Shown: positions 1 to 64,000 of the stretch, in pieces
Position numbering within the stretch: the stretch's first letter is position 1
How the letters are laid out: each line of letters opens with the position of its first letter
DNA from: Styela clava
Taxonomy: Eukaryota
Assembly: GCF_964204865.1 (NCBI RefSeq)
Contig: NC_135263.1
Coordinates: 10,230,001 to 10,294,000 of the forward strand
Length of the DNA stretch: 64,000 bases
Reading direction: 5' to 3'
Position numbers and translations under genes: made by a program
Notes under the pieces: model-generated
Database searches by the model: none
Told to the model about the DNA's origin: nothing
Seen by the model: only the letters and a program-made list of their open reading frames with translations

Positions 1-328
1 CATTGTGACTCCAATTTAGCAAGACCCATCTTTAGCTCCCAACCGACGATTTCCTGATTTGACGTGCATGAACTCTGTGAATGACTGCCTGCTCACAAGA
101 GGAGTGTAACCGTCTCATAAGTTATGGAACTGGGAAGCAAAATATTTTAAAGAATTCCGTGATCAAAGAAACTTGTAGAAATGATCTGCTAATAAAAATC
201 CCTTTGCAAAATATGCCAACAGCCACAAGGGCGACGGTGGGATACAACCATGCTCATCAAAAATTGAAATGAATGTGAATACCGTTCCACTGTGACTATA
301 ACACAATAAAATCAATATATCAAAATTT

Positions 329-1083
329 CGGAGCTCCCAAAGTATGTGTGCCAAGATGACGCACAACCTGTACATAGTATGTGTACTGGAGATGAACCGA
401 TGTATCGGTATCGGCCAATTTTCCGGTATCGCTATTGTATCGGTTAGATGAAGACCGATATTTTCGATATGTTTACCTTTTTGATATGATCCATAATGTT
501 CTAAAAAATAGGTTGGAATACTGATGTTTAAATTATTTTTTGCTAGGGGGAATCGTGGACTATGAGCCATGCACGTCCCCACCCCTGCGAGTAGAAACGA
601 GAATAAGATTCTGACCTGTTCTTAGTTTTTTATCAGCCAAACGCTCAACCGATATTCTTAAAACCACAAAAAACGATGTTCGAAGGTCGCGAAGGTTCGA
701 ATTACACATCCCTGGCTATGAGGTTTCCAATTGAATACGGAGATTACTAGCTTCAGTACACGATGCATCTAAATTAATTAAGGCAACGTATCCCAAACAT
801 CAATTTCGTAAGATGTATTATAATCCCTTTTTCAATCTGAATTAATGTGCACTATGAATAATGCTTAAAGACTAGTGTTTTAACCCGTCTGCCTTTCACA
901 CTTGAGATAATATTAACATAGTATCGGAATATCGTTGATATCGGTCGTTTTTCAATATCGACATATCGGTATCGGCGTTTTTAATTGGTATCGGAGACAA
1001 AAGTGGTATCGGTACATCTCTAAATTGTGTACCAGGATAGGGTTCAGTTGTGCGCCATCTTGGTACATATACTTCGGGAGCGC
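329..1083. mobile_element. Small palindromic MITE interrupted by a nested hAT-like element (387-1022)
   Basis: The outer arms gagctcccaaagtatgtgtgccaagatg...catcttggtacatatacttcgggagc match the uninterrupted copy at 24425-24539. The inner TIRs TGGAGATGAACCGAT/ATCGGTACATCTCTA match the family at 49961-50378. The flanking duplication atgtgtac/ttgtgtac is imperfect. Confidence 0.7.
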
Positions 1084-1539
1084 AAAAATTTCTTCATAGT
1101 CTGCATCTGAGGCAACGAGTTGGTGGTTTAATTTTTATTCGGGAATTAGCAAAATTTATTTTAAAACAACAAGTTCGGATGGAAAATAAGGACGATAAAA
1201 TATAAACTTACATAATTCAAGAACAATTGACACAGTAGTAAAAGAGAGCCTTTTTTGTTCCAACCAGGTCAATAACAGTGTCAAACAATAAGTATTTGTT
1301 TTTCTACGAATATTCATTCTACAATCCAATAAACATGATTTCAAGTAGGTATCAACCCCCCTCAAATGTGGTGTACCTGTGTTTGGGCGAAGGTAGGTAT
1401 CACAACAGGCAATTTACCGGAAGTGTAGACTAGTTACAGTAACCTCAATAACAAGATACTCGGCTAACCGAGCTAGGTCAGGTTGGGAAACAGTCAACCT
1501 GTACTACAAATATCATTTTACAACTACAACTATCCAGGT

Positions 1540-3110
1540 TTACAGCAAGAATAACCTCATAGACGAGAAAATTCCACTCCATCGGCAGTTGCAAGTTATT
1601 GACGAAACAGCTAACACTGATCAATGGAAACAGAACTGATAAAAATTATTTACGACCTAATTTAAATAGGAATAAATTCTGGGCAAATTATATTCCCAGA
1701 AAATATCAGGTTTTTAGTTGGAAGATTTTACACAGTGGGCTTCCAACTGGAGAACGAGAGAGCTACGCACAAATATATGGACACGTTAGACCAGAGAGTC
1801 AGTCTTTACCGGTACCTTTGACGCTACCGGTACCCTCAAAAAAGTTCTGAATTTCCAGTAGCAAGAATTTTGCAGAATCAAAACGTACAGCCAGTCATGA
1901 CACTGACTAAAATCCGTGTTCCCATGGATAAAAAATAATACAGCAAAATTTTAGACGAAATATCAAATTTCATAGAATTCACGCAAAATTTTGAAATAAA
2001 TAAAAGTAATAGCCTTCTAGCGAAGAAATTAATCTTTAACCACTGAAAATTTCAAAGCAATTGGTCCAGTATTCGAAGAGAAAAGCGATTTTTTAAAAAC
2101 GTGTCAAAGAACAAGAACAACAACAACATAATATTGAAACGATCGTTATGGCCACTAAACGTGTCCAAAAAGTCAGACATTGGGATTGGGCTGATGAAAC
2201 AAATTGCAATTGTGTATTTTGTAACAGAGTGATAGAAGATTCCGTGCATTTGTTTTTTGGAAATGGCTAAATTCATCAAATTATATTGAGCATAGTATTT
2301 TTACATGAGAGGTTGAAACAAAATCATTAAATCTAATTATCTCTTGTGGTAAAGCAGCAATTTTGAATTTTAGAAATGACAAGGAAATTCCACGCCATCG
2401 GCAGTTGCAAGTCCTTGACAAACCAGCTAGCACTAACGATGAAAAATATCTCTAAACTTAATTTTCGACCTAGTTTTAATTGGAATAAATTCTGGGCAAA
2501 TTATATTCCCAGAAAATATCAGGTTTTTAGTTGGAAGATTTTACACAGTGGGCTTCCAACTGGAGAAAAAAGTCAGACATTGGGATTGGGCTGATGAAAC
2601 AAATGGCAATTGTGTATTTTGTAACAGAGTGATAAAAGATTCCGTGCATTTGTTTTTTTATTGTTATTATAAAAAATCTATTTGGAAATGGCTAAATTTA
2701 TCAAAATATACTGAGCATAGTATTTTTACATAAGAGGTTGAAACAAAATCATTAAATCTAATTACCAGTATCTCTAGTGGTAAAGCAGCAATTTTGAATT
2801 TTAGAAATGACAAGGAAATACCACGCCATTGGCAGTTGCAAGTCCTTGACAAACCAGCTAGCACTAACGATGGAAAATATCTCTAAACTTAATTTTCGAC
2901 CTAGTTTTAATTGGAATAAATTTTGGGCAAATTATATTCCCAGAAAATATGAGACATTGGGATTGGGCTGGTGAAACAAATGGCAATTGTTTATTTTGTA
3001 ACAGAGTGATAAAAGATTCTGTGCCTTTATTTTTTCCTTGTTATTATGAAAAATCTTGTTGGAAATGGCTAAATTTATCAAATTATACAGAGCATGGTAT
3101 TTTTACATGA
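1540..3110 (+). repeat. Tandemly amplified (~430-bp period) fragment of an L1/Tx1-type non-LTR retrotransposon ORF2 C-terminus (zf-RVT)
   Basis: The motif gaaattccacgccatcggcagttgcaag recurs at ~1567, ~2383 and ~2814. Translations read WANYIPRKYQVFSWKILHSGLPTGE and NCVFCNRVIKDSVHLFFYC (CxxC...HxxxxC zinc knuckle). The copies carry frameshifts. Confidence 0.75.
1753..2167 (+). mobile_element. Helentron-associated (HINE/DINE-1-like) non-autonomous element, family 2
   Basis: It interrupts actggaga|aaaaagtcagac, which is contiguous in the sister repeat at ~2558-2580. It starts AACGAG, has subterminal inverted repeats tggacacgtt/aacgtgtcca, a 3' hairpin tggccac..gtgtcca and an (AAC)n tract, and shows no TSD. 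Confidence 0.6.
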
Positions 3111-3188
3111 TAAAGCGAATATACAACCGTTAGGTGTCGTCGAGTGAAAACGCCATATGTTGTATGGTGGCGGTCCCTTCGAAATGTA

Positions 3189-3391
3189 CCGTAAAACCTC
3201 TATTTCACCGCCATATCGCTCTATTTCACCGCCATATCGCTCTATTTTTCAACTCTTCCCCAATAGTGGTGTTCTATCAGAGGCGACGTTCAATTAGAGG
3301 GTGGCGCTCTATTTTTCAACTCTTCCCCGATAGTCAGACAGTGGTACCATGGTGTTCTATTACAGGTGGCGCTCAAATACAGGTTTTACGG
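3189..3391. mobile_element. Tc1/mariner-pogo-type MITE
   Basis: TIRs CCGTAAAACCTCTATTT / AAATACAGGTTTTACGG, flanked by TA on both sides, with internal short repeats (ctctatttcaccgcc). Confidence 0.75.
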
Positions 3392-3732
3392 TATTTGCCG
3401 TTTCCCGATACGCACCATTCTGCAATTTGAACAGTGATTTCTCGGGCCAGAAGTTATCGTGTTATTGCTTTTTTGACACAGATACGGTACAGATGTAAGC
3501 TATGGTACGGTACCGTAAGTTCACTAGTCTAACCTTTAATTGCACAGGCGTTAAACATTTGTGACCTCACGGTACCTACTTCTGTACTTTGCCATCCTGC
3601 CATCGGAAATATCCAGATATATTTTCTATTTCAGTATTTGATAGATCAGGAAACAGGGAAATAATGAAATAAAATATATTTAGCTTTGATGTTCAGATGT
3701 TAGAATAATTAGGTCTGAAGCATTTTGCACAG

Positions 3733-5520
3733 ATGGACGAGAATAACTTGGACTTGCTTTGTGCTATAGAAGTTGATGATGGATTGGAAGGACGATTGAA
3801 AGATCGGGGAATTTCAAGGAGAAATGTACGCAGCATAATTCATGAGCTGTTCACCAATGAAAGCGTTTTAAAGTTATTAGAAACGGAAGACGCAGAACCT
3901 GAACTGGATTTTACAGATGCTCCAGTCACAAGGTCGAAAAGGCCACGAACCGAGTTTAATGACGAATTCAAATATTTGGATTTGAGCACCGGTAGTGTCG
4001 AATTTCACAAACTCAATAATGACAATGAAATAAACCAAAATGAGAATTCTCTCGTTTGTTGCAATGATGACACCTTTGATTCAACTCGTGATATCCATAT
4101 TGAAGGTTATGATGATGATGGGAAGTTTAACTGGCAGACGTGGTTGACAGGGCTTGAAAATACTGAAAAGGATACTGCTGAAAAACGGGATGAATATGAT
4201 TCCGAAGAAGATCCAGACTTCAATTTCTTGGCGGAAGCAGAGGAATTTGATGTTGAAGATTTTAGGGATGACTGTGTTACAAGAATATCTAAACGAGAGC
4301 TAAGGAGTCTAAACCTGCGGAAACGGTCAACTGCGAGAAAGAAGAATACTGCTTCTAATGAAAATTCGACTGGAAATGAGATTTCTTCAACGGACAAAAT
4401 TTGTAGTCTAAATATTGATGATTATAAAAAATGTAAAACTGTGCGTGAGAAGTTGATGATATTGCGATGTAATCCAAAGTTGAAAAGCTCTATTATTACA
4501 ACAAGATCCAAGCGTGTAAAAGCACAAAAAAGAGACTTGAGTTTCACTATACAGCAAAAAGAAAACCTTTTGCAGCAAATGCAACAACATGTACAGCTTC
4601 TTACTCAAGTTTGTTTATTGGAGCAATATAGCATTGAAACTTTTTATAAATCACGAATGCTATTGTATGAAATTGATTATTTTCGCCAGAATAGTTTCGA
4701 CTCTCAAAAGACTCAATTCAATATACCTTGTCTGTCCGATGCACTAAGCATTGTTCAGCAAATATCTTCATCTACAAAGCTTACTACTTGCAAAGATAAT
4801 TTTGACAGAGAAATGAAAATCATTGCTAACAGTAATGTTTTCATGTATAAAGAGTTACTTCCAGTCATTGTAGGTGATAAACAATTACATAATGGAAAAA
4901 GGCCTTTTTCATTTCATGAGGATTGTTTAATCGCTCGTGGAATACATGAAATGTCTGGGAATTTTATTCTTACTACTTCAGAACTTATCTCACGATTTAT
5001 GCTTCCATGTCGTACAAGTAAAGAAATAAAAGCACATATCAACTATTTCAGTTCAATTCGAAGTGTTAAAAACGCTACAAACCCTATTGTGCAATATAAA
5101 GCATTTAAAGTGCTTCCCGAACCCGCTGACACAATCATTCCAGTACTGCCTTACGACGCTAAATCACCAATGCAAATGGATGGAGACCTTCCTGAATGGC
5201 TGACTTCACTTCAGCAGGGTTCATCTTCTCAAATTTTTGAAAACGGTAGTTACGAATTGGATGTGAATTCCACTGAGACTGAAATTGTTAATCAATTAAT
5301 TACACACAATTTTAAGAGAATAAAACCTGTGAAAGTGTCAAAAAATTGGACTAGAAAATTGGATGAATTGATTCTTACGACTTGTAAATGTCATGATGGT
5401 GCAACAAAAGGAGCATTAGATATTCTTGCACGTGATATCCCAACCAAGACAAAGAGTCAAATTAGGAGACGGTTTTACAAATTGTTATCAATATTTCATA
5501 AGTCCGTGGTCAAATCGTAA
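3733..5520 (+). CDS. GON4L: GON-4-like protein (GON4L/YARP family), compact 595 aa, single-exon CDS
   Basis: Conserved blocks RRNVRSIIHELFTNE, acidic EEDPDFNFL...VTRISKRE, FTIQQKENLLQQMQQHVQLLTQ and FSFHEDCLIARG, plus a C-terminal SANT/Myb-like WTRKLDELIL...QIRRRFYKLL. The acceptor ttttgcacag abuts the ATG. Confidence 0.8.
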   Translation: MDENNLDLLCAIEVDDGLEGRLKDRGISRRNVRSIIHELFTNESVLKLLETEDAEPELDFTDAPVTRSKRPRTEFNDEFKYLDLSTGSVEFHKLNNDNEINQNENSLVCCNDDTFDSTRDIHIEGYDDDGKFNWQTWLTGLENTEKDTAEKRDEYDSEEDPDFNFLAEAEEFDVEDFRDDCVTRISKRELRSLNLRKRSTARKKNTASNENSTGNEISSTDKICSLNIDDYKKCKTVREKLMILRCNPKLKSSIITTRSKRVKAQKRDLSFTIQQKENLLQQMQQHVQLLTQVCLLEQYSIETFYKSRMLLYEIDYFRQNSFDSQKTQFNIPCLSDALSIVQQISSSTKLTTCKDNFDREMKIIANSNVFMYKELLPVIVGDKQLHNGKRPFSFHEDCLIARGIHEMSGNFILTTSELISRFMLPCRTSKEIKAHINYFSSIRSVKNATNPIVQYKAFKVLPEPADTIIPVLPYDAKSPMQMDGDLPEWLTSLQQGSSSQIFENGSYELDVNSTETEIVNQLITHNFKRIKPVKVSKNWTRKLDELILTTCKCHDGATKGALDILARDIPTKTKSQIRRRFYKLLSIFHKSVVKS

Positions 5521-5659
5521 AATCTTTCTAATTTGATCCTTTTTATTTTCGTTTTTCAATTCTTTATGATTTAACACTGTGCATTATCGATGTAATAGTC
5601 ACTTATTTATTGGGTGGATACTTTGTGATTTATGTTGAAAAATGTATTTTACAGCTCCT

Positions 5660-6571
5660 ATGCTAGCTATTTGGCAACGTTTTAGAATGGCAAAATTTTA
5701 TGCCGTTTTTCGAGGCCGTAAAGCAGGTGTATACACAACATGGAACGATTGCAAAAAACAAGTTGATGGCTTTAAAGGGTGTATCTACAAAAGTTTTGCT
5801 GGAGAATCTGAAGCTAAGATATTCGCTAAAACTGGAGAAGTTGGATTAGCTGTAAATAAATTAGACAAGCCTTCCAGCTCCAACGTGTCTACAGCTGCTT
5901 GCTCGATAGACTCGAAAATATTGATGGATATTTTTGGAGATCCAAACGATGATGTATATTCCGATGAAGAAGGGCTTACTGTAAAATCAAAATCGGCCAA
6001 AAAAAGGAAATTGGATAGTTCAAAGAAAACCAAACAAGCCAAAGTTTTGAAAATAGATACAGGCTTAACATGCCATGGCTCTAACAAAAAAATTATCAAT
6101 GATATGGCATTCAGCGTTGATGAAAAGTCAAACCCTGTTGTGTACACTGATGGTGCATGTTCCAATAATGGTAAAAAGAAGGCTGTCAGAGCTGGGTATG
6201 GCGTGTGGTGGGGTGAAAATCACCCTCTGAACATTAGTGCCCGGTTGGAGGGAGTACAGACAAATCAAAGGGCAGAAATAGCTGCAGCCAATGCCTGTAT
6301 AAAACAGGCTGTCGATAAAGGACTCAAATCCATAACCATAAGAACTGATTCTATGTTTATAATTAATTGTATAACAAAATGGGTACCTGGTTGGTTAAAG
6401 AAGAAGTGGATCAAAAGTGATGGTAAGCCTGTTGTGCATAAACCGGAATTTATGACAATGCTAACAAATTTGAAAAATGTAGATGTGAAATGGGAGCATG
6501 TTAGAGGACATCAAGGTATCTATGGCAATGAAATGGCAGACAGATTAGCTGTCAGGGGTGCCACAATGTAA
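5660..6571 (+). CDS. RNASEH1: Ribonuclease H1 (hybrid-binding domain + RNase H catalytic domain), single-exon CDS; alternative ATGs at 5660 and 5687
   Basis: N-terminal HBD FYAVFRGRKAGVYTTWNDCKKQVDGFKGCIYKSF. Catalytic motifs VYTDGACSNNG, QTNQRAEI, IRTDS and HVRGHQGIYGNEMADRLA. The ORF-track start at 5642 overlaps the acceptor tattttacag and is probably not used. Confidence 0.95.
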   Translation: MLAIWQRFRMAKFYAVFRGRKAGVYTTWNDCKKQVDGFKGCIYKSFAGESEAKIFAKTGEVGLAVNKLDKPSSSNVSTAACSIDSKILMDIFGDPNDDVYSDEEGLTVKSKSAKKRKLDSSKKTKQAKVLKIDTGLTCHGSNKKIINDMAFSVDEKSNPVVYTDGACSNNGKKKAVRAGYGVWWGENHPLNISARLEGVQTNQRAEIAAANACIKQAVDKGLKSITIRTDSMFIINCITKWVPGWLKKKWIKSDGKPVVHKPEFMTMLTNLKNVDVKWEHVRGHQGIYGNEMADRLAVRGATM

Positions 6572-7269
6572 TTGGTGTCCTATTTGATTCCAACAATTAA
6601 AAAAAAAGCCTTTTGTCATGTTCGCAAATATAAGGTTATTTTCACAGCCCAATGTGTTTTCTTCATTTGGAGACCTCTATCAAAATAAATGAACAAATTC
6701 TCTACATCTCCATTTTGTTGGCCTTAATATTATGATTTTACCAATCAATCATTAATGTAAGGATAGGGGAGTCGATTCATAATATACCCAAGTTTGCATA
6801 TAAATCTAATTTTCATACGTACTGTTAAAATAGTATTCAATCTGACCTTTACACTAAAACAGTTTTGAGATAAGGAAATCCATTCTAAGGAGGAGGATGC
6901 TGATATGAACTATATGCTGACCAACGTTCAATCATGTTTCAATATTACAATTTCAATAATTTCGTGTAGATATATTTTTTTAGTTTCGTTCAAATGCAAC
7001 TTTCTTATGATTATGACTTTTTTTCCTATTCTTTATTTCATTAAATGATGACAACTGCATTGCCAGGGAATTAGGGAGTATTTCTTGTTTTCAAAACCAG
7101 GTATCCAGTGTTGAGAGGAAATCACAAAGTACCTTATTGATGTCAAAGTAAATGTTGTGATTACGGTAATTAAAATTAGGTTGCTTCTAGGAATACCGTT
7201 TTTCACAGAGGGAGAAGTTTTAAGTGCGACAATCTTGTACTGGTACGCGTTTGCTCTCATCTCCTAAAA

Positions 7270-7530
7270 CTACCCAAATAATGGGCTGGGTCTAAGCGTT
7301 GTCTGATTTTCAGGGAATGGATTCTCCCGTAGATTACTTGACTATCTGTTGAGTTTACGGTCTTCATAGCCGCAACACGTACCAGACCATACATAAGTGG
7401 GAAATTGCTATCCCAAATGACCCACAAACAATGCCTATTGTCAATGTGACATTCACCCTTATTCAACTTTTACTTCTGCATGGAAGTTCGGGAGACACTG
7501 CTTGTCCAAACAGTGCGACAGGCAGCTTTA
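7270..7530 (-). mobile_element. Possible highly decayed BEL/Pao integrase C-terminal remnant
   Basis: The minus-strand translation GLVRVAAMKTVNST resembles the DGLVRxVxVKT motif of BEL/Pao pol ends. The rest is degenerate. Confidence 0.25.
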
Positions 7531-7609
7531 GTATCACATGGTTTCCCTACGGTTAGTTTCAATTTTTCCGCATGAACTTAAATACCGGTACACAACAAAA
7601 CAAAGAAGC

Positions 7610-7824
7610 AACGAGAATATCGGTCAGAGACGAAGACTTATAGATCGAAAGTTAGGGGATCCTCCAAAGCAGCGCTCTTGACACCTTTTGTCCCATCACT
7701 AATTAATCAATAACTCGCTAATTATACGGCATAATTCGCTTTCGTGAGATATCGCGTGCATCTAACAGACATACACACAGACAAATACCTGTCAACATAC
7801 TTACCGATTAAAATCGATAAGTAA
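7610..7824 (+). mobile_element. HINE/DINE-1-like element, family 1 (internally deleted copy)
   Basis: Homologous to 52456-52745 and, inverted, to 35837-36097. It starts AACGAGAATATCGG, has subTIRs acttat(c)gat/atcgataagt, a 3' hairpin acttaccgattaaaatcgataagt and an (ACAG)n-like tract. Confidence 0.7.
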
Positions 7825-8815
7825 TAATGCTCAAATACATGAACAAGAAAGTCCGATCGCAGCAGAGACCGAGAGCTGCTATCTTATTCTCACCACAAGT
7901 GTGTGAAGAGTTATGACTAAAAATAAAACAGCAAAATAGGCGAATAACTCTTAACTATATGGTCCCATACTACCATGAGAATTTGAGAAATATTAATAGC
8001 CTCTTGCAACTGCATTCATCTTTAAGTATTAGGAATTGAGTGTAGACCACTACTTGCGGAGAAAAGCGAATTAAGCATAGGTCCACTTGATGTGCAACAA
8101 CTTGGATTTGGCAATAATCCTCGCATATGATGTCACCATAACATTAGATACACAAAAATGAAATGTACAAATTGCGTATTTTATTTGAATATGGTACACA
8201 GGAACATTTGAGGGGTCTAAAGATGGGTAAGTCCGAACAAAAATCATTGACTACATATTTGGTTAATTGAAATGGGCACTCTGTACTAGTTGCTTTGCTA
8301 GTACTTTGTACTTTTGCTCCACAATCATTGCTTAAATAATGAAACACTTTTCTTAATGAGTCAGATATTAGGTGATATTTAAAGGAATACAGTTAGCCAA
8401 ACCAAGCACTGAATCGAACTTTTGAAAATTATGGTTACAAATCTAAAAGATCAACCTCAGATGTATTTTTCATCAAAGCCTGCTTTACTCAAGGGAGATA
8501 TGGTTTAATAGAGGCATAGCACTACACAAGGATAAAATGCCAAATTATATGAATGGAACTTTTTAAATTTAAGACTTTGGAACAAATGATAGAAAGCAGG
8601 GATGATCACAAAAACTTTAAAGGGGTTGAACTTAACAAGCATCAAATTAATAATACCCAAATACATATGAGACAAAAGCATTATATACAACAATAAATTA
8701 TTATATCATCAATAGCTAGCTAGTGTACAACTGAACATTGAAAGAGGCCTTCTTTATCTATGTTATCATGACTCTAACTTGAATCTTACTATCACAACAA
8801 ATTGTCATATCGAGT

Positions 8816-11269
<2,454 letters not shown>

Positions 11270-14200
11270 TTAAAATTTAATTCTGTACGGACAAAACATT
11301 TTATGAGAAAATATATGAAGAATGTTAATCATTACTACAACAAAGAAAGTGAGCTACATCAAAGAAAAGTAATATGATTTGGCATGATTTATTTTACCAT
11401 TCTTCAGATAACTGTACAGTGCTCCTATCTGCACCAAATATCACCTGTAATTTATTGGGTTAGAATAAGAACCCCATGCAATAAAAAAAATGAAGAACTA
11501 TCAGTCTCCATAATTACACTTTGCATCAATGGGAAGTAGTAATCTGAAATAAAATAAACTTCACAAATGTATCTAATTAAATAAAGAGTAATAAAAAATT
11601 TGCCTAAGCATTCCATGTAATACAAGAATCTTGCTGTACTGTTAACAGGAATGCATTTCTGTGAAGTTTTATTTCACTGAGGTCTAACTTCTTCACGTGA
11701 GTGTTCAACACTGAAGCATAGATATTTTTATTCTTGCATCTTAACATCAACTGATAGTTGTTTATGAATAATCCAATTTTTACCCAATTGCAGAACCAAA
11801 TATAAGCTAGTTAAGCAGTCAAGACAGCTACTTGAAAATGTGATATTTTGTGATTGGTAACATGACTTGGTATAATGGTATGTTATCTTGCGGATATGAT
11901 CCTAAGATGCAAAGAAACACATAGTGGAATTCTAGAATACACTTCCATGCAACCCATATTCATTCATTCCCAACTGTCCAAGACATAAACTTGATACTGT
12001 GCCGCTGATTGACAAGGAGGACATTCACTGTATGCTATGGGGTATTTGAGAGAGTTACCCTCTTTTATACAAATTCATTCTTATTTGAAGTTCAGATAAT
12101 TCGGCCCGAATAGTATTAATTTAAACCCGTTCCAATAAGACCAAAGAATGACATTATGTACTGCTTAGCCGGAAATAGTTAAAAATAAATTACAATTTTA
12201 ATTGCGATTAGATCCAAGATAGTGACAGGATGAATACTCTTGAAATATTTCAATAGTGCACATAGATGGAAAATCAATCCTATAATTCTCATTTTATCAT
12301 ATAGTTTAGACTTGTCATAACTCACAAGTTGAAAAAATACTTTTACATGGGGATATGATATATATTACAAATACAGTATGGTTACTTTGTGAATTAGCCG
12401 TTAATAGAGCACTAATGGAATCAAATAACAATGAAAATTAGGTTAGAAATTACTGAGGAAGAGAAGTTTTCAGCTATCTAGAACAAGCTAGTAGAAATGC
12501 AAATAGAGAATTGAAGTCTATTACGATCAATTTATAACACCATAAAAATTTTATGCCTCACTTACATACATGCATCAAACAATCTGGACCAAAAAATTTT
12601 GAGATCCGATAAAGCAATTTTCTACCTTCAGCTCCTTTCCTGTATAAGTTGCACCACAAGTAACAGAATTTGTATCATCTATAATCATTTAGGTCTATGA
12701 GGTATTTTAATCTAAAATCTGAAAAAAATTTCAAGAGAACAATGTACAAATCATATTAAGAAAAGAAAAAATTGTGTGTCAAAAAAGAGAAACTAAAACA
12801 ATAATATCAGCATATCAAAAAGAAATGAGGACATGAGAACTGTGAACTCATAAAAATATTAATATATATTGTACTCAATAATCAATGTCAAATCACACCA
12901 CAATTAAGAACAAGAACGGGACATGAGTGATTAGTTGGATTGATAGAGGATGTACCCCTCAAAAAAAAATTCTGCCCCGAATGGGATCAAGGAAAAATGA
13001 TTCTCAAGAAAGTTGCTATATATGGAGCATTAGAGAGTAGAATTTTCTAGGAAAGAAGCATGATTTAGGAAATGTATTCTCATCGAAAGTGAGATAAAAT
13101 ACCTAAACAACAAATATTAAGCAGGCAAAGGCATGAGTTACAAGACCATGTGCTCGACTTCAAGTTCTTATACTATATCAAGAAGAACAATGCATAAGAA
13201 AAGCACAACATAATGTACGTTCTGAAATACACATTTTGTTTATCATAATCGAAAACAGATTAGTTTAAATATAAAAGGTGTAATCACACAATTATCTTTT
13301 GAATGACAATTCAAATTAAAAAAATTACGGTCAAACTACTCTTTAGCAAATATCAAATAATTATCATCCTATGATGCAATAGCGCTTCATATATAAAGTT
13401 TAGAAGAAATTGTAATGGCATAGGCATGAGATATAGGCTTATCTTAAGATATGCCAACTTAACCTCATGAACAAAGCTATCAAAGCAACTAAAAAAAATC
13501 ATTTTTCGACACTACCAATCATTTCTGAAAAGTTGCATGAAATTTTCAACCAAAAAATTTCTGAAACAGGAATGGCAAGAAACATATTTTGAAAAATATC
13601 ATTTTAATATAAGTACCACCAGGATTGGGGACCACAACTGAAAATTGAAACCAGAATATATAGATTAAGCTACAAGGCAGCAGTAGGGCAGTTAGCCACA
13701 ATGAATGGTGAAAAGCCGAACATATACAAAAGTATATACGATACTTATCTATTATTTAGTTCTTTCAAAAATGAGGAATACTAATGTATCTCTTCACCAG
13801 AATAGGTGAATATAACCCTTAAAATGGGCAATTAACTATTATTATCATAGTTTATTAACAAACAGTCCAATGTCTAGAGTCATCGATCTATCATATCGAC
13901 TAAAGCCTAAAAGATGTCTAAAATTCACCTTTTTTTCCTTAGATATCCTGCTAAATAGATTAATTATTCTGGGAAATCATGATGTATATATAAATTCATT
14001 AACACAATTATTTAAATACATTTATTCTCGAAATGCATTACCATTAACTTTTATGAGGACAACTTTTCAGGGCTATCAATGGGTTTTAAATAAAAAATTG
14101 AGGTAATAAAGTGCAGACTAAAACATGTACGTGTCAGCAACGAACTCTTATCACTTGTACAAATAAATGTGAAATAGATAATTTCAATCAAAGAAATTAA

Positions 14201-15078
14201 TTTATATTAAAACCAAATTAGAATTGTTAGACACTCTATATATGCAAAGGGCAGGGTCACACAAAATAAGTTAATCAAGTGAAAAAAAACTCTGTGAGCT
14301 GAAAATATTATGCCCCATTCATTATTTAGGCATGTTCTCGATAGCACATGCTTCAGCTATAGATAGATATAATAATCAAATAAAACTCTAAATGTTGGCA
14401 GTGTCTATAAATGTCTTATCAATAAATTACACTCGAACATGATACTCAAAAATCCGTTTGATTCCGATTTCCTTACCAGGAAACTGTTTAGAATTGACAA
14501 TATCGAATCAAAACAATTTTGACTGATAAAATAATTCATTGAGATGCCCACTCATTTTAAAATTAAACTCACATTAGTATTTGATGATGAAGGGCTTCAA
14601 TGTCCTGCCTTTTATAAATATGAATTGAATATTGATAATACAACAGAGCAAATGAAAAACTCAACCAAATTTTATGCATTTAAAAGGTTACCGGTAGTGA
14701 TACATTGACAAATATTATAAGTTAAATTAGACCAAAGGATGCTTTCACACATCATTTAATCTATGGCAATCAATATCAAAACTGCACTCGAAAATTAAAT
14801 TTTTTCTAAACATAAGATTTTAAGCTAACATTTTTCACAGAATTATTTTCAATTCCTAGCATCTAAATGGATACTGATTGAAAAATCATAAGAGCACAGT
14901 AGTCCACATTCTGAAATAACAAAAAATATTTCGAAAATAAATTAGTATTTAGTTACTTGGGGTACACTACCAGCTGCAGACAGACTCTCACACATATTCC
15001 CATAGTATTTCGGATCAAATCAGTCGACCATAAAAAATACATTTGTTTCATTCCAATGCAGATAGTGCATTGAATCAT

Positions 15079-18000
15079 TCATTTGCTATCTTTTGTTTCA
15101 TTCTCATCATCTATGATTTCAATAGCTGTGATAGTTGTGGAGGTTTGATGACCATTCAAGGGAGTTGGTGACGAAGTTCGGCTTGTTGATGCCATATGTT
15201 GTAACAATGCATCTTTTGTTGGAATACGTACAGCGGAACTTTGCCCTGCTGGACGTTCGGTTAGCATGCCACTGCCTATTTGTTTAAAATACTGCATTTG
15301 AAGTTGTTTAAATTGTCTTTGTAAATTTTGAAAAGTAGAAAATTTTTCATTACGTTGAAGCTCTAAACGATAGTTAACTTCAACTGCAATTGCTTTAATA
15401 GTCTCTTCATTAGAATTACTATAAAGGGGAGTCTCTTTAAGATGTTTCATTATGCTTGGGACAGACTTAACTTCACATACTTGGTATTGGTAAAAAGCAT
15501 TGGCAACCATTTTACTCAACCTAGATAGTAAAACGACAGATGATTCACTGTCCATTGGTTTTAGTGAAAAAGAGGATGGCCTTTGAGTATTGGATAAATT
15601 ACTTTGCTGCCTCCAATCTTGAAGTGAGATAGTAGGAGCGTGACCTTTCTTTATCATCTCATACTCTTCCCATGCAGCTTTTCTTTCCTCTTCTGTCAAC
15701 TCCTCATCCACTTGATGATCAAGGAGGGAGTCGTGTTCATGATAAGACGCGACCATGTATTTTGTTCGTGGATCAGAGAGTATATCAGCGAGTACTTCAT
15801 CTTTTGGAACAATTGGCGTCGGTTCATCTTTCCCAATATCGGGAGTTGTAGGATTAAAAGTATACATTTCGGCAAGAGAATTAGCAGTAAAATGTCTGTT
15901 AATCTGCTGCTCATCAACAACTCGAAAAGCAAGAGATTGCTTGTTCACCTGTCTTTGGTAGATTTTTTCTTCCATTGTGCCTTCAGCGATAAGTCTATAG
16001 ATATAGCATTTCCTTGTCTGTCCAAACCTATAAACTCTGAACATGGATTGAGTATCATGAGAAGGATTCCATGAGGCATCAAATATGATAACCCTGTTTG
16101 CACCAACAAGGTTCACTCCAAGACTACCTGCACGTGTGGAAATCAAAAATAATCTAGCCCGTGTGTCACTTTCATTGTTGAATGCATTTATCCACTTTTG
16201 CCGATGGTGGCTTTGTGTTGCGCCATCCATACGAAAGTAATCAAGATTTTTAAACCATGTTCTTTTTGGTAGTTTGTTCAAATTTCCGATATCTGGTTCT
16301 TCCCCTGATTCTGTTCCAATCAGGTTTGCCTTAGGGATTTCCTCAGAATTCAATGTATTTTCAGCAGCTGCATCTGACATCTCGTTTTCAGATTCATCAG
16401 AAGACACAGTTGCTTTCAACATTTCTTCAATCAAATCAAGAGATATCAAACTTTGACTGAAAATAAGAACCTTTTCTTTACGTTCCTCTGATAGTCTTAA
16501 TATTTCAAACAGAATTGCAATTTTCGAACTGTTTTGATAATTTTCCAAGGTATTTTGATCCTCGGGGAGAATCTTAGCATACCATTCAGGCTCCTTCTTT
16601 TCAGACGTTGACTCCAATTCGAGAAACTCAATTTCAGCATCACTTTCAACACAACGCAAACGGTATCGTTGTTTTCTACTTGTGGTAGATCTTGTACGTC
16701 TATCAGGAATTTTTTCTGCGTCACTCTCACTGTCGCTTTCACTTTCTTCATCATCAGAACTGTTGCCAGATTCTGCGTCTTCATCTTTTTCTGTAGAAGC
16801 TTCATCGCTGTCCCATTCATCATTATCTTTTATAACTGCCTTTCTTCTTTTTGACCGTGTTCTTCTCGTTGATATGACCTCTTCTGAACCAGAACTATCA
16901 CCTGAATTATCTTTATCAACGTCATTTAAATTATTAACATTGTTTATTTTATCTTTTTTTGTGTCACTGTCAATATTTTTTTCGCTATTTACAGTCTTGT
17001 TGATTGAATCGTTTTCATTATTTTCATTGGCATTTTTGTCATCTTCGTCAGATGAATTCGACCAATCATCTGTTTCGCTTGCTTCCAGTTCTTCTGCAAT
17101 AAAATCCCATTCAGCTTGGCGGGCCAACATCTTGTCTCTCTGAACTGTGTGTAATAACAAAGATTTTGGATGTGTCCATACTCGCATTAAATTTTGATAA
17201 TCAGCAAACAGTGAGGCTCCTTTACCATAAGAATTAACTATTGTTGTGTTTGATCCTCTATTAGTCATTGTGTCTAAATAATGTTGATAGAGTTTTATCT
17301 GTAAAGGCGTGAGGCGAACTTTAAGTACATATTCAAATTTAGAAGACAAATATGGCTTCAGACATGAATAATCTTTGCGTTGAACAAAACCTTGGAGCAT
17401 TTGATGTAAGACATGCGATCGCTTTTTCATAATTTTAACATCACGATCAGTTGAATCAATATGCTGACCATTTATAATTGGGTTAACGAAACGATTCCTA
17501 AATTCTTTCAGGGAGCCGAGAAGATCGGGTTTAACAAAATCAACCATGCAATGATATTCTATAAGATTGTTTTGCAATGGAGTACCAGTAAGGACCAGCC
17601 TTCTTTTCGTTCTCATTTTACTTATTTGCTTTGAGATATGTGAGGTTGCATTTTTGAGCATGTGACCCTCATCACAAACTACAACATCAGGACCAGGATC
17701 GACCAAGCACTCATGCACAGTCTTTTTCCACCCTGAATACCTGATTTTTGTAGTCATAATTCGATACATGTCGTAACCTAAAATCAAAACACCACCGTTT
17801 TTTCGCCATAACCGTAACATAGAAACTCTTTCTTTATTTGTCTTTGGTTCAGCAAAATTAAAAAGATTTAATTCATCACCATCTTCACACCATTGCACAA
17901 ATTCTGCAATCCAATTCCGCACAGTGTTGAGAGGAGCGACTACCATAGCACACTCAAATGGAACATACTTAGTTTTTAAAAGTGTATGTATTACTGAGAT

Positions 18001-18903
18001 AGTTTGCAGTGTTTTTCCAAGCCCCATGCAATGGGCGAGAATGCACCCACTACCAGAGCCATTTTTCACTCTTTCCGTGCTTTCAACAAGATTGTTCCAT
18101 ATAAACTTTACGCCTTCTACTTGATGTGGGCGTAAATGTTGGGCAATATACTCACTAACTGCAACATGTGGATGTTTTTGCAACATTACTGTAGAAGTAA
18201 GTATCTTTTTCTCAGGCGTTTGTTCAATTTCATCTGGTTCCTCTTCACTTTCAGCCTTTTCAAGTTCTTCGAGTCTTTTTAATCTTTCACGTTCCTCTTT
18301 TGCAGCGTTCCTTGTTTGTTTCTGAAGATCTTTATCCAACAAAATTTTTTTGATTTTCCTTCTTCCTAAATTTCTCTCTTTTTTGGTTTTCTTCTTTTTG
18401 TCACGACATTTTCTTACTTTTGCTTCCACAACCGGTTCTTCATCTGAGTTTGTATCATCTGTATTGGAGTCAGTTTCTATCAAATCATCTTTGATTTTCT
18501 TACTCTTTTTTGAAATGGACGAAGCACTACGCTTACGACTACCATTGTGTGTTTTCTTGTCATCTTTTGAATCAAGTTTTGAGTCGGATTCCTCATCTAT
18601 GTCAGATTCACTCCCACTACTACTAGAAATAATATTAGGATTTGTTATGTTCATTTCGGGTTTCACATTATTTTTGAAAATTTCCCTTTTTCTTCTTTGT
18701 GTTTTTTTCAGAGAAGACAGTGGACTACGATTCTTGGGCGTATCTCCTTTGATTGGAGTTAGAACATCTGGCTCGTTGCTATCTGTGAAAAAAGATGAAT
18801 CATCTTCTGATTCAACATCACTCTCTGGTTCAGCATAATTTATTCGTCCACCTTTTCTATTTTTTGAAGCAGCACGAGAACTACGATATTCGTAGTCACT
18901 CAT
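15079..18903 (-). CDS. ATRX: ATRX-like SNF2 chromatin remodeller lacking the ADD domain, 1274 aa, single-exon CDS
   Basis: ATRX-subfamily motifs GRRKIKKILLDKDLQKQTRNAAKEERERLKRL, GCILAHCMGLGKT, VVCDEGH, RLFLISTRAGSLGVNL, SWNPSHDTQSMFRVYRFGQ and HEHDSLLDHQVDEELTEEERKAAWEEY. An in-frame TGA lies 4 codons upstream of the ATG. Confidence 0.93.
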   Translation of the reverse strand: MSDYEYRSSRAASKNRKGGRINYAEPESDVESEDDSSFFTDSNEPDVLTPIKGDTPKNRSPLSSLKKTQRRKREIFKNNVKPEMNITNPNIISSSSGSESDIDEESDSKLDSKDDKKTHNGSRKRSASSISKKSKKIKDDLIETDSNTDDTNSDEEPVVEAKVRKCRDKKKKTKKERNLGRRKIKKILLDKDLQKQTRNAAKEERERLKRLEELEKAESEEEPDEIEQTPEKKILTSTVMLQKHPHVAVSEYIAQHLRPHQVEGVKFIWNNLVESTERVKNGSGSGCILAHCMGLGKTLQTISVIHTLLKTKYVPFECAMVVAPLNTVRNWIAEFVQWCEDGDELNLFNFAEPKTNKERVSMLRLWRKNGGVLILGYDMYRIMTTKIRYSGWKKTVHECLVDPGPDVVVCDEGHMLKNATSHISKQISKMRTKRRLVLTGTPLQNNLIEYHCMVDFVKPDLLGSLKEFRNRFVNPIINGQHIDSTDRDVKIMKKRSHVLHQMLQGFVQRKDYSCLKPYLSSKFEYVLKVRLTPLQIKLYQHYLDTMTNRGSNTTIVNSYGKGASLFADYQNLMRVWTHPKSLLLHTVQRDKMLARQAEWDFIAEELEASETDDWSNSSDEDDKNANENNENDSINKTVNSEKNIDSDTKKDKINNVNNLNDVDKDNSGDSSGSEEVISTRRTRSKRRKAVIKDNDEWDSDEASTEKDEDAESGNSSDDEESESDSESDAEKIPDRRTRSTTSRKQRYRLRCVESDAEIEFLELESTSEKKEPEWYAKILPEDQNTLENYQNSSKIAILFEILRLSEERKEKVLIFSQSLISLDLIEEMLKATVSSDESENEMSDAAAENTLNSEEIPKANLIGTESGEEPDIGNLNKLPKRTWFKNLDYFRMDGATQSHHRQKWINAFNNESDTRARLFLISTRAGSLGVNLVGANRVIIFDASWNPSHDTQSMFRVYRFGQTRKCYIYRLIAEGTMEEKIYQRQVNKQSLAFRVVDEQQINRHFTANSLAEMYTFNPTTPDIGKDEPTPIVPKDEVLADILSDPRTKYMVASYHEHDSLLDHQVDEELTEEERKAAWEEYEMIKKGHAPTISLQDWRQQSNLSNTQRPSSFSLKPMDSESSVVLLSRLSKMVANAFYQYQVCEVKSVPSIMKHLKETPLYSNSNEETIKAIAVEVNYRLELQRNEKFSTFQNLQRQFKQLQMQYFKQIGSGMLTERPAGQSSAVRIPTKDALLQHMASTSRTSSPTPLNGHQTSTTITAIEIIDDENETKDSK

Positions 18904-19639
18904 GTTGTTGAATCAAGTTGATAGGAAACATTAATTAATCTAACAGACTGCTTTAATACAAATTTTCATTTATATAATTGTATAAAGATCATCCATATTG
19001 AAAGGTAATAGATATTGTAGTATAGTATACCAAAACAGCACCAAATTTGGAGTAAATGACAAGTTCTTCTCCCCCTTTTTATAATACTTTTACAAGAATA
19101 GGAAGGTATGTAAAAGCAGTGATTCAATACAAAGTTCTACATTACATATTATAATTTGGGTCATGTTCAACAGGAACAAATTGAATTCAATTAAACGAGT
19201 GTAACAAGAATTAGAAAATATGTCATTTTGGGCATTTATTATCCAATGATCAGATAAAAATATTTTACTTCATTCAACCTCTGGCATTGTAAATAATAGC
19301 AAATCAAAAAGAAAATGTTAATTCCCACTATCCTATCCGAGTGCACAAACATCAGAACATTGAAACAGAGACAAGATATATATATACCTAATTACTAAAT
19401 TCAATTGTCATGCATGATTCTAATGATTTATGGGCTTGTGTAGTTTCATACCTACTGTTCTTATGGTAGGCGTAGCATAACAACTTTTTTGATTTTTCAA
19501 TCCTAACCCTCATCTGACTTCACCATCCAAAAATTATGTCACTACGACATCACAATCACAGAGCTTGCCAAATACGTACGATCGCCCGAAATGGCATTGG
19601 CGATGAAGATAAAAAACTGACTAACTTCATCAATCTCTC

Positions 19640-19935
19640 TTCTTTTGGGATCGTGGGTTCGCTCTGCCGTGGTTCGCTGGTTCGAATCCCATGCAGGGAT
19701 GGTTATGTCCGAGAGGATTGCTGGACTCCTCGCCGTCGTTGGGTGGTTCACGTAACCGCTGGTCGGTTACAGCTTCCTCCACCACCAAGTCCATGCTTCC
19801 GAAAACAAACAATACAGTAAAACTAATCCCATACCCGACTTGGAATGGTAACCGGACGAGAGGCCGAGGTTCGCCATATGGATAAGCCGTGTTATCTGCT
19901 TTCCTCTCCCCAGGATAAATATGTAAATCCTATCC
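19640..19935 (+). mobile_element. tRNA-derived SINE
   Basis: B-box GGTTCGAATCC at 19679. The body is homologous to inverted copies at 45449-45773 and 55680-55925 and to a fragment at ~54440-54535. The 3' end is atgtaaatcctatcc. Confidence 0.75.
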
Positions 19936-20568
19936 ATGTGGTGATTAGGATTGACATGTGGAAAAATTGTTATGCTACGCCCACTAGAAGTATGTTAGGT
20001 ACGTAACTAAATGAGACCGGATTTATGTAATATATGAGCCAAATCAGAATATATTTGATACCCAAAAATTGTATTTCATGATGTACCCAGAATACAGGAA
20101 TAGGGGTATAGCAAGTAAACGCTATTACTCTGTAACAATTTAAATAACTCTGTAACATTGACAAATTGATGACTCAGGAAACTAATGATATGGAAGTCTT
20201 TAATAACTGAATAAAAACCCTTGTATAAAAAAATGTTGAATAACAGCAAAAAACTTAAAACTCAAGAGTATCCTGATCTAAACCATTTTTTTTATTTTAC
20301 CAAAAATCTTGGTTTTTTTTTTGGTACCGTAAGGTGTACAGTTTGACTACTGGACTGTGGTCAGGTGATAGCCTACCGTAACCTGGTACGGTACCGGTAT
20401 GGTAACGCCTGAACGTGGAAAGATAAGAAAATCTATTCTCACGTCTGCACGTTCTCTGTTATTCAACGTTTTTTGAATGATTGATAAATTTTCAAAAAAT
20501 CCTACAGAATCAATAAAACTAGCATAGGCCTACTTATACCAGTTCACCCACTCGACTATCGAGTGGAA

Positions 20569-20956
20569 GTGGTGACTCCTCTTCGGCCCATGGGCCGGGG
20601 CCACGGCCCATCAAATTGGGCCTAGGCCCATCAGGCTATGGGCCGCGGCCCATCAAGTTGTGTAAAGGAACTATTCACTTGGCTAACACAGACAGTCCCC
20701 AAACTCCTGAACTCATAATAGAACTATAATGTAAAAAATCTGAACAAAATTTTGCCCTAACCCTAACCTGGTACACATACTACAGGAGTTTATTTTTTGG
20801 TTCGAATATTGACAATTTTGTAAAAATTGAAAATTTTGGTAAAATAATTGAATTTTTCCTGACGGGGCCGCGGCCCATAGCTTGATGGGCCACGGCCCGT
20901 GTGGCCCAATTAGATGGGCCGTGGCCCCGGCCTATGGGTCGTAGTGGAGTCACCAC
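20569..20956. mobile_element. MITE with long GC-rich TIRs and an internal CCCTAA motif
   Basis: Arms gtggtgactcctcttcggcccatgggccggggccacggcccatc / gatgggccgtggccccggcctatgggtcgtagtggagtcaccac. The internal ccctaaccctaacctggtacacatacta is shared with the 24425 family. Confidence 0.75.
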
Positions 20957-20999
20957 CCCTGTAGCGACTATCTTTGTTCAATTTTTTACTGTCACACTG

Positions 21000-21330
21000 C
21001 GAGGATCGCTGTACCGGTACCGGTAATGTACATGCCATACGGTACCGTAGCTATTGTAGACGTACCGGTACGGTACATTTTCAAATGAAAATCGTCCAGG
21101 CTCAAGCAATACAGCAATAAGGGATAGTTGACGAAAAAATAAGGAAGCAGGCTATACAGTAAATAAATCCTCCCTTATCGCTTTTTGAAAACACCAAATT
21201 CAAATAACGCAGAACCACGGAAAACAAAAACGCCAGGGTCGAGCTTGTTCCGCGTCATCCGAGTGTCCCATTGGCTGATGACAGAGAACTAACTGGAATG
21301 GTGAATCGGTATAATTTACGCTGAGTCATA
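21000..21330 (-). promoter_or_regulatory. Probable promoter/5' region of the ATRX(-VCP) transcription unit
   Basis: CpG-richer segment with ATTGG (CCAAT box), CRE/AP-1-like sites (cgtca, tgagtca) and a cluster of GTACCGGTAC-type palindromes like those upstream of GON4L. The TSS cannot be determined. Confidence 0.35.
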
Positions 21331-21924
21331 TATGGCACAAAGACTGGCAGACGTGTACAAATATAAAACACAGCTTTTGCGAATTCAAAAAATAAGACAT
21401 TGAAATTACATACAAACTAAGCGATATCGACACCAAGATATATTTAATCAAATATTCGATGAAGGTATGGTGAATGGTGCGGCGTTTACATGACCAAACG
21501 AAAACCCTTACATACAAGTGTTGCGTCATTTCCGTGTAATAATTTACGTCATGCTTGGCTGATTACGAAAATCATACAACTAAAAATAAAAAAAAACTCC
21601 ACATAGGTGCTAATTAATTTTTCCAACATTAAAAATTATATATAAACAATGTAAGGATCAAATCCGATTATCTCCAAGAGTCCGATACCATCAGCACGCA
21701 GTAAGAGGGAAATTGCGCAACAAAAATTATTTTTTGAAAAAAGGAGTGATATTCAAAGTCTGAAAAATTTCAAAGTTTCAGCTGAGCTGAATTAAAATAA
21801 GACTTATAAACAGTGGCTGTTTTACACAAAATACAACGACTGTGAAATACATTATGACTTAAAAAGAGGAGAATATTAGAAGAATGTGAAAAGCAGATAC
21901 CAATAATGGCGAATACTAAGTATT

Positions 21925-22812
21925 CAAATTGTATAAAAATCTAAAAACAAAATACATATTACTCAAAGATAACCTGTATTTTTACCATATCATGCAAGCT
22001 TTCAATGAGTTTTGATTTTGTTTTCCATAGATTGACTAACAGTTTTTGAATCGTATACAATCAAAACATTTTTGTTTATTTACCACCTCGTTGATTTATT
22101 TCATTTTTTGTGTATTGAAATTGTATATAAATCTAAAAATCAAAATACATATTAATTAAAGATAACCTGTATTTTTACCATACTATCAGTAGCGAAGCAT
22201 CCACCCCCGCATCCCCCGTGGTCGCGGGAGGGCCCACAGCGCAAACGGGCCCAAGCGGTTAGAATTTATAAATTTAAGCCGCAAAACCAAAAGCTGCATT
22301 GCAAAACCAGTAAAACACATCTTATAACGTTGATGTTAGCTCTGCTCAAATCGTTTTTTACGTAACTAGGCCAGGGAGTCGTTGATTTTCGGCGTCTTGT
22401 AGTTTGATCGCACCGGCAAAATTACAAAGGCTGTCAGAATGATGTCGAAAGCAAAACCTCTCAGTGGCACACAGAAACGCAGAAAAAGGGCAGAAGAGGA
22501 AGCACGTATGAAAAATTAAAGTAACCAAGATAAACGGCAAATTTTGGGTTACCATTGCCTTTTAATAGAGACATGTTGTTCTTTTTGACGAAATAAAAAA
22601 AAGCGTTGTTTTAGCTTATGTCCGAGAGATTTTAGAGTCATTTCCACGAAATATTTTTGCGGGGGGCCCACGAGAATCTTGCTACGCCACTGCATACAAT
22701 GCAAGCTTTCAATGAATTTTAATTTTGTCTTCCATAGATTGACTAACAGTTTTGAATCGTATACAAACTCTTTTGTTCATTAACCACCTCGTAGATTTAT
22801 TTCATTTTTTGT
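21925..22812 (+). repeat. ~195-bp tandem duplication whose second unit carries a MITE insertion
   Basis: aaattgtata..ctaaaaa..caaaatacatatt..aagataacctgtatttttaccata..gcaagctttcaatga occurs twice. The second copy is split by the 22187-22692 element. Confidence 0.8.
22187..22692. mobile_element. hAT-type MITE
   Basis: TIRs CAGTAGCGAAGCA / TGCTACGCCACTG and an 8-bp TSD catactat/catacaat (7/8). The empty site is visible in the adjacent duplicate. Confidence 0.8.
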
Positions 22813-23587
22813 GATAAGTATTGTCGTGTTCTGTCGAAAAAAAAAACGATTGATAAAGATACTGTCCTACTAGGCCCGTAAAATTCTTAAAATTCAAATT
22901 TTGCGTTGAGCTCTAATGTTTTTAAGGTTGTATTATGCACGTGCTTGATCATATTTCAGTTTATCGTCGTCCAGTGCTTCAATGTCGATGTTAACAAAAT
23001 TACTTTGTATGTTACCAAAATTACTTTTAATTAGCGTCAATAACGTAGAGTTTTCACCGCAGTTGTAATATATATATTAGAGATTTAACGATAAAATTGA
23101 GTTTATCATCAAATGTCACGAGAATGAAGTTGAACTAGAAATTCAGTCGAGTTTAGTTTGTTAATAAGTTATGTTGCCTGCAATTTTGTAAGTGTCTCTA
23201 ATAAATAATAAAACATCTCCATGGACAATTTTTACATATCAGAATTTAATTATAAATTATCCGTTTAGTTATAGGAGGAGCAAAAACTGACTAAATCCAA
23301 TGTCATATTTCCTCCTAACCTGAGTATTAAATCATTTGAAATAAATTTTGAGAAAGATAGCAATTGAGACATTTAATAATATTAGCTAATAGATACTGTG
23401 AGATGTGCGTTATTGTGATGTAAATATAGGATTTTAAAAGTACAGCTTTGCTTGTACCAATTGTCAATTTTTATCGTCTTTGATTGTGTGAAATTTTTTT
23501 TGTTGTTGTTTAAATTAAACTTCTTACCAAAAGCTGATATCTCCAGACATAATGATGATTATGTTTTTGTCAGTGTATTTACTTACA

Positions 23588-23880
23588 TCGTATTTTCCCA
23601 AAATAAGACCTAGCCCGAATTTTAGAAAGGATTTTAATATGAGCCCTTCCCTCAAAATAAGACCCAGTCGGTAGCGAGAATTTTTTTTGCATGACATTCT
23701 TGGGAATGATGATATGGTTATTTTTGAATAATCTATGTTTTGGTATTTTTTTTCTAAATAAAAACGTGTTGATTATGAGTGAATGGATATTGGTTTACAC
23801 ATTTTGTATATTTGAAAAGCTCGTAATCAAATAAGCGTTGGTTATTTTTCGAGCGATAATTCAAATTAGACCCTGTCTTA
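23588..23880. mobile_element. Partial pogo-type MITE related to 61372-61741
   Basis: cgtattttccccaaaataagacctag...ccctcaaaataagacccagtc matches the left arm of the 61372 element. Confidence 0.55.
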
Positions 23881-24424
23881 CCGTCGGAGAAACTCGGTAT
23901 ACACGCAGTGTATGTTATGTATGTGTATGTGTATGTTACCTGACAACAAGTAGTTGATATACAAAGCTTGGTTGACACCACTTTCCTGGCAGTTATTACC
24001 TTATTAAGGTAATTTTGTATGTATTCGTTTTGTTTTTTATTCCACTGTAAACTTTTTTTCATGATGTAATGTTGGACTTTTTTTTATATATTAATTACTT
24101 TTGGACTTAGTCAAGGGTGTCGATTCAAGTCTCTCCTTTCTATTTGTCGCATAAATTGTATTTTCTTCATGGAGATAAAACAAATACTGAATAATGAATT
24201 CTAAAGATATATATACAGTATTTTAAAAAAAGGCGAATAAATTTGTTTTAGTTTCACGTCGTTTTTGAAATAGGGAAACCTGTTGTTTAGCCTAAGAGTT
24301 TAATACAGAAGAGAACATTTTCTTAAAATTTTAAATTTCATCTCTGCTTACAAATTGAATATGTGTTTCAAACAAACTTACATATACAAACTCAAATGTA
24401 CATAAAATATAAGATAAAGATAAA

Positions 24425-24539
24425 TCGGTGCTCCAGAAGTATGCGCACCAAGATATCGCACATCCTGAATCCTAACCGGTACACACATACTATGTTCAGG
24501 TTGTGCGCCATCCTGGTGCGCATACTTCTGGAGGTCCGA
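24425..24539. mobile_element. ~115-bp palindromic MITE
   Basis: Arms tcggtgctccagaagtatgcgcaccaagat / atcctggtgcgcatacttctggaggtccga. Related sequence lies at 329-1083 and ~30958-30990. Confidence 0.75.
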
Positions 24540-25287
24540 TAAATCTGTCTTCTGAGTGAACTAAATTAAAATTCTTCCCCAAATAGCGCTGCGAGTTTGG
24601 CGAAAGTTTCCTATGTGTAGAGGTATACGGGAATATTTTATTGCTATGAAACGCGAGTCTGTGTTGCAGATACGCCGTGCATCATATTTTACGAGAAAAA
24701 GACTTAAGCTGCTTATAAATGAATATATGTTGTATAGTATAATTATTTATTCAAAAATATTAATTCCATGGTTTAGCGCTTAGTGCAAATAAAATTTCAT
24801 GAATGAAATATAAACAAATACATCAATAAATATGTAACAGGCCCCCGTAGGAACAAAACATACAAGCTCTGCTTCTCTTTGTATCTTTAGACTATGGAAT
24901 ATATATTGAAAAAAATTCCTGAATTTATAAGTGAACGTATATCGGAATGAAACAAACCCTAATTTTGATGAAAATATCATAGAATTGAGCAACCTAAAGC
25001 AGGTGTGCAAACGATGTATAAAAGTGAGTGACATGATAACAAAAATCTAAACGTTTGATGTACTATACGTTATTGATCAGTTAGGAATAACAACTACACT
25101 TTTTAGCTGTTTTACAATTAGTTGTCCATCGGTGCCAAACAAACCTTCTGCTTTTATATCCACGGAGTTAAAGTTGGTTGTTTGATTTAGACGAATTTGA
25201 AAATTCAAAATTAATTCAGAAAATTATATATAAATGTGCAATGTTCCCTTACAAATTGGCAATAGACAGAATATTTTTTTCGAAATT

Positions 25288-27047
25288 TTAATTTCCCACG
25301 ATAGAAATAACGCCACCAATGATTGCAAGGGCGAAGGATACCCAAGCAAATACGAAACTATATCCCCAGCTTACGTTAGAAAGAAAAACGGTATCAGCAT
25401 ATAGTCCAGTATAGGAAGCAAGCCCAATCATGATCAAAACACCTAAAAAAAAATAAGAGTGGTGAAATTTTTTAATTTGTGTGCAATAAAAAGTTTAATT
25501 TAAATTGACAGAGAGATATTCCACTGTGTCAAATTGTTGCGGTGGTATTTATTTGGTATGCCGCCATAATTTTTGTATCTCAAATATATGTAACATCTCG
25601 TGTTTACCTCACTCTTATGAGTAATGAAGAAGAAACACTCGGCAGATAATTTCTAGAATACACGGGTATTCTTCATGTAAATGAGATTACGATCAAATAA
25701 AAGTTCAAAGGAGAATTGCTTTATCACAACGGTGTGTCTAAGTGGGCGGGGCATCAGTTTTTGGCTGATGCCTATTCTTTTATGACTCATCGATTATTTT
25801 CGTATGTATTTAACTCTAATTTTCACCATGTCATTATAAACTGACAAGCACTCACGGAGCTATTCGAATGTCACTCACCCTTCATTGATAGTACGAATCT
25901 ATTTATTATGTGATTGGGCGGGGTCGGGCATACAATATAAAAAGGCTCGTTGTAAAAAAGTGTAAACGTATGGTTTTAATTGTTAAACCCTTTGGACAAA
26001 TATAGTATACATTCGATCAAAAGGACAAGAACTATTCGCGTCACTTTATGGAAATTTACATAGTGTGCTTTAGATACGCCAATGACCTTTTTGTACCAGA
26101 AATTTATTTTATATGATATATTTTATCGTTGGGTTGTTTTTAAACAGTTTCAAGTCTGAGACGTTTGGCATCTAAGGCACTTAATATTGTTTATAGCTCA
26201 CGATTTCACCTTTTATTACAATTTAATAACTTGTGAGAGAAACCATGCAGCTACACATTCTTCCACTTATAATTGCACAACTTAAATTTGTGACGAATTG
26301 CTATGTTCTAATCTTATCAAGCACACTTGATACCTCCGAGTAGTGAAAGCACTCCACCAAATGTTCCAAACGCCGATCCTTTCTCTTTTTTCGCCCCACC
26401 GATTAACGCCCCAATTGCTCCACATAAAAGTATGACATCTCCCATTATATTGAATGCAATTGCTACTTTTTCAGCATTTCCCTTTGGTACTGAAAAAGTA
26501 AATATATCATGAAAACTAAATGACATTATGAAGTTTTTGAAACAAAAAATTTGGAATATGTCTAAAAATCCATGATTATTTTTCCGAAATAAACTGTTTT
26601 AAAATATGTAGGCAGCATCTGGAATTTTTTTTTATCTTGAATCTTAAAAACGGAGAAAGCTCTTTTCAAAATTCAGGCGAGTTTTACACAGCAACAGGAC
26701 TTTGCTAATGTGAGGCAATATATTAGGCGAAATTATAAACAATCTTGTGCATTGAAAATATGCCTCTAGACTCGACGTCTGAAAAATGCATGATGCATGA
26801 ACAAAACACACAAAAAGAAATAGTAAATTTGAAGTTTAAAATGTGCATTAACTTACACCGTTCATTTGTCTAAAATTTGAAATTGTGGAAAAAACGTACC
26901 GTTAGCCCAAACACCACCAGAGACAACTTGAAACAATCCCTGAGCAGAAACAGGCGTGTAAATCCATCCTGGTGTTGCTAGTGCTATTAAATTGAAGCAT
27001 AAAGCAAAAAGAAGTCCACCACCACTTCCGAGACGAAGAAATCCCAT
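25288..27047 (-). CDS. PMP22/EMP/claudin-superfamily small tetraspan protein, copy A (intact, 152 aa); exons 27047-26900, 26489-26334, 25442-25288
   Basis: Two phase-1 GT-AG introns give an open 459-nt CDS with four hydrophobic helices, ATPGW..GLF in ECL1 and WGYSFVFAWVSFALAIIGG in TM4. Confidence 0.85.
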
Positions 27048-28239
27048 GTTATTGTTAAAAAGATATTGAAAGTTACAAACAAAAGGTAGGGCAGAATCTG
27101 AAAATCTTCATAATTTTATTTTCATTACTTTGGTTAGAATTTCGAGTTAATGATCACGGCATAAATATTTTTGGATTAGTAACACATGTGCGCAAAATGT
27201 TTATTCAAAAGTTGTCAAAAACAACTAAAAAAGTAAAAATCTTATATTTTAAAGCCAATTTTTATTATTCTCGACTCACGTCTTATTTTGAGTAAGATCT
27301 GACTTTACCAAATTTTTCGACAATTGGAAACCAAAATAGATATCCATCAAGTTCGAAAGCTTTCCGAAAACTGCGATGACAGAGGTTTCTATCGTTTTTT
27401 ATATAATCGATATATTTATCTATAAGTACAATAATTTCTACAATAAAAGACTAAGTTTACTTAAGAGTTATTAGTTTGACAAACATTATATGTCGTTATT
27501 TGATCTGGTTCAATCAAAAATAGAGGTGAGATGTTTCATGAGTGTTTACATAGAATTGACGTGATTGTAAAAAAGACTGTATTACATAGGTCAGATCCAG
27601 AGGTCAATATATCTTATACACGCCCTGAGACTTTTCTCAATCGACGTGAACATCATGGAAGAATTACTTAACGAGTCAACGTGCTTGAAACTTTGAATCG
27701 TCCCTGGCGACGTTTTCACTAATTTGAGAAAATGCTAAATCGATTTGCCCATCTTCATTGGCGTGTTGGCAGCGACTGATGAATAGATGTAAGAGAACAT
27801 AAAAAATAAATCAGTTTTACGTACTTGATCACGTTTTTGGTGGAAGAATGTATTAGAAAGCCCCACTTTTCTAAAAGATCTCCCAAAAATAATCGGATCC
27901 AACATAGCCCAAAAGCAACAACATTCCAACTAGCCTCCAACGAGATATAATAAACGATAAACTAAAAGGAAGCCGTTGAAATCAGCGCTAATTGAATGTA
28001 ACTAACAAGAAGGAACTTTTGTACAATACGCACGTAAATCCGAAACGGAATATCGTACCAATAATGTTGTGTACAGGAAGTACGTTGAACGTTACCATTC
28101 ACGTTCAGCCAGAGACCCTCTTTCTATCCCACACTCTAAAATGAAGTTTGAGGACATGTAGACATGATCACGGGTATAACAAAAATATCATGTCCCACTC
28201 ATATGTATACCTGTGGTATTTAGCCTTTTTTAGCTTAGC

Positions 28240-29020
28240 CTTGTGGACCGGTAAAAATTCAAAACTAATTTTGCGGAACGGTGAACTTCAAAATTAACCA
28301 AAAATATCAGAAACACAAAACATAATTAAATGAATGTAACTACGACAAAAGTATGCAATTCAAAAGCAGACAACTCAATTTGATGAGAAATTTGCTGCTG
28401 TCTTTTTGATATCATACGTGTTCAACGCGGTTATAATGATGTTTCAGAAAAGTGAAGTGGAGCGTTGACATCCACACGATTTCTTTGTCTGGCCTTGATG
28501 AGAGATAACGATTAAAAGCTTTTCTCACATAAGTGAGTTGTTCAAAAATGCTCAGTAATTTAATGGCTTTGTCACTGAACTCAGGATATTCTTTTCCAGA
28601 CGATATCCAAAATAATGACAGGTCTTTATGCTTCTACATCAACGTGGTATGTGCTTGACATCATTTTGCCATCAAATTTCGGTAAATTATTTTGTCAAAT
28701 TACGGAACGAGCGAGGTTTTCAATCAATTTAAGATTTAACAAGACAAGTAGGTTACTATTTGCTATCGACCTCCTTCGTTATGATGTTAGCCGTTATGAC
28801 GTCATAGACTTAACAAAACCTTCAGGCGTTCGGGTCTTAAATGGGCGTATCACCTCCGACCAAGTTCGGTTGGACGTCAATAGTAGTTAAAACTCGCAAA
28901 AAAATAGCCAGGCCATCACCACCTTGCATAATAGCAATTGAAATATAATATTGGAATATATTTGGCGGACCGGCAAGGAGGCTTATTCGAACCGGCACCC
29001 GTTCTCAAGTGGTTTCCAGC
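28240..29020 (-). mobile_element. Decayed hAT (Buster-like) transposon remnant
   Basis: The minus-strand translation LSLFWISSGKEYPEFSDKAIKLL...THLCEKSF...RQRNRVDV matches the hAT C-terminal dimerisation region, with frameshifts. Confidence 0.6.
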
Positions 29021-29983
29021 CCTTTATGGCTTATGGCCCCATTCCGGAGGCTTTTAGCACCCATGGCCCCCTGTTTATAATTTCAGTGGTATTTTCTTGT
29101 TATTTTTATAGGCAGATCCCAAATCCAAATATTTCCACACAAATCATGCTCAACAATGTGAAAACACCTTGTGAAATAACCTTATCTATGAATGAAACTA
29201 GAAGAGCGGAAAGTGTTCTTCTGAAGGGAAATATAAAAATCATTTTTGCGCCTGGTATTGAAGCCCCTCCCCCTGCTCTGCGGCCCCTTGGCTGTTACAG
29301 ATACAATGTTTTGGAACGTTTCTAGATCTTGGTGAAATGACCATCAAGGATAATTATTGAAAATTTGACGTTTAATTGTGCCCAAATTTCACTCATTTAT
29401 GGAGGATAAAAAGAATTTGAAAATAGAAAAATTCACTATATATGTTGGTCTAGCAGTTGTTGATAATGCAGGTTTGGGTTGGAACTGGTTGGTTTCCTAT
29501 TTTTGAAGTGATAAAGGCCATGGATATGGCTACAATTCAATCAATAGAATACAAGGAAATCTTTAGGATGTTCTATAGGTATAAACTATTAATACAAAAA
29601 TCTGCATGTAATGCCACTTTGAAATGTACAAGTGGATGATACCTAATGGCAATGCGTATGCGTTGAAAAGTGACGACGAGTCTCAATATGGTACCATCTT
29701 CGAACTAGTGGGACTACATATTAGAACTTCAGTAACTATATCAATTACAAAATATTGTATAGGTGAAGCAACGCACGGCATATATATATATGCATTTACA
29801 TAACTGTAAAGTATGGAATGAGTCGCTCAATCCGAGCAATGGGTCGCATGACGAAGCTGCCTTTAATGACTCATGCATCTATATTTCCCAAAATTGTTTC
29901 GTCGGTATAGCAAGACTACTATTCCGTCATTTCTATTGACGGCTGAATCTGCATGTTGCAATTCGGAGAAAACTATATCTGCT

Positions 29984-32900
29984 ATGGAGATACCTTTGAT
30001 ATTACCAACTTTATTTGCATTCGGTAAGTTACTAAACATAATGTTTATGTTTTTATTTTATAACATAGTGAATATTTTATAAACTGGATAGTAATAAATA
30101 TGGCCTATAACCAATGTTATTGTATATCTAGCGAATCCGTATATGTATATCTTGTATCCGTCTTTGCACACGCTGTAAGTCATATTAAAGTCATGTATAT
30201 ATATTGATAAATTGAATGTTTATTTGTGAAGATACAACATTCAAGTTGTTTCTGTTTAAAACAAGCTTACACAATTCATAAGTCTTATTCTGAGATTAGG
30301 ACGCGAAATATTCTTTGGGACGGATTTGAAAGACAATTCCGCATTGTGAGCGCTATATAATTTAATGCTTTTCCACAGTTCTTCAACTAATATATCTGCA
30401 TTTTTAGTGTTTTTCGAAATCGTCTGTAGCCAGCAATGTGAAATCCCAAAAGACAGTTTGCAGATCAGACATAGAATTGGTCAACTAAAGCCGAAAAACT
30501 ACCCACAACGTATTTCTGCAAAGCAAAATTGTGTCTGGCAGTTTTCTGACGATATATTTCCAGGACAGGCTTTGTTTATATATGTATCGGGCATTAATTT
30601 GGTTCTCAACAACGAAGCTATCGCAGATATAACAATAGGTAAGACTATTTCTAAATCGAGCCGAACCATTAGAAAATTGAAATATGCATCGGACATTGAT
30701 TTGGTTCGCAACAGCGAAGCTGATGTTGGATGTCAGTACCGAAAATCTGAATTGATCTCTACATAGGACACAAACAGATTCTCGACTTTGATTAAAAGTT
30801 GAGAAAAAAAGAATGAAACTACTACTTAAAAACAACTAATTTGCTAATACCAAGCTGTCTTTAATAGAGCTATCACAGTGCGACAAAATGTCTTTAAACA
30901 TATTTCATATTGTTTCAAATTACAATGTAGTACCGTAGTTACATTACGTTCCGATGTCCGCCATCTTGGTTCGCATACTTCGGGAGCACCCATAATTATA
31001 TAGAATCATAGCATCCTAGCATAACATAATGTTATATTAATACATACGCTTATTTCTCTTCAGGGGAAGAGAATCCATATTACAAAAAGCCGAGAGCGAA
31101 TTGTAGACTTTACGGAAAGAATATCACAGATTTAAATTGGATAAATGTCAACAAGTATTTCATAGAAAACTATGGCAGTAAAGGAAAGAGTTGCAATGCG
31201 TGGGTCGTTGATAGTAGACCTGTTCAAAAAGTAGTTTTTCGATCTTTCGGTGTACAGAATGAAGCTTTCCCCTATACAGATTTCTTGCTGGTTTACGAAT
31301 ATTTACCCGTAGAGAGCATACTCCAGTCTCACACTACAACTTTGAAGGATGAAACCTTTTCTACGCATTTCACCTCATTAGGAATGTCTTCCCCAGGTAA
31401 GGCGTAGCAGTAGCGTACCAAAAAGAACATAATCTTGACAAATCCCATTTTATTGACAAATACAAGAATGTCATAATACGTAGCTTTCCACTTATGTTCA
31501 AATTTCTACATGAAATTCAAAGTTCAGTGTTGGAAAGGGCATTGAGTGGCTGGCTTGACTATGTACTCAAATTCAAAACGCATGCTTCTAATTACCGGTA
31601 TCTATTTTGTAGAAAATATCTCACATTTTGTGACAGAAGACAAACGCTTTCAAATTATTTTCATATTTTGACTGTAGGCTTTTTTCATATATTTGGGGAA
31701 AGATATTTTTCAAATGGGGAGATTTGTATTTCGGACCAAACTGCAATCTATATATTTATAAGAAAAATACCATTACTGTAGTCTACTTTAAGTTAACAGT
31801 TGCACATTTTGGGAATAATGACTTTGATGCAATCATTGTTTAAGGTGTTACAACCAAGGATTACGAAGAAATGACAGACAAAGTACAATGTGGAAACAAC
31901 ACTGCTTACATAGTATTGATTGTAATTCTTGCCCTATGCCTCTTCATAATTGTATCGTATTTCATATATCACATATCAAGGTATTTCATGACCCAATAGT
32001 TTCATTTAACTTACTTACTATAGTGTGATATGATGTGAGTAAAGAAATAATAATATTTTCGTTGTGTCTTTAGAATAACTACAAATGTCTTATATGTTTA
32101 CTGTGTATTCAAATATTGCCTGTTTTGCATACAGACACCGTTCTGCAAGACAAAAAGGTGTTCTTTCGTCAGTTTCCTCACCAAGAATTCACGTTACCGC
32201 TAGTAGCACTGACACGGGTGTAAGAATGGATAACGCACCTGACTCAACAAATCCTAACACTGATATTGTTTTGAGCGGAAATGAGAATCATGCGTAAGTG
32301 AAGCCTGTCAAACTATTACTCGATATATCAACGTCTTTAGCTCTTCGGTTTACCGCCTCATCTTTCGTATCTTTTTCAGATTGGTTAATACTTTTCTGAT
32401 AACCAATCGTTTCGCATAATATAATATTCCTTGGTCAAAACGAGGGTAGTAAAAGTGGAGATTTTGTGAAATTTGAATGAATTTTCGTTTAAATTTCTAC
32501 ATCGTTTTAAACAGATATGCAATGGCAGTAGATCCGTTTGGAATGCCAATCACTTCCAGACCATCCGAAAATATCAACGCGACCTCTACTTATGCAACCA
32601 TAGGTAATACGGTCGCAACTGGAAGTAATTTTCCTATACCAAGGTATTCTAAAGCATTGCTGGAAACTTAGATAACACGCAATATTTTAAAATATATAGC
32701 AATAATTCTTTCCAATGGATATATATATAAACGAAATTTTCAAATTCTGCAGTGCAAAGCGTCATCATTTTGGCCTCTTAGTTTAGTAGCTCGTTTGGTA
32801 AATCCTGTTTGTTGATCGGGATGGGTGAATTAGTAGTTTATCTATTGAAAGATTTTCGATTTGAGATACCGATTTAGAAATTTTACGGCACAAATGTTAA

Positions 32901-33269
32901 TGCAAATCGACAAAACTTAGATTAGAAACCCGTAATAAAATGTCTTTTTGATACCCAGTACTGTGGTGTTTCATTTCTGCAGAAAAGCAGAATTAATTGA
33001 AGTTTACAAACACCGCTTTCACATCAAATATTACATGAAGTCAAAGTGTTTCTGACTTGCTCGTTAAAACTGATCTGTTATTTTTCAGTGACAATGGTCC
33101 GATGTACGACATACCGAGCAACAACCGCGAGAGGGCACCAACAGCTATATCATCAACAAGCAATCCTACAGACCCCTATTACCAAATACCGAGTGGGAGA
33201 ATTCCCGACAAAAATCCTCCAAGTTCAAATGTTAAAGATGTTTATGCCATTGTTCGCAAAGACAAATAG
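29984..33269 (+). CDS. Type I membrane protein, 402 aa: signal peptide, divergent CUB-like ectodomain, S/T-rich stalk, TM, tyrosine-motif-rich tail; exons 29984-30023, 30408-30638, 31064-31396, 31845-31980, 32135-32293, 32515-32643, 33089-33269
   Basis: All six introns are GT-AG with compatible phases (1,1,1,2,2,2) and give an open 1209-nt CDS. CUB-like C..GQLKPKNYP...NCVWQF; TM YIVLIVILALCLFIIVSYFIY; tail motifs STYATI, YDIP, YYQIP and DVYAIV. Confidence 0.8.
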
Positions 33270-33419
33270 ACTAGAAACTAATTGCTTGGATCAACGACGA
33301 TTCCTCAATACTAAAAACTATTCAATATTATTGTATGCTTTCCTAATTAATCTGAGTTGCTGTTTACTTTATTCACAGAAAAAAACAAATAAAAAACAGT
33401 TGCTTCATATGCCATATAT

Positions 33420-34133
33420 CGACGGCGATCAAACCGCGGCTCGCGAGAGTTTTTAAGCGGCTCTTCGGCTTCGCGCTAGCATTAATTAATATCCAAATTG
33501 AACTAAGAGAAACTGAAGTGTAAATTTTTTTTTTAAATTCATCAAAAAGCAGAATAAGTTTTTATCAATGCATACGACAAATTATGGGAAGTAAACGGGA
33601 AGAAGAATATGCATTCACTAGTCGAGAAAATAAACTTCTCTGTTTAATCTCTCATATGTTGCTAATTCAAAATAAAGTCAGCAACGTTGAACGTCACCCT
33701 GAAACGAATCACAAAAACTTCGTACGAGACTACCCTCGTAAATCGTAAGCCTCGTAAGGAAACACAGATTAAATGACTTTAAATTATTACTAGAAAGACA
33801 GCAGAAATTTATGATATCATTTGGCAACGAATCTTATGCATCAACTGAAGCTAGTTTTGTCATAACATGGAATATTGCTCGTGCTAAACACCCGTTCTCT
33901 GGCTATGATTTTATGAAAAAATAAATATTGCTGATGTTGTCACAGTCAATAGTCCAAACGCCGGTTTCGCGTCGCACTATACAAAGGCGCATCTCCCAAA
34001 TTTGTATCAATGTAACAGTTACAATGCACAATCATTTGTTGAGCTCTAATATTATTCATTTCAAAAATTATGCGGCTCTCACATATTTCTGATTTGCTGC
34101 ATGCGGCTCAAAAAATTTATTTGATCACCCCTG
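33420..34133 (+). mobile_element. Internally deleted hAT (SPIN/GTF2IRD2-like) element
   Basis: Ends cgacggcgatcaaa / tttgatcacccctg with gcggctc subterminal motifs. Remnant translations EEEYAFTSRENKLLCLI..NVERH.ETNH and TEASFVITWNIARAKHPFS. Confidence 0.7.
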
Positions 34134-34321
34134 TAGTAGTATATATTTACGGTCATATATATTCGACCTGGATTTTTTTCGGTAGTTATGTCTTCGAAAT
34201 TATTTACCTCTGTATGTACATATACTCTTGCGTAATCGAACCATATTTAAACGTTTGTCCAACACTATTCATTGCACAACCTTATCCTTGTAGAGTAGTA
34301 TTTTTGTCTAGGAAGTGAATA

Positions 34322-35193
34322 ATGAGCGAAAAAATAAGTTTTTACGAAAACAAAAACCTTGCATACAAGTATGCAGACGGAAGACCATCATATCCACAAT
34401 CATTGGCAAATGATGTGATGAAGTACCGTGCCAATTTAAGACATGATGTGAGTGATCCGAATAAACTAAAATATATATTTGAAAATGCTTGATGTTGTAC
34501 GTTGTAGTGGACATGCAACACGGTTATTTGCTCCGTATTTTGAGTCAAGTTTAGGTATAGATATCAGTTCGGAACAGATCGAAGTTGCAAGGGAACTGAC
34601 AAAGACAAATGATGAAAATGTTTCATATAAAGTTGTGACGAATGATGTGTTCCCCGTTGAAAATGATGCGTAGATTTCGGTAACTGTGCCACAGCTGCTC
34701 ATTGGCTGGATATGCCCAATTTGAAAATGAATGCAATCGGGTCTTAAAACCAAACGGTTGTGTTGCGATTTATACTTACTTTTTTGCGTCAGTCAGACGA
34801 CCTAAATCTACTAAAGCAGCGAACCAAAGTCAATCGGACCTACAATGCCAAAGTCTTATGCGTGATTACATCAGGGATATTCGTGGACATCCAAGAAATA
34901 ATCTTTGGCTCGAAGAATATCGATGGCTTTTTGAGAAAATTTCAAATAAAAGCAAAAGATGGCTCAATGGAATCGAATATGACGTGGAATGGAGTTTTAC
35001 TCAGTTGAGAAAATGTTGGGCAAGCAAAGGGGAATATTATAAACTTTTGAGTGAAGAAAATCCAGAAATCGACCCACTCGACGTATTTTTAAATAATATA
35101 AAACAACTACTGAATATGGAAAATCAGGAAAATGAAGATACCGCGTTTGATATAACGTGGAGATTTCCCTGTATTGTATTTACCAAGGCGTAA
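34322..35193 (+). pseudogene. Intronless class I SAM-dependent methyltransferase (Methyltransf_11-like) with about three frameshifts
   Basis: Consecutive frames encode YADGRPSYPQSL / MLDVVRCSGHATRLFAPYF..GIDISSEQIEVA / CATAAHWLD / FENECNRVLKPNGCVAIYTY. Motif I (LDVGCGxG) is degraded. Confidence 0.75.
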
Positions 35194-35649
35194 TATTGAT
35201 ACAGTGATACAATGTAAAAATTCAAACACGGAAAACAATGTTACAGTGCGTGATGTTTTGCGATCTCTGTTACACAGTTTCTAATCATTGTAAAATATTT
35301 TGAAACAGTCAAGTCCCAAGTAAAATACAATCATGATTTTATTGTACAGTATTTAAACAAATAGCAATGGAGTTGGCCGCGTTATCTTCAGCTTATTATA
35401 AATATATTATGTTATATGACATAATATCATCTGATCCTGCGATGTTCTCATTTCATGCTCTTGCATTTCATATTTAGTGATCATATATTTTTATGAAAAA
35501 TTTCAGTCTATCGTCCTGAAAGATAAAATGAATTGTCATAGAAATGACCAGCATACAGGTTCCTCGTCAGTCGTCAGCCCGTCTAGTTGATTGCAGTAGC
35601 ATTAGGCCTATCTATCAGATTTCTATCTATTGCAGTGTAGCTGCGAACA

Positions 35650-38260
35650 AATAAGTCGGTCGGGACACACATACTGTTTCGCAGAACGATGGCTGTAACG
35701 GTTTACGTGAACTCAACGGTTAATACAGGACTGGGTCTTTGACAAGTACATCCTCCGTTTTTGCACGGCACTTTCAAACTAGGCATAATTTTACCGGGAG
35801 AGTAGAAACACCCGTGGAAGCTTCTTGTAGGCCTCATTACTTATCGATCTTGATCGTGTATGTTGTTAGGTTTTTATCTGTTCGTTTGCCTGTTAGATAA
35901 CGACGATATCTCACGAAAGCAAGATTGAATCTGCACCAAATTTTGCATGTGCATTCATCATATCTCGGAACAGAAGCCTATTGATTTTGGAAGATAATTA
36001 GCGAGTTATTAATTAATTAGTGATGGAACACACGGTGTCGCTATGGAGTAATAACTTTCGATCGATAAGTCGTCGGTCTCTGACCGATATTCTCGTTAAT
36101 ATCTTTCACTGTATTGTCCTCTGCCTAATGTCCTAGACACTATTCTCACTGAAGCCTTTTTCCTTTCGTTTGCCTATCAAAGTTAAATTTTTACCCATTG
36201 TATTTTGGCAGCAGAATTCCAACTCCCTCTTTTTTATTCTAAATTATCCAGTAGGTATTCACACCATGTCAAAATTATTGTATTGTTGCATTCATAATTT
36301 AACTAAAATTATTTTAAATTTCGGACAGAGCGTTGAAGCTTTGGAAAATACTGTCGCAGTAATCTGAGTCCAACTTAGTTCAATAGCCCGGCGAACGGTC
36401 CGTAACCCCAATGCATTTATACGCGCCCCAAACCTGTCTTGCTGCCTAAGACATACCAGCAATATTCAGCTCTGATATTGTTGTTTCAAATGGTAGTTTA
36501 ATCTAAGTAAATCTTCAGTTAACAAATACAATCCAATAAAGCAACTATACAAGAATGGGGTGCGGTATATAACAATTGGCGTCTATCCAGTCAATAGTTC
36601 TACGATTGACAGATAAAGTATTTTAGCAAATTTACTGTGCGTGGTCCCGGTTTGATGTTCTTGTCGAAGGGACCTTGGTCTTGGCCAATAATAAAAGTCA
36701 GTGGACCACTGCATACCAGCGGTGATACGCAGGAGCTATATTAGTACCTCCCGAATTTTAAGAGAGGTACCTACTAATATTGATAACTGTATATGGGCCC
36801 TACTAACAAATACAGTAAACTTTTACGGCACAATTCAGACTTCTGCTAGTGTGACGTGGAACGCAGTTCGGAGAACAAGACAAGATGAAACCTGTCTGAG
36901 ATAATTCAGATTGAGTTCTGGTATCTCCACAAAAATGTGGCTCATCATGAGAAGTATAAAATACATTTTCAGTTTATAAAACAAGTTTCACATAGCGTTA
37001 ACTATTGAAAAAAAAATTAAAAGATATGTGCGTAATTTTAACATCGGTGTAAATACTTACTGATTAGATTTTCATTTGCCTGTGAACATGTGTTTTCATA
37101 TAGTATTGTGTTATCGCTCAATGTCTTTTTGCAATAAGTTTGATACTACATAATGATATGTATTCCAGTAAACAGTTCCCGGAAGCATAAGAACTTTCAA
37201 GAACACAAAAAAAAGGTTTCATCTTCATTGTTTGGTCTTATAATACAAATTAATAAAACGTAGTTTCATGGTATTCATCTTGATAAGCAAACAATGGTGC
37301 CTGCTGCGTCAACGTTGTCCAGTGGCAGCAGAAGATACTTTTGCAGCTTGTGCATCAGAATAGTTTTCGTTCAGGGATGGGTTCCTAAAAAAGTTTCTCG
37401 TTATGCAACAATTATATGGACAAATTTGCATATGTTTGGATTACCTTATTGCTGTGAATTTGAAATTTCATAAAAAAATTCATAAAGAATAAGTTTTTAT
37501 TTTTATTTTTTATCTACATAGCAAATGGTAATCTCTTGGCCACTGGCCTTTGACTTGCTCGCAATACCTCGAAGTCGAGATGAGAGAGGTGAGATAAAGG
37601 AGATGTAATTTCTCTCGCTAGAAGTCACTTTGAATTTTGTTTGCATGACCATGAAATTAATATTCAGGAATGACAAAGTCACTTTGGGAATGACGAAAAC
37701 CCACCGCGTTGTCATGGGCGATTGTCAGATACTCTCGTTAGATACCAATTTACAATGGAGATTTACAACTGCTGAATTTCCTAAAAAGTTCCCCTATAAT
37801 TTCTGTAGTAATTGCAGCACGTAGTATCTTTGTGACTTTATTATAAACAAATGGGATTCGAACGAATGGTAAAACGTGTAAACACAGCTTATAAATTGTC
37901 GTTTTTTTAAATTAAGGCAAATAAAATCTTGTTGAGACACGCAAAGAGTTTTCATTCAAACTTAACTAAATAGATCTGGCTGGAGCGTTTTTCACACATT
38001 TTATCGGACTTTGTAACAACAGGTAGCAAATAAAATAAATCTACAGAGTATTAACGAATCAGGTTTACGCAATAAATGCAAGAATGACGTAGTGAAAAGA
38101 TAGATAGTATTTCATAGTATGGAAAAAGAGGTCTGAATCTACCTCTGAATCAACAAATAGTTAGATGGTTCAGTAGTCACTTTTTTTACACTATCGAAGT
38201 ACAATGAATTGTCAAAGTGTATTGAAGTTGCTTCCCAAGTGTCAGTTTCCTTGTCTTGAC
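35650..38260 (-). pseudogene. Possible decayed multi-exon extracellular-protein gene (Ig-like and EGF-like pseudo-exons)
   Basis: The segment ~37515-37781 follows a ttttag acceptor and reads VNLHCKLVSNESI*QSPMTTRW (Ig-like C..W, internal stop). The segment ~35740-35775 reads PCKNGGCTC (EGF-like). No intact model could be built. Confidence 0.25.
35837..36097 (-). mobile_element. HINE/DINE-1-like element, family 1
   Basis: Reverse complement of the elements at 7610 and 52456, with the same subTIR and 3' hairpin. Confidence 0.7.
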
Positions 38261-38822
38261 TGAAAATAAACTAAAAAAACAATATACTGCAAAATCAGTT
38301 TGTGGTGCTTTTCTGTTTAAAAATTAAATTTTGAGACCTCATAAGAGTCATAATATGATGTCATATTCAGTACTTTACACAGGCGAGAAAACCCACTTTT
38401 TTAATTTTTAAAGTGGATTATGACGACATACCACAATTACAAAATTGCGGTAAAAGGCATTTAAAGTTGGTAATAAATCGACTAAACAAATTAAAAGCTC
38501 AAAGCTGCAATGAAAGGTCTTGAAAAAAAGGTGACGTCATAAGACCCGTTTGTAATCGCGAACGGGATCCATGTCCCCGTTCTCCCGAAGTAAGCTAAGT
38601 ACCACTGTGTTTAATAGTTAATATACCCAAAATTCGTAATCATTCGTTTTCATGTTTCACCGAATAAATATCTCATATAATATATGATATCCTTTCATAA
38701 TTAAAGATATACAGATAATATGCGCCACTCATATCTTCCTCTCTTTTATAACTTATTTTTATTTTCCACGACGAGTTAATGCTACTTTATATGATCCCGA
38801 CGATTTTGCATCAGGTTTCGAT

Positions 38823-39909
38823 ATGGCTTCTCACCGTATTTACATTCTAATTGCACTTGTGGTTGGATTGATTTTCAACGTAATTGCATTGGTCACTCCT
38901 GGTTGGATTTACGGAAAACGTATTCAAAAGGCTTGTTCACGATTACATCTGGCAACGCAACTCAGGATGGTGAGTTATCGAATTGCGCTTAACTAATAAC
39001 ATCATTGGAATGTCTGTAAACGTGTTTTCTGATTCCGATATGTACATCTAAGGTTAAATTAATTGTTAACTTGATCGCTTCAAGTTTTGTGACTTTCAAG
39101 TAACCTTCAAGACAAAGTTAACGGTAAACTGAAACTATCCCAGATGCGGAGTTCGTTTACTCCGCGGTTTGCGTATAAATGATTTTGCCACCAATCCAGG
39201 TCGGTTAGGTTAGGTTTGAATGGCATTTTTCACTCCCTTACAGTACAGTTAAATCCAGATAAGTAATCTGTCATTTAAGACTTGAGTCGCTACCGTTCCG
39301 TTAATGTTTTGCCGTTTTCAGTCACTTTTCAATTCTTTATTTCATTCCATTCATTTCAGTGATTAGAGGAAACGCTGAAAAAGTTTGTATTGCCTTCAAC
39401 TTGATGGCAGATGCGATATCAATCTCCGGTATTATAGTCGTTATTACATGTGGTCGTAAAAAGAAAGAAAAAGTTTATGAGAAAGTTGGCGCGGCATTGT
39501 CAATTATTGCGGGTACGGATACTTACTGAAAAATTAAAACATACAAATTTCCTTGCTACGTAAACTTATTCCTTTAATTAATAGGATTTATAAAGTTCAA
39601 ATGTATGGTGCTTTACACGCTTCTTTGTACATGTTCCAGATATATAGCCAAACGAGAGGTCATGGTCCACATTCACCATTTCCCAAAAAAGTATAAATAA
39701 CCAAGTACCGAATATATTTTTATTTTTTTTCAGGCATCTTTATTATAATCGAAATGGCTACTTACACTGGTCTAAACTCTGACAGTATATCGGTCGGAGG
39801 CACCAGTTTAGGATATAGTTTTGTATTTGGATGGATTTCGGCAGCTTTTGCCATTTTCTCGGGAGTTGCTAAATTCGTGAAAGACAGGACCGAGGACTAT
39901 GATTATTAA
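38823..39909 (+). pseudogene. Tetraspan copy B, divergent, 1-nt deletion in exon 1; exons 38823-38969, 39360-39512, 39734-39909
   Basis: Exon 1 is 147 nt against 148 nt in paralogs; the missing base falls in the A-run ggaaaacg at ~38913-38920. Exons 2-3 are open and end in an extended tail FVKDRTEDYDY. The deletion could be a homopolymer assembly error. Confidence 0.7.
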
Positions 39910-40238
39910 GAGGACACTTGTTGATATGATGAGCTGGCATAATTGCCATTCATAAAACTAGTCGTATGTGGATATGCTAACTCATAACATTTTTTCCCTA
40001 TCGACGATGGTGGTACTAACATTTTATGAAGTAAAGTTATTACAATGAGATTGTTATTCTAACGTTATCTCACCATTTGCAAGCACCTAATATAGTTCAA
40101 ATAAGTATGATGATTCGCACTGTCTAAATAAATAAAAATAAATAAATAATAAATAAAATCAAAACTATTGCGTGTGCCGGGGTGCATTGGTTGGGGCCGA
40201 AAAACTTTACATATTAGGGTACGATTGGGCACTGGACA

Positions 40239-41430
40239 CAGTGATTTCCCTACACCCCCCCTATAGGGGGTGAACACCCCCCCTAAAATTTCAAACACCC
40301 CCCCTAATTTTTAGGTGCGATTCGAAACTGTAATTCCTGACTCAAGTATAATTGTATTCAAATATAACGACTATGGCATATTTATCAGTGTAGATGAGGG
40401 GTTCCAAACCGCAGTCTTGCGGGCCAATTACGGCCCGCGTGGCAATTTAAAATGGCCCGCCGAACTTGAGTGAAATAGTTTAACCCTTCATGTGGTACCT
40501 TTTGAGTTTTAGATAAGTCTATTGTTACATCATTATCACAGTTTAAGCACGTTTATTTCGTAACAATTGAATTATACCGGTATCCTATGTATACGTGTGG
40601 GTATTAGGATTACACACTGCAGTATTTTAGATATCAGCCGTATATTAAGAAAGCTTAAAAGATGTCACAAAACGAAAAACTAGGCACTGAAAACAGACGT
40701 TTTTAGATGAATGAGAGCGTTTTTATTCCTTCATTGAAAAGAATCAAACTTCAGCGACTTGTCTTCTTACCAACAAAATATTTCAGTTCTGAAGGAATAC
40801 AACATTATGCGCAATTATGATCAGTTGGCGCGCGTATTTCAAAATTTAATTCATTGCTTAATTCATACAAAAGTCAAACGAACATGTTCAAAAAAATGTG
40901 AAATGTGTAACAAAACAAGCCATGAGTAGCCATTTATACTATGCCAGATTAGCAAGTAACTTCATTAGTCACTATCAGTTGCAAATTACTTGTTGAAACG
41001 TAGTAGTATATATTTACGGTTGGAAGCCGTACTTGTTATCTATTTCCCGGGAATTCTATCAGCTAAATATTATAATTATTGATTTCATTACATAACAAAC
41101 TGCGATGCTAGGTATGTCTAAAATCAAGCTCAGAGCCTATTTTGGTGCCTATTTCTCAAAATTTTCTCAGGGCGCTTAAGCGCGCCCTGAACCCCAGCCG
41201 TGTCGTCGTGCACTTTTCCTCGCTCCCCTTTTCTGGCCCTACAATTTCATTCTGCTGTGGATTTTGGCTCGCGTCAATCAACTTGGGGGGCCCCGTGTAC
41301 ATCGTTTCTTAAATACATACCATTTTTTTAAGAATACTAAAATCCTAGTTTTATCTCTAATAGCAAATTATTTACCACCCCCTAAATTTCGAAACAACCC
41401 CCCTAAAAAGAAAAGCTGGGGAACATACTG
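40239..41430. mobile_element. hAT-type non-autonomous element with a nested SPIN/Charlie-like fragment
   Basis: Perfect 8-bp TSD actggaca (40231-40238, 41431-41438) and ends CAGTGATTTCCC / GGGAACATACTG. The internal ~40660-40820 encodes a remnant ENRRF..YSFIE..TCLL..ISVLKEYNIMRNY. Confidence 0.8.
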
Positions 41431-43614
41431 ACTGGACACCTGGCGAAGACAGTCGCGAGATGAAATAACTGCATTGTAGAACATACCGCTATTCTTGATT
41501 AATGATTACCAATACAGTATAAAGCTTTTAATGTCAAATATTGTTTCGAGCCAAGTCTCCGACACACTATTGCGCCGCCACTTACAGCTTGGGAAGTACT
41601 GCACTATACCATTGTCTCTGTCATTTACCATAAATCATAAGCCGGTTTCTATACGAGGTTGAAAACTTTTGATTGATTATGCCTTATGGGGTCGTCACTC
41701 CTCCTTAGCAACATCACAAACGGTTTGAAAAGCTACCGCGCCTGAAATGCAAAAACACCAAGTATATAAGCGGTGTGGATGAGACTGGCAGGTTGTGACA
41801 TTTATAAATTTATTTGATCTTGCACATCGTGTAACTGTAATGTACATAGTCGTTCTTACTTTTCGTTTTGTTGTTGCAACTGTAACGAGAAACATTACGA
41901 CACATTGTAGCTCATGGAAGCAAATGTGTAACTGGATGGTCAACAAGGCATTGGGTAATAAATAGACTACATACTAATAATTTGCGGGATTTAGCACGGT
42001 CTTGTTGCAAAATTAAAAATAATCAAATAATCTAAAATTAGGCTTGGTGAAGATTTGATTATTCAGTCTATTATCATTTTAAATTTTATTTTAAACTTTG
42101 AATATATACAAGGTATTACTGTACTATGTATACCATAACATAGCAGGAATTGCTTGGCATTTTGGTACCGGTGTACTACAAACTACACCATTCGAACTAT
42201 AGGTAATGCTTGCTATTCCCAAGTTGTGGTCAATGACTATAGGAAAAACTATAATGTACAACAAAGTGTGATGTCACAAAAATACAATTAAGAAAATATA
42301 TAATTCTTTTATTTCAACAACCCCAAATGACATTGTATTACTACGTGCATAATTGAGTTTTAGTTTTTTGAAGACAATATGAATCAAGTTATATAACCTA
42401 CGTCCTACGCGACAATACAAACAAATTACATTTCCATTATATATGTTATGGAAAACTGGATACTTATATACTAATAAAAACGTCAATCATCTTCGCAAAA
42501 TATACATTATGTCACATAAAAATCAAGCTAATCTGGGATGGGCTCGTTAATAATTAAAAATATGTTTCTAGTGTTCAAGCGTTGGCTATTTTTATTATTA
42601 AGCACAAATATTGGTCATAAATAACTTGTTATTCAAAAGCATTATTATGTATGGTCCATGAATGAAAAATTATTTCAGGTCAATATTTTTTGGCCAAGTG
42701 CTTTATCTGTTCTCCTAGCTAGACCAAGAGTGCAAACACACTGCTTTCATGAAATATGACCTTATTCAGTTAACAGGCAGATACAAAAGATATATTTTAA
42801 CATAGATAATGAGAAAATAATAGCTAATTTCGATAATTTATAAGCTGCAAAGCGGTAGAGGTCAATAATAATTAATGGCATATTCCTAGTAAAGAACACA
42901 TGGAAGAAGAAAATTTTTCACAAAATTAACACTTTTCTTACTATGGACGAATATATAGGTACGTTATTTGGTACATGCAGTTGCGTAACCCTGGCGTATC
43001 CAAACGTCTCTCAAAAAGTTCAGGTATTCGCAGCCTTTTTTCTCTCTTGCTACGAACGCGGGAAAAGGCATGGCGTAGTAGTCAATGAATCGTCTAATTC
43101 GACATATACTGCGAAGAAAGTAGCGTCAGCTGCCATTCACTAGACTAGATTATCAACTTATCTAACATGGTCAATGTACGTATTAATCGTAGATGATGTC
43201 GAAAAAAATTGTGTTGAGACCGATTGACGCCACAAACACCTTCTTCTGGTGAAATGACTGAAGGATTTTGAGAGATTCACAATTGTATCTTTGGAATTTG
43301 CAAATTTAGTATTTCACCGGACGACTTCAAAATGCAACGAATGTAATCAACTCCGCTGTCAATAGTCCCTGTTGCCACTCCCAGAAGCGGAATTCAATAG
43401 CTGAGGGTACGGACGCCCGTATCGAAATATAATATAAATAATGATATCATATAAATAATATTTGAGTAGCTCTGATTTGCATAAAATTTCTATATATATA
43501 TCATAACGGATATCCCAATATATCTTTTTGTAATAAAACTTGTTTAAAAAATGGAAATGTTCGTAATGGCAGTATGGCGTAATTGTGCGGTTGTGCTTGT
43601 AGTTAATGGCCACC

Positions 43615-43988
43615 CTGGTACGAGACGTCACATTTATGTCATAAATAATATAACATGTATGAATTGTATGCTATTTCCGCATTAATAATTATTCAAATCG
43701 TTTGGGTTCTTCGCGTTAAGTTCTTCTAAGATGGTATATTCGGGTAGTACACGAAATCATAGTTTATTTGCTAGAGTACAACTGCTGAATTGTTCAGAAC
43801 ACTATATTTAACCATGAAAAGTTACAATTCTGGTACGAGACGTCACATTTATGTCATAAATAATATAACATGTATGAATTGTATGCTATTTCCGCATTAA
43901 TAATTATTCAAATCGTTTGGATTCTTCGCGTTAAGTTCTTCTAAGATGGTATATTCGGGTAGTACACGAAATCATAGTTTATTTGCTA
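43615..43988 (+). repeat. Near-perfect ~158-bp direct repeat (43615-43773, 43830-43988), possibly within a solo-LTR-like segment 43558-44135
   Basis: The two copies differ at about one position, with a period of 215 bp. The enclosing segment starts TGTTC, ends GAACA and contains AATAAA, but no TSD was found. Confidence 0.75.
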
Positions 43989-44879
43989 AGCATTAACCTA
44001 TCCCACCACGTAATCCAAACGGGTTGCCAAGGGCGTTCCCTCATATATTGTTGTTCGATACTGACAAGCAATAAAGACTTCATTCTGAAATCTGTTCCTG
44101 GTGGCAACCGTGAGCACGTATGCAACGGTTGAACAAGTGTTGGAAATGCTTACAAGCGATGTCTCAATATTCATATGACTCTACAATTTATATTATAGGC
44201 TACTCCTGTAGTGTGTATTATATATTCAAAATTGGTCGTCGTATTGCTGTTGTGGTTGTCGAAAACTTAAATATTGTAACTTTTTTGAACCTGAGTAATT
44301 TGATTTTAATGGGGAGTGAAACACCTAAGTTTTCGATGAGAAATGTCACGTTTTTCTACGCATTCTAGCAAGATTTCTAACAACAGATAGAAAAATTATC
44401 AGTGCGACTTAGTAGATTTAGCAGTATAAATTTGGAATCATGCCGGATATCACAATATGATATAGTGATTAGATAGTTTGTATACCAGTGTGGCTGTGTA
44501 TGGACATTAACGACTAATTGGATAAAAGCTATAGTCACTTCAGTGGTAAGGTAAAGATCACTATCTCGGTATGAAAAATTGGTTGAAAAGGTTGCGTTTT
44601 AAATCGGGAAATAAGTGGGTCGTCTCGGAGTCACTTCGTTTGTGTAAGTTGCTACATCTCCGCACTAATTGAAGCAAAATTATGCAAATAATATACTGGA
44701 AAATCAGTTTATTTCGATACTCCCGTCATTTCTGGATGTTACGTGCAAATCACCATCAATGAGATGAATCATGTTTTTTTTCAAAAATACTTTTCTATTA
44801 AATGATGTTGCTAAACTGATATAATTCAGATCATTCTATAATTTAAAATCCAGTGCAATAGATATCATCAAGTTCCAGT

Positions 44880-45996
44880 ATGGGCTTTCTTCGCATTGGC
44901 AGTGGAGGCGGACTTGCGATCGGATTGATTTTCAACGTAATTGCATTGTCAACTCCTGGTTGGATTTACACAAATACATATTCGGTAGGCTTGTTCGCGC
45001 TAAAGACTGGGGACGTAACTACGGATGGTAATTTAATAAAATATTTTAACAAAATTTTAAAATAATTAGGTTTCAAAAATCAAATTCTGCTCTTGATATA
45101 AAAAGGCAAATCGCTATGAGTAAATTGTGACTTGAGTCTGATATATTTCAGTAGCTCTTGCGGTTCAATTTTTTTCTATTCAATTCAGTGATTAAAGGAG
45201 ACGCTGAGAAAGTTTGTATCGCCTTCAACGTGATGGGAGATGTGATATTATTGTGTGGTGCAATAGCTGCTTTGATAGCTGGAGGTAAAGAGGGAAAAGA
45301 AGTTATTGGAAAAGTTGGAGGAGTATTGTCCATTCTTGCAGGTGTGAATACTTTTTATGAGTTTAAATCACTCGAAATTTAGTCCAAATTGACACTACGT
45401 GACGTTATATAAACCAAGCCTGTGTATTCATTATCCAATATCCAAACTAGGACGGATAGGCTTTACATAATCATCCCAGATGAGAGGAGAACCGATGCGA
45501 CGGCGAACCATGGCTTCTCGTCCAAATCAATTACAAATCCATGTCGAGTATGGGGTTAGTTAGCCAGTTATTTGTTTCTGATACATGGACTTGATTGGGG
45601 AGGAAGCCGTAACCGAACAGCGGTTACGTGAACCACCATACGGTGGAGAGAAGTCCTACATCCTCTGTTACATAATTACCCCCACGAGAATTGAATCTGC
45701 GAACCCACGCAGAGGAATCAGAGGTGCGTGGAGAACGTATTCCTAACGCTCAGCACAATGCGGCACACCGCCGAGTCGAGGATGCTCCACATGAAAATAT
45801 GTAAATGAACGAGAAATATAATCTAAACCCATTTTTTTCAGGTATATTCATTATGATCGGAATGGCTACTTACACCGGTTTAAAATCTGGAGTAGTATCG
45901 ATTCCATCCGTCGACTGGGGATATAGTTTTGCATTCGGATGGGTTTCGTTTTGTTTGGCAATTATCGGGGGAATTGTTGCATTTGTTGGAAAATAA
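44880..45996 (+). CDS. Tetraspan copy C (intact, 151 aa); exons 44880-45027, 45189-45341, 45842-45996
   Basis: GT-AG introns at the same positions and phases as copy A give an open 456-nt CDS ending VAFVGK*. Confidence 0.88.
45449..45773 (-). mobile_element. tRNA-derived SINE in intron 2 of tetraspan copy C
   Basis: Inverted homolog of 19640-19935. The 5' end ggcggtgtgccgcattgtgctgagcgttagg is tRNA-like. Confidence 0.7.
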
Positions 45997-46784
45997 GCAC
46001 TACGAAAAAATAATAAAATTTTAATTCAGTTAATTCAATGCTTGTGGTTGTAGCAATTTCCTGCTCTGAAGTTATTCTCATACTTTGCGTGCATATAGAG
46101 TAATTCAAAGATATATGATGCAACAGAATTCAGTTGTTGTTGTTATGAAAATCCACTTTCTCCACAACTAATACACATATCGATTTTTAATCCCCCATAA
46201 TGGAAGAAGTTCTTAGAAGATCATTATATTCGTCGAGACCTTTGAGTTAGTGTATTTTGCCCAAAATGTTTGCACATATTATGCCACCACGTGGCATTGC
46301 TATAGGCTAGTCCGTCATCTTATCGACAAACCCTCTGTTCTAAAACTATACCACGAATTCAGTTGTGAGTCTGTTTGAAGCATTTAAATGATCAGACAAC
46401 TGATTTTTATTTTTGTAGGTCGCATAAACTACTGATGTAATGTGGTTGGTTATTTGGATTTCATGCACGTATATTTATTTTAGTATTTTTTGTATCTTCT
46501 TGGCTACTAGATCATGTTTAAATAAAATTAGGACTGTGGTATGCAACCAAGTGGATTCTCAAATCGATGCGATAAGGGTGCAAAAGTTACTTATTACGCC
46601 CCTACGTGTAGTTTCTGAGTACCACACGAGGGTAGTCGCAAGTAGAAAGATATTCATTGTTTTTATTCCTCTTCGCATATACAGGATTATGGAAAGAATA
46701 CAGATCTATCTTTGTTTTAGGCTTCTATTTCTTCGATATCACGGAAGTAAAGTATCTGTACAATTGATATCTTATAATATATAG

Positions 46785-48790
46785 TATACCATAATGCACT
46801 GTACAAATAAAAAATTTTTTTTACGATATTTAGTAGATTTAAAAGGCAAGTCAACTATCCTAAAGAGCAAAGATCAAGCTCGGGATTGATATTCTTTCGA
46901 AGGTGAAATTTTCGTGGCGAGACATCAATGTCTTGACCGACCCTCGTCTTAGCTCCACAAGTATTTCAACTTTGGGCTTTGATAGAATTACGCGATGAAC
47001 GCGACGCATCTCCTCGTGTGCAAGCAGGATGCAATTTGAATCGTTCGTTACCTGTTATCTTGATAAACACATAAAGCACCGACATGAATTTACAAGTCAA
47101 ATGAGCCAATGTTTAATTTACGGTCTCGAATATGAGTAAGTCACCCAACACGGCTTACCACCGGTTAATATGTAACAAATAATAACGATTACCGTATTAT
47201 CCCACCGGAAAATTATTCGTCTAACAATGTATTGGTGTATTTTAACTGTGGAAACAACATAAAAGAACTTAGATCGTGTGTACCCGAAGAAAGTGTGACA
47301 GCACATTTGTACCCGTACGCAACCTTCCGTAAACTGGACCCATGACATTTGATTTGCACCCACAGACTTTAGCACTCTCATAATATTTGAACCCGCGGGA
47401 ATTCGTCTATGGACATCTGCACCAAGGGCGTCTCAAATTTTTCTGCTGCCCAGGGCGAGTTTCTAATGATGCCCCTCATATTTAACTTCAATAACGATTT
47501 AGGGAATATACAAATTATAGATGTCGTTCTACAATCTACATGATGATAAATAAATTGAAAGTCAAGTGATAGTGAAATGTTTGTATTACCCCCAGCCCCC
47601 CCCATAATGTTCTTCCCCGCGACTGCCCGCATGTACCCCTCCAGACACATCCCCGTATTTATACCCACAAACATCTACATCCATATACATTTGCACCTAC
47701 AGATATTTGCACGCACAGACATTTGAACCCACATTTGCATCCACAATTATGTTCACTCGCGAATAACTGTGTTTCAGACAAACTTTAATTACTAAGTATA
47801 TATATTGGAAATGAAGACAGATTACAAATTTGAAGCGGCCTGTAATCTCGGTTAGGATATCTGCGTATTCAGAGTCTATGCTCGTAATATTCCTATCACT
47901 TTTTTATTTATTTTTTTATTATTTTCTTTCAACTAAATAATGCTAACATAATCGAATTTACGGTGGCGTTTGGTTAATGAAAACTCGTCGTAGATAAATT
48001 CAGCATGTCAGCGTTTAACCAATTGAACAAAACAAGAGAGAAGAGACGATAAATAAGAGAAAAACGGAGAGCGAGGAACTGCCTCGACAAGGCGAAAGCA
48101 GGGTTTATATGAAATAACTTGTTTACGCGGGAATCCAAATTAATCGCGTGCGTGTTTGCGGTGAGTCTCTCTTCATTACTATTCGTAACATTAGGATGTC
48201 CGTATTTCAGCGTAAATGACAATAAAACCTCTTTCGTTCATATTCTGATCGTTTAACGTTAAATTCGTTGTTCAAGGTTGGTGTCGCAGTTCTTTCTTCG
48301 CCTATTTGCGACTCAATTCTATGGAGGTAAAGTGTCAAACTTTACACCTAAAATTATATACCATAACGCACTGTACAAATAAAAAAAAAATTTTCACGAC
48401 ATTTATTGGATCTAAAAAACGAGTTAACTTTAACCAAAAATGAAGCACTGACTGAGATTCTTTTAGGAGTTAAATTTTCGTTTCGAGACGTGAATGTTTT
48501 GACTCATCCGCGTCTTAGCCGCACGAGTATTTCAACTTCAAGCTTTGATAGAAATTACGCGACGCATATCTTCGTGTGAAAACAAGATTTTATTCTGTCT
48601 ATAGATTGATGTTGTTATCTTGATGGACACGTAAATCACCTACATTTACCGATTCAAATAAATGTTTACTGTGGTCGTAAAAATGAGGAAGTCACCTAAC
48701 ACGGGTTACCACCGGTTAATGGTTAATATGAAACAAATATTAACTATAAATGTTACCACTGGACAATTTATCTAACAATGTATTCGTCTA
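46785..48790 (+). repeat. Diverged ~450-bp direct duplication (46785-47240 and 48355-48790)
   Basis: Collinear blocks tataccataa(t/c)gcactgtacaaataaaaaa, cgtcttagc..cacaagtatttcaactt and aagtcacc.aacacgg.ttaccaccggttaat. Confidence 0.75.
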
Positions 48791-48882
48791 TTCTAGAGCT
48801 GAGGTGACGAACATGAGGTCCGCTAAACGCAAAATAAAAATTCGTGTGGCCCGCGAAACATTTAGTTTATTAGACGATTTAG

Positions 48883-49230
48883 TGTATGCTTGGCCTGAAG
48901 CCATAAGCGTTTAGGGACTTTACAAAGGAATACGGGAGCACCAGTATTATTATTAATATTATTGTCAACGTCATTACTGTCAACGCTATTCCCTATACGT
49001 CCTGTTATCTTGTACAATATCACCCCCTTTATATGAATATGATGCTGGAGTGTTATTGTGAGTCATATTCCTTATATGGTATTCCTTATGTGATGTGGTT
49101 TTACGGTCCTGTTTTGGCGGGAAAATAAAGTCAGACGAGTTCTAATCTCCGCCCGGTGAGGAGCGTTCTTCTTTGGGTGTCATGGTTGGGTCTAAATAGG
49201 GCGTGATGACATCGTCGAATGACTTTCGCG
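48883..49230 (-). mobile_element. Possible 3' end of a Ty3/gypsy-like element (short LTR 48883-49016, PPT, integrase tail)
   Basis: On the minus strand, SRQNRTVKP (RxxRxxKP integrase-end motif) precedes the purine tract aaaggggggtga and a ~134-bp TGTA...TACA segment. Confidence 0.4.
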
Positions 49231-49960
49231 TTCATCTGTTCTGGAAAAGGGACTAAGAGACATGAAAGAGCGTTGGCAGAACGTACAGACGCAAGGAGAT
49301 TGATTGATGGACAGCAGTTATGGTATATCGTTCTTTCTGGATGTAATTTACAAAGGCACGTATAGCCCGACTGTTAACCAAAATGAGCAGTAAATGCAAA
49401 TCATTCGCTAGCCAGACTGACTTTTTTGTAGTTGTCCTTACAACAAGTAGTTGACGTAAGTTATAATTACGTTATTTATTTGATTGTAATTTATAAAGGT
49501 AGATATTGTTACTGGATTGTTAACCCATGAGTAGTAATGAAAATCATAGGTGGTCAAACTTTTTCATAGCCATGGTCGCAAAGGAAGATGAATCTCGTAG
49601 CTGTAAATTAATAGGAACTTTGCCATGATTCTGCAGTACATTGGTAGACTAGATGGCCCCATATCTGCCGAATGCAGCAGTATCTGTAACACTATTTAAA
49701 TTATAATATTAGCAAAGCATACCTGAACCACTGATTTAAACTTATCACAGTGGACGTTTGCCGGTCAAATTTTCATACTAATTCTACTAAAGAAGTAAAG
49801 AGGCTTCACAAACTCAACATGCAAACATCAAAATTTAACAAACTTGTTTCTTTACACCATCGCTCAGACTATTCATTCTATAGTACTTACTTATCGTTCG
49901 GACTGTTATTAACAATTGGTAGTCTTTCAAATTGGTTATCTCACCAAGCAATGATAGAAG

Positions 49961-50378
49961 TAGAGATCTACCGATATCACTTTTTGACGCCGATACCGAT
50001 ATCGATATATCGGCCAGCTTGTGGCCGATAACCGATACCGCTATTAATATAAATCATATTTTGAGCCCCAAAATGGGCTTTTATGATGTACCTCACGAGT
50101 CTGTATTTTCATTTTGATATTTATTATCATTGCAGTAAGACTTTTATTTAACTAAATCCAGTTAATGCTTGAACAAATGATATTCTGTAACTTTTTCTGC
50201 TACTTCAATATCAGTCTAGCTATTTCCAGGAAAAAGAATTGTTAATTCGACGTTTTTAAATATAGCTATGGGCATATGATAAGGCTTTTGGAAAATTAAT
50301 AATTAATATATTTTAAAGTGAATCGTGATAAAGATAAATTCCTTTGATATCGTTGGCCGATATATCGGTCGAGCTCTA
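49961..50378. mobile_element. hAT-type MITE
   Basis: TIRs TAGAGATCTACCGAT / ATCGGTCGAGCTCTA and a perfect 8-bp TSD gatagaag. The empty site is visible in the paralogous segment at ~53281-53310. Confidence 0.88.
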
Positions 50379-51572
50379 GATAGAAGGCGGAATAAATTCA
50401 GACTGTTTATTCAATAGTCTTCATAATCTTGACCGTTCACAGTTTTCTAATATCTGATGATTTCATAATCGAATTGATTATTTTTTTTCGAATCGAATCT
50501 TTAATATTTGGAAGATGCGTAATTGCATGTATCTTTTTTATTGTAATGAGTCATATACACACATAAATTACTGAAAATATAGAATCCATCACTCAGTTCA
50601 CAGAGTCAGACATTATCCTCTGCCGAGATTCCTGTTTGCTGTAGATTTCCAATCAATATAAATGAATGAAAAGTTTACAAACGACAAAAATATCCTGAAT
50701 TGTGTGACTAATTTGTGATAGATTTGGCGTGGTTTCACGGGTATTTCGGCAATTTTTTTTTGGTTGTTCGCTGAGACAAACGAATGAGACACAACTATAT
50801 TTTTACTCCCGGATTTAAAAATCGTAATATAGGAAAATAAAAACTAATGTAGCATATATTATTTATGTAAACGGTACTGTTGGATTGCTGTCACAATTTA
50901 AAGAAACCCGACGTGATTTATTCGAAGCGTGAAAGATTTGATTTTAATAGATTGTGAAACACTATTTTACGTTGTCGAAGTTTGAAAAGTTAATGAAATG
51001 TGAAAAAAGTTTCAGATAATGGCTTGTTTTCCTGGAGGTTTGAAAACACTTGGACGGTCTCTGAATCAGAAGCTCATCTCGATCACTATATAATGAGTAG
51101 GCTAGGCGTGTTGATTCCTGCAATGAGCGGTAACGAAACACTTCACTTTCATCAACGAAAAATGCAGTCACGGGGATCTACCCGCGCGTATCGTTGATAA
51201 AGGTATCTCCGTACACGAGCCTTCGTGGTCCGAAACGTATTTATACCCAAAACGCCACCAGTTTCAATGTAAATTAAGTGTTAGAATATACACAGAATCA
51301 GTTTGTTTATTAACTTCCCATATTTTTGCAACCTTACTTAAAGAGGTATCATGGTAATACGCCATGTACAAAAGCCTCAAATTTTAGCGTTTCATCTTTA
51401 TGTTTTTTGCCCAACTATGATAGCAAATGTCCTTTTATTATCAAATGCGAATTACTAATATATATTTTGCTCTTCTTTTTATTTTCCCCCACACAATAAT
51501 TCTGCTCGATTTTCCCGATCCAAAGTTTATTTTAATTTAGCTGTCAACTAATAGGTAGCACCAGGTATCACT

Positions 51573-52932
51573 ATGGGTTTACTTCGCATTGGCACTGGAG
51601 GCGGGCTTGTGATTGCAATGATTTTCAACGTAGTTGCATTGGCAACTCCTGGTTGGATCTACACAACTTCGTTTTCCGTAGGCTTGTTCAAGAGGAAAGT
51701 TGGTGACGCAACTCTGGATGGTAAATTATCAAATTGCGATTACATACATAATGATATTGAATTTCTTTCGGATTCCGAAATGCATATTCCTAGTAAAAGT
51801 ATTGATAAAATACCTCACATCTTTTTGACAAATTGTTCAGTAGTTTTGAGTGAAAGTTACGGGTCTCATGCCGGAATCTTCGCCGATGCAGAGTGATTCA
51901 CATGACCGCAGTTCCATTGCGAATTCTTTCATCAAACACCTACATGCATACTGGAAATTCATAAATAAATTTCGAAAATCAAACTTTACTCTCAATTTAA
52001 ATCAAAATTATAATTCAGCTAGTTTTACTTTTTTGAGTTTCATATTGTTATATTTATTCCAGTGAATCGAGGAGACGCTGAAAAAGTTTGTATCGCTTTC
52101 AACGTGATGGGAGATGCGATATTGCTGTGTGGTGCTATAGCTGCTTTGATAGCTGGCCGTGAAGAAGGAAAAGAAGTTATTGGAAAAGTTGGGGCGGCAT
52201 TATCGTTGTTGCAGGTATTTTGGAATTATTATTCAGATTTATCGATTCGTGCTAATGCTACTATTTTTCTGAAAACTGATGGATATACGAGAGAATTTCT
52301 CACGACCGTACAGTGATGAAAGTCCTTTTTATACTTGTCGTTTTATCAATCAAATCCACGTATGTAGAAATCGACTGGCCACCTGCTTTATTATGCAGCG
52401 CCAAGGCGTGCAGTCAAAGGAAACGTTATACCCCTTACCACATCCCTAACATGTAAACGAAAATATCGCTCAGAGACCGAAGACTTATCGACCGAAAGTT
52501 AGGGGATCCCCAAAACAGCGCTCTTACTCCATAGTGACACCCTGTGTCCCATCACTAATTAATTAATAACTCGCTAATTATACGACATAATTCGTCCAAA
52601 ATCAATAGGCTTCTGGTCCGAGATAAGATGAATGCACACGCAAAATCTTGAGCAGATCTCGCTTTCGTGAGATATCGCGTGCATCTAACAGACATACAGA
52701 CTGACAAATACCTATCAACATACTTACTGATTAAAATCGATAAGTAATAAGCAATAACATTTTAACTCTTCTATCAGGCATCTTCATTATGATTGGAATG
52801 GCTACCTACACCGGCCTATATTCTGAAGTCGTGTCTGTTCCAAACGTCACCTGGGGATATAGCTTTGCATTTGGATGGATTTCGTTTTGTCTCGCAATTA
52901 TCGGGGGAGTTGTTGCATTTGTTGGAAAATAA
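51573..52932 (+). pseudogene. Tetraspan copy D, 1-nt deletion at the end of exon 2; exons 51573-51720, 52063-52214, 52778-52932
   Basis: Exon 2 is 152 nt against 153 nt in copies B and C (tcg-ttgttgcag vs attgttgcag in fragment E). Splicing to exon 3 gives GCA TCT TCA TTA TGA. Exon 3 is fully open in the ancestral frame. Confidence 0.75.
52456..52745 (+). mobile_element. HINE/DINE-1-like element, family 1, in intron 2 of copy D
   Basis: It is absent from the paralogous intron at ~54911-54923 (atgta|aataagc), so it inserted into an A/T run without a TSD. It has the subTIR and 3' hairpin. Confidence 0.8.
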
Positions 52933-53313
52933 GAATATTTTAAAGACAACGACCAACGTTTGTTGGTTTTGGCCATTTTGAATCATTTAAAAAATTGAGA
53001 TTGAAATAATAAAATTTTCGTTGAATTAACTGGGTATTATATACATGTCTATTACTCTTTTTGGGGAATTTCTGGAAAGACCGGGATAACATATCGCATG
53101 TGTATTAGTGTATAATATTTGCAACTTTTCATTGATTTGTATTGGAGTTTGTTGTTTAAAGTGGATTTGTGGAGGTTGCCTTCAGTGGAGGTTTAAAATC
53201 ATACTGTTATTAGTGCTTACTTATCGTTCGGACTGTTATTTACAAAGTAGTTAGTTGCCCTTCAAATAGGTTATCGTGCCAAGCAATGATAGACGGCAGA
53301 ATAAATTCCGACC

Positions 53314-53953
53314 GTTTATTTAATATTCCCTTTTAGTCAACATCTTGAACGTTCACACGTTTTATCATATACAACCATACGGGGGAAGACTTAATTTTTA
53401 TAGCATGGGTCTCATTTATCTATTCTACCTAATATTAAAATTGAGAATATTTCACTTTGTATCTCAATAACAGTTGTTATAGTGACTATATTCTTATGTG
53501 ATCAAGTACGGTAGTCTACAACAGTAATTCCCGAAGTCGGCGATAACCCCCCATCTCCCAAGTGTGGGCGGAATCGATGTAGAAGGGGGCGATTTCGCGA
53601 AGCCTGTTTTTGTTCGGCGGCTGGCGCATTGTGTTTATTTAATATTCCCTTTTAGTCAACATCTTGAACGTTCACACGTTTTATCATATACAACCATACG
53701 GGGGAAGACTTAATTTTTATAGCATGGGTCTCATTTATTTATTCTACCTAATATTAAAATTGAGAATATTTCACTTTGTATCTCAATAACAGTTGTTATA
53801 GTGACTATATTCCTATGTGATCAAGTACGGTAGTCTACAACAGTAATTCCCGAAGTCGGCGATAACCCCCCATCTCCCAAGTGTGGGCGGAATCGATGTA
53901 GAAGGGGGCGATTTCGCGAAGCCTGTTTTTGTTCGGCGGCTGGCGCATTGTGT
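53314..53953 (+). repeat. Near-perfect tandem duplication, 319-bp period
   Basis: 53314-53632 is repeated at 53633-53953 with only a few substitutions and homopolymer differences. Confidence 0.9.
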
Positions 53954-54570
53954 ATTTGATTGCTGTATTCTGCGTGTGTTTGCAGGTTTGACAGCTGTTG
54001 GCGGGAATCACATGCGAGAGGATAGCTGTATTCCTGCCCGCCGCGAGGTAGTTCTAGATAGAAAATCTTTATCAAAATTTGACAAACCAATTCACTTCGA
54101 GGTTTGGAAGTACATATGCGTGCAAACAATTATTTTCGAAAATGAACACTACAAAGAACAAGATATCTAGGATTAGTGATAGCCATTTGGAAAATGTTTC
54201 AATCTTGGCTTCATTCAGTGTGCCGCCGATGTCGAAAAGCTACCAAACTTGATGCAGCAACAAGACAGTGAGTGTCACATTAAATGTTATTTGTAATTTG
54301 TATAAGACGACTGAGTTCAGTTCACGAATTTTCAGTCTTCGCGCGCTGTTACGTTTTTAACTTTCAAATTATGTGCGGCCCGCCAAAACGTGCAACCCTT
54401 AATTTTGGCCCGCGAGCGACAAAAGGTTGCCGACCCCTGTCGTAGCCGATGGTCGATTACGGCTTCCCCCACAACCGAGTCCATGCATCTGAAACAAATA
54501 AATGGCTGATTAATTCTATGGACTGGTAACCGCAGGCCCCCATCAGGCAAGTACGCGGTGATTTTTGAGA

Positions 54571-55007
54571 ACAAAGAAATTTTTAGAAAAGTTGGCGCGG
54601 CTTTGTTAATTGTTGCAGGTATTTTATAATTTGATATGAGTGTAATTTTGTAATTCATTTTCAAATTTATTGATTCGTGCTAATGCTCCCATAGTTTTTT
54701 ATTTAAATATTTTTTTAATTTTAATTTCATAGTATTTTCTGAAAAAAATCATGAATATATATACAAGAAAAATTCTCACGACCGTACGGTGATGTAAATA
54801 CTTTTATAATTGCTGTTTTATCAATCAAATCCACGAATGTAGAAGTCGGTTGGTCATCTGTTTTATTGTACAGCGCATGCAGTTAGAGGACACGTTACCA
54901 CATCCCTAACATGTAAATAAGCGATAACATTTTGAATTTTCTACCAGACATCTTCATTATGAGTGCTACCTACACCGGCCTATATTTCGACTTCGTGTCA
55001 GGTTCAA
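54571..55007 (+). pseudogene. Tetraspan fragment E (3' part of exon 2, intron 2, 5' part of exon 3)
   Basis: aaagttggcgcggctttgttaattgttgcag|gtattt and catcttcattatgagtgctacctacaccggccta match copy D. It is truncated on both sides by transposon/SINE sequence (caggggcggatt from 55009). Confidence 0.75.
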
Positions 55008-55467
55008 CCAGGGGCGGATTAAGCCCCTTTGGTACCCTAATCACTGAAGACTTTGGTGCCCCCTCATGTGTAATTTAATTAGAAAAACAATAAACCACTT
55101 AAGTGTATTATCCATTAAAAATAATCACAACCAACAGTAAATAAAACAACTTTTACGAACATTTTTAGGTGTTTCAACTGTTATATATCATATATCGGCA
55201 AACACTCAATATCGGGCCGATATATCGGTTGAGCTCTAATCCGGAGGAAGTGTGACAATAAAGATTCATGCCTCCAGTTTCAACGTGAATCGAAATACCC
55301 AAGGATACAAGTCACAACTGTGGTTTGAAATTTTACTGGTACCTTGTTGTCTACCTCAGGGTGGTTCAAGGTTGCTAGGTTGAAGGACCGCAAAAACTTT
55401 TGAGGAGGTCTCGCGGGCCGCAGGTCGGAGAAAACCCAAAAGTGATCGAAATATCGCAAGTTCTCGA

Positions 55468-55660
55468 TAGGGTTGGTAACGTGGCATACATATACAGCCA
55501 AAAATATACATATAGCGCCAACTAAATATACATATAGCGCCAACTAAATATCCATATACAGCCAAGTTCATATCCATATACAGCCAATTAATATCCAAAT
55601 ACAGCCATTTTGGTGATGTACAAACACTGCCAAGTCATATGCATATATAGCCAAATCAAT
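55468..55660 (+). repeat. TIR-like arm with ~21-bp subterminal tandem repeats; inverted partner at 63178-63372
   Basis: It starts TAGGGTTGGTAACG and contains units such as atatacatatagcgccaacta. The reverse complement ends ..cgttaccaacccca at 63372. Confidence 0.75.
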
Positions 55661-55679
55661 ATACAAATAAAGTCATCAA

Positions 55680-55925
55680 GATAGGATTTACATATATATA
55701 TATATACCATTAGAGAGGAAAGCCGATATGACGGCTCAACCATATGGCGAACCACGGCCGCTTGTCCGGTTACCATTCCATGTCGGGTATCAGCTAGTTA
55801 TTTGTTTTCGGAAGCACGGACTTGATGGTGGTGAAAGCCGTAACCGACAACCGGTTACTTGAACCACCCTACAGCAGCAAGGAGTCAAGCAATCCTTTCG
55901 CACATAACCATCCCCGCATGGGATT
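55680..55925 (-). mobile_element. tRNA-derived SINE (5'-truncated)
   Basis: Inverted homolog of 19690-19935, with a (TA)n expansion near its 3' end. Confidence 0.7.
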
Positions 55926-56403
55926 GATAATACAAGAAATGTGATGGCTGAAAATCTTATTTGAAAGAACTATTCTTTGGCTATTGGCAATAATCTGTCC
56001 ACAAAATAATCAAATAAGCGTTTGGTGAAATATATGAAACATAAAACTACCCGTGCACGTAGTTCTTGATAAATATCCAATGGGCGCCAATCTATGATGT
56101 CATAATACCCCACAACGGCTCATCTTAGATAGCGTGAGAAATGCTCTCGCTGAAAATCATTTTTCGGTGAACTATTCTTTGGTTATTGGCAATAAACTGC
56201 ATGAAATAATCAAATTAACGTTTGGCAGAAACTATCATTGCACACTTTGCAGTTTGTTTAGGTTAAGACGAATCGTCATTGTATTTAGTGAGATGAGACT
56301 ACTACCGTTACGCGTACAGAAACTCGAAAACAACTTTGATTGAAATATGATAAATGACATGTAACAAGCGTAAAGCATGAGGAATAAAATATCATGATAT
56401 AAT

Positions 56404-56652
56404 TGTTAAACGTATTTCTGGCAACTAGCATTTTCCCAGATGGTTGAGCTTGACCTTTGATGTCATCAGTTTCAGGTGACTGATCATGACCAACCATCTG
56501 TGAAGGTGAGTTGGCCATGTGCACTCAGTAGTCTGGGGCACAGCTCAGTTGGTGTTGCTTATATCTGTACGTGTTATTTTGGTTATTGCTTGGGACATTT
56601 ATTGCTGTTTGATCAAAACATTTATTAAATATACTTTGGAGTCACTTTAACA
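56404..56652 (+). repeat. 5' LTR
   Basis: tgttaaacgt...cactttaaca; about 11 differences from the 3' LTR by manual alignment. Confidence 0.95.
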
Positions 56653-56654
56653 AA

Positions 56655-56669
56655 TGGTAGCAGAGGATG
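56655..56669 (+). promoter_or_regulatory. Primer-binding site for initiator tRNA-Met
   Basis: TGGTAGCAGAGGATG is complementary to the 3' end of animal tRNA-iMet and lies 2 nt after the 5' LTR. Confidence 0.9.
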
Positions 56670-59600
56670 TGCAATGACTTCTCAAGGATACAAGAATTCT
56701 CCTTTGTTGACGGGAGAGAAGCCATACGATCAATGGAAGAATGAGATCTCTATGTGGAGTTTAATCACAGACCTTGACAAGAAAAAGCAAGCTTTAGCAG
56801 TTACATTGAGCTTATGTGGAAAAGCTAGAGAAGTTGCTCTAGAAATAAGCTCCGATGAATTGAACAGAGATGATAAAATGCAAACATTACTTGTAAAATT
56901 AGATGGTGTCTTTGAAAGAGAGACTTCTGATAGAACTTATGAAACATACACCAAATTTGAAAATTTAGTAAGACTAGAAAATGAAAACATCAGAGATTAC
57001 TTATCAAGACTCAACATAGTGAACACAAAAATGAGAGAATTTGGCATGGAGTTACCGGACACTGTAATGGCGTGTAAACTACTCATTGCTTTAAAAGAAA
57101 AACAATTGGTTCTTGCAGCAGTGGACAAGTTAGAATATAAGTCTATGAGTTCGGCACTGAAAAGAATATTTGGTGAAAGATCTTCGTCGTCTCCTGTTGA
57201 AGTGAAACAAGAGATGGCATATTTTTCGAAAAAAGTTGGTAAATTCCGACAAGATCATGGCAGGCGAGCAGTTACAAATCCAGAGAAGGGATGAGAAAAG
57301 ATGGTTCTATCAGTCAATGTGCCATTTGTGGATCTACTTATCATTGGGTAAGGAATTGTTCTAGAAATTCAAAATATTCCAGAGCAAGATGTCAGATTTG
57401 CGATTCAAGGATGCATTCTGAAAATTCCTGTCCACATCAAGATCGAAAATTAAATCATTTTTCAGAAGGAAGCAATGGGATGTCTGTTGTTAATGACATG
57501 GATGTGTTCACCAAAGATCTATGTGGATATGCAATATTAGATTCTGGGTGTACTCGCACTGTATGTGGGAAAATTTGGCTTCTTGATTATTTACAAAGAA
57601 TTAGGGAATCTGAAATAGAAAAGATTCACACTGAAGATAGTGGAGGGGTTCTCAGGTTTGGTGATGGTCGAAAAGTCAATTCGTTGTACTCCATGGAAAT
57701 CCCGGGATACATTGGGGACACTAAAGTCACCATTTCTTGTGACGTGGTTGATGAAAATATACCATTATTATTGAGTAAAGATTCCATGAGAAGATCAAAC
57801 ACTGTGATTGACTTTGCAGACAACAGAGTGGAAATGTTTCATAAACCAGTTAAAACTCTGTGGAGAATAAGAAGTATTACTGTGTCAGCCTTTTTCCCAA
57901 TGACAATAAATCACCTACTCGAAGGATTTTTATCACTGCAAATGAAAGCAGGGATGTTTTTTCTGAAAAAGATCTTTTCTTTTAAAGTTGCATCGACAAT
58001 TTGGTCACGCTTCCTATGAGCGATCATCAAAACTTATCAATAATTCAGGAAAACTCAACCAGTTATCTTCAAATATGTTAAGAAGGTTATAGACAATTGT
58101 CAAGTTTGCAAAACTTACAAGAAAACTTCTCCAAAACCGGGTGTTGAGTTGCCACGTGCAACTGATTTCAACGAGGTTATAGCCATAGATCTTCATCAGC
58201 TTGGCCCAAATTTATGGTACATGAATACTATCGACATGTTCACCAGGTTTAGTTCTGAATCGATTATTAGTTCCAAGTCCTCATTGGTCATAGCAAGTGA
58301 ATTTTTGTCACATTGGATTAGCATATACGGACCTCCGAGGCAGGTATTCACAGACAGGAGAATTCAACAATGCAGTTTTTCGTGACATGGCTGAAAATTT
58401 CAACATAGAACTCAAGACGAGTGCAGCGGAAAGTCCACGGAGCAATGGCTTAGTCGAGAGGCATAATTCTATTCTAACTGAAATTTTGCTGAAAATTAGA
58501 GATTCTGAATCATTAGATTGGAAAACAGCATTTTCCTGGTCTCTAAATGCAAAGAATTCATTGCATAATGTTCATGGTTACAGCCCTTATCAGCTAGTAT
58601 TTGGAAGGAATCCCAATCTTCCATCTTTGCTAACAAACAAACCTCCTTCGTTGGATGGCACTTCTGTGAGTGATGTGGTTGCTTCTCATCTCAATGCCCT
58701 GTATGCTTCGAGAAAAGCCTTTCTTGAATCAGAGTGTAGTGAACGAATTCGAAGAGCTTTGCAAAAACAAATCAGGTCTCATGGCGATGAAATTTGTGAG
58801 ACCGGAGACACTGTTTATTACAAGCGAGAGAATTCAGAAAAATGGCGAGGCCCGGCAAAAGTTATTGGTGCTGATGGATGTGTGATATTCCTTAGGCATG
58901 GCGGACTGGTTATACGTGTACATAAATGCAGGCTGATGCATGATAAACAAGTTAAAGTTGAACAGGGTGATGAACAGATATCAGGTGATGAATCACAACC
59001 AAAAGTAGAAGAGATGCTTTATGATGAAGATGACGAGGAAGATTTAAAACAGACTGATCAAGGAAATGAATCTTTGGTATATAATGGTGGACCTTCGCCT
59101 TCACCTGTTGTGAAGAAAGATCCTAAACGTGGTCAAATAGTAGAATTCAAAGATGATGTAACTGGTAATAAAAAAGATGCAAAAGTACTTGGACGGGCTG
59201 GTAAGGCAACAGGAAAATACAGTAAGTAGCTGGTATAATATTGAGTATTTGCAACCTTCATCTGAAAAAGGCACAAAGTCATCCATTGATCTTGACACTG
59301 TTAAGAATCTATCTATTATGAATGATTTAACAGCTGAGGAAATACCAATTGTTGATCAAGTGATGTTGATTAACGAAGACCTCTTTCTTGAAGCAAAGAT
59401 GAAGGAACTGGACAGCTGGAAACAAAACGAAGTCTACACATAGGAAGAAAATAAAGGCCAGAAGTTGTTAAGTACAAGTTGGGTATGTTCAATAAAAAAG
59501 ACTGACGATGGACCAAAACCAAAGGCTAGACTAGTAGTTAGAGGTTTTGACGAGGATTGTCTCAATGAATTAAAAACGGATTCCCCAACATGTTCTAAAG

Positions 59601-60858
59601 AAAGTCTCAGACTTGTTTTAGCACTGCTTACACATGAGAAATGGTCGCCAAAAACTATGGATATTAAAACTGCCTTCTTACAAGGAAAATCTCCTGAGCG
59701 TGATATTTTTATCAAACCACCTGATCAGAAAATACAGAAGCGAAATGTTGTGTGTCGATTGAAGAAATGCGTATATGGGCTTACTGATGCCTCAATGTAT
59801 TGGTACGGAAGTGTTAAGGAAACTCTTCTTAAATTAGGTGCCCGTATCTCTGTAGTGGATCCTGCTTTATCCTATTATTTCGATCATGGTTTAAAAGGGG
59901 TGATCGATTTGCATGTGGACGACTTTCTGTGGTTCGGAAGAATTCGAAGGCAAATTCATCAAGAGTTTGAGAGAGCATTTCAAAGTTGGAGCGGAATATA
60001 CTGAAAGATTTAAATATTTAGGACTTGAATTGAAGACTGATAAGGAAGATATCACTCTCAGTCAGCACAAATACATTGAATCGCTGCTTCCGATTGATAT
60101 TCGTTCATTGAAAACTGAGAGTGGAAGTGAGCTGTTAATTGAAGCTGATGTCTTGAAAGTTCGATCTTTACTTGGCCAGATACTGTGGGTCTCAACCAAA
60201 CTCGGCCAGATGTATCATTTGCATCATCTACACTCACATCTGCTTTAAAGAATTGCACTGTTAAAACTGTCATAGAAGTTAACAAAATTGTCAAGCAACT
60301 GAAAGCACAAAAGATCACTTTGAAATTTCCTGCCTTCAATGACAATGAAGTTAAATTTCTTGTTTATAGCGATGCATCGTTCGGTAATTTGTGTGATGGA
60401 GGCACCCAAGGTGGTCATATTATATTCATGATTGGTGGGAACAGGAAAATATCTTTATGTTGGCAATCCAAGCGAATCAAAAGAGTTGTGAGAAGCGCAC
60501 TTTCTGCTGAAACTCACTCTTTGTCAGATGGTGTTGATACAGCAGTGTTATTAGCAGCTTTGTACTCTGAACTAACGACTGGAAGAGTTCAACCAGAAAA
60601 ATTTGGCATTGCATGTTGTACTGATAGTCAAAGCCTTTGTGATGCAATTAAGTCGACAAAAGCTGTATCAGAGAAACGTCTCAGGATGGACATTTATGGT
60701 TTAACAGAAATGGTTTCATCCCATCAAATCTCCGGCATAAAGAAACTCCCGAGTGATCAACAATTAGCAGATTGTTTGACTAAGTAAGGAGCATCTTCAA
60801 ATGAACTGTTGAATGCATTATGTTAAAACATTTATTCGAAATTGAAAATTGGGGAGAT

Positions 60859-61107
60859 TGTTAACTGTATTTCTGGCAACAAGCATTTTCCCAGATGGTT
60901 GAGCATGACCTTTGATGTCATCAGTTTCAGGTGACTGATCATGACCAACCACCTGTGAATGTGATTTGGCCATGTGCACTCAGTAGTCTGGGGCACAGCT
61001 CAGTTGGTGTTGCTTATATCTGTACGTGTTACTTTGGTTATTGCTTGGGACATTTATTGCTGTTTGATTAAAACATTTATTATATAAACTTTGGAGTCAC
61101 TTTAACA
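60859..61107 (+). repeat. 3' LTR preceded by a polypurine tract
   Basis: PPT gaaaattggggaga at ~60844-60857; tgttaactgt...cactttaaca followed by the TSD ataat. Confidence 0.95.
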
Positions 61108-61371
61108 ATAATCACCATTCAACATAAGACATAAAACTGCCGGTGAGTATTCAACTGCCGTCGAGTAGTTTTTGAGAAATATCCAATAGGCCCCAACTAA
61201 GCTCTTCAGAAATATCCAATAGGCGCCGATCTATGATGTCATAATACCCCACAACGGCTCTTCTTGGTCTTGGATAGCGTGGGAAATGTGCTCGCTGAAA
61301 ACCTTTTCTCGGTGATATTTTCACATGTAATGAAAATACCTTTCTCGAAATCAAGTTGCAAGTACAAGCTA

Positions 61372-61741
61372 CCGTGTTTTCCCGAAAATAAGACCTAGTC
61401 TGAATTTTAAAAATGATTTTAATATAAGCCCTCCCCCTAAAATAAGACCTAGTCAATAACGCGAATTTTTTTTTATTTAGTCGATAGCAAAAAATTTTTC
61501 TTACACGTTTTAAATGACTGATAATATATGTTTTCCAGCTATTTTGAATAAAAACGTGCTATTTATAAGTAAAGAAATATCTGTATTCATATTCTGTATA
61601 TTTGAAAACCTCGTAATTCTCTACTTTGTAATTTTGTTTTTGATAAATAAAAATATGAGACATCCCCCGAAAATAAACTCCAGTGTTATTTTTCGGAAGA
61701 AAATTGAAATACGACCCAGTCTTATTTTCGGGGAAACACGG
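61372..61741. mobile_element. Tc1/mariner-pogo-type MITE
   Basis: TIRs CCGTGTTTTCCCGAAAATAAGAC / GTCTTATTTTCGGGGAAACACGG, flanked by TA. Confidence 0.85.
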
Positions 61742-61855
61742 TAACAATTAAATTGTAATTATAAAAAATTATACAATCTTGCCGTCATTTGTTTCGTAGA
61801 ATATAATGTTGTGCCATTTTAATGTTCTAAAATATTATCTCTTATTTCTTTACAA

Positions 61856-62297
61856 CAGGAGTTTTTGAATGGTGCGACACGGCGCACTGACGAGTCATTT
61901 TAATTTTGCGTCGCACAAATATTTAATTGGCAAGTCATACTCTACTGACTGTAGATATGCATATTTGAATTAACTATTACATGCCTGTAGTAAATAATTA
62001 CTGATAAAATCAAACTACAATGTTACTTTCTGAGTTCACTGTAAGATTAGTTCAATTTAGTTAATCCGAAAATTTTGCGAATTTTCTTGAAAAACGAATA
62101 TTCAGCTTGTACTAAAAACGATACAAACGGTTTATCGAAGAGCTATATTATACCACTGCTAAGTCCTCACGTCTCATAAAGCTAACCAAACTTGATTTTT
62201 AGTGTTTCTATCATTTCGTTTCCAAATATTTTCTCAAGTGCGTCGCATGTGAGGAGAGTTACAAAGGCGTCTTATTACAAAGATTTAAGAACCACTG
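61856..62297. mobile_element. hAT-type MITE
   Basis: Ends CAGGAGTTTTTGAA / TTTAAGAACCACTG and an 8-bp TSD ctttacaa/ctttacga (7/8). Confidence 0.7.
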
Positions 62298-63177
62298 CTT
62301 TACGACATCTAAATCACTATGCTTTTTATTTTCCAGGATTGTTGTATATATAACCTATTTCAGCATTACTACCGTTTCATTCTCATGTCAATGGCATTTC
62401 CATATTTTTCTGGCCTTTGCATATAATAAATGACATTTTCAGTTGAATCGTTTTTTTTTAACAAACTGACAGCTTAACATTAATTTTTTAATTTAATTTC
62501 TTTCTTAACCACATGCACCGGCAACTTTATAACTTATTATATTGCAAAATGTGAAGGCCTACCGCTGAATGATTGAATGATGTTCATATCATGGAATGAT
62601 GTTTATATCATTATTATATCTACTTTGCCCTAGTTGTAAGTCATTTTTTATATTTCGATCAATAGCCGTTATATAGTTTCTGTAATCGTAATCACACTAA
62701 TCCAATGCGTCAACGAGTATGGTCTCATTCTATAAACATGTAATGTGAGTAATGATAGTTTGCACCAAACTTTAATTTGATTAGTTTGTTGACAAAATAA
62801 CCAAAGAAAACCAAATATAAAAATAAACGAATAACCAAAAGAGATTTTCAATGTCCTCGTTGGCAGCGACACATTTTGCATGTTATCACAATCAGCTGTT
62901 GTGGGGCTTTATCTTATGGCATCATGGACTGCAACCTATTGTGTGTATTCATGCACCACGAGAGGCTGACATTGTACGCTTTGAACAAATAACATGTAGA
63001 GACTTACTTGTCACTAGAGACTAAATGATGCTAATATCACAATATTTTATACCATATATTTTACACTTATTGTAAGTAACTTCATCAAAAGCCGTTTTGG
63101 AGTTTCTGAGAGTTATTTTGAAACCCCTGACTCTAACACACTTATAATATCATGATATGTATATATATATATATATC

Positions 63178-63372
63178 TAATTGGCTGTACTGTACATGCA
63201 TATGAATTGGCAGTATTTGTACATCACCAAAATGGCTGTATTTGAATATTAATTGGCTGTATATTGATATGACTTTGGCTATATATGGATATTTAGTTGG
63301 CGCTATATGTATATTTGGTTGGCGCTATATGTATATTTTTGGCTGTATATATACATCACGTTACCAACCCCA
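63178..63372 (-). repeat. Inverted partner of the 55468-55660 arm
   Basis: ttggcgctatatgtatat units; ends gttaccaacccca. Confidence 0.75.
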
Positions 63373-63509
63373 CTCAGTTTACTTACTTTAAATTTAATGA
63401 ACAACGAGAGTTTACCGTTCTAATCAGACTATTATTAGGTTGCATGGGTGGCGTTCCTTTATAGAAGATTTATATATATAAAGCCTTCAGTTATTTCAAA
63501 GTTAATTCC

Positions 63510-64000
63510 CGAGAATTACCGTTGTATTTTGCGCCCCTCGTGGGCCAGATCCGGCCCACGAGGTAAAATAATCCGGCCTGCGAGCTGCGACGCTTCACTG
63601 AATTATAGCGACAAAACAGCGGGTTTTGACGATGAATTTATTTTATAATCCACGCTCGAGGAGTTGATTATATTCTTTACCTAACCAAATTTATTGTGAG
63701 ACATGTAGATTAAATTATATTATAACCTAACAATTCAGTGAACAGCTAGCTACTCGTTTAACGAGCCTACAATTTAATTATAATTAGACAAATGGCAATA
63801 CGCAGGAAAGTTGATGCTGAGTGCAGATGGTTCAATGGCGCACAAAATATTCGAATAGAGCTTCTTGAGATGCAATGCATTGAGGAAATAAAATCCCTAT
63901 TCTATTCGAGAGATGTATTACTGCTTGAATCAAAAAAAAAATATCTTCTTGAACGAAATCTCATACAAATGTGACAAACTATGCAAAAAATTCACCTCAA
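63510..64000 (+). mobile_element. Internally deleted SPIN/Charlie-like hAT element, running off the window end
   Basis: ggccagatccggcccacg subterminal motifs. ORF 63792 joins an N-terminal RRKVDAECRWFN to a C-terminal-type ELLEMQC motif. Confidence 0.55.

What the first reader, a model, noticed from the sequence alone, without database searches (positions are those of the whole stretch)
3733..18903. Island of four intron-free genome-maintenance genes as two convergent pairs
Seen: the GON4L, RNASEH1, VCP and ATRX coding sequences (about 9 kb in total) contain no introns, while neighbouring genes beyond 25 kb have ordinary GT-AG introns. Established: vertebrate orthologs of all four are multi-exon. 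ATRX and RNase H1 both limit R-loops, VCP extracts ubiquitylated proteins from chromatin, and GON4L is a nuclear co-regulator. Inference: the block arose by cDNA-mediated intron loss or by retrogene capture behind existing promoters using SL acceptors. The functional theme may reflect co-regulation or chance.
Basis: partly seen in the sequence, partly recalled or inferred. Interest (0 to 1): 0.7.

Follow-up and report, generated by a model that had tools for sequence, protein, structure and literature searches.

The report
Ordinary intron-free sea-squirt housekeeping block
Four intact housekeeping genes sit side by side without introns in a sea squirt, but many similar genes elsewhere in its genome are intron-free too, likely because copies made from RNA replaced or overwrote the originals, so the block is likely an ordinary local run rather than a special island.

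Summary
The four reading frames are real and uninterrupted (8,955 bp). The layout is two tandem pairs meeting at one convergent junction. The animal is Styela clava. No intron-bearing parent was found: VCP is single-copy, and the ATRX, GON4L and RNASEH1 paralogs are single frames too. Intron-free housekeeping genes are common here: 42 of 96 AAA, SNF2, DEAD and chaperonin loci (floor 42 of 184), against 0 of 16 ligand-gated channel and 2 of 85 trypsin loci. Intron-free anchors have no significant excess of intron-free neighbours, and similar blocks occur elsewhere. A VCP transcript contig begins with the end of a candidate spliced leader whose gene array lies on contig C8. So this is the known ascidian pattern of single-exon and operon genes (PMC2760879), likely made from mRNA; a functional island is not supported. 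The scan reported the same phenomenon in another sea-squirt genome (e1-7882807). Side result: this ATRX is an ADD-less paralog shared with Ciona, Clavelina and Phallusia, kept beside an ADD-bearing ATRX. Synteny and co-expression could not be tested.

The parts
3633..3634 (+). AG splice acceptor ahead of GON4L-short, likely the spliced-leader acceptor (a second acceptor-like AG abuts the ATG at 3731-3732)
   Evidence: One contig (X7) starts here with 4 extra letters, not shown; the DNA-like run X12 goes on. Weak hint.
3733..5520 (+). GON4L-short: 595 aa, N-terminal conserved region joined directly to the C-terminal Myb domain, PAH region missing
   Evidence: full-length 1516-aa single-frame paralog with PAH on C6; two unnamed 581-582 aa relatives
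5521..5654 (+). 134-base U-rich spacer ending in an AG acceptor; likely operon junction
   Evidence: No AATAAA or ATTAAA; GON4L-side contigs end at 5611 and 5640, RNASEH1-side contigs of two studies start at 5653-5655, one contig of a third study bridges the spacer
5660..6571 (+). RNASEH1 with hybrid-binding domain and all four catalytic acids; the frame's first ATG (5642) lies upstream of the acceptor, so the likely starts are 5660 and 5687
   Evidence: acceptor position
6572..8815 (.). Convergent junction: RNASEH1 3' UTR (contig to 6953), a multi-copy repeat near 7.6-7.8 kb, VCP 3' UTR (contig to 7999)
   Evidence: tables 2, 7, 8
8816..11227 (-). VCP/p97, 803 aa, complete N, D1 and D2 domains, the only VCP found in the genome
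11228..11284 (-). VCP 5' UTR and AG acceptor (11283-11284); likely trans-spliced
   Evidence: Contig of X7 carries 8 loose letters here that, with the AG, equal the last 10 bases of the leader-like exon in the C8 gene array
11285..12717 (-). 1.4-kb gap between the ATRX transcript end and the VCP acceptor; likely VCP outron and promoter, too long for an abutting operon
   Evidence: Contig ends; operon criterion from PMC2760879
12718..15078 (-). About 2.3 kb of 3' UTR of the ATRX paralog
   Evidence: Contigs of three runs end at 12718-12781
15079..18903 (-). ADD-less ATRX paralog, 1274 aa, intact SNF2 and helicase-C domains
   Evidence: ADD-bearing 2078-aa single-frame paralog on C10
18948..18949 (-). 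AG acceptor ahead of the ATRX paralog, possibly the spliced-leader acceptor
   Evidence: One contig (X7) starts at this AG; another covers the upstream sequence unspliced. Weak hint.

Best explanation
The four intact, intron-free genes are likely a chance local run of a genome-wide sea-squirt pattern in which housekeeping genes likely lost all their introns at once through DNA copies of their spliced mRNA. Shown: the frames are uninterrupted, no intron-bearing parent was found, intron loss is close to all-or-none and strongly biased to housekeeping families, and similar blocks occur elsewhere. Inferred: reverse-transcribed germline mRNA either overwrote each gene in place or inserted elsewhere and outlived the parent; spliced-leader trans-splicing lets such copies be expressed behind another promoter, as likely for GON4L-short followed by RNASEH1 in a two-gene operon, while VCP and the ATRX paralog are likely separate trans-spliced units. 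The shared genome-maintenance theme would be a by-product of the class bias.
For: Single-frame loci: AAA 10 of 25, SNF2 6 of 18, DEAD 22 of 43, chaperonin 4 of 10; together 42 of 96, with 1 mixed and 53 short-exon loci; floor 42 of 184 if every unscored candidate were a further intron-bearing locus. All 30 of 30 anchors fetched gave one ATG-to-stop frame of 412-1847 aa. Controls: 0 of 16 ligand-gated channel loci (all 52 candidates scored) and 2 of 85 trypsin loci (150 of 551 candidates scored) (Fisher p 0.0004 and 8e-12; 0.026 for the floor against channels). Neighbour density of Pfam-supported host frames per 20 kb: 0.34 around 30 intron-free anchors, 0.30 around 20 intron-bearing anchors, 0.23 in 30 grid windows; p 0.23-1.0. 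Paralogs are single frames. Ciona and Clavelina ATRX paralogs have RefSeq isoforms that differ by 1-13 internal residues, which implies coding introns there, so both Styela copies likely lost introns after the duplication. Literature: 38% of Ciona operon genes and 15% of others are single-exon (PMC2760879, passages); retroduplication with loss of the parent named as a major source of intronless tunicate genes (PMC5408686, passage citing Kim et al. 2014).
Against: The family tallies are biased upward, since single-frame hits rank first and not all candidates were scored. Random placement predicts only about 2-12 such quadruplets per genome, counts near intron-free anchors are overdispersed (variance/mean 1.6) and the density there is 1.5-1.7 times the grid value though not significant, so some real clustering through operons is likely. 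The sample is small (80 windows, 49 frames) and some long frames may be long exons. The class bias is read as a germline bias without expression data. No retroposition scar was looked for or found. The Styela genome paper says this species has fewer intron-less genes than Ciona (PMC7540406, passage; its Table S11 was not in the held supplement), which argues against a Styela-specific wave. The isoform argument is indirect: the single-frame Styela GON4L on C6 also has a listed isoform 12 residues shorter.
Confidence: 0.74

Rival explanations
1. The block is a selected, co-regulated cluster for R-loop and chromatin maintenance, assembled by retroposition and leader capture.
For: Four nuclear-maintenance genes in 15 kb with no intron-bearing gene between them; GON4L-short and RNASEH1 abut like an operon; random placement makes such runs rare, about 2-12 per genome. 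The R-loop roles of ATRX and RNase H1 are recalled knowledge.
Against: Only one pair abuts; VCP is 1.4 kb from the ATRX transcript end and the two pairs face each other, so they cannot share one transcript. VCP is a general-purpose protein. Other blocks mix unrelated functions: UBE4A with two DnaJ genes, cyclin H with a DEAD helicase and unnamed frames. No significant excess of intron-free neighbours.
Confidence: 0.07
2. The region is a local hotspot for insertion of processed genes (open chromatin, or existing operon promoters and acceptors), so intron-free genes pile up here without shared function.
For: Seven single-frame host genes within about 65 kb (four here, three at C18:10183475-10189599). 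Three of the four here have a paralog elsewhere, as expected of inserted duplicates. One of 30 anchor windows held four extra long frames. Ciona operons are rich in single-exon genes.
Against: An intron-bearing SDHB-like gene and repeats lie between the trio and the block (name read from the partial frame). Density differences are not significant. The ADD-less ATRX predates the Styela lineage, so it is not a recent insert as a gene.
Confidence: 0.14
3. The frames are silent or decaying retrocopies of intron-rich parents, or an assembly artefact such as inserted cDNA or contaminant.
For: Two of the four are shortened versions of longer paralogs.
Against: No intron-rich parent found; VCP is the only copy. 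The DNA-like run X12 matches the stretch 3250-7050 with one listed difference and one contig spans 3614-6593. Coding differences are mostly synonymous: 12 of 18 in GON4L-short and 12 of 15 in RNASEH1 among the rows shown. Shortened forms are conserved in other species.
Confidence: 0.03

Closest known systems
Single-exon genes and operons of Ciona (Satou et al. 2008, PMC2760879; passages read)
   Same: Single-exon housekeeping genes; same-strand neighbours that abut and are resolved by spliced-leader trans-splicing; single-exon gene in the 5'-most position.
   Different: Another order of ascidians with a 377-Mb genome; only one of the two pairs here abuts; transcript ends are not mapped, so the under-100-base criterion is not formally shown.
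Orphan retrogenes in tunicates (Kim et al. 2014, Dev Genes Evol 224:255; paper not held, seen only as cited in PMC5408686)
   Same: Complete intron loss with no intron-bearing parent left in the genome.
   Different: Here the pattern is counted across whole protein families in one species and shows a strong housekeeping bias; loss in place and replacement from a new site are not separated.
Intron-less gene excess in Botryllus schlosseri (PMC3699833; passages)
   Same: A relative with a large intron-less fraction (about 45% of predicted genes).
   Different: That count includes retroelement genes; the tallies here are of conserved host families.
Drosophila ADD-less ATRX (dAtrx/XNP) and dADD1 (PMC4249797; passages)
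   Same: An ATRX motor without the ADD histone-reading domain.
   Different: Insects split one gene in two; ascidians keep a full ADD-bearing ATRX beside the ADD-less paralog. That paper does not mention tunicates (0 occurrences of Ciona, tunicate or chordate).

Membership tests
Ascidian operon (GON4L-short + RNASEH1) | Same-strand genes whose transcripts lie under 100 bases apart | tested here: inconclusive
   134 bases from stop to acceptor; contigs end at 5611/5640 and restart at 5653-5655, but contig ends do not prove transcript ends
Ascidian operon (GON4L-short + RNASEH1) | Downstream gene receives the spliced leader | tested here: inconclusive
   Contigs of two studies start at the AG with 2-4 extra letters that the tool did not show; a third starts there with adapter sequence; DNA-like run continues
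Ascidian operon (ATRX paralog + VCP) | Transcripts under 100 bases apart | tested here: not met
   About 1.4 kb between the ATRX-side contig ends (12718-12781) and the VCP acceptor (11284)
SL trans-spliced gene (VCP) | mRNA 5' end carries a leader encoded elsewhere, joined at an unpaired AG | tested here: met
   One contig's loose end plus AG equals the last 10 bases of the leader-like exon of a tandem gene array on C8; one contig only, leader gene identity inferred
Orphan retrogene | No coding introns where orthologs have them | tested here: met
   Single frames; introns in Ciona and Clavelina ATRX inferred from isoforms; vertebrate multi-exon structure is recalled knowledge
Orphan retrogene | Intron-bearing parent absent | tested here: met
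   searches score only the best candidates (56 of 70, 36 of 53, 4 of 4, 6 of 6)
Orphan retrogene | Sits at a new site relative to the ancestral locus | not testable with these tools
   No other ascidian genome is held for synteny
Orphan retrogene | Poly(A) relic or target-site duplication | not tested
   Not looked for; expected to be erased in old events
Functional gene cluster | Local excess of like genes over the genome background | tested here: not met
   No significant excess of intron-free neighbours, p 0.23-1.0; low power
Functional gene cluster | Conserved linkage and co-expression | not testable with these tools
   Contig depth cannot rank genes; no related genome
ATRX (canonical) | ATRX-type SNF2 and helicase-C domains with intact motifs I and II | tested here: met
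ATRX (canonical) | N-terminal ADD domain | tested here: not met
   No PF17981 hit, 1 cysteine and no CxxC before motif I; the C10 paralog has it
GON4L (canonical) | N-terminal conserved region and C-terminal Myb domain | tested here: met
GON4L (canonical) | PAH repeats | tested here: not met
   About 800 residues including PAH are absent against the C6 paralog
RNase H1 | Hybrid-binding domain plus catalytic domain with four acidic residues | tested here: met
VCP/p97 | CDC48 N domains and two AAA modules | tested here: met

The most novel reading that the evidence does not exclude
Ascidians carry a second, ADD-less ATRX motor beside the full ATRX (supported here by the tree), and in Styela it has been brought, as a processed gene, into one selected block with an RNase H1 operon and the only VCP: an R-loop and chromatin-maintenance module built from mRNA copies and spliced-leader capture, which would be a rare animal case of a functional gene cluster made by retroposition.
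Probability: 0.06. Interest if true: 0.65.

Novelty: new member of a known kind. Interest (0 to 1): 0.26.

Why it matters
As an island it matters little: it is one more case of the single-exon, trans-spliced housekeeping genes known from ascidians. Two by-products have some value. First, the class contrast (42 of 96 housekeeping ATPase and chaperonin loci against 0 of 16 and 2 of 85 in two specialised families) is what mRNA-templated loss in the germline predicts, and makes that idea easy to test with a full annotation and egg RNA. Second, an ADD-less ATRX paralog kept across three ascidian orders beside the full protein would give a natural way to ask what the ATRX motor does without its histone reader, in the closest invertebrate relatives of vertebrates; three paper searches showed no report of it in their listings.

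Tried and rejected
Intron-bearing parents: none found for any of the four. A fourth RNase H hit at C18:2.89 Mb lies beside a LINE-like reverse transcriptase and was set aside. No run was on record as RNA; runs are RNA by guess, and stretches without cover were not used as evidence. Depth was not used to rank genes. Two guesses at the leader gene pattern found nothing before a shorter one found the C8 array; Rfam gave no match there at E up to 1, and the fold of the most canonical copy is no better than shuffles (z -0.32; the other two types -1.69 and -2.64). AMP-binding family was left out of the tally because only 12 of 147 candidates were scored; all 11 loci listed there had frames of 283 aa or more. 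First tree run did not finish; the FastTree result was replaced by IQ-TREE. No AU test and no ARIP4 outgroup. Names for five long frames in comparison blocks could not be obtained by exact look-up. Kim et al. 2014 is not held. Table S11 of PMC7540406 was not in the one held supplement; it may bear on how common intron-less genes are in this species. Paper searches with nothing on this locus or on a Styela leader. Earlier scan notes near this place: none; one search returned eight unrelated notes and none.
Full report
Observation. The window holds four uninterrupted frames: 3733-5520 (+, 595 aa), 5642-6571 (+, 309 aa), 8816-11227 (-, 803 aa) and 15079-18903 (-, 1274 aa), 8,955 bp in all. Pfam gives a Myb domain, RNase H1 with its hybrid-binding domain, full CDC48/VCP, and SNF2 with helicase-C. 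Cluster members are named GON-4-like and ATRX homolog of Styela clava; the window is G000:C18:10230001-10294000 of a 377-Mb assembly. The order is + + - -: two tandem pairs and one convergent junction. Two claudin-like neighbours splice through GT-AG introns of 161, 500, 410 and 882 bases; a third chain tried gave nothing in the intervals searched. That vertebrate orthologs are multi-exon is recalled, not tested.

Parents and paralogs. VCP is the only full match in the genome; the other hits are different AAA proteins at under 70% identity over short stretches. ATRX has a paralog on C10 that is one 2078-aa frame with an ADD domain; GON4L has a paralog on C6 that is one 1516-aa frame with PAH; RNASEH1 has two single-frame paralogs, one with three of four catalytic acids changed and one without the hybrid-binding domain. 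So no intron-bearing parent was found, within searches that score only the best candidates. The window's GON4L lacks about 800 internal residues, and the same short form occurs in two unnamed assemblies at 52% and 37% identity.

Expression and selection. No run was on record as RNA. Contigs of runs guessed to be RNA (X1, X5, X7, X8; three studies) cover all four frames with no joint inside them, and begin at AG acceptors at 3633, 5653-5655, 11284 and 18949, where the DNA-like run X12 continues for the first two. Among the differences shown (the tables were cut to the best supported rows), 12 of 18 in GON4L-short and 12 of 15 in RNASEH1 are synonymous and none is a stop, which fits purifying selection. 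One VCP contig has 8 loose letters that, with the AG, match the end of a leader-like exon. That 10-base end followed by GT occurs 207 times in the genome against 171 for the control; 49 of the 100 places listed lie in a 0.29-Mb array on C8. All 13 copies read have a TATA-like box, a leader-like stretch of about 24 bases (identical in 12) and a GT donor, followed by three kinds of 3' part. I read this as the spliced-leader RNA gene family; Rfam has no match. GON4L-short and RNASEH1 are 134 bases apart from stop to acceptor, with no standard poly(A) signal: likely an operon. The acceptor leaves out the frame's first ATG, so RNASEH1 likely starts at 5660 or 5687, which recalls the two starts of mammalian RNase H1 (recalled). 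The ATRX transcript runs 2.3 kb past its stop and ends about 1.4 kb from the VCP acceptor, so these two are likely separate units.

Genome background. Grouping hits within 10 kb into loci, the match lies in one frame of 400 aa or more for 10 of 25 AAA, 6 of 18 SNF2, 22 of 43 DEAD and 4 of 10 chaperonin loci: 42 of 96 including the two window genes, with 1 mixed and 53 short-frame loci. The figure is biased upward because 56 of 70, 36 of 53, 56 of 113 and 47 of 47 candidates were scored; counting each unscored candidate as an intron-bearing locus gives a floor of 42 of 184. I fetched 30 of the 42; all 30 gave one ATG-to-stop frame of 412-1847 aa. Two specialised families behave differently: 0 of 16 ligand-gated channel loci and 2 of 85 trypsin loci have a frame of 300 aa or more. 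Loss is thus close to all-or-none and biased to housekeeping genes, as expected if spliced germline mRNA is the template (inference; no expression data).

Clustering. In 20-kb windows I counted frames of 250 aa or more other than the anchor: 49 frames, of which 15 were set aside as mobile elements (10 by Pfam, 5 by judgement). Pfam-supported host frames (all non-mobile frames in brackets): 9 (15) in 529 kb around 30 intron-free anchors, 6 (9) in 400 kb around 20 intron-bearing anchors, 7 (10) in 600 kb of 30 grid windows; no comparison is significant (p 0.23-1.0). Some of these may be long exons. Random placement predicts about 2 quadruplets as tight as this one at 7 frames per 30 windows and about 12 at 11 per 30. 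One of the 30 anchor windows, C10:10983630-10995461, holds five long frames in the same + + + - - layout, with cyclin H and a DEAD helicase and gaps of about 120 bases; three of the five are unnamed. UBE4A and two DnaJ genes form a same-strand single-frame trio 44-50 kb upstream of the block. The block is therefore in the upper tail, some operon-driven clumping is likely, but it is not an isolated island and other blocks mix functions.

ATRX history. The closest relatives of the window protein are ADD-less ATRX proteins of Ciona, Clavelina and Phallusia; the C10 protein's are ADD-bearing proteins of the same three genera. In a tree of 27 rows chosen from those hits (582 columns, LG+G4), the ADD-less group has 90.9/89 support, the ADD-bearing group 100/100, and the split between all tunicate-like rows and the amphioxus, vertebrate, ambulacrarian and nematode rows 93.1/86; one unnamed long-branch row is unplaced. 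One member of the ADD-less group (P0008) begins at the helicase, so its ADD state is unknown. A duplication early in tunicates is thus moderately supported. RefSeq isoforms of the Ciona and Clavelina copies differ by 1-13 internal residues; differences of 1 or 6 residues are too short to be introns themselves and imply alternative splice sites, so both Styela copies likely lost introns after the duplication. This is indirect.

Known work. Satou et al. (PMC2760879, passages): 20% of Ciona genes in operons, single-exon genes 38% in operons and 15% outside, 60% of 5'-most genes. PMC5408686 (passage) cites Kim et al. 2014 for retroduplication with loss of parents in tunicates; that paper is not held. 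PMC3699833 (passages): about 45% intron-less predictions in Botryllus, retroelements included. PMC7540406 (passage) says Styela has fewer intron-less genes than Ciona, which tempers any claim of a Styela-specific wave; its table was not seen. PMC11155486 (passages): about half of Ciona genes are trans-spliced. PMC4249797 (passages): ADD-less ATRX in insects by fission, no mention of tunicates. PMC3074122 (passages) gave nothing on a Styela leader. Search listings showed no report of the ascidian ATRX pair; the library lacks most subscription papers. An earlier scan note on another sea-squirt genome reached the same reading (e1-7882807); it is not independent support.

Verdict. Observation partly confirmed; interpretation partly supported. 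Best reading (0.74): a local run of the known ascidian single-exon housekeeping pattern, likely mRNA-templated, with one likely operon. Functional cluster 0.07, insertion hotspot 0.14, artefact or silent copies 0.03. New member of a known kind; interest 0.26.

Noticed in passing
G000:C8:about 4217865-4506645 and beyond (L210-L219): Tandem array of candidate spliced-leader RNA genes: one promoter and leader-like exon joined to three different 3' parts (5, 6 and 2 of 13 copies read); one type has a GTAAGT donor, a short stem and an Sm-like site. No Rfam match.
   Followed up: partly
window 15079-18903 and G000:C10:14523248-14529484 (L031): Two ancient ATRX paralogs in ascidians, one ADD-less and one ADD-bearing, both with intact helicase motifs.
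   Followed up: partly
G000:C18:8391307-8392146 (L037) and G000:C19:15860188-15860916 (L040): Two extra single-frame RNase H1 paralogs: one keeps the hybrid-binding domain but has three catalytic acids changed (likely an inactive hybrid binder); the other lacks that domain and has a long N-terminal extension.
   Followed up: partly
window 3733-5520 and G000:C6:14696526-14701076 (L034): A PAH-less short GON4L paralog conserved in two unnamed assemblies; no Ciona short form appeared among 19 hits of 327-1042 aa.
   Followed up: partly
G000:C10:10983630-10995461 (L082-L083): Five long frames in a convergent block with about 120-base gaps, including cyclin H and a DEAD helicase; likely two operons facing each other.
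   Followed up: partly
G000:C18:10183475-10189599 (L047): Same-strand single-frame trio of two DnaJ genes and UBE4A, 44-50 kb upstream of the block.
   Followed up: partly
window about 25.1-27.0, 38.8-39.9, 44.9-46.0, 51.6-52.9 and 54.3-55.0 kb: Tandem family of three-exon claudin-like genes, some apparently broken or partly duplicated.
   Followed up: partly
window about 29.9-33.3 kb: Multi-exon gene that looks like a single-pass receptor with CUB-like exons and tyrosine motifs in its tail (read by eye).
   Followed up: no
window about 56.4-60.8 kb: Fragmented Copia-like LTR retrotransposon (gag, integrase-like, RVT_2 pieces).
   Followed up: no
L098-L099 (G000:C2:about 17.75-17.77 Mb): Three tandem RIG-I-like helicase genes with CARD domains, each in one long frame.
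   Followed up: no

What the first reader, a model, noticed from the sequence alone, without database searches (positions are those of the whole stretch)
5642..5690. Two tandem splice acceptors could switch RNase H1 between mitochondrial and nuclear isoforms
Seen: the acceptor tattttacAG (5653-54) lies 5 nt before an ATG at 5660 that adds the short peptide MLAIWQRFR (Arg-containing, no acidic residues). A second acceptor, cgttttAG (5684-85), lies 1 nt before the in-frame ATG at 5687 (MAKFYAV, start of the hybrid-binding domain). Established: mammalian RNase H1 makes mitochondrial and nuclear forms from two in-frame AUGs by leaky scanning, and alternative SL trans-splicing produces dual targeting in trypanosomes. 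Inference: this animal may choose the isoform by alternative SL acceptor use in the downstream gene of an operon.
Basis: partly seen in the sequence, partly recalled or inferred. Interest (0 to 1): 0.8.

Follow-up and report, generated by a model that had tools for sequence, protein, structure and literature searches.

The report
Sea-squirt RNase H1 with two start codons
This is the only intact RNase H1 gene of the sea squirt Styela clava, with the two in-frame start codons that flies and mammals use to make mitochondrial and nuclear forms. RNA data point to one leader-splice site upstream of both starts, so leaky ribosome scanning is a more likely switch than a choice between two splice sites.

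Summary
AG 5653-54 lies 5 nt before ATG 5660 (MLAIWQRFR), and AG 5684-85 lies 1 nt before in-frame ATG 5687 (MAKFYAV, start of the hybrid-binding domain).

A third in-frame ATG sits at 5642, upstream of the first AG. Another pyrimidine-preceded AG sits at 5665-66.

The genome is Styela clava, an ascidian. The gene is intronless and is the only intact HBD+RNase H copy in the assembly.

RNA-like contigs from three studies cover only the two genes. In the deepest run, the contigs of both the upstream gene and RNase H1 begin exactly at an acceptor AG (3633 and 5653), each with 4 foreign letters. That fits spliced-leader addition at 3635 and 5655. Another run bridges the two genes, as an operon precursor would. 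No contig shows a joint at 5686, though contigs cannot exclude a minor form.

ATG 5660 has a weak context (C at -3, C at +4). ATG 5687 has a strong one (A at -3, G at +4). A first Met, a short basic extension and a second Met just before the HBD recur in other tunicates, insects and mammals.

Best reading: one trans-spliced mRNA with two starts used by leaky scanning. Alternative acceptor choice is unsupported. This is a new member of a known kind.

The scan also noted the operon on this same window (s1-820014).

The parts
3633..3634 (+). Acceptor AG of the upstream gene, preceded by atatattttctatttc. Probable spliced-leader addition site (mRNA body starts at 3635).
   Evidence: The X9 contig rec20 has its mRNA-sense 5' aligned end at exactly 3633, with 4 unaligned letters. 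Sequence read.
3733..5520 (+). Upstream cistron: intronless 595-aa ORF with a C-terminal Myb/SANT-like domain (GON4L-like).
   Evidence: ORF. Pfam Myb_DNA-binding_7, E=5e-9. Covered by RNA contigs in X1, X5 and X9.
5521..5654 (+). 3' UTR of the upstream gene plus a short intercistronic/outron stretch. It contains no AATAAA.
   Evidence: Upstream contigs end at 5568 (X5), at 5611 plus 3 letters (X9), or run on to 5634/5665 (X1). Poly(A)-signal scan.
5642..5644 (+). In-frame ATG upstream of acceptor 1 (A at -3). Present only in RNA that is not trans-spliced. It is the start of NCBI's 309-aa model.
   Evidence: The X5 contig starts at 5603 and the X1 bubble spans 5605-5665, so such RNA exists.
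5645..5654 (+). Acceptor 1, tattttacAG. Probable spliced-leader trans-splice site (mRNA body starts at 5655).
   Evidence: The X9 contig rec21 starts its alignment at 5653 with 4 foreign letters, the same pattern as at the upstream gene's acceptor.
5660..5686 (+). First AUG of the trans-spliced mRNA plus the 9-codon extension MLAIWQRFR. Weak Kozak context (C at -3, C at +4). Candidate mitochondrial-form start.
   Evidence: No ATG lies between 5663 and 5686.
5679..5685 (+). No RNA evidence of use.
   Evidence: Y10=6; a rival AG at 5665-66 has Y10=8. No joint or loose end here.
5687..5689 (+). Second in-frame AUG, two codons before the FYAV motif of the HBD. Strong Kozak context (A at -3, G at +4). 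Candidate nuclear-form start.
   Evidence: A conserved Met at this position is seen in alignment A1 and.
5693..5824 (+). Hybrid-binding domain (RNase H1 N-terminal domain).
   Evidence: Pfam PF01693, E=3e-19, aa 18-61 of the 309-aa form.
5993..6043 (+). Basic cluster SAKKRKLDSSKKTKQAK in the linker. NLS-like; function inferred.
   Evidence: In Drosophila, deleting the putative NLS gives purely mitochondrial protein (PMC6433063).
6137..6562 (+). RNase H catalytic domain with intact catalytic motifs (YTDG, RAEI, RTDS, NEMAD).
   Evidence: Pfam PF00075, E=2e-37. Alignment A1. Motif positions.
6569..6987 (+). Stop codon and 3' UTR. AATAAA at 6684-89. RNA cover ends near 6730 (X5) or at 6953-6987 (X9, X1).

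Best explanation
This is the single intact RNase H1 gene of Styela clava. It is the downstream cistron of a two-gene, intron-free, spliced-leader-resolved operon (GON4L-like gene, then RNase H1). Its mature mRNA gets its 5' end by leader addition at the first unpaired acceptor (AG 5653-54). That removes the upstream ATGs at 5632 and 5642 and leaves a very short leader (SL + CUCCU).

On this one mRNA, ribosomes meet a weak-context AUG (5660) and, 27 nt later and in frame, a strong-context AUG (5687). Leaky scanning then yields two proteins. The long form carries the basic, acid-free extension MLAIWQRFR ahead of the basic start of the HBD and is the candidate mitochondrial form. The short form starts at the HBD and uses the KKRK-type linker signal for the nucleus.

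Shown: gene identity, coordinates, contexts, conservation of the two-Met layout, transcription, and contig ends at the acceptor AGs. Inferred: that the 4 foreign letters are leader sequence, that both AUGs are used, and where each form goes.
For: Gene identity:
- HBD plus RNase H with intact catalytic motifs.
- The best named relatives are ascidian RNase H1 proteins.
- The only other HBD+RNase H copy has lost catalytic residues.

RNA:
- Three RNA-like runs cover only 3633-6987, whereas the DNA-like run covers everything.
- In the deepest run (X9), both genes' contigs start exactly on an AG preceded by a pyrimidine tract (3633 and 5653). Each carries 4 unaligned letters. This is what a leader ending in AG would give. 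The Ciona leader ends ...AAG (PMC1488885).
- X1 contigs bridge 5605-5665 at a lower depth than the RNase H1 body, as precursors would.
- Ciona operons are rich in single-exon genes and place the downstream acceptor at or near the upstream mRNA end (PMC1488885 and PMC2760879).
- Trans-splicing prefers the first functional acceptor (PMC11155486).

Translation:
- Contexts are C/C at 5660 and A/G at 5687, with no ATG between them.
- The two-Met layout is seen in Ciona, Phallusia, Clavelina, a hemichordate and mammals.
- In Drosophila, M1 and M16 (a 15-aa extension) decide mitochondria versus nucleus (PMC6433063).
Against: - The leader itself was not seen. Only 4 unaligned letters are reported, and their identity was not shown.
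- I could not find the S. clava SL RNA gene.
- Contigs in X1 and X5 run through 5654 without a break, so RNA that is not trans-spliced exists. Its share is unknown.
- The upstream mRNA end in X9 (5611) is 43 nt before the acceptor, not abutting it as in typical Ciona operons.
- A 9-aa extension is short for a presequence, and its crude amphipathicity score is modest.
- No targeting predictor was available.
- A separate HBD-less RNase H paralog with a presequence-like N-terminus exists on another chromosome. It could serve mitochondria instead.
Confidence: 0.5

Rival explanations
1. The leader is added alternatively at 5655 or at 5686. The second site deletes AUG 5660, so acceptor choice sets the ratio of mitochondrial to nuclear enzyme.
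For: Both AGs exist with T-rich tracts. Ciona genes are reported to have multiple trans-splice acceptor sites (PMC11155486). Alternative trans-splicing does give dual targeting of IleRS in Trypanosoma brucei (PMC3273800). Contig data cannot exclude a minor junction.
Against: No joint, contig end or loose end at 5685/5686 in any of three RNA studies; the only clean 5' end is at 5653. The AG is built from coding codons. It is no better than the AG at 5665-66. Leaky scanning already explains two products. The two-Met layout is conserved in animals that do not trans-splice, so the layout does not call for a splicing switch.
Confidence: 0.08
2. There is no dual targeting from this gene. One start is functionally relevant and the enzyme is nuclear. 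Mitochondria are served by the HBD-less RNase H paralog on contig C19, whose N-terminal ~52 residues are basic, Ser/Leu-rich and free of acidic residues.
For: The paralog ORF of 242 aa has an RNase_H domain only. It belongs to a family conserved in seven transcript-derived proteins at 34-52% alignment identity, all with presequence-like N-termini. The window gene's extension is only 9 aa with modest amphipathicity.
Against: In every member of that paralog family the fourth catalytic Asp is replaced by His and the conserved His is missing, so activity is uncertain. The second Met directly before the HBD and a basic extension are kept in many tunicates. That conservation is hard to explain if the extension has no role.
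Confidence: 0.22
3. The main mature mRNA is not trans-spliced. It starts near 5600 from its own promoter, and translation begins at ATG 5642. This gives the 309-aa protein of the public annotation, with a 15-aa extension (the same length as in Drosophila).
For: The X5 contig starts at 5603 with no foreign letters, and X1 covers 5605-5665. ATG 5642 has A at -3 and is in frame. The public annotation calls the 309-aa form.
Against: An out-of-frame ATG at 5632 precedes ATG 5642. The region 5521-5654 is also the 3' UTR of the upstream gene, so cover there need not belong to RNase H1 mRNA. In the deepest run there is no cover at 5612-5652, and the contig starts at the AG. Assemblers clip short leader tips when the precursor path is present, so contigs running through 5654 are expected even if most mRNA is trans-spliced (inference).
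Confidence: 0.12

Closest known systems
Mammalian and Drosophila RNase H1 (RNASEH1 / rnh1): dual mitochondrial and nuclear targeting by alternative translation starts
   Same: HBD-linker-RNase H architecture. A first Met, a short basic extension and a second Met directly before the HBD. Basic NLS-like cluster in the linker. Weak-then-strong start arrangement (contexts shown here only for S. clava). Drosophila uses M1/M16, a 15-aa extension (PMC6433063).
   Different: The extension is only 9 aa on the trans-spliced mRNA (15 aa from ATG 5642). The gene is intronless and appears to be the downstream cistron of an operon. The mammalian regulatory uORF (own knowledge; not read here) has no counterpart on the trans-spliced mRNA, because splicing at 5655 removes the ATGs at 5632 and 5642.
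Ciona SL-resolved operons (Satou et al. 2006, 2008)
   Same: Same-strand neighbours. Single-exon genes, including the 5'-most gene. An unpaired acceptor just upstream of the downstream ORF. Dicistronic RNA detectable. The upstream 3' UTR lacks AATAAA.
   Different: In the deepest run the upstream mRNA end (about 5611) is some 43 nt before the acceptor rather than directly abutting it. The S. clava leader sequence was not recovered here.
Trypanosoma brucei isoleucyl-tRNA synthetase: dual targeting by alternative trans-splicing (PMC3273800)
   Same: A first AUG that adds a presequence could in principle be removed by a downstream leader-addition site.
   Different: Use of the second site has no RNA support here. 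The conserved two-AUG design works without splicing choice in other animals.

Membership tests
Eukaryotic RNase H1 | N-terminal hybrid-binding domain (PF01693) | tested here: met
   E=3.2e-19, aa 18-61.
Eukaryotic RNase H1 | C-terminal RNase H domain with intact D-E-D-D catalytic residues | tested here: met
   PF00075, E=1.8e-37. YTDG, RAEI, RTDS and NEMAD align with human and tunicate enzymes.
Eukaryotic RNase H1 | Two in-frame AUGs flanking a short N-terminal presequence | tested here: met
   ATG 5660 and ATG 5687. The same layout is found in 69 of 107 homologues with the HBD motif.
Eukaryotic RNase H1 | The long form is imported into mitochondria and the short form is nuclear | not testable with these tools
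   No targeting predictor or experiment was available. Only crude charge and hydrophobic-moment figures were computed.
SL-resolved operon (Ciona type) | Same-strand genes with under 100 nt between the upstream mRNA end and the downstream acceptor | tested here: met
   X9 contig ends at 5611 and 5653; X1 cover is continuous.
SL-resolved operon (Ciona type) | The downstream cistron carries the spliced leader at an unpaired acceptor | tested here: inconclusive
   The contig starts on AG 5653 with 4 foreign letters, and the same is seen at AG 3633 of the upstream gene. The letters were not shown and the species' leader was not identified.
SL-resolved operon (Ciona type) | Dicistronic precursor RNA | tested here: met
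   X1 contigs 3712-5634, 5605-5665 and 5636-6581 overlap across the junction. A contig path is not proof of a single molecule.
SL-resolved operon (Ciona type) | No intercistronic DNA (the upstream poly(A) site abuts the acceptor AG) | tested here: inconclusive
   Upstream contig ends vary: 5568, 5611, or reading through. No poly(A) reads were available.
Dual targeting by alternative trans-splicing (T. brucei IleRS type) | Two leader-addition sites used, one on each side of the first AUG | tested here: inconclusive
   Only the upstream site has support. Nothing is seen at 5686, but contigs can hide minor forms.

The most novel reading that the evidence does not exclude
In a chordate, the ratio of mitochondrial to nuclear RNase H1 is tuned at the RNA level. 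Splicing could go to 5655, to 5667/5686 (removing AUG 5660), or not happen at all (keeping AUG 5642). The three routes would give three different N-termini, layered on top of leaky scanning.
Probability: 0.08. Interest if true: 0.6.

Novelty: new member of a known kind. Interest (0 to 1): 0.3.

Why it matters
If the best reading holds, the two-AUG dual-targeting design of RNase H1 extends to tunicates. It would also show the design surviving in a gene that has lost its introns and moved into a trans-spliced operon. There, trans-splicing removes the upstream ATGs and creates the short leader that favours leaky scanning. That is a tidy, testable example rather than a new principle.

Tried and rejected
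1. Finding the S. clava spliced-leader gene by similarity to the Ciona leader (sequence confirmed in PMC1488885).
   - The 18-mer with up to 2 mismatches hit a large array on G000:C3. This proved to be tRNA genes with an upstream ATTTGCAT octamer and no GT donor.
   - The single-copy near-matches share no flanks.
   - The 3' 12-mer plus GT is not enriched.
   - The 5' 12-mer is about 3x enriched, but its copies have unrelated flanks.

3. Literature on S. clava trans-splicing: nothing relevant is held. Matsumoto et al. 2010 is not held.

4. Ciona NCBI isoforms X1 and X2 differ by one internal residue, not at the N-terminus. They give no hint of alternative 5' ends.

5. Only one read-laying run was allowed, and all runs were contigs. 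Junction counts, strand and exact ends could therefore not be measured.

Full report
**Observation.**
- tattttacAG ends at 5653-54, five bases before ATG 5660, which opens MLAIWQRFR.
- cgttttAG ends at 5684-85, one base before the in-frame ATG 5687, which opens MAKFYAV.
- The ORF runs without introns to the stop at 6569-6571.

Three things were missed.
- A third in-frame ATG lies at 5642, right after an in-frame TGA, giving MYFTAPMLAIWQRFRM... It is upstream of the first AG, so it survives only in RNA that is not trans-spliced.
- An out-of-frame ATG lies at 5632.
- A further AG at 5665-66 has a better pyrimidine tract than either named acceptor.

AGs with modest pyrimidine tracts occur at 5597, 5653, 5665, 5684 and 5713. 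The 'second acceptor' is the codons TTT-AGA, so by sequence alone it is not more than chance.

**What the gene is.** Pfam finds the RNase H1 hybrid-binding domain (aa 18-61, E=3e-19) and the RNase H domain (aa 166-307, E=2e-37). The best named relatives are RNase H1 proteins of ascidians: Styela clava, Clavelina, Ciona and Phallusia. The window's contig has the same length (20,054,287) as the contig of a named Styela clava protein, so the genome is Styela clava.

The assembly holds three further RNase H-type loci.
- A 52%-identical intronless copy on the same chromosome (L002) keeps the HBD. Its catalytic motifs are changed (YTDG to YIYG, RTDS to RTNS, NEMAD to YKMAK).
- An HBD-less copy lies on C19 (L003; see 'A complication' below).
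- A fragment with stop codons (L004).

The window gene is therefore the only intact HBD+RNase H enzyme.

The upstream gene (3733-5520, 595 aa) is also intronless and has a C-terminal Myb_DNA-binding_7 domain.

**RNA evidence.** Only one search for runs and one laying of reads were allowed, and every run was held as contigs.
- X10 covers the whole 3300-7600 stretch with no differences, so it is DNA-like. It is probably the assembly's own sample.
- X1, X5 and X9 come from three studies. They cover only about 3633-6987 and nothing on either side, so they behave as RNA.

The deepest run (X9) gives two contigs.
- One spans 3633-5611. It has 4 unaligned letters at its mRNA-sense 5' end and 3 at its 3' end.
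- The other spans 5653-6953, again with 4 unaligned letters at its 5' end.

Position 3633-34 is an AG preceded by atatattttctatttc. Two independent contigs thus start exactly on an acceptor AG, each with the same number of foreign letters. A spliced leader ending in AG would give this pattern, because its last two letters align to the genomic AG. The Ciona leader ends ...AAG (PMC1488885). 5' exons generally end in AG (splice-site consensus, own knowledge). A cis-spliced upstream exon would be expected to extend the contig by far more than 4 letters (inference).

In X1, the contigs 3712-5634, 5605-5665 (a two-allele bubble, summed depth about 6.8) and 5636-6581 (depth 16.8) overlap. RNA crossing the intergenic stretch therefore exists, at lower depth than the RNase H1 body. 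In X5 the RNase H1 contig starts at 5603.

I read these as precursor RNA, as the upstream gene's 3' UTR, or both. Assemblers clip short tips such as a 16-nt leader whenever the precursor path is covered (inference), so these contigs do not argue against trans-splicing. No run shows a joint, contig end or loose end at 5685/5686. Contigs drop rare variants, so this is absence of support, not proof of absence.

**Fit to known tunicate biology.**
- About a fifth of Ciona genes lie in SL-resolved operons.
- 38% of Ciona operon genes, and 60% of 5'-most operon genes, are single-exon.
- The downstream acceptor normally abuts the upstream mRNA end (PMC1488885 and PMC2760879).
- Trans-splicing prefers the first functional acceptor, although genes have several minor sites (PMC11155486).

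The pair here matches this picture. One difference is that the upstream end seen in X9 (5611) lies about 43 nt before the acceptor.

**How two isoforms could arise.** After leader addition at 5655, the first AUG (5660) has C at -3 and C at +4 and sits only 5 nt after the leader. The next AUG (5687) is in frame, has A at -3 and G at +4, and no other ATG lies between them. This is the classic layout for leaky scanning.

The protein layout is conserved: a first Met, a short basic or hydrophobic extension, then a second Met one to three residues before the FYAV motif of the HBD.
- Ciona intestinalis: MLRCCIRTAIMKSFYAV.
- C. savignyi: MFRLVAGRMKFYAV.
- Phallusia: MYRLGMVSFYAV.
- It is also seen in Clavelina, several unnamed tunicate-like transcripts, a hemichordate, insects and mammals.
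- Overall it appears in 69 of 107 homologues with the motif.

In Drosophila, M1V gives purely nuclear enzyme and M16V gives mainly mitochondrial enzyme. That paper states the same principle for mammals (PMC6433063). A 15-aa extension is therefore enough there.

In S. clava, the first 29 residues from Met 5660 have no acidic residue, and the first 30 carry a net charge of +5. The linker has a KKRK-type basic cluster. Targeting itself could not be tested here.

**A complication.** The C19 locus encodes a 242-aa protein with an RNase H domain only. Its N-terminal ~52 residues are basic, Ser/Leu-rich and free of acidic residues. Related proteins occur in seven transcript assemblies, six at 49-52% identity and one at 34% in alignment A2. 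All have presequence-like N-termini. All keep D-E-D but carry His in place of the fourth catalytic Asp. This could be a dedicated mitochondrial enzyme, which would remove the need for dual targeting of the window gene. I rank this as the main rival.

**Verdict.** The operon and trans-splicing part of the interpretation has indirect RNA support at the first acceptor. The two-isoform idea is plausible by conservation. The specific mechanism, isoform choice by two acceptors, has no support and is not needed.

I file this as a new member of a known kind: RNase H1 with alternative translation starts, here inside a tunicate operon. Interest is modest.

**Limits.**
- The species' leader was not recovered.
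- Raw reads were not available.
- Earlier notes of this scan on the same window call the pair a candidate operon (s1-820014). Other notes report SL RNA gene arrays elsewhere in this genome (s1-817479, s1-822871). I used them as leads only.

Noticed in passing
L002 1501-2337 (-) = G000:C18:8391310-8392146: Intronless paralog (XP_039265781.1, 279 aa, 52% identical in the genome search). It keeps the HBD and the RNase H fold but has lost catalytic residues (YIYG, RTNS, YKMAK). It has a single ATG 9 nt after a ctttaaAG acceptor-like site and no N-terminal extension. Probably a dead enzyme or a hybrid-binding protein.
   Followed up: partly
L003 1492-2217 (-) = G000:C19, around 15860200-15860676: HBD-less RNase H1-like gene (242 aa) with a presequence-like N-terminus. 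Its family is conserved in seven transcript assemblies (P0126-P0132). The fourth catalytic Asp is replaced by His in all members. Possible dedicated mitochondrial RNase H of stolidobranch ascidians.
   Followed up: partly
G000:C3:24847563-24961794 (-); sample in L015: An array of about 115 kb holding some 80 or more tRNA genes, with spacings of roughly 0.5 to 1.9 kb. Each gene is preceded by ATTCTATTTGCATAAG, which contains the octamer ATTTGCAT and matches 15 of the 16 bases of the Ciona spliced leader. No GT donor follows, so these are not leader genes.
   Followed up: partly
window 3633-3732: The upstream gene also has two acceptor-like AGs: 3633-34 (used, judging by the X9 contig) and 3731-32, directly before its ATG 3733. 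A tiny uORF (ATG 3665) lies between them. Tandem AGs before a start codon are therefore not special to RNase H1.
   Followed up: partly
window 6689-6690: Polymorphic 8-nt insertion (TGTGCTCC) directly after the AATAAA at 6684-89 in the RNase H1 3' UTR. It is present in X9 and in one allele of X1. RNA cover ends near 6730 in X5 but at 6953-6987 in X1 and X9, suggesting two poly(A) sites.
   Followed up: no
proteins P0002 (538 aa) and P0003 (484 aa): Transcript-derived relatives from unnamed ENA samples carry two or three RNase H domains in tandem (P0003 also has an HBD). The first domain of P0002 is 63% identical to the window protein. Either real multi-domain RNase H proteins or mis-assemblies.
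   Followed up: no
window 8816-11227 (-): Intronless p97/VCP-type AAA ATPase (803 aa), convergent with RNase H1.
   Followed up: no

Follow-up and report, generated by a model that had tools for sequence, protein, structure and literature searches.

A single-copy Styela clava gene for a CUB-like membrane protein with a conserved tyrosine tail, and its possible place in a family of ascidian CUB receptors

What does an ascidian membrane protein do when its outer part resembles a CUB domain and its inner part carries tyrosine motifs of immunoreceptor style? The question is raised by Styela clava LOC120341436, annotated in RefSeq as "uncharacterised", which lies within a window of 64,000 nucleotides (the whole stretch of DNA analysed; assembly GCF_964204865.1, contig NC_135263.1, positions 10,230,001 to 10,294,000). 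A sequence-only reading of this window had proposed an orphan CUB-like receptor of inhibitory or adaptor type. Here we address the gene model, the outer domain, the tail, the wider gene family and the allele variation. Our reading, held with slightly more confidence than doubt, is that LOC120341436 encodes a CUB-type receptor with a conserved tyrosine tail, which would be phosphorylated by Src-family kinases and act as an inhibitory or adaptor receptor through SHP2/Csk and Crk.

The gene is real, spliced and single-copy, and codes for a type I membrane protein. Seven exons join into an open reading frame of 402 amino acids with GT-AG introns in phases 1,1,1,2,2,2, which reproduces the phase-consistent model first proposed, including the phase-2 introns of the tail (the last three). 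The features are listed here in window coordinates.

Exon 1, 29984..30023, + strand: start codon and first part of the predicted signal peptide, phase 1; junction present in runs X1 and X5.
Exon 2, 30408..30638, + strand: end of the signal peptide and first CUB-like half (C24, C55); Pfam CUB match and contig junctions.
High-copy short repeat, 30944..31010, no strand assigned: in intron 2, outside the mRNA.
Exon 3, 31064..31396, + strand: second CUB-like half (C104, C134; to ~31308; allele-variable) and S/T-rich stalk.
Exon 4, 31845..31980, + strand: juxtamembrane Cys217 (31889-31891) and transmembrane (TM) helix (~31904-31975); ends in phase 2.
Exon 5, 32135..32293, + strand: membrane-proximal tail without tyrosine; symmetric, phase 2-2.
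Exon 6, 32515..32643, + strand: tail with STYATI (32585-32602); symmetric, phase 2-2; absent from RefSeq isoform X2.
Exon 7, 33089..33269, + strand: MYDIP (33102-33116), YYQIP (33177-33191), DVYAIV (33237-33254) and stop codon.

Junction support was the check proposed for this model, and all six junctions are present in spliced contigs—six of six in runs X1 and X5 (two studies), five in X2 and four in X6. Where a shorter stretch was compared, run X3 shows four of four junctions and runs X7 and X8 two each; run X10 crosses that stretch unspliced and without differences, and so may be source DNA. The RNA nature of the runs is a guess rather than a matter of record, and they carry no tissue label; the contigs are nonetheless spliced. 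The topology agrees with the signal peptide, TM helix and tail of ~155 residues that had been claimed: we find a hydrophobic N-terminus, a TM segment at ~222-245 and a tail of 157 residues. The repeat at 30944-31010 represents one end of a high-copy element, the only end evident within intron 2; at other places the copies form inverted pairs ~200 bases apart (MITE-like).

RefSeq departs from this model in two respects. Its protein XP_039265875.2, otherwise identical to the model, starts at an in-frame ATG further upstream and is longer by 37 N-terminal residues; we disfavour this extension because it would bury the signal peptide, because the records P0004 and P0010 begin near the Met of the 402-residue model (P0004, from a second allele, begins at exon 1), and because one low-depth contig has a 2-base deletion inside it. 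RefSeq isoform X2 lacks exon 6; this skipping form was not seen in the seven spliced runs, whose contigs drop rare forms.

The outer domain resembles a CUB in every test, and in every test it falls below the firm threshold. Pfam CUB (PF00431) matches exon 2 with E 0.013 and 16.2 bits, and the whole protein with 13.9 bits, under the gathering cut-off of 21.4 bits that seven of eight proteins from a related cluster on C6 (described below) exceed; Pfam gives no Ig, sushi, LCCL or discoidin match in the ectodomain of ~200 residues or elsewhere in the protein. For the Atlas model of P0004, all ten rows are CUB proteins, with TM values of 0.56-0.60 that lie below the Atlas naming bar. AlphaFold2 with a 49-row alignment predicts a beta-sandwich into which a helix is inserted, at a block pLDDT of 46-85 across residues 31-180; the input alignment is shifted by several residues at about 83-101, and confidence there is low. 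When no alignment was supplied, the prediction contained no usable domain (mean pLDDT 36.9). With the alignment-based model the top Foldseek rows are nearly all CUB, the best at E 0.059 and none below 0.001. The top VIA match is a spermadhesin (Z 5.5, rmsd 3.7, 102 aligned residues), followed by other CUBs at Z 4.8-5.2; PliG and a collagen-binding domain, both sandwiches of non-CUB type, reach Z 5.2-5.3 and are effectively tied with the top match. Taken together, the spermadhesin and CUB structures (PDB 1spp, 4gz9, 6fzw, 7tl6) align over ~100-107 residues at Z 5.0-5.5 and rmsd 3.3-4.0; LOC120341436 differs from them in its 7-14% identity, its ~150 residues with an inserted helix and its membrane anchor.

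The mature domain holds four cysteines (24, 55, 104, 134), the first two of which align with the first pair of the CUB-receptor family. The canonical CUB profile aligns with ~30 residues only, and calcium ligands are not readable from so short a match. We judge on these models that the ectodomain is in all likelihood a divergent CUB, though not proven to be one.

All five tyrosine motifs named for the tail—AYAM, STYATI, MYDIP, YYQIP and DVYAIVRK—are found there. PMC8631942 gives the ITIM consensus as S/I/V/LxYxxI/V/L, with Ala preferred at pY+1, and has ITIMs recruiting SHP1/2; PMC6029619 describes YxxP motifs that bind CRK/CRKL in DCBLD1/2, and PMC12582321 the core-2 motif [A/D]VYxxV of Botryllus FcoR. 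Chance yields several of these patterns readily: in shuffled tails the ITIM consensus occurs in 22-26%, two YxxP motifs in 12.5%, both together in 1.9%, and the fit of DVYAIV to [A/D]VYxxV in 0.4%. The motifs are thus near chance singly, and the case that they matter rests on conservation.

Evidence for conservation comes from one partial homologue. A sensitive search among 1.84 billion proteins returned five matches (P0004, P0007, P0008, P0010 and P0009), and a profile search of the protein database gave no homologue beyond P0004 and P0007. P0007, P0008 and P0010 are fragments that align sensibly with LOC120341436; P0009 was set aside as repetitive and likely a chance match. P0007 spans half of the CUB, the stalk, the TM segment and the tail with 24% overall identity; its sole match in the S. 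clava genome is LOC120341436, of which it is likely an orthologue. The two tails align with a local score of 126, against 29.8 +/- 5.0 and a maximum of 61 in 2000 shuffles, and the identity is piled on four motifs: STYATI/SSYASI, MYDIPTNNR/MYDVPTNNR, YQIP/YQAP and the shared VKDVYAIV (LOC120341436 first). Four of the five named motifs are therefore kept, with MYD[IV]PTNNR the best conserved stretch, and AYAM is missing from the P0007 tail in this alignment. Also common to both proteins is the cysteine just outside the membrane (Cys217).

The description of STYATI as an ITIM survives in its loose form: the S-type consensus is present, in a single copy, and kept, and Y326, like Y395, has Ala at +1, but the strict form I/L/VxYxxI/L/V is absent from the LOC120341436 tail and the loose one is the consensus so common in shuffles. 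P0007 additionally has a strict ITIM, IPYASV. No ITAM is present in the LOC120341436 tail, where DVYAIV is a single [A/D]VYxxV copy. The candidate partners exist, in that the S. clava genome holds SHP2-, Csk-, Crk/CrkL- and Syk/ZAP-70-like genes.

Is the gene an orphan? It is single-copy, and the paralogue search that had been suggested found no close relative in the genome, for the tail exon either; but it did reach a distant family, and two trees join the gene to ~30 other genes of CUB-stalk-TM type. The weakest genome match (E 0.8) leads to another CUB-stalk-TM gene, whose own CUB exon matches 39 places, and ~30 other CUB first-half exons were mapped in the genome stretches examined. Because the automatic gene predictor skipped real exons, including in LOC120341436, cluster counts were taken from exon profiles. 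The main cluster (C6, 20,218,000-20,411,000) comprises 21 CUB-receptor units, interleaved: nine ITIM-type, ten ITAM-like and two unassigned. The ITIM-type units carry IMYSAL/I (seven of nine) and a terminal [DE]MYS[AV]V[VI]RK (nine of nine). The ITAM-like units have YEEV-type tails, with V-tolerant ITAM spacing in nine of ten and Glu within six of eight complete TM segments; the V-tolerant form occurs twice each in P0027, P0033 and P0035 (in 0.02% of shuffles for P0027), and the strict form Yxx[LI]x6-9Yxx[LI] in none of ten proteins tested. Eight RefSeq proteins, all annotated "uncharacterised", confirm the cluster gene builds. Some units look incomplete, with no TM found for three and a stop inside one CUB exon.

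A tree of 27 joined CUB domains, with nine ITIM-type and seven ITAM-like units (three ITAM-like units without paired halves were left out), places seven ITIM-type and four ITAM-like units in one clade (96/97), where cross-class identity is 63-73%; neither tail class is monophyletic in 200 bootstrap trees. Judged from its sequences, the arrangement of the cluster is a paired-receptor pattern. A search with the cluster CUB halves brought eight more S. clava proteins and general CUB proteins, with no named protein from another tunicate (a word-index search, and weak). A rough scan of ten other CUB-bearing stretches brought up no convincing exon for a TM segment or a tyrosine tail.

Further family members were observed at C6 19.82-19.89 Mb, 20.06 Mb and 23.38 Mb, C5 9.253-9.262 and 5.18-5.24 Mb, and C17 3.08 Mb; tails among them include VAYSTV with repeated NVLYG, ~18 repeats with a TYSTV-type motif, and YEEI/YENL/DPYLQP. 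Arrays of canonical CUB genes, some of them very long single ORFs, lie at C3 15.71-15.81 Mb, C2 24.06-24.11 Mb and C19 9.35-9.39 Mb.

LOC120341436 and the cluster genes share the same overall build and the same exon phases up to the TM segment. In a tree with non-ascidian CUBs, LOC120341436 and its homologues fall on the side of the cluster family, against canonical CUBs (99/99), and in a tree of 17 S. clava and eight other CUBs (first 82 residues, mixture model) the gene again groups with the cluster family (96/97); its branch in these trees is very long and the bootstraps are unsettled. Profile scores and hhalign did not demonstrate the kinship (24 bits against the cluster profile, where unrelated S. 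clava CUBs score 17-36), the tail is no more like the cluster tails than chance would allow, and distal-tail introns are in phase 1 in the main cluster and phase 2 in LOC120341436. On balance the trees make it likely that the gene is akin to the C6-type CUB-receptor family, probably as an old, divergent member.

Allele variation adds a further line of evidence, based mainly on one protein record. P0004, an older record, differs from the window allele at 24 of 402 residues: one of 69 in the first CUB half, ten of 82 in the second, four of 49 in the stalk and four of 157 in the tail. The second CUB half stands out against the rest of the gene (Fisher p 0.006, for a region picked post hoc), and differences cluster at residues 96-98, 128-129 and 158-165. 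A frameshift artefact was ruled out, as 22 of the 24 changes need one base and two need two. Among neighbouring genes, the GON4L-like protein differs at 14 of 595 residues and ATRX at six of 1274, and RNase H1 and VCP seem identical between alleles, as inferred from shared records. Most runs have the exon 3 of the window allele, and in six of the seven spliced ones its CUB part, as far as it is covered, has few amino acid changes or none, so that only about two allele classes are evident; run X8 has five differences in 78 bases of exon 3, which would fit the second allele type. The contrast in the outer domain is compatible with a role in recognition.

We propose the following mechanism for an inhibitory or adaptor receptor. 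Ligand binding would cluster the receptor, possibly as a dimer linked by a Cys217 disulfide and held out on a stalk of glycosylated type, and a Src-family kinase would then phosphorylate the tail. Csk docks on terminal motifs similar to DVYAIV; pY326 (STYATI) and pY395 (DVYAIV) would recruit SHP2 and/or Csk and signalling would be damped, while pY349 (YDIP) and pY374 (YQIP) would recruit Crk-type adaptors and provide a link to adhesion or motility. Splicing out exon 6 would delete the ITIM and modulate the output. The likeliest setting may be a recognition task of blood cells or epithelia, a placement we hold at about even odds. The reading drawn from the bare sequence escapes all three of the outcomes named as its refutation: it keeps its junctions, its likeness to CUB (below firm thresholds) and four of its five motifs. 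It gives up AYAM, any ITIM stricter than the loose form and probably the label of orphan.

Three other readings must be considered. CDCP1 is a vertebrate CUB-containing type I membrane protein with a YxxP-type docking tail and no enzyme domain, and LOC120341436 might likewise be a non-immune scaffolding co-receptor of DCBLD/CDCP1 type, at work in development, adhesion or migration, with dominant Crk sites and SHP2 acting positively. The gene is single-copy, conserved and unexpanded, and its best conserved stretch contains a YxxP site, a combination of CUB with YxxP-CRKL docking also described for DCBLD1/2 in PMC6029619; but LCCL and discoidin domains are lacking, allele variation is focused in the outer domain, and the trees join the gene to a family with ITIM/ITAM-like pairs, which leaves this reading possible but rather doubtful. 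An activating receptor, whose terminal DVYAIV would serve as a hemITAM-like site and recruit Syk upon dimerisation, is improbable. DVYAIV does resemble the FcoR hemITAM and hemITAM-like motifs EDDVYAIL, PDDVYAIL and ADDVYAIL, and an FcoR with the core-2 motif is the partner of the activating receptor uncle fester (both from PMC12582321); the juxtamembrane cysteine is conserved and a Syk/ZAP-70-like gene is present. Against these, the acidic run is absent (VKDVY in both homologues), the motif ends in V, the tail has no ITAM, and the similar terminal motif of the C6 cluster marks its ITIM-type class throughout. More improbable still is a role in gamete or blood-cell allorecognition, in which the protein would mark self and non-self through allele-specific binding by its CUB domain. 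The clustered allele differences and the top structural match to a spermadhesin would speak for this, but other CUBs match about equally well, no more than about two allele classes can be made out, with six of seven spliced runs near-invariant in the exon 3 CUB part, and the neighbours are claudin-like and housekeeping genes.

The surroundings of the gene can be described briefly. A claudin/PMP22-like array (assigned from weak Pfam matches below the cut-off) flanks it on both sides, at 26300-27100 (-) and at 38700-39000, 45150-45380 and 51550-52320 (+). Directly downstream, at 34300-35190 (+), is a gene that by eye resembles one for a small methyltransferase, though the tested frame has no Pfam match, and 56629-60787 (+) holds the coding region of a Copia-type LTR retrotransposon in several frames (RVT_2 match). 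GON4-like, RNase H1, VCP/p97-like and ATRX-like genes lie together at 3709-6571, 8816-11269 and 15079-18912, each as one uninterrupted ORF, and the Syk/ZAP-70-like gene elsewhere in the genome (L095) is likewise one long ORF; genes of these types are intron-rich in most animals.

As an inhibitory or adaptor receptor, LOC120341436 would be modest by itself; it is the CUB-receptor family that would surprise comparative immunologists. Ig and lectin domains are known to serve as scaffolds for paired on/off receptors, and vertebrate paired receptors include KIR, LILR, Ly49, SIRP and CD200R. It is tempting, if more speculative than not, to see in S. clava a system of paired immunoreceptors that uses the CUB fold, made up of the ~21-unit cluster with LOC120341436 as an old inhibitory member whose ligand-binding half would be under balancing selection. 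[quoted passage not shown] For cell recognition in a solitary ascidian, the gene and the cluster offer specific candidates; LOC120341436 is the easiest entry point, since it is single-copy and expressed, its motifs are conserved and its two alleles can be told apart. In the open-access literature searched, no paper came up that describes ITIM- or ITAM-tailed CUB receptors from ascidians; there is an older survey of Ciona immune genes, and Halocynthia A74 is reportedly an ITAM protein.

Among known systems, the nearest within ascidians is Botryllus schlosseri FcoR, as presented in PMC12582321: type I receptors with a non-enzymatic tail, ITIM-like and [A/D]VYxxV motifs, and motif exchange by splicing, a feature echoed here by the RefSeq isoform without the ITIM exon. 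FcoR genes also form a clustered multigene family in which inhibitory and activating receptors occur, comparable with the ITIM-type and ITAM-like members of the S. clava family. Its ectodomain, unlike that of LOC120341436, has three Ig-like domains and one sushi domain; its core-2 motifs come in pairs 29-33 residues apart, where DVYAIV is a single copy; and its genes are paired with fester genes, where the neighbours of LOC120341436 are claudin-like or housekeeping (judged from the listed ORFs and from Pfam matches for 12 selected frames, so that short exons could be missed). The main text of that paper makes no mention of CUB domains or Styela. DCBLD1 and DCBLD2, vertebrate non-immune CUB receptors with YxxP tails, are likewise type I membrane proteins without an enzyme domain, whose YxxP sites serve CRK/CRKL after Src/Abl phosphorylation (PMC6029619), and on this point of likeness the two YxxP motifs of LOC120341436 are conserved (YDIP/YDVP and YQIP/YQAP in LOC120341436/P0007). 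They differ in having LCCL and discoidin domains and in not being a paired family, while LOC120341436 combines a single divergent CUB-like domain with two YxxP sites and with ITIM-like sites. By its sequence, then, LOC120341436 is a receptor of ITIM/adaptor type, distinct from FcoR (no Ig, sushi) and from DCBLD (no LCCL, discoidin). Vertebrate paired receptors have look-alike partners, and LOC120341436 itself has none. The C6 cluster, like those receptors and like Hydractinia Alr (PMC9546547), interleaves ITIM-type with ITAM-like members, and the cross-class identity of ectodomains in its main clade (63-73%) fits that pattern. It differs in that its activating-type motif lies in the receptor's own tail, with V at one L/I position, in that the ITAM-like TM segments hold Glu (six of eight complete) rather than Lys/Arg, and in that recognition is built on CUB in place of Ig or C-type lectin.
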